From Defluviitalea saccharophila (GTDB lineage: Bacteria; Bacillota; Clostridia; Lachnospirales; Defluviitaleaceae): DNA of 24,000 nt. Numbering within the stretch: the first letter of the stretch is position 1; each line of letters starts with the position of its first letter. Below the pieces are notes generated by a model. It made no database searches. It saw only the letters and a list, made by a program, of their open reading frames with translations, and had not been told where the DNA came from. The DNA is taken from NCBI RefSeq assembly GCF_038396635.1, contig NZ_CP121687.1, positions 2,384,592 to 2,408,591 on the forward strand, in the 5' to 3' direction. Positions 1 to 24,000 of this stretch are shown here, piece by piece. Position numbers and translations under genes: made by a program.

Positions 1-2514
1 CAGACGCAGACTAAAACCGAGGCACAACCTCAAAAACCAATCCCGCCCGTTGCGACACCAAAAAGAAAAAGTGCCGCAGCACCGAAAAGAAACGGCGGGC
101 GTAATGCGCTGTGTATTATATTGTCCGTCTTGCTCGTCATACAGACCACTGTGGTGGCGCTCTACGGCTGGCCGGGGTTTATGGTGGGCGGCGGCAAAGA
201 CGCAGTTGTTGAGACCGAAAAGGCGATTGTCTCCACGGATAACGCATCGATCACACTGTCCGGTGTGAGGATTGATATCGATACCTTAAACCTCATTGAC
301 GGTGAAAAGGAACTGACCGTCAGCCGCAAAAAACAATCGGTTGACGAAGCCTCCGGACTTACGTCGGTGGAATATGACATTACTCTGGGAGAAATGCATC
401 ATCTTTACGCACCGCTTACGGTCACCGTTCCATACAACAATAAAACTGCCGACGACGGTGAGGTTGTATTAGAGCATTACAATAGCGATTATGGGATGTG
501 GATACCTCAGAGTACCGTCAACAATGGCGACGGCACGGTCACCGCAAGTCTGACATCCCTTTCGCCAGTGAAGCTCGTATATCTCGGCAAAGATTATCCT
601 ACCGGCGTTTTTTACATCTCTGAAAAGGATTCAAACTATGCAAAGATGATGGTTAGCCATAGATACTGGAATATTATTAAGAATAAACCGCGAGATGACG
701 CTAAAGCAATTGTAAAAGACTTCTTAGAAAATGGAAATACAAAAAATTCCATGCCGTGGGCAGAAAATCTGTTATCGCCTGATGGAATTGATTTGACAAA
801 CAACATATCCGGTATATTCGATGAACTTTTCAACTCAGTAAGTTCGTTAACAGAACTGACGTCTATGCAGATGAGATTCACTACCGAAAAAGTGGCAAAA
901 GGCATCTCTGTTGTTGGTCTTGGGGTAGCATTAACCCAGCTTGGATTGGATCTTTATAATTCAAAAGGAAATGACAGTACTGCGGCAGCAAATCTGTACA
1001 AGAATATCTTTTCGAGCAGTGGCTCATTATTTACCTACATGACCGGGTACGGCTCCCTGCCGTTTTCTGTAGCCTTTTTAGGCGTAGCTGTAGTAAGCTT
1101 CGGATTGGACTATGGTGTCCAAACGGCAGAGGAGTACAAGGAGAAAGTCAACAAAAACATATTTGACCAGTATTTCAAGGATTATGCGAAATTTGACGAA
1201 AAGCACTGGTACAAACTTTTTGTTGATGCATACTGGGATGAATGGCAGAATGGAACGGCATCGGTAGAAGGGATTGAAGCGGCATATAAAACGGTGCTGG
1301 ATGCGATCGAAGGATACTCCGAAGAATTTTGGAAAGACGTATTCAGGGAAGGCAGCGACGCGCTGACCTTTGCTGTAGCCGAAGCCGGTAAAACAAACTA
1401 TTATACACCGACGGAAGACCAGAAGGCGATGTATGTCGAGGAATTTAAAAGGTATATGAATATACGTTTTAAGGAAAAAGTTATACCGTGGATAGAACGA
1501 TTTCTGTTAGAACAGCAGCAGGATGCGCTTTACGCTTCGCTGTATAAGCTCTGTGAACCGTTCAACGAATACTACAGAGTTCAAGTTCAGGAGATTGCAC
1601 CCATAGATTCAGGTGACACTTGCAAATATCAGGAACACACGATACGGTTCGGTAACGAAAGTGGATTCACCCTTATTGATATACCCGACACATGGACGCT
1701 TAATGCGCCACAGGACGATGACCAATGGGCTGTCACAAGTGAATTCACATGTCTTTCATACCTTTTGGCTGGAGCACCGGACAGAATCATGTTGTTTCCT
1801 AAAGACAGCGACGAAACAGACCCAAAAGATGCTGTTTTGACCCAAAAATTTGACTGGTATACGGGCGACGACATATTTGAGGATGACCCGGCGCTGACGC
1901 AGGAATTTAATGCAACGGAAAAGGTCACGGTGATTTCACTAGGACAGATGAGGAAGGACTTTGAATACTATTTGGTTGAAAGATATGACTTAGACCCTCG
2001 TCGCCTCTACTATGACGGCTACGGATATGAAATTATGGCCGTCAAGCGTGATATGCAGTCTAATCGACTTACGGAACATTTGATTAGGGGGATAGATGCG
2101 GAAGTAGAGCAGGATAGCTATCGAGAATACAGTTATGATTCTTCCACTGGATTGCTTACAATGAGTGATGGCCTCGAATATTCGGAACTCAAGCCTAACT
2201 CAGATTGGACGAATATAAGCGGACACCGCTCTTCTCCTGAGTTTCTTCCGGGCAAATGGGGGATGGAGGAAGAGAAAACAGGGAAAATGCTGTATAAATA
2301 TATAAGATACCTTGCAGTAAACCAGCTCTCTCCCGGCAAATGGCAGGTGGATGAGACTGGAGAAACCATTGAATATGTACTTAATTCCTTTGATGCCAGC
2401 GACCAACAATCAAAACGTCTGGAATCTCCTTCGGGACGGAGCTTTCTCGAAGAGGCGCGTTCCTTTGCCACAGAAATGGGCATAGAGATGTATGACGGCC
2501 AAGGATATGATTGA
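1..2514 (+). CDS. Large membrane-anchored protein of unknown function, 5'-truncated by the window edge (837 codons visible)
   Basis: Frame 1 has no stop from nt 1 to the tracker's TTG at 121 (QTQTKTEAQPQKPIPPVATPKRKSAAAPKRNGGRN...), so the real start lies upstream of the window. A basic stretch is followed by a TM helix (ALCIILSVLLVIQTTVVALYGW) and then ~790 aa of mostly hydrophilic sequence. Stop TGA at 2512-2514. I recognise no family. Confidence 0.75.
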   Translation, partial: QTQTKTEAQPQKPIPPVATPKRKSAAAPKRNGGRNALCIILSVLLVIQTTVVALYGWPGFMVGGGKDAVVETEKAIVSTDNASITLSGVRIDIDTLNLIDGEKELTVSRKKQSVDEASGLTSVEYDITLGEMHHLYAPLTVTVPYNNKTADDGEVVLEHYNSDYGMWIPQSTVNNGDGTVTASLTSLSPVKLVYLGKDYPTGVFYISEKDSNYAKMMVSHRYWNIIKNKPRDDAKAIVKDFLENGNTKNSMPWAENLLSPDGIDLTNNISGIFDELFNSVSSLTELTSMQMRFTTEKVAKGISVVGLGVALTQLGLDLYNSKGNDSTAAANLYKNIFSSSGSLFTYMTGYGSLPFSVAFLGVAVVSFGLDYGVQTAEEYKEKVNKNIFDQYFKDYAKFDEKHWYKLFVDAYWDEWQNGTASVEGIEAAYKTVLDAIEGYSEEFWKDVFREGSDALTFAVAEAGKTNYYTPTEDQKAMYVEEFKRYMNIRFKEKVIPWIERFLLEQQQDALYASLYKLCEPFNEYYRVQVQEIAPIDSGDTCKYQEHTIRFGNESGFTLIDIPDTWTLNAPQDDDQWAVTSEFTCLSYLLAGAPDRIMLFPKDSDETDPKDAVLTQKFDWYTGDDIFEDDPALTQEFNATEKVTVISLGQMRKDFEYYLVERYDLDPRRLYYDGYGYEIMAVKRDMQSNRLTEHLIRGIDAEVEQDSYREYSYDSSTGLLTMSDGLEYSELKPNSDWTNISGHRSSPEFLPGKWGMEEEKTGKMLYKYIRYLAVNQLSPGKWQVDETGETIEYVLNSFDASDQQSKRLESPSGRSFLEEARSFATEMGIEMYDGQGYD

Positions 2515-2657
2515 TAACGGGGTATCGAGATGACGGGAAAACAAGACTTGATACGGATAAAGGGCGTGTTTGTGCGGAACAGAATATACGGCGCACTCAA
2601 GTATTTCGGTTTTTATCTGGCAGTATATCGTATCCCATTGCCCGAAAGGAAAATTGT

Positions 2658-3041
2658 ATGAACAGTAAACCTAAGCTTGTGCTTATTAAAATTTCATCCA
2701 TATTGATGCTGCTGGTCGCCATGCCCATGTTCCTGTGGTGCTTGCAGCTTATAGACAACGCGGCACTGGACTACACCTACGCCGGAGCGGGTTGCTTCGC
2801 GGCCGGAATTGCGTACGTATTTTCTATGATAACGGCCATCACTGGGCTTGCCTTTGCGGGGAGGCTCCACCGACATTGCTGGTGTCGGATGCTTGGCTAT
2901 ATCCAACTGGCGGCGGTGGTGCTGCTGATCGTTCCGCTTCACTCATATACCGCACTCACATTACCGCCGCTTTTCCTGCTTACCGTTCTGTATCTGTTTG
3001 GCGTGGGCTGGCGCGAAAAGCTAGATTGCGAACAACAATGA
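2658..3041 (+). CDS. Small polytopic membrane protein (127 aa, ~4 TM), unknown function
   Basis: ATG at 2658 is preceded by AAAGGA (2645-2650). The N-terminus MNSKPKLVLIKISSILMLLVAMPMF is followed by further hydrophobic segments. The tracker's ORF starts at an overlapping TTG (2511), which would add 49 hydrophilic residues. That alternative start cannot be excluded. Confidence 0.55.
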   Translation: MNSKPKLVLIKISSILMLLVAMPMFLWCLQLIDNAALDYTYAGAGCFAAGIAYVFSMITAITGLAFAGRLHRHCWCRMLGYIQLAAVVLLIVPLHSYTALTLPPLFLLTVLYLFGVGWREKLDCEQQ

Positions 3042-3054
3042 AAGGAGCACCGAG

Positions 3055-4383
3055 ATGGCAAAGAAGAAAGCAAACAAAAACATCCCTATTCCCATCCTCA
3101 TCCTTATCTGCGCCGTGTTGCTGCATGCCATATATACCAGCGTCAGCACCCTTGCGCTGGCGATATGGGGCGACAGCGTAATGGGTACGGTGGACAGCTA
3201 TGACAGCCGGCTGGACAACACAAAAGCGGAGCCAAATCGCTCCCGAACCGTTTCCAAGGGATATTGGTTTATAGCAAATGGCAAGGAATACCGGGGCTAT
3301 GTGATATATAGCAGCGACGAGGCTTGGCCAAGCTTGGATGAAGGTGAAACGCGCTCCGAGCGCATCCGCTACCTTAGCTTTTTACCTTATGTGAATAAGC
3401 CCGCCATGCTGTGCGAATTTAGCGAGATGGGCGAAGGGGCAATTATTTACCACATTCTCGCCCCTATCGGTTCTCTGCTTTTGCTGCTGCTTGTCATACG
3501 CACAGCCAGACGAGGGAAAAAGAAGAAACCAGCGGCGAGGAAACCCGCCGCGCCTCAAATATTCGAAGTAAGGAGTGATACGGATATGTTTTGTCCCAAC
3601 TGCGGAAACAAGCTGCCGGAGGGCGCGGCTTTCTGTTCGGGCTGCGGCGCAAAAACACAGGCCAGCGCCCCCGACGTGTGTACGGCCTGCGGCATGGCGC
3701 TGCCGGAGGGAGCCGAATTTTGCATCGGCTGCGGAGCGGCGGTGAACCCGGTAACGCCGCAGCCGATGGAGCCGAGCCAAGCGACAGCTCCTATGCCCTC
3801 ACAGGGGGGCGCGGGGCTGGTCGGCTTTTCCGATAGATGTAATTCACCCGAGATACTGGCCGCCGCGCAGAAGAATAAGAAATCCTCCATCGGTTGTATG
3901 TGGATATTGGTTTTCGTGCCGCTCATCGGCTTTCCCATCGCTGGTCTGCTGATGGACGATTTCCCCTTTGGAGAATCCCTTGTCATCGGCGTGGGCATTG
4001 CTCTTGTCATGCTGGTCATTAACCTTCTGGCGCTGCGAAGAACCAAACAGCCCATGTGGGAGGGAGTAGTCGTCAACAAGTACAGCAAGGAGAAAAGCGA
4101 GCATAGGGGCGGCGAGGACGATAATTACAGAACCTATACGGAATATACTACGATCATCAACACTGACGCGGGAAAGAAAAAGACCATCGTGGAAAAGGAC
4201 AGCGGGCGGCATATGTACGACTATCTCTCCGTTGGCAACAGGGTGCGGTTTCATCCCAAATTCGGTACATACGAGAAGTACGACAAATCTAAAGACCGTA
4301 TCATTTACTGCAATGTCTGCTCCATGATGAACCCCATACAAAATGACCGCTGCAAGCGGTGCAATAATTTATTATTCAAATAA
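3055..4383 (+). CDS. Multi-TM protein with three zinc-ribbon motifs and two DUF3592-like modules, unknown function
   Basis: ATG at 3055 follows AAAGGAG. Domain order:
- TM helix
- beta-rich segment (GTVDSYDS...GKEYRGYVIYSS...)
- TM helix
- K/R-rich linker
- CPNCGNKLPEGAAFCSGCG and CTACGMALPEGAEFCIGCG (zinc_ribbon_2-type CxxC...CxxC)
- two TM helices
- WEGVVVNKYS... domain
- C-terminal CNVCSMMNPIQNDRCKRC. Confidence 0.8.
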   Translation: MAKKKANKNIPIPILILICAVLLHAIYTSVSTLALAIWGDSVMGTVDSYDSRLDNTKAEPNRSRTVSKGYWFIANGKEYRGYVIYSSDEAWPSLDEGETRSERIRYLSFLPYVNKPAMLCEFSEMGEGAIIYHILAPIGSLLLLLLVIRTARRGKKKKPAARKPAAPQIFEVRSDTDMFCPNCGNKLPEGAAFCSGCGAKTQASAPDVCTACGMALPEGAEFCIGCGAAVNPVTPQPMEPSQATAPMPSQGGAGLVGFSDRCNSPEILAAAQKNKKSSIGCMWILVFVPLIGFPIAGLLMDDFPFGESLVIGVGIALVMLVINLLALRRTKQPMWEGVVVNKYSKEKSEHRGGEDDNYRTYTEYTTIINTDAGKKKTIVEKDSGRHMYDYLSVGNRVRFHPKFGTYEKYDKSKDRIIYCNVCSMMNPIQNDRCKRCNNLLFK

Positions 4384-4397
4384 GGAGGCTTTTCATA

Positions 4398-4757
4398 ATG
4401 GATAAATTTAATACTTTGCTGGAGGCGGCACAGCTTGCAGCCACACGTTGCGGAAGCTGGAGCTTTGCCACTTCCGATGATAGATATGATGTAAAAGGTT
4501 TACTGGTGCTTGCCGAGACAAGCGACAGTGAAACCCCCATCGATGAGGACAGCTTTTATGTGGTATCGCGCGCCGGAGCCATCGGCTTATGCGAGGACGG
4601 AGAGGACATCGACTGGCTGTTTCTGACAGGCTCCAGTGAAGATGAGGATTTACCCGCCACCTATCAGGTCGACCCGCAAATAAATTTCTGCCCGAAATGC
4701 GGCTCCGGTGTTGTTTCCGGCGCTCGCTTTTGCGGAAAGTGCGGCAATAGACTCTGA
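4398..4757 (+). CDS. Small acidic protein with a C-terminal zinc ribbon (119 aa)
   Basis: ATG at 4398 follows AAGGAGG. The C-terminus is FCPKCGSGVVSGARFCGKCGNRL (CxxC-x10-CxxC). The N-terminal ~95 aa are acidic and contain no TM segment. Confidence 0.8.
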   Translation: MDKFNTLLEAAQLAATRCGSWSFATSDDRYDVKGLLVLAETSDSETPIDEDSFYVVSRAGAIGLCEDGEDIDWLFLTGSSEDEDLPATYQVDPQINFCPKCGSGVVSGARFCGKCGNRL

Positions 4758-4805
4758 TACATCTTTGAATAAAACAGAAGAATTCTAAAATGTGGCATAA
4801 TAGTT

Positions 4806-4850
4806 AAGACGAACAGGCAGTTTTACCTGCTGTCTGTTCGTCTTTTATAT
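4806..4850 (+). terminator. Rho-independent terminator closing the GC-rich gene block
   Basis: aagacgaacag-gcag / ctgc-(tgt)-ctgttcgtctt forms an imperfect ~15-bp stem (4806-4844) with loop ttttac, followed by tttatat. Confidence 0.7.
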
Positions 4851-4930
4851 CATTTGTTCCGTATTCAGTTTACCCTGACCCTCGGTTCACAGGTTGTCTT
4901 TATGACTACTTGTATTTTGGGAGGCTGTTT

Positions 4931-5021
4931 TTTTATTGCATAGGAAATTCCTTCAGATTTCCTATGCAATAAAAAGCCCTCCCGGCAAAATGCACACTGG
5001 CCCGTATTGTATTTTGTCGGC
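4931..5021. repeat. Structured intergenic repeat, copy A
   Basis: ~90 nt aligning to 11201-11291 with a handful of substitutions and one 1-nt indel. It contains a perfect 16-bp hairpin: ttattgcataggaaat (4933-4948), loop tccttcag, atttcctatgcaataa (4957-4972). A second possible stem is ccggcaaaatgca / tgtattttgtcgg (4982-4994 / 5007-5019), which pairs fully only as + strand RNA (two G-U pairs). Confidence 0.8.
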
Positions 5022-5065
5022 AAAAAAATTTTTATAAATTTACTTGATTTTGAAAAGAATATTCA

Positions 5066-5094
5066 TTGAAAACTTTTCTTTTTAAAAGTATAAT
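5066..5094 (+). promoter_or_regulatory. Sigma-A type promoter of nagA-nagB
   Basis: -35 TTGAAA (5066-5071), 17-nt spacer, -10 TATAAT (5089-5094). It lies 44 nt upstream of the nagA ATG. Confidence 0.6.
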
Positions 5095-5110
5095 ACTGGT
5101 ATAGAACACT
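5095..5110 (+). promoter_or_regulatory. NagR/DasR-type (GntR/HutC family) operator, dre-like
   Basis: ACTGGTATAGAACACT matches the dre consensus ACTGGTCTAGACCACT (as I recall it) at 14 of 16 positions. It lies immediately downstream of the -10 box of an amino-sugar catabolic operon. Confidence 0.5.
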
Positions 5111-5137
5111 ATACAAATTAACGAAGGGAGAGATAGG

Positions 5138-6280
5138 ATGAAGTGTTTGTATAATGGAAAGCTAATTTTAAAAGACCAGGTCATTACGGGAAAAGCGATT
5201 ATCTTCGATGAGCGAATTTATGATATTGTTGATGAAAATGAATTGAGTACGATTAAAAATCTGGAAAAGATCGATGCAAAGGGTAATTATATCTCACCGG
5301 GATTTATTGATATACACATTCATGGATTTGATGGATATGATACAATGGACGGCACTGAAGAAGCTCTTAAGTCAATCAGTAAAGGCATTACAAGAAACGG
5401 AGTAACCTCATTTTTACCCACGACTATGACAATGTCCAAGGAAAGAATCCTGAATGCCCTGGAAGCTGTACGCCAATTCAAAGGAAAGGAAACAGAAGGA
5501 GCAGAAATTTTAGGGGTTCATATGGAGGGGCCGTTTATTAATGTGAAATTTAAAGGTGCCCAGGACCCACAGTATATCATCCCTTCGGATTTTGAAATGG
5601 TTAAAGCATATAAAGATATCATCTCATTAATTACTATAGCACCGGAGACAGAAGGGGCATTGGAATTTATTAAAAAGGTTAAAAGAGAGACCAATATCGT
5701 TCTTTCTATGGGACATACAGCTGCTACTTATGAAGAAGCCAGAGAAGGTATTATTTGCGGTATTAGCCATGTTACCCATTTATTTAATGCTATGACAGGG
5801 CTTCATCACCGTAATCCGGGAGTGGTAGGAGCTGCTTTAACCCATGATGTTACCTGTGAGGTAATCGCAGATACGATTCATATCCATTCTGGACTATTCT
5901 CAATGCTTCTTAAGACAAAAGGTATAGACAAAATCGTTCTGGTTACCGATTGTATGTCTGCCGGAGGAAAAGAAGAGGGAGAGTATGAATTAGGGGGACA
6001 AAAAGTAATTGTTAAAGATAAACAAGCCAGACTTGAAGATAATACCCTTGCCGGAAGTGTGCTTAATTTAAAAGATGCAGTATATAATGTTAATGAGCAT
6101 ACTGATTTTACCATTCCTCAGTTAATTTCTCTTGTTACCGCAACTCCTGCAAAAATCCTGGGGGTTAACCAGCGAAAGGGAACTCTTGAAGTAGGAAAAG
6201 ATGCAGATATAACGGTATTTGATAACAAAATGAATATTTCTTTAACTATTGGAAGGGGGAAAATTTTGTATGAAATTTAA
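5138..6280 (+). CDS. nagA: N-acetylglucosamine-6-phosphate deacetylase
   Basis: 380 aa. Amidohydrolase metal-binding motif FIDIHIHG, then GHT and THLFNAM, typical of NagA. RBS AAGGGAGAG. Confidence 0.9.
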   Translation: MKCLYNGKLILKDQVITGKAIIFDERIYDIVDENELSTIKNLEKIDAKGNYISPGFIDIHIHGFDGYDTMDGTEEALKSISKGITRNGVTSFLPTTMTMSKERILNALEAVRQFKGKETEGAEILGVHMEGPFINVKFKGAQDPQYIIPSDFEMVKAYKDIISLITIAPETEGALEFIKKVKRETNIVLSMGHTAATYEEAREGIICGISHVTHLFNAMTGLHHRNPGVVGAALTHDVTCEVIADTIHIHSGLFSMLLKTKGIDKIVLVTDCMSAGGKEEGEYELGGQKVIVKDKQARLEDNTLAGSVLNLKDAVYNVNEHTDFTIPQLISLVTATPAKILGVNQRKGTLEVGKDADITVFDNKMNISLTIGRGKILYEI

Positions 6281-7031
6281 TTTAGGAAATCTAAGAATTT
6301 ATATTGAATCTAATTATGAAGAAATGAGTAAAAAAGCAGCTTACATTTTATCAAGCCAAATTCGCCTTTATCCTCAAAGTGTAATAGGTCTTGCTACCGG
6401 AGGAACCCCTGTCGGTATGTACAAAGAACTGGTGCGTATGCATAAAGAAGAGGACTTAGATTTTTCTGAACTCACTACCTTTAATTTAGATGAATATTAT
6501 CCTATTTCAAAGGATAATCCTCAAAGCTACTATTATTATATGATGGATAATTTATTCAGTCATGTGAATATTGATATAAACCGAGTGCATATACCAAATG
6601 GAATGGCAGAAGATGTTAAGGAAGAATGCAAGAACTATGAAAAGATGATAAGAAATGCCGGAGGCGTTTCTCTTCAGATCTTAGGCATCGGTCCTAATGG
6701 GCATATCGGATTTAATGAACCTGATACCAAATTAGAACCCTACACCCATTTGGTTGAATTGGATGAAAAGACGATTGAAGCCAATTCAAGATATTTTAAT
6801 TCAATGGAAGAAGTTCCAAAGCAAGCACTCAGTATGGGCGTTAAAACCATTATGAGTGCAAAGAAGCTTGTCCTTTTGGCAAGCGGAAAAAATAAAGCTG
6901 AAGTTATTAAGGAAGCTATTATGGGAGGCATTACACCGGAGATTCCTGCATCCTTTTTACAGCTTCATCCGGATGTAACTTTTATATTGGATGCAGAAGC
7001 TGCTTCACAACTTCTGCCATTGCTAAAATAG
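6270..7031 (+). CDS. nagB: Glucosamine-6-phosphate deaminase
   Basis: GLATGGTP, NLDEY and LGIGPNGHIGFNEP motifs, with close overall resemblance to Bacillus NagB. ATG at 6270 follows GGAAGGGGGA and overlaps the nagA stop by 11 nt. The tracker's 6249 start is a TTG extension. Confidence 0.9.
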   Translation: MKFNLGNLRIYIESNYEEMSKKAAYILSSQIRLYPQSVIGLATGGTPVGMYKELVRMHKEEDLDFSELTTFNLDEYYPISKDNPQSYYYYMMDNLFSHVNIDINRVHIPNGMAEDVKEECKNYEKMIRNAGGVSLQILGIGPNGHIGFNEPDTKLEPYTHLVELDEKTIEANSRYFNSMEEVPKQALSMGVKTIMSAKKLVLLASGKNKAEVIKEAIMGGITPEIPASFLQLHPDVTFILDAEAASQLLPLLK

Positions 7032-7053
7032 GAACGGGAAACCGTTCCTTTTT
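7030..7053. terminator. Bidirectional terminator between convergent nagB and corA
   Basis: aggaacgg-gaaa-ccgttcct (8-bp stem, GAAA loop), followed by tttt on the + strand and preceded by aaaata. Confidence 0.6.
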
Positions 7054-7999
7054 ACAGCCATTTTTTTCTTTTAAAAATAATATAGAGGATAATTATAAGC
7101 AGAAACATAATTCCGAGACTCAGTGGATAACCATATTTCCAGCTCAGTTCCGGCATATATTCAAAATTCATTCCATAGATTCCTGTAATCAGTGTAAGGG
7201 GAGCAAAGAAAAGGGCAAGTATCGTCAATCGAGTCACAATGGCATTGGTTTGTGCAGTAAGAACGGATTCGTATAAATATAATAACTGATCCCCCATTTC
7301 TTTTAGACTGGATAAATAATCATAGAGTTTATTCATTCTGATATCGATATTTTTGAAATACCGAACATGGTTCGGTTTTATAAAGCCATTTTCATTGACG
7401 AGAAATTGATCTCCGATATACAAAAGAGGGCGAAGATATTTTTTTAATTGATTGATTTGCATTCTAATAGTGTTTATTTCTATGAATTGCTTTTTCTCTA
7501 CATTCGTGATGATATCCAATTCCAGCCGCTGAAGTTTATCCTCTAGATGTTCTAATGACGAAAAGAAATGACTAAGAATTCGATCAAATATCCAAAAATA
7601 GATTCTGTTGAGTTCGTTCGCAGGATTCTCCATCATATTAATTTTTTGAGTAATATATTTTTCTATTTCATCGATGATAGTGCTTTTTGGTTCCCCTACC
7701 AGAATAATATAGTTAGAACCGATATATAAATTGATTTCTTCAAAAAAAGTTTTATTATCCAAGAAATAAAAGTAGTTTAGACTGATAAAATCATAGTTTT
7801 CATAGCTGTCGAAACGAATATTTTCATCAAAGGTTAAACATTCTTCAATGGTACTGGAATCAAAATGAAATATGGGCTGCAGGAGTTTGATTTCCTTTGT
7901 TAAACATAAAATAAAATAGCTATTGTCTTCACTGTACCAGGAAAGATTATCCGAAATATCTTTAAGAATCTTATTTTGAGTAAGATGATAAATGTTCAT
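7052..7999 (-). CDS. corA: CorA-family magnesium/cobalt transporter
   Basis: C-terminal two TM helices carry the signature YGMNF motif (GIYGMNFEYMPEL). ATG at 7999 follows GAAGGAAAG. The tracker's 8032 start is a TTG without a good RBS. Confidence 0.85.
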   Translation of the reverse strand: MNIYHLTQNKILKDISDNLSWYSEDNSYFILCLTKEIKLLQPIFHFDSSTIEECLTFDENIRFDSYENYDFISLNYFYFLDNKTFFEEINLYIGSNYIILVGEPKSTIIDEIEKYITQKINMMENPANELNRIYFWIFDRILSHFFSSLEHLEDKLQRLELDIITNVEKKQFIEINTIRMQINQLKKYLRPLLYIGDQFLVNENGFIKPNHVRYFKNIDIRMNKLYDYLSSLKEMGDQLLYLYESVLTAQTNAIVTRLTILALFFAPLTLITGIYGMNFEYMPELSWKYGYPLSLGIMFLLIIILYIIFKRKKWL

Positions 8000-8117
8000 T
8001 GCTTTCCTTCTTTCAAAGGGATTCTTCTTCAACCTGTCTAACAGGAAAGTTTATAATAATTTTCCCCTTTGAAAAGAAAATTATTAATGTTGAAAGCTGG
8101 ATTTTTAAAAGACGGCA

Positions 8118-8636
8118 TTAGTTTATAGATAAAATGTGGTGAAAAATCGTTTCTTTAAAATTCTTTCTCCAGGGAATATTCACCGCTTCAAAGGTATGTT
8201 GAGAAACAAGAGGCTCTTTGATTCCACCTTGGTAGGTAAAACCTGTAATGATTGCCGAATGCTGAATTCTGTTTTGATTATTTCTGTATTGAATAATATC
8301 TCCTATTTCCAATAAATCTGCTATAGAAGCATTATAGGAATCGTCTCCTTTTATGGAGACGGTTTTTGCTTTTATACCAAAGCCCTTTTCCTGTGTTACG
8401 GTGCGAATATACCAATATAAAGAAGCAGCTACTGCCCAACAAATCGATGCTTTGCCATTTTGATACCACCAGGGATGGGTAGGGTGATAATGATTTTTAG
8501 CACCTCCTGCCCTTAGGCATTGAGAAATAAAATTAGTACAGTCGTTGCCTTGGAAATAAACATAGTCAGGATTCGGTCGCTTTCCGTATTTTATGGCATA
8601 TTCTACGGCATTTTTTCGATTATACTTCTCACTCAT
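8118..8636 (-). CDS. Putative amidase-domain protein (Amidase_6-like)
   Basis: The N-terminus YAIKYGKRPNPDYVYF...NDCTNFISQCLRAGG resembles the 'putative amidase domain' family, with a Cys in the CTNF context. ATG at 8636 has GGAGG 9 nt upstream. The tracker's 8654 start is a GTG inside that RBS. Confidence 0.65.
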   Translation of the reverse strand: MSEKYNRKNAVEYAIKYGKRPNPDYVYFQGNDCTNFISQCLRAGGAKNHYHPTHPWWYQNGKASICWAVAASLYWYIRTVTQEKGFGIKAKTVSIKGDDSYNASIADLLEIGDIIQYRNNQNRIQHSAIITGFTYQGGIKEPLVSQHTFEAVNIPWRKNFKETIFHHILSIN

Positions 8637-8907
8637 AATAAGGGATACCTCCACTCTATTATTGACTTATTAAAAGCATATAAAGTCTAAAAATTCTTAG
8701 TAAAAAGAGCCTTTTGCTGTGAAAAAGACTGATACAAATTTACTAATGGAGAAATCGTTTTTTCAGCAAATATAATTGTTGTTTAGGTTAATTTTTTATA
8801 GTAGTATAATTATAGGAGGTTGTCGATTATTGGAACCGATTTTCGTATTATGTAAAAATATGTTTATCTAATGAAGTATATATGGTATAATTGGAAGGAG
8901 CAGGTTA

Positions 8908-9744
8908 ATGGAAGAAGTATCATTGCTAAAGCTAATAATTGTGGGACTTCCTGAGACAGTCTTAAACTTATTAATTGGCCTGGTTTTATGTAGAGATAAT
9001 GTAAAGAAAAACTGGAAAAGCTTCATATTAAAAATGTGCATAAGCGTTATTACTATTTTAATTACAATATTTTTTGTTAGGAGTAATATTAATTCTTTAT
9101 TATGGGTTACTGTATATATGGTATTTGTATATACATCTGTATTTAAATATGTGTGGGAGATGAATTATCGTCAAAGTATTTTATCGGCTTGTAGTACAAT
9201 CTTCTTATTAACTTTTTTGGAAACAATAACACTTCCCTTATATACTATGCTGGTAAAAGGTTTGAACTTCACCAATATTTTTGATGGAGGCATGTTATTC
9301 TCACCTTTAATGAGAACATTACATATTATTGTTTTTTTGATATTAACAAGGTGGAATTTGCGAAACAATGAAGTTATTAGTGGTGAGTGGAGCAGACAAA
9401 ACCAGCATTCTAAGATAGCAATTATTATAATTATTATCTCTATGTTTTGGTGTATGGCATCCATGCTTAATTATGTAGATTTTACTTATAAAATATCAGT
9501 GTTTGAAACTGAGGCATCTTTTCTAGTAGGAAATATAAGATTGGTTTTTTGGATGACGATATGGTTTTTTATCTTTTTGTTGGTACTTGCATATTATATT
9601 TTTAGCTTTTTAGATACACAAAAGATGTTTGATATATCTTTAGAAGAAATCCTTAGCACCGTGGGAGACGAGTTGTCTAAGGAGGAGATCAAAGGATATA
9701 TTGACATACTCCAACAAAAGTATAATGAGAAAAGGGGGGAGTAA
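8908..9744 (+). CDS. 7-TM membrane protein, AgrC-sensor-like topology without a kinase domain (278 aa)
   Basis: RBS GGAAGGAG. There are about seven hydrophobic helices over residues ~5-235, then a 45-aa charged helical tail with no His and no ATPase motifs. The stop TAA (9742-9744) is 1 nt from the agrD ATG. Confidence 0.75.
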   Translation: MEEVSLLKLIIVGLPETVLNLLIGLVLCRDNVKKNWKSFILKMCISVITILITIFFVRSNINSLLWVTVYMVFVYTSVFKYVWEMNYRQSILSACSTIFLLTFLETITLPLYTMLVKGLNFTNIFDGGMLFSPLMRTLHIIVFLILTRWNLRNNEVISGEWSRQNQHSKIAIIIIIISMFWCMASMLNYVDFTYKISVFETEASFLVGNIRLVFWMTIWFFIFLLVLAYYIFSFLDTQKMFDISLEEILSTVGDELSKEEIKGYIDILQQKYNEKRGE

Positions 9745-9745
9745 G

Positions 9746-9877
9746 ATGAAAAGAAGATTACTAGTTATTTTAGGAACAATCGCTACTTTTATGGCTGCTT
9801 TTACCGTTACAGCTGGTGCATGTACAATTTTTCATGGTGAAACTCAGGTTCCTGAAGCACTCCAAAAAGACCTATAA
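9746..9877 (+). CDS. agrD: AgrD-type autoinducing peptide precursor (43 aa). Not in the ORF track
   Basis: Translation: MKRRLLVILGTIATFMAAFTVTAGACTIFHGETQVPEALQKDL. RBS GGGGGGAG. It has an amphipathic/hydrophobic leader, a single Cys followed by 4 residues (CTIFH), and an acidic tail. The tail's Pro is 6 residues after the ring end (GETQVPEAL), the same spacing as S. aureus DEVEVPKEL. Confidence 0.8.
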   Translation: MKRRLLVILGTIATFMAAFTVTAGACTIFHGETQVPEALQKDL

Positions 9878-9885
9878 GAATCAAG

Positions 9886-9913
9886 ATAACGGGAAGCTTT
9901 TCCTTCCCGTTAT
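9886..9913 (+). terminator. Stem-loop after agrD (weak terminator, attenuator or processing site)
   Basis: ataacgggaag / cttcccgttat forms an 11-bp stem with a ~6-nt loop. The downstream U-tract is poor (tctcgtg), so termination is probably partial. Confidence 0.35.
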
Positions 9914-9933
9914 TCTCGTGAAGGGGTGATGTA

Positions 9934-10341
9934 ATGAATGTATTTATCGCTCATCGGGTTCATAATATGCAAAGAGATTTGATCATTGAAAAAACAGAAG
10001 AGTTGTTATCCAAGATTAACTGTACCCAAGACAGTAAAGAGTATTTAAAAACTTTAATTGTAGAATTGGTAACCGGTAATTTTTATTCGATGACAAAAAA
10101 CAAGCAGTGGTCGGTTTATCAGATTTTAAAGATTCGAATAAGACAAAATGAAAGGACCATCTTAAACCATGCGACCAAGGCAATAGAAGACATTCAACTG
10201 GATAATGAAACCAGAAATTGTCTCAATAGTTTAGGCATACAGGGAGAAATAAAAGTAGCTAAGTTTTTAAAGGCAGCTGCACAAGAAGTACAAAAGCAAG
10301 TAGAACAAGAAAAAAGGCAAAAGGGAACTTGGATTGGGTGA
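9934..10341 (+). CDS. Hypothetical cytoplasmic helical protein (135 aa) between agrD and agrB
   Basis: ATG at 9934 is 7 nt after AAGGGG. There is no TM segment and the C-terminus is Lys/Glu-rich. The stop lies 4 nt before the agrB ATG. I recognise no family. Confidence 0.65.
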   Translation: MNVFIAHRVHNMQRDLIIEKTEELLSKINCTQDSKEYLKTLIVELVTGNFYSMTKNKQWSVYQILKIRIRQNERTILNHATKAIEDIQLDNETRNCLNSLGIQGEIKVAKFLKAAAQEVQKQVEQEKRQKGTWIG

Positions 10342-10345
10342 AAAA

Positions 10346-10915
10346 ATGAGTATAATAGACCATACAGCAGAAAAGCTTGCATATCAAATAAAAAAAGCTT
10401 CTCCAAATACGGATGAACAAATAGTAAAATATTATTATACCAGAGTACTTAATCATCTTATTTTTTATTTGATGTGTATACCTTTAATCATTTTGCTGAA
10501 TTTAAAAGTATCTTCATTTATTATTATTTTAATAAGTTATACTCTTTTGCGTAGATGCTTTGGCGGTTCTCATCTTGAAAGCGATATTGGATGTTTAATA
10601 TTAAGTTTGGTAACAATGCTTGGAGGGACTTGGGTATCAAATTACATTAAGCCCTCTATTGCTCTTATTATTGCAATATATATGCTTACTCTTGCAGTAA
10701 TTCAATGGACCGGACTTGTAGATTCCCCTAAAAAAAGAATTGTGAAATTACGGGCGGCATTTATAAGACAAGGCTATTTTACAATCGCCTGCTTAGGCAT
10801 GATTACTTTTATATTATATAGTTTTGATAAGACCAGGGCTATGACAAATCCTGTATTAGTTGGAATAGTCATAGAATTAGTCAGTTTGGTCATTGGGAAA
10901 ATTAGATACAGATAG
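10346..10915 (+). CDS. agrB: AgrB-family AgrD-processing membrane peptidase
   Basis: LLRRCFGGSHLESDIGC has His and Cys 7 residues apart, as in S. aureus AgrB (RRHAHGAHAPSSFWC; catalytic H77/C84). It also has the VDSPKKRI motif and multiple TM helices. ATG at 10346. The tracker's 10334 start is a GTG extension. Confidence 0.85.
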   Translation: MSIIDHTAEKLAYQIKKASPNTDEQIVKYYYTRVLNHLIFYLMCIPLIILLNLKVSSFIIILISYTLLRRCFGGSHLESDIGCLILSLVTMLGGTWVSNYIKPSIALIIAIYMLTLAVIQWTGLVDSPKKRIVKLRAAFIRQGYFTIACLGMITFILYSFDKTRAMTNPVLVGIVIELVSLVIGKIRYR

Positions 10916-10925
10916 GAAGTATAAT

Positions 10926-11165
10926 ATGAATATTTACAAGCTCATTGAAGAGCATGAAGAAGAGTTGAAAAATGATCTTGAAATCAGAATGTCAAATGTT
11001 CTAAACAAACCAATCACCATTTCGGATGAACAGTGGCATAAGATTATTCAGGGAACCATGGAGGACATTGAATATAACATGGTATCCTTTAATAGGGACA
11101 TAGATAAAGAGTATGTGCTTGAAACCATGAAATCAATCATAGAACTTCATATATTAAGAATTTAG
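10926..11165 (+). CDS. Hypothetical small acidic protein (79 aa) downstream of agrB
   Basis: ATG at 10926 is 6 nt after AGGAAG and 10 nt after the agrB stop. The protein (MNIYKLIEEHEEELKNDLE...) is acidic, probably helical, and has no Cys and no TM segment. Confidence 0.6.
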   Translation: MNIYKLIEEHEEELKNDLEIRMSNVLNKPITISDEQWHKIIQGTMEDIEYNMVSFNRDIDKEYVLETMKSIIELHILRI

Positions 11166-11200
11166 AAACCGGTGGAGTTATTTCAGTAACTAAGCCGGTT

Positions 11201-11340
11201 ATTTTATTACATAGGAAATTCCTTCGGATTTCCTATGCAATAAAAAGCCCTTCGGGCAGAATGCACACTCGCGCGCATTGTTTTTGTCGGCTTTGCCGAC
11301 CGCGCTCGGCGCTAGAGCTTCGCTTGCGAAGCTCTTTCTT
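11201..11340. repeat. Structured intergenic repeat, copy B, with two extra hairpins
   Basis: 11201-11291 aligns to 4931-5021. The same hairpin is present, ttattacataggaaat / atttcctatgcaataa (11204-11243), with one A-C mismatch. It is followed by gtcggc-ttt-gccgac (11285-11299) and agagcttcgc/gcgaagctct (11314-11335), then a T-rich run. This probably also serves as the terminator of the agr-region operon. Confidence 0.8.
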
Positions 11341-11420
11341 GTTGCCACTTTTTTATAGTATACATATCCTATATACTTTTTACACAAAATAAAAAGAAAA
11401 TTTGTATAGGAGAGACTGAA

Positions 11421-12935
11421 ATGGTAAAAGAGAAATCAAATTCTTATTGGATTGCTTCCACCAAAGAGACCAATTACCCTCAGCTTTCAGAGGATATATC
11501 TGTTGACGTTGCCATTATCGGCGGAGGGATGGTTGGCATTAGTTCTGCCTGGTATTTAAAAAAAGAAGGATTAAAGGTTGCCGTTATAGAAGCCAAAAAG
11601 ATTTTAGAAGGGGTAACAGGAAATACTACGGCAAAAATTACGGCACAGCATCACCTGATCTACGATACTCTTATTAAAAAATTTGGAGAAAACATAGCAC
11701 AGCAATATGCCAATGCAAATTTATGGGCCATAGAAGAGATTGCTAAGATCATTAATGAAAATGGCATAGACTGTGATTTTATAAGACAGCCGGCTTATAT
11801 TTATACCCAGTCGGAAGACTATATAAAGCAGATCGAAGACGAGGTTAAGGCTGCACAAAAATTAGGCATCAATGCTTCCTTTGAGTCAAATCTTCCTCTG
11901 CCTTTTTCCATTAAGGGCGCCATGAGATTTGACAATCAGGCTCAATTTCATCCAAGAAAATACCTGCTTCCCTTGGCGGAAAAAATTCCAGGGGACGGAA
12001 GCTTCATATTTGAGAATACAAGAATGAAAAATATAGAAGGAGAAAACCCTTATACAGTCATTACCACAAGTGGGAAAATTACTGCGAAATACGTTATTAT
12101 TGCATCTCACTTCCCTGTATACGATCATTTTGGATTCTATTTTGCCAGAATGTATGAATCAAGAACCTATGCCTTAGGTATGAAGATCAAAGAGAAATTC
12201 CCCGGGGGCATGTATCTTTCTGCAGAAAGTCCAAGCCGTTCTCTTCGTTCACAGCCTTATGAAGATAGTGAACTAGTAATTCTTGTAGGAGAGGAGCATA
12301 AGACAGGGCAGCATAAGGAAGCATCAGAACATTACAGAAAGTTAGAGGCATTTGCCCGTGAACACTATGAGGTAGAAGATATTTTATATCATTGGTCTGC
12401 CCAGGATTGTATGCCCCTTGACGATATTCCTTACATCGGACGTATTACTTCAACCGCAGCCAATATGTATGTGGCTACAGGGTTTAAAAAATGGGGAATG
12501 ACCCACAGCGTTGTAGGAGCAGCCATTATTAGAGACCAAATTCTGAACAGACAAAACCCTTGGGAAGAAGTATATAATCCTTCAAGGTTTACCCTTAAGC
12601 AGTCGGCTAAGAAATTCTTTGAAATCAATGCAGATGTGGCAAAGGAACTTATTTCAGGGAAATTAGAAATTCCTCAAGATACCCTAAAGGATTTAAAAGA
12701 AGAAGAAGGCTCAGCCATTGAGATTGAAGGCAGAAGAATAGGCGCGTATAAAGACCATAAGGGAGAAATACATCTAGTAGATACCACTTGCAGTCATATG
12801 GGATGTGAATTAAAATGGAACGATGCTGAAAAGACATGGGACTGTCCTTGCCATGGTTCAAGATTTACCTACAATGGAGAGGTTATAGAAGGTCCGGCAG
12901 TTAATCCTCTGCAAAGACTAAAAATACGAGAATAA
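11421..12935 (+). CDS. FAD-dependent oxidoreductase fused to a C-terminal Rieske [2Fe-2S] domain (YhfW-like)
   Basis: N-terminal dinucleotide-binding motif VAIIGGGMVGISSA. C-terminal Rieske motifs CSHMGC ... CPCHGSRF. RBS AGGAGAG. Confidence 0.8.
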   Translation: MVKEKSNSYWIASTKETNYPQLSEDISVDVAIIGGGMVGISSAWYLKKEGLKVAVIEAKKILEGVTGNTTAKITAQHHLIYDTLIKKFGENIAQQYANANLWAIEEIAKIINENGIDCDFIRQPAYIYTQSEDYIKQIEDEVKAAQKLGINASFESNLPLPFSIKGAMRFDNQAQFHPRKYLLPLAEKIPGDGSFIFENTRMKNIEGENPYTVITTSGKITAKYVIIASHFPVYDHFGFYFARMYESRTYALGMKIKEKFPGGMYLSAESPSRSLRSQPYEDSELVILVGEEHKTGQHKEASEHYRKLEAFAREHYEVEDILYHWSAQDCMPLDDIPYIGRITSTAANMYVATGFKKWGMTHSVVGAAIIRDQILNRQNPWEEVYNPSRFTLKQSAKKFFEINADVAKELISGKLEIPQDTLKDLKEEEGSAIEIEGRRIGAYKDHKGEIHLVDTTCSHMGCELKWNDAEKTWDCPCHGSRFTYNGEVIEGPAVNPLQRLKIRE

Positions 12936-12957
12936 TGTAGAAATATCACTATTTTAT

Positions 12958-12987
12958 TTTACTAAAACGACGCCAATATGATATAAT
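12958..12987 (+). promoter_or_regulatory. Candidate sigma-A promoter of asnA-asnS-tkt
   Basis: -35 TTTACT (12958-12963), 18-nt spacer, extended -10 TGaTATAAT (12979-12987). Confidence 0.4.
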
Positions 12988-13028
12988 GATAAAATTGGAA
13001 TGGAAGAAAGAAGTAAGGGGGAACACGA

Positions 13029-14051
13029 ATGACTGATCAACTTAAATCCTTGATTATACCTGAAGGATATTGCTCGGTATTATCTGTAAGAGAAACTGAA
13101 GCAGCTATAAAAAAATTAAAAGATTACTTTGAAAATAAATTGGCGGAAGCATTAAATTTATCGAGGGTATCTGCACCTTTATTTGTTAAGACCGAAACGG
13201 GATTAAACGATAATTTAAATGGGGTTGAAAGACCGGTTTCATTTGATGTCTACGGCATTGGAGGAAAAACGGTTGAGATCGTACATTCCCTGGCGAAGTG
13301 GAAAAGAATGGCCCTAAAACAATATGGCTTCTCTGTTGGTGAAGGGTTATATACCGATATGAATGCCATAAGAAGGGATGAAGATTTAGACAATTTACAT
13401 TCTGTCTATGTGGACCAATGGGACTGGGAAAAAATCATCACAAAAGAGCAAAGAAATCTTGAAACCTTGAAAGAAATCGTTAGAAAGATATATAATGTAT
13501 TCAAAGATACAGAAAATTACGTAACAAACTTATATCCTGTGATTAAGCCGATTTTACCGGAGGAAATTACGTTTGTTACGACACAGGAATTAGAAGACAG
13601 ATTCCCAAATTTAACTCCTAAAGAAAGAGAAGATGCTATTGCAAAAGAAAACGGAGCTGTTTTTATAATCGGAATCGGTGGGAAACTCAATTCCGGGGAA
13701 AAACACGACGGTCGTTCTCCCGACTATGATGATTGGTCTTTAAATGGAGATATCATCTTTTGGTATCCAGTATTAGATCGATCTTTTGAACTCTCTTCTA
13801 TGGGGATTAGAGTAGATGAAGAAACTCTATTAAAACAACTTCAAATTGCAGGCTGTGAAGAGAGAAAGGAATTAGAGTTTCATAAAAAACTTCTCAAAGG
13901 AGAACTACCTTATACAGTAGGTGGAGGAATCGGTCAATCCAGACTTTGTATGTTTTTCTTAAGAAAAGCTCATATTGGAGAAGTACAGTCCTCCGTATGG
14001 TCGGAAGAAATGATTGACTCCTGCGAAAAAGCTAATATTTATTTACTGTAG
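13029..14051 (+). CDS. asnA: Aspartate-ammonia ligase (asparagine synthetase A)
   Basis: Strong resemblance along its length to E. coli AsnA: [58 protein letters not shown]. Confidence 0.9.
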
Positions 14052-14089
14052 AGATAAAAAAGATTTATCTAAGAGAGGAGAAGAGTAAA

Positions 14090-15481
14090 GTGAAGTATAT
14101 AATGGTTAAAGAATTATATAGGAAAACAGAAGAATATGCGGATAAGAAAGTAACTGTAGGAGGATGGATAAGAACCGTTCGTTCCTCCAAAACCTTTGGG
14201 TTTATAGAATTAAATGATGGTTCATTTTTTAAAAACGTTCAAATTGTATTTGAAGACACTCTGGAGAACTACCAAGAGGTTTCAAAGCTCAATGTTGGAT
14301 CTGCGATTATTGTAGAAGGAACTCTTGTTCAAACCCCCGAGGCAAAACAGCCTTTTGAAATTAAAGCAAGCTCTATTACAATAGAAGGTACATCTTCTCC
14401 GGAGTATCCTCTTCAGAAGAAAAGACATTCTTTTGAATTCTTAAGAAGCATTGCCCATCTACGCCCCAGAACCAATACTTTTTCAGCAGTATTTAGAGTA
14501 AGATCCTTGGCGGCATATGCAATTCATCAATTCTTTCAAGAAAGAGGATTCGTTTACGTACATACACCTATTATTACTGGAAGTGATGCAGAAGGTGCGG
14601 GAGAAATGTTTCGTGTTTCCACAATGGATTTAAACAATCTTCCAAAGGATCAGGACGGAAACGTAGATTTCAGCAGAGACTTTTTCGGAAGAGAAACCAA
14701 CCTTACGGTAAGCGGACAACTTTCAGCAGAAACCTATGCTATGGCATTTAGAAATGTATATACCTTTGGTCCAACCTTCCGTGCAGAAAATTCCAATACT
14801 GCTAGACATGCGGCAGAGTTCTGGATGATAGAGCCTGAAATGGCCTTTGCAGATTTGAAAGACGACATGGTTTTAGCAGAAGAAATGTTAAAATACATCA
14901 TTCAATACGTTATGGACAATGCTCCGGAAGAAATGGAGTTCTTTAATAACTTTATAGACAACACATTGTTTGAAAGATTAAGCAACATAGTGAACTCTGA
15001 GTTTGGACATATTACTTATACAGAAGCAATAGAACTATTGAAAAAGGCCAATCATCAATTTGAATACCCGGTAGAATGGGGAAGCGACCTTCAAACAGAA
15101 CATGAAAGATATATCACAGAAAAGATCTTTAATAAGCCTGTTTTCGTGACGGATTATCCAAAAGACATTAAAGCATTCTATATGAGACAAAATGATGACG
15201 GAAAAACCGTTGCTGCTATGGACTTATTGGTACCTGGCGTAGGGGAAATTATTGGCGGAAGCCAGAGAGAAGAGCGATTAGATGTATTAGAAAGAAGAAT
15301 CAAAGAATTAAACATGAAAGAAGAAGACTATTGGTGGTATCTTGATACAAGAAGATATGGAGGAACAAGACACGCCGGCTTTGGTCTTGGATTTGAAAGA
15401 GCTATTATGTATATAACGGGAATGTCAAACATAAGAGACGTTATTGCATTCCCCAGAACAGTAAAAAATGCAGAGTTCTAA
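14090..15481 (+). CDS. asnS: Asparaginyl-tRNA synthetase
   Basis: Class IIb aaRS. N-terminal OB fold ([22 protein letters not shown]), [21 protein letters not shown], and C-terminal [11 protein letters not shown] at 14090 follows GAGAGGAGAAG. ATG at 14102 is an alternative start. Confidence 0.9.
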
Positions 15482-15508
15482 CAAATCAATACTAAGGAGG
15501 ATCATTCA

Positions 15509-17485
15509 ATGAATAAGATTGAGCAGCTCACTGTCAATACCATACGTGTTTTATCAGCGGAAGCGGTTCAAAAAGCAAATTCTGGACACCCAGGCTTACC
15601 TTTAGGTGCAGCCCCAATGGCATATACCCTCTGGGCAAAACAGTTAAAACATAACCCCCATAATCCAAATTGGGTAAACAGGGATAGATTTGTATTATCA
15701 GCAGGGCATGGCTCCGTGTTATTATATTCTTTACTCCATTTATTTGGATATGGATTAACAATGGATGATTTAAAAAACTTCAGGCAATTTGGAAGCAAAA
15801 CTCCGGGACATCCTGAATACGGTCATACAGCAGGGGTTGAGACTACAACCGGTCCTTTGGGACAGGGAATTGCAACGGCAGTTGGTATGGCAATGGCAGA
15901 AAAGTATTTGGCTGCTCATTTTAATCGTCCCAATTACAATGTTGTAGATCACTATACCTTTGTTTTAGCTGGGGACGGATGTATGATGGAAGGTATTTCA
16001 TCAGAAGCGGCATCCTTAGCAGGAACATTACAATTAGGAAAACTCATTGTATTGTACGATTCTAATAATATTTCCATCGAAGGTGGAACAGATATCGCCT
16101 TTACAGAAAATGTAGGAAAGCGTTTCGAAGCCTTCCACTGGCAGGTTTTAACCGTTGAAGACGGAACGGATATCAATGCGATTAACAAAGCGATTGAAGA
16201 AGCTAAGAAAGAAACCAATAAACCTACTTTAATTGAAATCAAGACACAAATCGGCTATGGCGTTCCGGCTAAACAAGGAAAAGCTTCAGCCCATGGAGAA
16301 CCCTTAGGTGCAGATAATATAACGGCTATGAAAGAATTCTTAGGATGGGAAGAGGGCGAAGAATTCCATGTGCCTTCAGAAGTAAGAGCACATATGGATG
16401 AAATCATAGAAAAAGGCAAAAAAGAAGAAGCAGAGTGGAACGATTTATGGAATAGTTATAAGAATGTCCATCCTGATTTGGCAAAAGAGTGGGAAGTATG
16501 GAACAATACAACCTTGTCTGCCGATCTCCTTAATGACAAAGAATTATGGAGTATTGGCGGCACTATGGCTTCAAGACAAGCTTCAGGAAAAGTAATTAAT
16601 CACTTAGCAAAAGTACTGCCTAACTTCATCGGAGGGTCTGCAGACCTTGCGCCTTCCAATAAAACCTATATGGACGGCAAAGGAGATTTTTCAGCAGAAA
16701 ATCCTGGGGGTGCCAACCTTCATTTTGGGGTAAGAGAACATGCCATGGGCGCTATCCTTAACGGAATGAAAGTCCATGGAGGACTCATTGTATATGGAGG
16801 AACCTTCTTCGTCTTTAGCGATTATATGAAAGCTTCTATGCGTTTATCGGCGCTTATGAATCTTCCTGTAATTTATGTGCTGACACATGACAGCATTGGT
16901 GTTGGTGAAGACGGACCGACCCATCAGCCTATAGAACATCTGGCAGCCCTTAGAAGCATGCCGAACTTTAATGTATTTCGTCCTGCTGACGCTAAAGAAA
17001 CAGTAGCCGGTTGGTATAGTGCATTAACGTCAAGTAAACCAACGGCTTTAATACTTACAAGACAAAATCTACCGGACTTAGGTACTGACGGAAAAGATGC
17101 CCTAAAGGGAGCATACATCCTAAAAGACAGTGAAAATCCAGATATCATCTTAATGGCAACAGGTTCGGAAGTACATCTGATCTCCCAGGCAGCAGATATT
17201 TTAAAAACAAAAGGTATTCATGCAAGAGTTATCAGTATGCCTTCCTGGGAAATCTTTGAAGAACAAAGTGAAGAATATAAAGCCAACCTTCTTCCAAAGC
17301 ATATTACAAAACGCCTTGCTGTGGAAGCGGCTTCATCCTTTGGATGGCATAAATATTTAGGATTTGACGGCAAGATGATTTCTATAGATAGCTTTGGTGC
17401 ATCAGGGCCTGCAGAAACATTGTTTGAGCATTTTGGATTTACGGTTGAAAACATTGTAAAAACCGTGGAAGATATGATGAAGTAA
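15509..17485 (+). CDS. tkt: Transketolase
   Basis: 658 aa. [13 protein letters not shown] (ThDP binding) and [16 protein letters not shown] motifs. RBS AAGGAGG. Confidence 0.92.
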
Positions 17486-17512
17486 ATCATTAAAAATTTA
17501 TAAGTTTTAATA

Positions 17513-17540
17513 AAAGAGGGACAATTTGTCCCTCTTTTTA
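17513..17540 (+). terminator. Rho-independent terminator after tkt
   Basis: aaagagggac-aattt-gtccctcttt, followed by tta/T-rich sequence. Confidence 0.75.
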
Positions 17541-17584
17541 ATATGTATATAATAAGATTTCTAAAAAAGAAGGGAGGGCAATCG

Positions 17585-18307
17585 ATGAAAATCATAAAAG
17601 ATTTGTTGACGATTAATGAATACAGTCGACCGGGGCTTAAACTTAACAAAGTACAGGGGGTCGTCGTTCACTGGGTAGCCAATCCAAATACCTCGGCAAA
17701 AGCCAACCGCAATTTCTTTGAAAACCGGAGAAACGGAAAATCCGGCTACGGTTCTGCCCATTATATTATTGACCTGGACGGCAGTGTTATTTTGGCAATT
17801 CCACCAGAAGAAGTTGCTTATCATGTGGGCGCAAAATCCTATCGTTCCGAAGCCATCAAACGGTTAGGAACCTACCCGAACGGAAATACTTTGGGTATTG
17901 AATGCACCCATGTGGATTGGAACGGCAAGATGACACCAGAGACTTATGAAACTCTTGTCTTGCTTTGTGCAGACTTATGTAAGAAGTATAATCTTAATCC
18001 TTTAACAGACTTATACAGACATTATGATATTACGGGAAAGCTGTGCCACAAATGGTTTGTGGATCATCCAACAGAATGGGAAACATTTAAACAAAAAGTA
18101 AAGGAGCAGATGGGCGGAAATATGGATAAAATAGCAGCCAATAAAGAACAAGTAAAATTTAATCTGTTGGGAAAAAATTATTCCTTTGAAGGATTAATAA
18201 AGGACGGGAAAACCTATGTGACGGCAAGAGATTTACTGGAAGTATTAGGCTTTACGGTGGGATGGGAAGCACAATCAAAGACAGTGATTGTAAAGAAGAA
18301 AGATTAA
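17585..18307 (+). CDS. N-acetylmuramoyl-L-alanine amidase (Amidase_2/PGRP type) with a C-terminal copper-amine-oxidase-N-like wall-binding domain
   Basis: NEYSRPG...VVVHW..N, AHYIID and GIE..H resemble CwlA/phage-type amidases. The C-terminal GKTYVTARDLLEVLGFTVGWEAQSKTVIV is typical of the 'stalk' domain. ATG at 17585 follows AGGGAGGG. The tracker's 17543 start lacks an RBS. Confidence 0.8.
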   Translation: MKIIKDLLTINEYSRPGLKLNKVQGVVVHWVANPNTSAKANRNFFENRRNGKSGYGSAHYIIDLDGSVILAIPPEEVAYHVGAKSYRSEAIKRLGTYPNGNTLGIECTHVDWNGKMTPETYETLVLLCADLCKKYNLNPLTDLYRHYDITGKLCHKWFVDHPTEWETFKQKVKEQMGGNMDKIAANKEQVKFNLLGKNYSFEGLIKDGKTYVTARDLLEVLGFTVGWEAQSKTVIVKKKD

Positions 18308-18351
18308 GGGGCTGTTGCATTAGCAAATCTAATTTGCTGATGCAAAGCCCC
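18308..18351. terminator. Bidirectional terminator between the amidase and the convergent collagen-like gene
   Basis: ggggct(g)ttgcattagcaaat-cta-atttgctgatgcaaagcccc forms a ~20-bp stem with one bulge and one G-U pair. It has T-rich flanks on both strands. Confidence 0.75.
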
Positions 18352-18360
18352 TTTAAATTA

Positions 18361-19680
18361 TTATGGTCTTTGATCATCGACATTGGCATTGCTATTGTTT
18401 GCACTTAAAACACTTGTAGGGTCATAGTACGGTGAGTTCAAAGGTACGCTAGGAAGCAATGCTATATCGACGGCATTTTCCGGAATACCCCATGAGTTGC
18501 CTGAGAATACAAATTCAGCATTATCTACAACGAATCCACGAGTATTATAAACCACATTGTTTACAATATGCCCGCTCGTACCTGGATTTAAATAGGCAGG
18601 CTGACGAAGAGAATAAAATATATTATTTTGAACCAATAGATTCTGCATATTATTTGCTTGTGGGACAAAACCTCGGTTGACTACCCACCCAGTAGATGGA
18701 CCTGCTTGTGGAGGACCCCAAATGGTATTATTAATAATTCTGTGGTTTGTTCCCCCAATTTGGATAAATTCAAATGGATAAGGATCATCACTGGTGATAT
18801 TCAGTCCGTCGATGGTAATTCCATTTCCGGTGACTAAAAATAGTATGGTAGAAGCTTGCAGCTCAATCAATGTGTTGGGGTATCCTTTTAGAGTAATCCC
18901 GGGTTTATTAACGCTGATTGTCTCAGTAATCGGATAAGGTCCGCCCAATATATGAACAGTACCTGTTGGTGCAACAGCTTGAATCCCTTCCTGAATAGTG
19001 CCAAAAGGCTTGGATTGAGAGCCATTTCCATCAACTGCTCCAGCTTGAACATATACTTCATATGGATTAACGGCAGCAGATTCTTCGGGCAGAATGTGTG
19101 TAATAATTAGATGGGCTGAAACAGGACTATTTCCTCCGGCATTAGAAGTGATGGTTAAAGAGTTTGCATTGCCGCTGGGATTTCGTATCGTGAGCACCGA
19201 ATCGGCTTCTGTTGTCGTTATAAAAGTCATTCCTACAATCTGTGACGAGCCTGTTTCTCGCCCCACCACCGTATACTCCAGTTCTTGATCGTTAAGGGTT
19301 ATTACCAGTTGCCCTTCTTCACTGACGCTTACCTGGAAGAAAACCTGATAAGTGCCAATTTCAGCTAAGTTAAATGTATTGGGGCCAGTACGCGTAATGG
19401 TAGTTCCGCCAGTAGGTCCATCTTGAGGAAAGTTTACATTTTGACCGGGAGCAATGGGATCAGGATTATCTGTGCCCATCAACGCATAAAAATCGGCATA
19501 TGCGGATATTCCACCGCCAGGTGGTCCTGGAGGACCTTGTAATCCTTCCGGCCCCATTGGTCCTCGCGGACCCGGAAATCCTCTTGGTCCTCTTGGACCC
19601 CTTGGTCCTGCTGGTCCAGGAGGGCCAGAACTGCCGGGACAGTATTTACGATAAGGCCTGGGGCAATAATCACTGCTCAT
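18361..19680 (-). CDS. Collagen-like protein: short GXY stalk, BclA-C/C1q-like domain and a C-terminal right-handed beta-helix-like domain (439 aa)
   Basis: ATG at 19680 follows [23 protein letters not shown] is followed by 14 GXY triplets. The next region, ...[38 protein letters not shown]...[21 protein letters not shown]...AHLIITHI, resembles exosporium BclA C-terminal domains. The C-terminal ~180 aa have periodic NN(T/I/V)(I/V) repeats ([29 protein letters not shown]), as in pectate-lyase-fold beta-helices. The tracker's upstream 63 codons are an artefact. Confidence 0.8.
19510..19635 (-). repeat. Collagen-type GXY triplet repeat (14 triplets) within the CDS
   Basis: [42 protein letters not shown]. 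This is a locally GC-rich tandem 9-nt periodicity. Confidence 0.9.
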
Positions 19681-20024
19681 AAAAATACTACCTCCTTTAA
19701 TATTGAATAAGATTTTGGACGGGTCAGAGCAAATTTTGAGAATGTACAAAGTATGCAAAACCGATGAGATAATACTTATATAATAGATGTATGCAAAAAA
19801 ACATATTATGTGATAGTCCGCTAAGCCTCCATACTTTGCAGTATGGAGACTTTTTGCAAAAATGTACAATAAAAACCAAAAATGACCTATTCAATTTATG
19901 GAATATACATGATAGCATAAAATTGAAACTAAAATACAAATTTAATCTTCAGGTGATATTGATGCGTAGGTGTAAAATGAATCAATATCGAAGGTTAAAT
20001 ATTCATTTCAAGGGGGAGAACGGT

Positions 20025-21353
20025 ATGAAGAAGGTTTCTAAAACTTTTGCAGTTCTATTGGCAGTCATGGTAGCAATGACGGCATTTGCTGGATGTGGAA
20101 GTAAAACGCAGGAATCGGTAAGAACAGAAGAAGGAACAAAAACCACGACAGAAACAGCCGAACCAGCGGAACCTGTAACCATCCGAATCGCTACCATGTT
20201 TGGCGGCACAGATCCTGCTACTGAAGTATATAAAAAAGCTATTGAAGACTATATGGCCGCCAATCCAAATGTTAAGATTGTGGATGAATCCATGACTTCT
20301 ATTGGAGACGAATATAGAACCAAGATTAAAACGGATTATGCAGCAGGGAATGAACCGGAAATCATATTCTTCTATACTGCAGCAGATGCAAAGCCTTTAA
20401 TTGAAAATGGCAAAGTGATGGCATACGACGAAATATGGAAAACATACCCAGAAGTAGGTAAAGACATTACAGATGGGATTAAAGAATCCATGAGAGAATT
20501 TGATGGAAAGATTTATGCGCTTCCCGTTACAGGATTTTATGAAGGGTTATTTGTCAATAAAGAAATATTTGAAGCAAATGGATTAGAGCTGCCTACAGAC
20601 TGGGCGAAACTTGAAAAGGCTGTTGAAGTATTAAGTACCAAAGGGATTGTTCCCATTGCAGGGCCTTTAGGACAATCTCACTACTTAATTGAACATTTTG
20701 TTTTATCGGCAGCAGGAGAAGAGGGACATAAAGATGTCTTTGCTAACGGCGTAAATCCTGATTGGTATACAGCTTTTAATAATATTAAAGCTTTTTATGA
20801 AAAGAAAGCATTCTCTGAAGATGCAATCAATATGGACATTGAAGGGTCACAAATGCTTTTTAAAAACGAAAAGGCAGCTATGATTCTGGAAGGTTCCTGG
20901 TTCATTGGGGGCTGTGATCCGGCGCTTCAGGAAAAAATGACTGTTATCCCCATGCCATCCTTTACAAATGGCAAAAAAGATCCTACTTCTATCGTTGCCG
21001 GCTTTTCATCCGGTTACTATATCAGTACGAAAGGATACAATGATGAATCTAAAAGAGATATCATCATTGATTTGGTAAGCTACCTAACAACAGCCGATAT
21101 GATTGCAAAAATGGCTGAAGCCAATGGCGGAACCCCTGCTGCATCCGTTAAAGTACCGGGACTTAGCAGCGTTGCTTCTGCAGGCCATGCAATGGTTGCC
21201 GCTGCAAAAGCCTTGAATATGCCTATTGATTCCAGATTAACACCGGAAGCATTCAACTATATTGTTAAACAGGGGACACCCTATATAGCTGCCGGCAAGT
21301 CGACACCGGAAGCTGTGCTTGAAGAAGTTAGAAAGATTCACTTAGGAGAATAG
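20025..21353 (+). CDS. Sugar ABC transporter substrate-binding lipoprotein (CUT1 family)
   Basis: ATG at 20025 follows GGGGGAG. Signal peptide with lipobox MKKVSKTFAVLLAVMVAMTAFAGC. The size (~440 aa) and general features fit family-1 extracellular solute-binding proteins. The tracker's 19791 start adds 78 implausible residues. Confidence 0.85.
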   Translation: MKKVSKTFAVLLAVMVAMTAFAGCGSKTQESVRTEEGTKTTTETAEPAEPVTIRIATMFGGTDPATEVYKKAIEDYMAANPNVKIVDESMTSIGDEYRTKIKTDYAAGNEPEIIFFYTAADAKPLIENGKVMAYDEIWKTYPEVGKDITDGIKESMREFDGKIYALPVTGFYEGLFVNKEIFEANGLELPTDWAKLEKAVEVLSTKGIVPIAGPLGQSHYLIEHFVLSAAGEEGHKDVFANGVNPDWYTAFNNIKAFYEKKAFSEDAINMDIEGSQMLFKNEKAAMILEGSWFIGGCDPALQEKMTVIPMPSFTNGKKDPTSIVAGFSSGYYISTKGYNDESKRDIIIDLVSYLTTADMIAKMAEANGGTPAASVKVPGLSSVASAGHAMVAAAKALNMPIDSRLTPEAFNYIVKQGTPYIAAGKSTPEAVLEEVRKIHLGE

Positions 21354-21361
21354 TTTTTATA

Positions 21362-21392
21362 ACAGATGATCGTCCATTGGGCGATCATCTGT
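21362..21392 (+). other. Intercistronic stem-loop after the binding-protein gene
   Basis: acagatgatcg-tccattggg-cgatcatctgt forms an 11-bp stem. Such hairpins commonly stabilise the upstream SBP message or partially terminate in ABC operons. Confidence 0.5.
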
Positions 21393-21420
21393 GAATATAA
21401 GCGAAAAAGGAGGAAATCCT

Positions 21421-22290
21421 TTGCAAATCTATAAAGACAAAAAGATAATTGTCCTTTTTTTAGCCCCTTCCCTGATTATCATAGGTTTATTTTTATATTA
21501 TCCGTTTGCGATGAGTTTTTATAAAAGTTTTTTTAATTGGGACGGTTTTCTTACATCTAAATTTATCGGTTTAGGCAATTATAGACGATTGTTTTCTGAT
21601 GTTATGATTCATAAGGCTATTATCAATACATTCACTCTTATGATTTTAGTAATCATTTTTCAGGTAGGCACAGCGCTGCTTTTGGCAGTGGTACTTGATT
21701 CTATTAAAGCAGGGGCAAAATTTTTCAGAGTGGTTTATTTTCTGCCCATTGTTATCTCTGCAACGGCCATAGGATTGATGTTTAAACTGATATATATGTA
21801 TGATGGCGGATTATTAAATGGGATAAGAGCTTTGATGGGCTTAGAACCGATTGTATGGATTACGGAAAAGACGGCTTTATTAGCTGTGGCAGTCCCTACG
21901 ATTTGGCATTATGTAGGCTTCTATTTTGTTATATTAATCACTGCAATTAACCGGATTCCTTTAGATTTATATGAGTCCGCCTATCTGGACGGAATTACAG
22001 GAGTCAGCAAAACGATATATATTACAATCCCGTTGATATGGGATATTATAAAAGTTTGTCTGGTATTGGCTATAACAGGAACCCTAAAGGTATTTGATCT
22101 TCCATATGTCATTACTCAGGGAGGACCTTTTGGAGCATCAGAATTTTTGGGTACTTATATGAATACAAAGACTTTTACGGATCAAGTTTTCGGTTATGGA
22201 GCAACTATTGCGGTACTGATTGTAGTATTGGGAGTGGTTATCTCAAGCATAGTGAATAAATTACTAAAGAGTGAAGAGATAACTTTTTAA
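21421..22290 (+). CDS. Sugar ABC transporter permease (MalF/UgpA-like)
   Basis: Six TM helices with the EAA-type loop (ESAYLDGITGVSKTIYITIPL). TTG at 21421 is 7 nt after AAAGGAGG. The tracker's GTG at 21391 lies inside the upstream hairpin. Confidence 0.85.
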   Translation: MQIYKDKKIIVLFLAPSLIIIGLFLYYPFAMSFYKSFFNWDGFLTSKFIGLGNYRRLFSDVMIHKAIINTFTLMILVIIFQVGTALLLAVVLDSIKAGAKFFRVVYFLPIVISATAIGLMFKLIYMYDGGLLNGIRALMGLEPIVWITEKTALLAVAVPTIWHYVGFYFVILITAINRIPLDLYESAYLDGITGVSKTIYITIPLIWDIIKVCLVLAITGTLKVFDLPYVITQGGPFGASEFLGTYMNTKTFTDQVFGYGATIAVLIVVLGVVISSIVNKLLKSEEITF

Positions 22291-22330
22291 TACGACTGCA
22301 GATGTATAAAGCTAAGAAAGGAAGTCGGTT

Positions 22331-23233
22331 ATGGAAGGCAACAGAACAATACCTTTAAATACCAGGATGTTCACGGACATCCAATCTAAAAAACATTTTA
22401 CTTTTAAAGGACAATTCGGACTTGGACAATTAGGCGCATATATGCTGTTGATTTTCTGGGCTTTTACCACGATATATCCTCTTATTTGGATACTTATTAA
22501 TTCATTTAAGACCACCAATGAAATCGTAAAAAATTCGTTTAATTTACCTTCTTCCTTCAATATGACGAATTATATGAATGCTTTTCAAAAAATGGGAATA
22601 GGTAGAAGCTACTTGAATAGTTTAATCATATCAGGAAGCACAGTTCTTTTAGTAGTGCTGTTTGGAGGAATGGCCGCCTTTATTATGGCGAGATTTGATT
22701 TTAAACTTAAAAAGTTTATCTATACTTTATTTCTTGGGAGTTTAATGTTTCCGGCATTTGCAACGATTGTTCCGGTATTTACCATGTTAAGGAAAGCTCA
22801 GCTGATTAATAAGCATATAGGTCTTATTCTGCCTCAGACGGCAGGGAATCTTGCTTTTGCAATTATCATTCTTACGGGTTTTATGATGAGTATTCCAATA
22901 GAGCTGGAAGAGGCGGCTGTTGTAGAAGGAGCTGCCCCCTGGCAGGTTTATGTAAGAATTGTTGTTCCGATTTCTAAACCTTCCTTTGCAACAGTATCCA
23001 TCTTTACATTCTTATGGTCTTATAATGATTTGTTTATGCCGCTTATCATATTAAGAAACAAAGATGTTCAGCCCATTAATGTATTATTAAGTCATATCAG
23101 CAGCCAATACGGAACAGACTATGGACTTATGGCGGCAGCTGTTGCAATTATTATTGTGCCTGTATTAATTATTTATTTTTCAGCCCAAAAATATATTATT
23201 AAAGGACTAACTGCAGGAGCCATCAAAGGCTAA
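22331..23233 (+). CDS. Sugar ABC transporter permease (MalG/UgpE-like)
   Basis: Six TM helices with the EAA loop (LEEAAVVEGAAPWQVYVRIVVPISKP). ATG follows AAGGAAG. Confidence 0.85.
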   Translation: MEGNRTIPLNTRMFTDIQSKKHFTFKGQFGLGQLGAYMLLIFWAFTTIYPLIWILINSFKTTNEIVKNSFNLPSSFNMTNYMNAFQKMGIGRSYLNSLIISGSTVLLVVLFGGMAAFIMARFDFKLKKFIYTLFLGSLMFPAFATIVPVFTMLRKAQLINKHIGLILPQTAGNLAFAIIILTGFMMSIPIELEEAAVVEGAAPWQVYVRIVVPISKPSFATVSIFTFLWSYNDLFMPLIILRNKDVQPINVLLSHISSQYGTDYGLMAAAVAIIIVPVLIIYFSAQKYIIKGLTAGAIKG

Positions 23234-23254
23234 TAAAGTTTGGGAGGAAGTTGG

Positions 23255-24000
23255 ATGAAGCCTAAAAAAATATTTGAAGCAATGGCTTTACGGGAAAAAA
23301 TAGCACAGATGTTTTTGCAATATTACCAGGGCTATGAAGATTTGCCGGAACATCTTATAAAAATGAATAAGAGAAGTGAACTGGGAGGTATAATCTTTTT
23401 CTCTGGAAATAATGTCAGAAATTTAGAGCAGCTTCATAAAATGTGTAAAAACATACAATCCCATGCCTCAGAAAATAGATTCAATTTACCTTTCTTTTTA
23501 ACCATTGACCAGGAAGGAGGGCAGCTTACGGCAATTCATGAGGGAACGACAGTCTTCCCCGGAAATATGAGTCTGGGATTTGCCAATGATATTGAACTGG
23601 CCTATAGGCAAGGAAGACATGTAGGAAAAGAATTAAAGTATGGGGGAATTAATATCTGCTATGCACCTGTATTAGATATTAGCTATGACAATATCCATGG
23701 TATTCCCATTGTAGATAATCGAATGTATTCCAGTAATCCGGAAGTTGTGGCGGATATGGGAACAGGGTTTATAAAGGGTTTGCAGGATGAAGGGATTCTT
23801 GCCTGCGGGAAGCATTTCCCGGGGATGAGACTAACGCAGGAGGACACCCATTATAAAGTGGATATTAATCCTTCCTCTATGGACAGACTTCAAAAGGTTG
23901 AATTAATCCCTTATAAAAAGGCTATTCGGGAAGGGTTAAGCTGTATAATGCTGCATCATGGTATTTTTACTGCCTTTGATGACAGGCGTCCTGCTTCTTT
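23255..24000 (+). CDS. Glycoside hydrolase family 3 (beta-N-acetylhexosaminidase, NagZ-like), 3'-truncated by the window edge
   Basis: ATG at 23255 follows GGGAGG. The frame is open to nt 24000. GH3 N-domain motifs are present: LTIDQEGG, ...NICYAPVLD, and ACGKHFPG. It is absent from the ORF track because no stop is reached. Confidence 0.8.
   Translation, partial: MKPKKIFEAMALREKIAQMFLQYYQGYEDLPEHLIKMNKRSELGGIIFFSGNNVRNLEQLHKMCKNIQSHASENRFNLPFFLTIDQEGGQLTAIHEGTTVFPGNMSLGFANDIELAYRQGRHVGKELKYGGINICYAPVLDISYDNIHGIPIVDNRMYSSNPEVVADMGTGFIKGLQDEGILACGKHFPGMRLTQEDTHYKVDINPSSMDRLQKVELIPYKKAIREGLSCIMLHHGIFTAFDDRRPAS

Follow-up and report, generated by a model that had tools for sequence, protein, structure and literature searches.

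The window analyzed here, a stretch of 24,000 nucleotides from the chromosome of Defluviitalea saccharophila, opens with a block of four genes whose base composition differs from that of the genes downstream, which raises the question of whether these genes belong to this chromosome and, if so, how they came to lie there. The original prediction, made from the letters of the window, had left two readings side by side: either the block is the margin of an island that was acquired horizontally and extends further upstream, or the assembly had joined two sequences into a chimera. We find that positions 1-4917 very probably represent the cargo-side end of an integrative mobilizable element (IME) in the D. 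saccharophila chromosome.

Compositional break and continuity of the junction

GC content amounts to 48.0% in positions 1-4917 versus 37.0% in 4918-24000; averaged over 60-nt lines, it is 0.481 within the block versus 0.370 beyond it (Mann-Whitney p = 7e-20). The genomic GC of D. saccharophila is 35.2 mol% (PMC5817277). By maximum likelihood, the change point is placed after base 4745. GC3 is 47-65% in the four genes of the block versus 24-39% in the 16 downstream genes, and the tetranucleotide profile of 1-4900 correlates with that of the host part at 0.58, versus at least 0.94 for segments lying entirely within the host part. Composition is therefore not uniform, and the shift from a GC-rich to an AT-rich region that the original prediction had described is real, but its magnitude had been overstated: the 55-63% GC quoted for the block applies to only 15% of its 60-nt lines, and the 20-37% quoted for the downstream part to only 51% of the lines there. 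The switch had been placed at about 4850-5000, and it does lie near the terminator of the block, but the true boundary is position 4917. Within the host part, local GC reaches up to 45-48% at a collagen-like gene (19000-19750).

Four independent metagenome contigs from three studies (L002, L009, L010 and L003, assembled with k=127 to 141) run from 4777, 4792 or 4817 into the host gene nagA with 100% identity over the GC switch. In addition, nagA, asnS and the last two genes of the block are found together on one 3,014,560-bp NCBI contig of D. saccharophila, and the island proteins are recorded under this species name. The reading in which two organisms were fused at a common hairpin or repeat near 4950 draws on the Logan assembly of DRR667268, where two separate contigs meet at 4953-4958, and on the k=31 contigs of other samples, which all begin at 4953; a host hairpin of 70 nt starts at the junction (4917-4986; -36.7 kcal/mol, z = -6.7), and all k=31 Logan contigs end within it, at 4953 and 4958. 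Because independent assemblies cross the junction and both halves are located on a single 3.01-Mb contig, we discard this chimera as extremely unlikely, and the junction moreover coincides with the exact end of an element within a terminator whose orthologs in relatives are intact. The GC break is biology. Practically no credence can be given to the notion that the genes are native and owe their high GC to amino-acid or expression bias, with no transfer: the collagen-like gene of the host shows a local rise, but the sharp GC3 and tetranucleotide differences between block and host, the absence of the block from relatives and the presence of almost identical DNA in other orders all speak against it.

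Genes of the block

The four genes are co-oriented on the plus strand, as had been read from the sequence. The first (g1, 1-2514) is truncated at its 5' side by the window, which holds the 3' 838 codons of a cargo gene for an 880-aa protein; the full gene lies at 12796-15438 of L092, where positions equal window positions + 12924. At its N-terminus, outside the window, this protein carries the zinc ribbon that had been anticipated there (CMNC-x10-CAKC; MGKYCMNCGNELYTGARFCAKCG), followed by a single TM helix (residues 79-97) and a large ectodomain. The protein is distantly paralogous, at 23% identity, to a 663-aa lipoprotein of the island, has no match in Pfam, NCBIfam, PADLOC or PDB, and its ectodomain recurs in only one of the 67 family members seen. 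The second gene (g2, 2658-3041; the gene call begins at 2511) encodes a small membrane protein with four TM helices and no zinc ribbon, whose only Pfam hit, DoxX_2, lies below threshold, and whose homologs (cluster c6) occupy the equivalent position in 21 loci. The third (g3, 3055-4383) encodes a 442-aa membrane protein, again with four TM helices, and three CxxC-x9/10-CxxC ribbons, two forming a double zinc ribbon in the centre and one lying at the C-terminus (Pfam Zn_Ribbon_1, 42.8 bits for a cut-off of 25; DZR, 39.3 bits for a cut-off of 27.3). Of the markers of the cargo module it is the best conserved; its AlphaFold model, computed without alignment, had a pLDDT of 45 and was discarded. 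The fourth and last gene of the island (g4, 4398-4757) encodes a soluble 119-aa protein with a C-terminal zinc ribbon (Zn_Ribbon_1, 30.3 bits for a cut-off of 25) and no TM helix. The design that three of these proteins had been supposed to share, a ribbon combined with TM helices, is seen in g1 and g3, but g4 lacks the helix and g2 the ribbon. An intrinsic-terminator-like hairpin followed by UUUUAU closes the cargo operon, as had been read from the sequence (4806-4844, plus strand; -25.5 kcal/mol, z = -8.4); it is kept in loci having the same tail and is carried by the element.

Element ends and insertion site

The cargo-side terminal inverted repeat, which forms the element arm of attR, occupies 4884-4917 on the plus strand (GGTTCACAGGTTGTCTTTATGACTACTTGTATTT). 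This sequence is kept in 11 loci that share the tail up to 4917, each of which diverges right after, and it matches, imperfectly and in inverted orientation, the recombinase-side end, GGTTCACAAAGTATCCTTATGAACACCCGCC, located 88 nt past the recombinase stop (stop at 3218 and end at 3306 in L106). A crossover dinucleotide TT at 4916-4917 is proposed from junction comparisons only. Beyond the junction lie the host 3' half of a split glnS terminator, constituting the attB' half-site (4918-4934, plus strand; TGGGAGGCTGTTTTTTT), a promoter-like site (5066-5094; 11/12 match) and, downstream of it, nagA (5138-6280, plus strand; Pfam Amidohydro_1), with which the host genes of the AT-rich side begin. 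In relatives nagA is found directly downstream of glnS; the orthologous terminator of island-free relatives is intact and reads AAAAAACAGTTTCCC-ATT-GGGGAAGCTGTTTTTTT, and the empty site, with the order glnS-terminator-nagA and 35% GC, is seen in L131-L134. The insertion hence seems to lie between glnS and nagA, within the loop of the intrinsic terminator of glnS, with the glnS left flank resting on relatives, whose glnS clusters are singletons with no D. saccharophila ortholog among them.

Across the element family, 17 of 21 distinct insertions have a terminator-like flank, defined as a T-run 5-21 nt from the junction (background 4.6%), and a 7,437-bp derivative with both ends (L037) has flanks that, once joined, restore a perfect terminator hairpin. 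A Tn916-type target was considered and rejected, its 6-bp coupling pattern being missing.

Backbone and class of the element

The island extends upstream of the window as had been expected, and the search for integrase, att or conjugation genes on that side found a serine recombinase and a relaxase, together with the remaining cargo operon, on the same contig. The backbone, on the left and on the minus strand, encodes a large serine recombinase (567 aa), a protein of 100 aa, a relaxase of family PF03432, an accessory protein resembling NikA, and a protein similar to AAA_25/DnaB_C. The recombinase, located at the left edge of L092, has Resolvase, Recombinase, Zn_ribbon_recom and DUF4368 domains (Pfam), and with its Resolvase catalytic domain, Recombinase domain and zinc beta-ribbon it presents the features of a large serine recombinase; its N-terminus (YGRLSQED) is typical, a full-length homolog was also read, and a search with the 100-aa N-terminus matched only fragments of <=175 aa. 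The cargo, on the plus strand, comprises a DUF6076 gene, an HTH_17 protein and a 470-aa membrane-bound LuxR/GerE regulator, downstream of which lies an operon of secreted proteins or lipoproteins and zinc-ribbon membrane proteins that ends with g1-g4. Among the 17 called genes from the recombinase to the right end, we found no T4SS, VirB4, T4CP or other mating-pore gene. The element is thus integrated with definable ends, the recombinase-side one known from relatives, and encodes its own integration/excision enzyme and a relaxase without a complete mating pore, as IMEs do. We infer a length of about 19.3 kb, the last 1.5 kb on the left being taken from relatives.

Other classes of elements were also considered. 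A prophage or phage satellite was rejected, there being no phage genes, nothing matched by BLAST among 50,697 phage records and only generic HTH, lipoprotein and ribbon matches among PHROGs, and so was a group II intron or IS200/IS605 element, of which neither genes nor ends are present. BLAST of 2600-4950 against plasmids and phages gave no match, nor did Rfam on the window.

The IME-like portion could be only a section of a larger self-transmissible ICE or composite element, as IMEs are frequently located inside ICEs (PMC5704250) and the cargo module adjoins, in other genomes, triple serine recombinases and sigma/HTH genes typical of ICE ends. We hold this to be very unlikely here: VirB4, T4CP and other mating-pore genes are absent from the interval that runs from the recombinase to the right end, in every relative the recombinase-side inverted repeat is found 88 nt past the recombinase stop, next to unrelated flanking DNA, and the empty site in relatives is the chromosomal glnS-nagA. 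It is also unlikely that the island has decayed into a fossil insertion, or into one that is mobilizable only by a recombinase acting in trans. Recombinase-less derivatives with both ends are known (L037, L047), but D. saccharophila has an intact recombinase, of 567 aa and with four domains, as well as an intact relaxase and intact ends of both types, and near-identical copies (relaxase 98-100%) with other flanks in several metagenomes imply recent movement. We therefore retain the IME as the preferred reading, and the element as a case of real horizontal transfer of an ordinary kind.

Cargo function

The cargo is an operon headed by a LuxR regulator that is membrane-bound; it encodes lipoproteins, zinc-ribbon membrane proteins and hypervariable ectodomains, and no characterised family matches it. 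Comparison with Pfam, NCBIfam, PADLOC, PHROGs and PDB sequences returned only zinc ribbons, DUF4352 and the LuxR HTH domain; in PADLOC this HTH domain matched a CARF-HTH model, and the other nine cargo proteins were without match. Foldseek with the AlphaFold model of the 663-aa paralog (pLDDT 74) retrieved nothing at E <= 0.001, only a resemblance to a ZU5-like beta-sandwich at E = 3e-3. The most likely reading, which we advance with low confidence, is that of a cell-envelope module under LuxR control, serving surface exclusion, defence or adhesion. Being widespread, conserved and uncharacterised, this operon is a reasonable target for functional work, and base-level ends are now given for an element that is annotated automatically as just hypothetical or zinc-ribbon proteins.

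Spread and module shuffling

Relatives of g3, mostly at 65-92% amino-acid identity, were found in 80 loci from about 76 genomes and many Bacillota orders, the nucleotide identity in these loci being about 75-92% in most. Versions of the 663-aa protein with 95-98% identity occur in Sedimentibacter, Pelotomaculum, Zhaonellaceae and Anaerovoracaceae. At 90% identity, g3 belongs to a cluster of 127 members from many families and g4 to one of 151, including Blautia producta and Oscillibacter, versus 9 and 1 for host genes, which are confined to Defluviitalea and an Epulonipiscium-labelled MAG; the two halves of the window differ in taxonomy, as the original prediction would have it. In Fundicoccus, Hathewaya and Tissierella the block is followed by host-specific drops in GC. 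The backbone is found again with different flanks, and many Bacillota have this same element at further palindromes that resemble terminators. Elsewhere, the cargo module adjoins triple serine recombinases, an IS3 element or an AAA_13 gene; found in such other contexts, it is therefore a shuffled module, not bound to the IME backbone. The element family is common in Bacillota of anaerobic digesters and the gut and crosses order boundaries, which makes it a candidate vehicle of gene flow within such communities.

Proposed mechanism

The serine recombinase would recombine an attP site, made of two inverted-repeat arms and a TT core, with a palindromic, terminator-like attB, and would also excise the element as a circle, in which the attP junction is expected to read ...ACTTGTAT-TT-AGGCGGGTGTTCAT... 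(AGGC after TT). In window orientation, the left end is expected to consist of the recombinase stop and about 88 nt ending ...GGCGGGTGTTCATAAGGATACTTTGTGAACC, preceded by ...AAAAAAACAGCCTCCC and glnS. The relaxase and NikA may nick a putative oriT, the element presumably borrowing the mating pore of a co-resident conjugative element, and the hairpins inside both ends could substitute for the terminator split by the insertion. Targeting of terminator loops, if true, would explain how a harmless site is available in almost any genome. A broader proposal is tentative and, in our view, rather doubtful: the element may stand for an undescribed IME family of very broad host range, whose recombinase would target terminator-palindrome loops generally, in a degenerate and structure-like manner, and bring replacement terminators, while the cargo would be a new surface exclusion, defence or adhesion system with cassette-like hypervariable ectodomains.

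Comparison with known mobile elements

The inferred TT core differs from that of Tn4451, whose core dinucleotide is GA and which carries catP. Tn4451 and Tn4453 (TnpX) are otherwise alike in being excised and integrated by one large serine recombinase that acts on a 2-bp core, in low target specificity and in mobilization in trans, but the relaxase of Tn4451 is of the MobV type, whereas that found here belongs to PF03432 (PMC5704250). With Bacillota IMEs that encode a single large serine recombinase, the element shares defined ends and short identical core sequences, as well as the combination of its own recombinase, a relaxase with accessory protein, cargo and no mating pore; here, however, the cargo is an uncharacterised LuxR/zinc-ribbon/surface-protein operon and not a resistance gene, and the apparent target is the loop of terminator-like palindromes and not a specific gene (PMC5704250). 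IME_Rho_tet, to which we liken the element by its published description, is 10.7 kb long, carries tet(W) or tet(32), has its ORFs all in one orientation and inserts mostly in MAFF2 ORFs (PMC12904643), whereas the element described here is about 19 kb long, with divergent modules and an intergenic terminator insertion, and no ribosomal-protection tet gene occurs in L092. Yet both possess a relaxase, a relaxosome accessory factor, a serine recombinase and terminal inverted repeats, of which the published one measures 21 bp in IME_Rho_tet; the boundary of the latter lies 81-90 bp past the recombinase stop, a range that includes the 88 found here, and both have a very broad host range in Bacillota, with many partial copies (PMC12904643).

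Composition and continuity of the junction

The first 4917 bases of the window stand apart from the host DNA that follows, with a GC content of 48.0% in bases 1-4917 versus 37.0% in 4918-24000 (mean of 60-nt lines 0.481 versus 0.370; Mann-Whitney p = 7e-20), a GC3 of 47-65% in the four block genes (g1-g4) versus 24-39% in 16 downstream genes, and a tetranucleotide correlation with the host part of 0.58 for 1-4900 versus at least 0.94 for segments wholly inside the host part. A single-change-point fit places the break after base 4745, and the composition shifts near 4750-4950. The contrast of the original prediction is thus real but was overstated in size, as its quoted ranges of 55-63% and 20-37% GC fit only 15% of block lines and 51% of downstream lines, respectively. 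Within the host DNA, GC rises locally to 45-48% because of a gene for a collagen-like protein (18361-19869, minus strand), which has G-x-x repeats and resembles a beta-helix in its C-terminal part.

Such a break had been read either as the edge of horizontally acquired DNA continuing upstream or as a chimeric assembly join. The window is identical to two contigs of run DRR667268 in Logan, a public assembly collection, and these look suspicious at first sight, one (107 kb) ending at 4958 and the other starting at 4953. Yet three other studies yielded contigs (L002 and L009, assembled with word size k=141; L010, k=127; and L003, from JGI) that begin at 4777, 4792 and 4817 and reach nagA, the first host gene, with 100% identity over 4777-4987, and one NCBI contig of 3,014,560 bp records nagA, asnS, g3 and g4 together. 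A chimeric join is therefore excluded, and the acquired-island reading is supported by the recombinase, relaxase and cargo genes found upstream. For the k=141 and k=127 contigs, the two with k in the record name, start + k - 1 equals ~4917-4918, as a de Bruijn graph would give if the sequence left of 4917 had more than one context. In six samples, every k=31 Logan contig breaks at 4953-4958, inside a 70-nt hairpin (4917-4986) with perfect arms of only 19 nt; these breaks are probably artefacts of sequencing or of the graph that arise at this hairpin. Island proteins are recorded under the name Defluviitalea saccharophila, a species placed in Lachnospirales with a reported G+C of 35.2 mol% (PMC5817277).

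An integrative mobilizable element

The upstream part lies on L092, the final 17.9 kb of the 107-kb Logan contig (L092 coordinate = window + 12924), with a GC of 41-59% throughout. Its minus strand encodes, in order, a large serine recombinase running off the left edge (567 aa; Resolvase, Recombinase, Zn_ribbon_recom, DUF4368), a 100-aa protein, a PF03432 relaxase (460 aa), a NikA-like protein and an AAA_25/DnaB_C-like protein. The plus strand follows with DUF6076, HTH_17, a multi-TM LuxR/GerE regulator (470 aa), proteins of 172 and 686 aa, a DUF4352 lipoprotein, a 663-aa lipoprotein, a 235-aa protein and finally g1 to g4. No mating-pore genes occur among the genes of L092. Such a gene set marks an integrative mobilizable element (IME), for which we infer a length of ~19.3 kb and glnS as the left flank.

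The four co-oriented ORFs are present as originally described. The 5'-cut g1 (1..2514) has one TM helix, and the zinc ribbon anticipated for its missing start does exist upstream, as a single N-terminal one outside the window; g2 (2658..3041) has four TM helices and no zinc ribbon, g3 (3055..4383) four helices and three ribbons, and g4 (4398..4757) one C-terminal ribbon and no helix. The hairpin at 4806-4844 likewise proved strong (-25.5 kcal/mol, z = -8.4).

Element ends and target site

Eleven loci of different Bacillota have the sequence that follows g4 in common, as far as ...GGTTCACAGGTTGTCTTTATGACTACTTGTATTT (4884-4917), and in each of them unrelated DNA begins directly past the equivalent of 4917. 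At the recombinase side, related elements end 88 nt after the stop codon with ...GGTTCACAAAGTATCCTTATGAACACCCGCC, read outward, followed by unrelated flanks. Each end is an imperfect inverted repeat of the other, a relationship that the arms of a serine-recombinase attP should show, and junction comparison suggests a putative TT core at 4916-4917.

The empty site is found in four relatives of the host, namely a MAG labelled Epulonipiscium and three assemblies in Logan selected by a nagA identity of at least 90%, all with the order glnS, here a glutamine-tRNA ligase/YqeY fusion, then AAAAAACAGTTTCCC-ATT-GGGGAAGCTGTTTTTTT, then nagA. The island is absent between glnS and nagA in all four, GC being 35% throughout, and the right flank in the window, TGGGAGGCTGTTTTTTT, is the 3' half of the orthologous terminator. 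Elsewhere in the host part of the window, an agr-like region (8663-11250; a 278-aa membrane protein, a 43-aa peptide gene and AgrB) differs among strains, with only 75% identity over 8724-9905 and an FGGY kinase gene in place of AgrB in L002/L003:3890-6368.

A 7,437-bp copy (L037:4443-11879; also L047) retains the cargo operon and the terminal repeats of both ends but has neither recombinase nor relaxase, and is apparently a non-autonomous derivative, which would depend on a recombinase provided in trans. Joining the L037 flanks restores a perfect terminator hairpin, AAAAATTCCGCAG-ACACTTA^CTGC-CTGCGGAATTTTT, in which the cut lies in the loop. More generally, a T-run lies 5-21 nt from the junction in 17 of 21 distinct flanks versus 4.6% at random positions. 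A hairpin with T-run also sits just inside the recombinase-side end, and the 4806-4844 hairpin inside the cargo-side end; with these end hairpins, the element appears to supply a replacement for the terminator it splits.

Cargo module and distribution

The cargo has a conserved order (LuxR regulator, small TM protein, large secreted or lipoproteins, DUF4352, g2, g3, g4) and is shuffled as a module, being seen with other tails and beside triple serine recombinases, an IS3 element, an AAA_13 gene or a c-di-GMP-I riboswitch. The AAA_13 ATPase gene, either complete or truncated and scoring 380 bits in L021, adjoins it upstream of the LuxR gene, such neighbours being recorded for L021, L047, L049, L087 and L088; an IS3-type transposase adjoins it in L087 and L038. 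In one tail variant the riboswitch (L015:11748-11836, 77 bits) directly follows the g4 homolog, with a pemK RNA motif farther on; an Rfam search of the window gave no match.

The large cargo proteins are distant paralogs (23% identity between g1 and the 663-aa protein). For the cargo as a whole, searches against curated families, defence models and solved structures gave no match other than zinc-ribbon, DUF4352 and LuxR HTH domains. In the AlphaFold model of the 663-aa paralog (pLDDT 74), which had no significant match in the PDB, a lipoprotein signal and a ZU5-like sandwich are joined by a long helical domain and by beta domains at the C-terminus. The g1 ectodomain is present in only 1 of 67 family members. 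Unrelated sequence replaces 194-2540, most of g1, in nearly all related loci, and the g1 N-terminus and g2-g4 are conserved where the ectodomain differs. This looks like cassette-style hypervariability. Because the ectodomains are hypervariable, our tentative best guess is that the cargo might be an envelope module under regulation that serves in exclusion, defence or adhesion.

Relatives of g3 occur in 80 loci from ~76 GTDB species genomes, at 65-92% amino-acid identity except for two distant or partial matches, and include Sedimentibacter, Anaerotignum, Robinsoniella, Lactonifactor, Fundicoccus, Acetobacterium, Tissierella, Hathewaya, Proteiniclasticum, Syntrophomonas and Christensenellales. 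Nucleotide identity is ~75-92% in most of these loci, the most distant ones having lower values, and in low-GC hosts GC falls directly past the block. Several families share the 663-aa protein at 95-98% identity, and 90% clusters of g3 and g4 hold 127 and 151 members across families, versus nine for nagA (only Defluviitalea- and Epulonipiscium-labelled) and one for asnS. Copies on short contigs are binned in Porticoccaceae, Actinomyces, Parabacteroides and Spirochaetales MAGs (L036, L045; proteins P0042, P0383), probably reflecting mis-binning of a mobile element, not cross-phylum transfer.

Comparison with known elements

The element qualifies as a serine-recombinase IME as defined in PMC5704250. 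It resembles IME_Rho_tet in the logic of its backbone and in having the boundary 81-90 bp past the recombinase gene (PMC12904643). It is unlike IME_Rho_tet in cargo, size and target, and is devoid of its tet gene. It is a further example of the serine-recombinase IMEs, an already known class.

Follow-up and report, generated by a model that had tools for sequence, protein, structure and literature searches.

Known agr-type systems and the locus studied

The canonical agr locus, agrBDCA, is found in Staphylococcus aureus, Listeria, C. acetobutylicum and C. difficile (agr2), and many Clostridia carry agrBD without a cognate agrCA. Orphan loci of this kind include C. difficile agr1, C. perfringens CPE1563-CPE1562-agrB-agrD and C. 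botulinum agr-1 and agr-2. In C. perfringens, hypothetical genes are co-transcribed with agrBD (PMC2706048) and the orphan peptide is sensed via the unlinked VirS (PMC7492741). For orphan clostridial AgrD peptides the receptor is admittedly missing, the one for C. difficile AgrD1 being explicitly described as unidentified, and agr has been linked with sporulation (PMC10602386). Phages have communication systems of their own: phiCDHM1 has agrB and agrD together with a genuine agrC kinase, and arbitrium uses an intracellular RRNPP-type receptor.

Here we describe an agr-type cassette in a 24-kb stretch of the chromosome (hereafter, the window) of Defluviitalea saccharophila, a heat-loving Clostridia bacterium with a 3.0 Mb genome. 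It shares with canonical agrBDCA the His-x6-Cys dyad of AgrB, an AgrD cysteine that precedes the acidic E-x-x-P-x-x-L tail by five residues, one operon encoding both a polytopic membrane protein and a putative DNA-binding protein, and an upstream operator, probably autoregulatory. Unlike the canonical loci, it has the gene order 7TM-D-X-B-Y, lacks a HisKA/HATPase kinase, a receiver and a LytTR domain, and its predicted output domain has a Spo0A_C-like fold rather than that of LytTR. Signalling in this clade would have to be phosphorylation-independent.

Like the orphan agrBD loci, the cassette has no recognisable agrCA. It differs from them in that its companion genes can be assigned, to a 7TM family and an output domain derived from regulators, each of them conserved together with agrD in many loci, while C. 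perfringens makes use of an unlinked VirS/VirR pair. Relatives of the cassette on a viral contig and on integrase elements recall the phage systems; the copy in the window is chromosomal, with housekeeping genes on either side.

Organisation and conservation of the cassette

The cassette (8908-11165, plus strand) comprises, in this order, the genes for a seven-helix membrane protein (7TM) and an AgrD-like peptide, a hairpin, and the genes for a soluble protein X, AgrB and a small protein Y. Five same-strand genes with a hairpin had been predicted here from the sequence alone; all coordinates and spacings agree with that layout, and the region also proved to be the most AT-rich of the window, where GC content is lowest (0.276) at 9001-9500. 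Profile searches of the ORFs of the 24-kb window gave no match to HATPase_c, HisKA, Response_reg or LytTR, confirming the predicted absence of an AgrC kinase or LytTR regulator. Rfam had no match on the whole window or on the cassette. Among the other products of the window is a BclA-like exosporium protein, which makes sporulation of the host probable.

Orthologues of the cassette are present on at least eight other contigs. Compared with two orthologous loci (dS ~1), all five genes have dN/dS values of 0.05-0.25 (0.17-0.25 for 7TM, 0.05-0.09 for X and 0.07-0.21 for Y). The five genes are therefore real rather than chance ORFs, and all of them are under purifying selection.

Two related loci came from the genome scan and three from the metagenome scan; the annotated phage and plasmid collections contained no homologue of P0033 or P0045. 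The related loci (numbered with L below) span at least six unrelated genomic contexts. Sister cassettes are carried by a viral contig of 138 kb from IMG/VR (L012/L017) and by elements with integrase, MrpR and PemK (L010, L016). agrD lies directly 3' of the 7TM gene, at a distance of 1 nt or overlapping it, in all 15 of the 15 independent loci. agrB is adjacent in most loci, but not in L011 and L014. The five-gene order is kept in orthologous loci and in one locus with different flanks. Comparison of neighbourhoods thus supports the suggested association of the companion genes with agrBD for two of them: every related locus examined has 7TM and the protein in the X slot linked to agrD and, in the usual case, to agrB as well, and Y is only clade-specific.

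In L009, L010 and L016 the X slot is taken by a full receiver-containing response regulator; in L012/L013 a 105-aa protein (p105/p104) is found there. The receivers of these regulators have Spo0A as their best NCBIfam match. Members of the 7TM family are either short (~280 aa) or long (~400-420 aa), the latter carrying an extra cytoplasmic domain of ~135 aa. Long forms pair with receiver-containing regulators; the partner of the short forms is mostly X, which has no receiver. The response regulators keep intact phospho-acceptor residues, yet kinase motifs, a GHKL signature and a conserved His are all missing from the long 7TM forms.

The AgrD-like precursor and AgrB

The agrD-like gene (9746-9877, plus strand) begins 1 nt past the 7TM stop codon. 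Its 43 codons encode a 43-aa peptide, MKRRLLVILGTIATFMAAFTVTAGAC-TIFH followed after the predicted cut by GETQVPEALQKDL. The predicted ring is a five-residue thiolactone, CTIFH, the residues around the cut being CTIFH and GETQVPEAL. The peptide has the features of the AgrD type: a hydrophobic leader, the ring cysteine (...AGAC-TIFH), a five-residue ring and an acidic tail containing a proline. A motif C-x4-G-E/D-x(1-3)-P-x2-L is located directly 3' of the 7TM gene in every related locus. With the AgrD profile TIGR04223 the window peptide scored 17.5 bits against a cut-off of 19, the L003 orthologue scored 23.4 bits, and other loci gave 12-17 bits or no match. Judged by its sequence, the peptide is AgrD-like.

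agrB (10346-10915, plus strand), with its ATG at 10346, 4 nt past the stop codon of X, encodes a 189-aa protein which matches PF04647 with 71 bits (E 1e-19, cut-off 23) over 181 of the 185 profile positions. The catalytic residues of S. aureus AgrB, H77 and C84, are seven residues apart. The corresponding His-x6-Cys dyad is intact in the window protein (GGSHLESDIGC), and the pattern R..GG.H-x6-C..S is invariant across 10 cassette AgrBs. By sequence, then, this protein is a true AgrB family member; by analogy, it is a membrane cysteine peptidase predicted to cleave and cyclise AgrD. Profile searches thus bear out the original assignment of AgrB; for AgrD, the L003 orthologue exceeds the cut-off and the window peptide stays under it.

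X, a Spo0A_C-like protein

X (9934-10341, plus strand), the proposed output regulator, is a basic (pI 9.3), all-helical protein of 135 aa with an invariant KGTWIG at its C-terminus. It belongs to no Pfam or NCBIfam family and does not match Response_reg; LytTR was found neither in X nor in the related regulators nor in the whole window. The AF2 model of X (pLDDT 81, built on a 7-sequence alignment) was compared with known folds by Foldseek. The best PDB matches were to the Spo0A C-domain (1lq1_D, prob 0.87, TM 0.47/0.55; 1fc3_A, prob 0.82), and in BFVD three Spo0A_C-annotated phage proteins ranked 1, 3 and 11 (prob 0.93-1.00, TM 0.52-0.60). Such stand-alone phage proteins are receiver-less, as X is.

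Homology of X to Spo0A_C at the sequence level was rejected, as the comparisons were not significant: there was no Pfam match to PF08769 at E <= 10, hmmsearch against the PDB did not return Spo0A, and hhalign with the 1LQ1/1FC3 sequences gave E 0.035-0.17. Matches to TIGR02875 were weak (E 0.01). The base-contacting residues of the Spo0A recognition helix are not conserved in X in an alignment made by eye. X also differs from the Spo0A C-domain in its additional KGTWIG terminus and in being encoded inside a peptide-signalling operon; besides the six-helix fold, the two are connected by TGTCGAA boxes 5' of the cassettes and by the Spo0A-like receivers of related cassettes. The model suggests that X is a stand-alone Spo0A_C-like DNA-binding domain, a six-helix fold with a helix-turn-helix, the likeness being at the level of the fold only. 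An initial assignment to RpoA-CTD-like helix-hairpin-helix proteins, guessed from 'RNCLNSLGI', was dropped when the fold searches led to Spo0A_C. The idea that X or Y is a split-off C-terminal domain of the long 7TM forms was rejected, with hhalign negative.

A closer relationship was found within the related cassettes. Aligned by hhalign with the C-termini of the related response regulators and p105/p104, X gave 93% and E 2.9e-7, and a blastp chain (1e-8 and 2e-3) links it to the same output domains. Comparison with the L009 regulator alone was negative, the relation appearing only when several output domains were combined into a small profile. By this evidence X and the output domain of the response regulators that hold the same slot are homologues. 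This homology and the Spo0A_C-like fold fit the expected transduction partner.

Candidate promoters and operator, and RNA elements

A Spo0A-box-like heptamer TGTCGAT (consensus TGTCGAA) is located at 8821-8827 (plus strand), and a weaker box, TTTTCGTA, follows 13 nt after it. The heptamer is a candidate operator for X and/or the host Spo0A. In divergent loci a Spo0A-type box is found 76-124 nt 5' of the 7TM start, and the exact TGTCGAA is present in L001, L004, L011, L012 (twice), L010 (twice) and L016. Upstream of the 7TM gene, 7 exact boxes were observed against 0.077 expected in 891 nt (Poisson 3e-12), a ~90-fold enrichment at -140 to -60 relative to this gene; inside the window alone there is no enrichment. 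The conserved TGTCGAA boxes could be sites of the host Spo0A.

Two plus-strand elements, read from the sequence, are candidate cassette promoters: an extended -10-like TGgTATAAT (8883-8891) just 5' of the ribosome-binding site and a second TATAAT (8805-8810). A TATAAT-like hexamer is kept upstream of related loci at the position equivalent to 8883-8891.

The GC-rich hairpin between agrD and X (9885-9914, plus strand; 12-bp stem, -18.4 kcal/mol) recurs at the same position, with a different sequence, in 10 of 12 loci. It is likely a partial terminator or stabiliser setting the ratio of 7TM-agrD to X-agrB-Y transcripts. We propose that it lowers read-through, so that the cell would produce more 7TM and precursor than X, AgrB and Y. 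Downstream of Y, a structured GC-rich region (11166-11345, plus strand) includes a terminator-like hairpin at 11314-11335 with a T-run, found in the terminator scan; the RNA fold z-score is -7.25 for 11166-11420. This is the probable end of the operon.

The 7TM protein and Y

The ORF at 8908-9744 (plus strand) encodes the 278-aa 7TM, the proposed receptor of the cyclic peptide. It matches no Pfam or NCBIfam family, its model found nothing meaningful in the PDB with Foldseek (TM <= 0.27), and no similarity to AgrC or to a solved structure could be detected. The family is rare (74 clusters among 1.84 billion representatives). Literature searches returned no description of it; it is a previously undescribed family which always accompanies agrD in the loci examined.

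The AF2 model of 7TM, of moderate confidence (pLDDT 68.7), has seven long helices, a trait expected of an AgrC-type polytopic sensor (6-7 TM). K/R-rich loops lie on one face, so by the positive-inside rule an N-out/C-in topology is predicted, leaving an acidic tail of 43 aa in the cytoplasm. In the close clade conservation is lower in the outer than in the inner half (p = 2e-9), and three polar residues predicted to be embedded in the membrane, E16, R58 and R136, are invariant. A phospho-accepting His (DHp) is absent from the 43-aa tail and none is conserved in the tail/C-extension of the long forms; the GHKL ATPase domain is missing from the 278-aa protein. A degenerate GHKL kinase domain in the long-form C-extension was considered and dropped, as neither Pfam nor the PDB gave a kinase match at E <= 10 and a conserved His is missing. 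The position of 7TM, its topology and the way it is conserved suggest that it is a peptide receptor.

Y (10926-11165, plus strand), starting 10 nt past the agrB stop, is an acidic (pI 4.7) 79-aa protein with a conserved IS-x-DQW motif and no family match in Pfam or NCBIfam. Its orthologues occur in L001-L003, L018, L020 and L011 (p79, blastp 2e-8). It is absent from L004 and L014, and other proteins take its place elsewhere; a relationship to the accessory proteins p136/p195/p189 or to p261 of L006 was sought with negative result. We regard Y as accessory and specific to the clade; it may modulate X.

Proposed signalling and alternative explanations

We give slightly better than even chances to the cassette being a functional agr-type quorum-sensing operon in which AgrC and AgrA are replaced by a different two-protein module, with 7TM as the receptor and X as the output. 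Against this reading speak the failure to detect similarity of 7TM to AgrC or solved structures, the intact phospho-acceptors of the related regulators beside long forms with no kinase signature, the fold-only likeness of X to Spo0A_C, the chance that the boxes are host Spo0A sites, the two loci with no neighbouring agrB and the possibility of a distal AgrC-like kinase. The non-canonical receptor module of the original prediction is supported by the conserved linkage of 7TM and X and by the homology of X to output domains, 7TM presumably being the sensor. By analogy with S. aureus agr, AgrB would cut AgrD after His30 and close the thiolactone C-T-I-F-H, some other peptidase removing the leader. 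The peptide would then bind to the variable outer face of 7TM, whose conserved cytoplasmic loops and acidic tail may bind or release X, the signal passing by protein-protein contact and not by phosphotransfer. In E. coli, the polytopic membrane protein PtsG controls the soluble DNA-binding protein Mlc in a comparable way, by direct binding and without phosphotransfer to Mlc. This is a functional analogy only, with no homology, and the contact between 7TM and X is hypothetical.

We speculate that X acts at Spo0A-box-like sites. One of them would be the conserved box in front of the cassette itself, making the operon autoinducible; further targets might belong to the sporulation and stationary-phase regulon. 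Y may be an acidic modulator specific to the clade, possibly an antagonist of X. The module could be a reduced form of an ancestral pair made up of a long 7TM, with its ~135-aa cytoplasmic domain, and a full response regulator with an X-type output domain.

Alternatively, 7TM could serve in maturation, export or self-protection, for example as a leader peptidase like MroQ, which has this role in S. aureus, with X regulating the operon locally and the peptide sensed by an unlinked AgrC/VirS-type kinase. We allow this explanation a modest chance. 7TM-agrD is the tightest pair of the cassette in all 15 loci, 7TM-agrD-X persists without an adjacent agrB in two of them, and E16, R58 and R136 could line a peptide channel or an active site. 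However, a protease of the CPBP/MroQ type was dropped, as its motif set is missing: 7TM contains neither an invariant His or Cys nor the CPBP EExxxR/FxxxH pattern, and PF02517 does not match it. Also, the conserved face of 7TM is the cytoplasmic one, and co-occurrence of the long-form cytoplasmic domain with receiver-bearing regulators fits signalling better than export. Sensing through an unlinked kinase has its precedent in C. perfringens VirS (PMC7492741), but the related cassettes encode a response regulator which has no other candidate partner in cis.

An improbable explanation is that of a stationary-phase peptide operon controlled by host Spo0A~P bound at TGTCGAA, X being a Spo0A_C-like competitor or decoy and the peptide acting outward (in interference, as an antimicrobial or as a phage or mobile-element signal), without a receptor in cis. 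In many loci the boxes are identical to the canonical Spo0A consensus, the base-contacting residues of Spo0A are not obviously conserved in X when aligned by eye, and the exosporium protein points to a sporulating host. Stand-alone Spo0A_C proteins of phages and the versions of the cassette on the phage contig and integrase-bearing elements agree with such a role as well. However, the invariable coupling of agrD to a 7TM with a conserved cytoplasmic face is left unexplained, and so is the co-variation of long 7TM forms with the receiver domains of regulators.

Decay of a two-component agr system, with the receptor stripped of a kinase-like domain, the regulator of its receiver and signalling gone, would account for the domain loss relative to cassettes with long forms and response regulators, but is very improbable indeed, being largely refuted by the purifying selection on all five genes and opposed by an architecture kept across several lineages and genomic contexts, the intact AgrB dyad and the conservation of the regulatory box and hairpin.

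Implications

The two-protein module of 7TM and X makes this locus a concrete candidate for the sensing of orphan clostridial peptides. One could go further and suppose that the 7TM class directly gates a receiver-less Spo0A-type protein on 0A boxes, wiring density into the Spo0A regulon without a phosphorelay, and that the versions carried by phages and mobile elements could read or manipulate the sporulation decision of the host; we consider this extension rather unlikely. With sister cassettes carried by a phage genome and by integrative elements, the idea of peptide communication in mobile elements reaches beyond arbitrium. If the proposed reading is true, 7TM would add a new class to the receptors of cyclic peptide pheromones, and the cassette would be a two-component pathway reduced to a sensor and an effector domain, which would connect quorum sensing directly, at the molecular level, with gene control of the Spo0A type.

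Organisation of the cassette

The window is chromosomal DNA of Defluviitalea saccharophila: its 278-aa 7TM product matches, at 100% identity, a protein of that species in NCBI, encoded on a 3.01-Mb contig. Every detail of the original prediction of a five-gene layout, spacings included, was borne out by the ORF list and sequence. On the plus strand, the 7TM gene (8908-9744) is followed after 1 nt by a 43-codon agrD-type ORF (9746-9877), a GC-rich hairpin with a 12-bp stem (9885-9914), the gene of the 135-aa soluble protein X (9934-10341), agrB (ATG at 10346, end at 10915, 4 nt past the X stop) and the gene of the 79-aa acidic protein Y (10926-11165, 10 nt past the agrB stop). The cassette lies, as had been claimed, in the most AT-rich part of the window (GC minimum of 0.276 at 9001-9500), and the histidine-kinase, receiver and LytTR models had no match among the larger ORFs of the 24 kb, in line with the predicted lack of a kinase or LytTR regulator there.

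The 189-aa protein matches Pfam AgrB (71 bits) and keeps the R..GG.H-x6-C..S motif, invariant in 10/10 cassette AgrBs compared; the motif includes the His/Cys pair that is catalytic in S. aureus AgrB. The assignment of agrD held in part: on TIGR04223 (cut-off 19 bits) the 43-aa window peptide, MKRRLLVILGTIATFMAAFTVTAGAC-TIFH-GETQVPEALQKDL, falls just below at 17.5 bits, and its orthologue in the related locus L003 passes with 23.4 bits. Staphylococcal AgrD, taken as a model, predicts a thiolactone product whose ring is C-T-I-F-H. The predicted rings vary among loci (CTIFH, CSIFH, CTSFY, CGFVH, CSYTY, CATGQ, CMIIW, CGGSW, CGAIL, CGYIW).

Its AgrB/AgrD core makes the cassette an agr-type system, but the features that define AgrC (DHp His, GHKL domain) and AgrA (receiver, LytTR) are missing from it. 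It resembles the orphan agrBD loci of clostridia, such as that of C. perfringens with its companion hypothetical genes CPE1563/CPE1562 (PMC2706048); in C. difficile the receptor of AgrD1 is still open in the literature (PMC10602386). Our literature search found no description of the 7TM family or of a link between a Spo0A_C-like protein and agrD.

Elsewhere in the window, a 797-aa ORF and an overlapping 176-aa ORF (121-3041) both lack a Pfam match, and the 3001-4400 region, encoding zinc-ribbon proteins, has a GC content of 0.52-0.59, unusually high for this genome. The 255-nt spacer past Y (11166-11420) is GC-rich, folds strongly into several hairpins (MFE -87 kcal/mol, z = -7.25) and has no Rfam match; in the orthologous L002 and L003 it is about half as long (110-122 nt). 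An inserted repeat element, a stack of terminators or a small RNA could account for it.

The 7TM family

A close-clade 7TM profile run against 1.84 billion representative proteins retrieved no more than 74 clusters, of which 64 reach E <= 1e-10. No cluster carries a Pfam annotation; almost all are metagenomic, one coming from Petroclostridium sp. X23. Fourteen members are long (387-464 aa) and carry an additional C-terminal cytoplasmic domain of ~135 aa, for which neither Pfam nor PDB has a match and in which no His is conserved. Seven residues (P15, E16, R58, N86, R88, P110 and R136) are invariant in a 16-sequence alignment that spans the family. The AF2 model, built on a shallow alignment, has seven long helices (pLDDT 68.7), and a PDB search with it found no structural neighbour. 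Since all K/R-rich loops are on the same side, the predicted topology is N-out/C-in; the protein ends in an acidic tail of 43 aa (pI 4.5).

Sequence conservation in the close clade is clearly lower for the predicted outer half than for the inner (0.71 vs 0.85, p = 2e-9). Such a variable outer face is the pattern expected for a receptor whose ligand face diversifies with the peptide, and the rings do differ among loci. Alternatively, 7TM may serve in peptide maturation, export or immunity while a distal kinase is the receptor; we hold this to be rather unlikely.

X as a regulator output domain

Neither Pfam nor NCBIfam has a family match for X. In L009, L010 and L016 its slot is filled by a canonical receiver-containing regulator, in which the DD pair, phospho-acceptor Asp, Ser and Lys are present, and in L012/L013 by proteins of 104-105 aa. 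The X profile aligns with the regulator C-termini and these small proteins over 93 columns (hhalign, 93% probability, E 2.9e-7), and blastp links the regulator with p104 (1e-8) and X with p105 (2e-3). These alignments show X to be homologous to response-regulator output domains.

The AF2 model of X, also built on a shallow alignment, has six helices (pLDDT 81), and its best PDB fold matches are to the Spo0A DNA-binding domain: 1lq1_D (prob 0.87, TM 0.47/0.55) and 1fc3_A. In the viral structure library BFVD, Spo0A_C-annotated proteins take ranks 1, 3 and 11 (prob 0.93-1.00, TM 0.52-0.60). TIGR02875 (Spo0A) gives weak matches to the window X and to protein P0014, and the best NCBIfam match of the L009 receiver is Spo0A. 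As no sequence-level test of X against Spo0A_C was significant, we call X Spo0A_C-like by its modelled fold, not a PF08769 member. X is basic (pI 9.3) and ends in an invariant KGTWIG, missing from the regulator homologues. A stand-alone X paralogue (L005, 191-604; 59% identity) has the KGTWIG end, its own upstream non-coding region and a peroxiredoxin gene 3', with no agrB; L005 and L001 come from one metagenome sample.

Regulatory DNA

The canonical Spo0A box is TGTCGAA. Divergent loci have it 76-124 nt upstream of the 7TM start: as a single exact copy (L001, L004, L011), as two inverted (L012) or tandem (L010) copies, or as one exact copy in tandem with a TATCGAA variant (L016). A box with one mismatch is present in the window (TGTCGAT, 8821-8827), in L003 and in L019; L002 and L020 have TGTCGAC. 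The stretches upstream of 7TM contain 7 exact heptamers in 891 nt, where the remainder of these loci predicts 0.077 (Poisson 3e-12). Inside the window alone the motif is not enriched, the signal coming from its conserved position across loci. The sole exact TGTCGAA of the window (7807-7813) lies ~1.1 kb before the cassette, inside the CorA gene on the opposite strand, and probably arose by chance.

On either side of the box is a conserved TATAAT element, at 8805-8810 and at 8883-8891. For a promoter at 8805-8810, the box would follow closely after the start site, a repressing position; for the candidate promoter at 8883-8891, it would be at about -72, an activating position, and the leader would be only ~13 nt. 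The box could be read by X or by host Spo0A~P, possibly in competition. A 502-aa protein with collagen-like repeats and an exosporium-type BclA_C domain (18361-19869, minus strand) suggests that the host forms spores, which bears on this reading. Alternatively, Spo0A might control the cassette as a peptide operon, with X as a decoy of Spo0A and no receptor in cis, a reading we consider improbable.

A GC-rich hairpin follows agrD in 10/12 loci examined. Its position is kept and its sequence is not, which suggests a functional attenuator or stabiliser.

Conservation and related loci

Orthologous five-gene cassettes with the flanks of the window (CorA and Amidase_6 upstream, DAO-Rieske oxidoreductase downstream) were found in L002, L003, L018 and L020, and L001 has all five genes between unrelated flanks (PMI, Fic) at 44% 7TM identity. 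Other loci contain 7TM-agrD-X-agrB lacking Y (L004/L015, a MAG, adjoining dpaAB), 7TM-agrD-X-Y with no agrB within 6 kb (L011), 7TM-agrD-X only (L014), 7TM-agrD-p105/p104-agrB-p195/p189 (L012/L013), 7TM-agrD-response regulator-agrB (L009, whose agrD is not among the called genes), long 7TM-agrD-response regulator(-agrB) (L010, L016) or agrB-long 7TM-agrD-p261 (L006-8). An agrD-type ORF lies directly 3' of the 7TM gene in 15/15 independent loci, a sample of about 15 from a family of 74 clusters. The predicted linkage holds for 7TM and, in many loci, for X, always to agrD and usually to agrB; Y, with its IS-x-DQW motif, is confined to the window clade, L001 and L011. The mobile-element cassettes have a different family 3' of agrB (p136/p195/p189), for which hhalign showed no relation to Y.

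AgrB, 7TM and X identities drop in parallel from locus to locus, which is consistent with inheritance of the cassette as a single unit. Against L002 and L003 (dS about 1), dN/dS is 0.17-0.25 for 7TM, 0.09-0.17 for agrD, 0.05-0.09 for X, 0.16-0.21 for agrB and 0.07-0.21 for Y. From these ratios we conclude that all five genes are functional; they contradict a decaying remnant, to which we give almost no credence.

In the close relative L019 (3501-5765), a sugar-kinase-like gene, its 5' end apparently missing, replaces X-agrB-Y past 7TM-agrD and the hairpin; this is either a deletion/rearrangement variant or a chimeric assembly. MAG GCA_022360955.1 holds two systems, the short-form 7TM-agrD-X without agrB (L014, 5001-6437) and agrB-long 7TM-agrD-p261 (L006, 3634-6510). 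AgrB may serve the second precursor in trans. By eye, p261 shows a receiver-like pattern (KVLVLG...YDIAIVD) in its N-terminal half.

A sister cassette, 7TM-agrD-p105-agrB-p195 (L012/L017, 6001-8638), lies on a 137,947-bp contig listed as viral by IMG/VR (IMGVR_UViG_3300042923_000524), amid many small ORFs, a TnpB-like gene, SLT and dNMP kinase; it would amount to a kinase-less agr-type module carried by a phage. L013 (6001-8606) resembles it and has a LAGLIDADG gene and a resolvase. L010 (1-12643) and L016 (1-7636), with long 7TM and response regulator, share a tyrosine integrase, PemK toxin, TPR protein and MrpR-type recombinase as neighbours, L010 also having a TIR/SEFIR protein; these two cassettes are probably on one family of integrative or plasmid-like elements.

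Possible signalling mechanism

The four core genes map one-to-one to agrB, agrD, a membrane protein and a DNA-binding protein, and we favour 7TM as the peptide receptor and X as the output. Gene content, linkage, the box, selection, and the fold of X and its homology to output domains are observations, from which the signalling steps are inferred. In the simplest model, basic X would be bound or let go by 7TM, through the conserved loops on its cytoplasmic side and its acidic tail; the KGTWIG end of X may be the point of contact, and acidic Y would be a second binder. Receiver-bearing regulators accompany the long 7TM forms (L010, L016); the short forms go with X, p105 or p104, which have no receiver, in at least 10 loci, L009 being the exception. 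Because of this pairing, the additional 7TM domain and the receiver look like interacting partners that were lost together. Signalling in the Defluviitalea clade, we infer, must be phosphorylation-independent.
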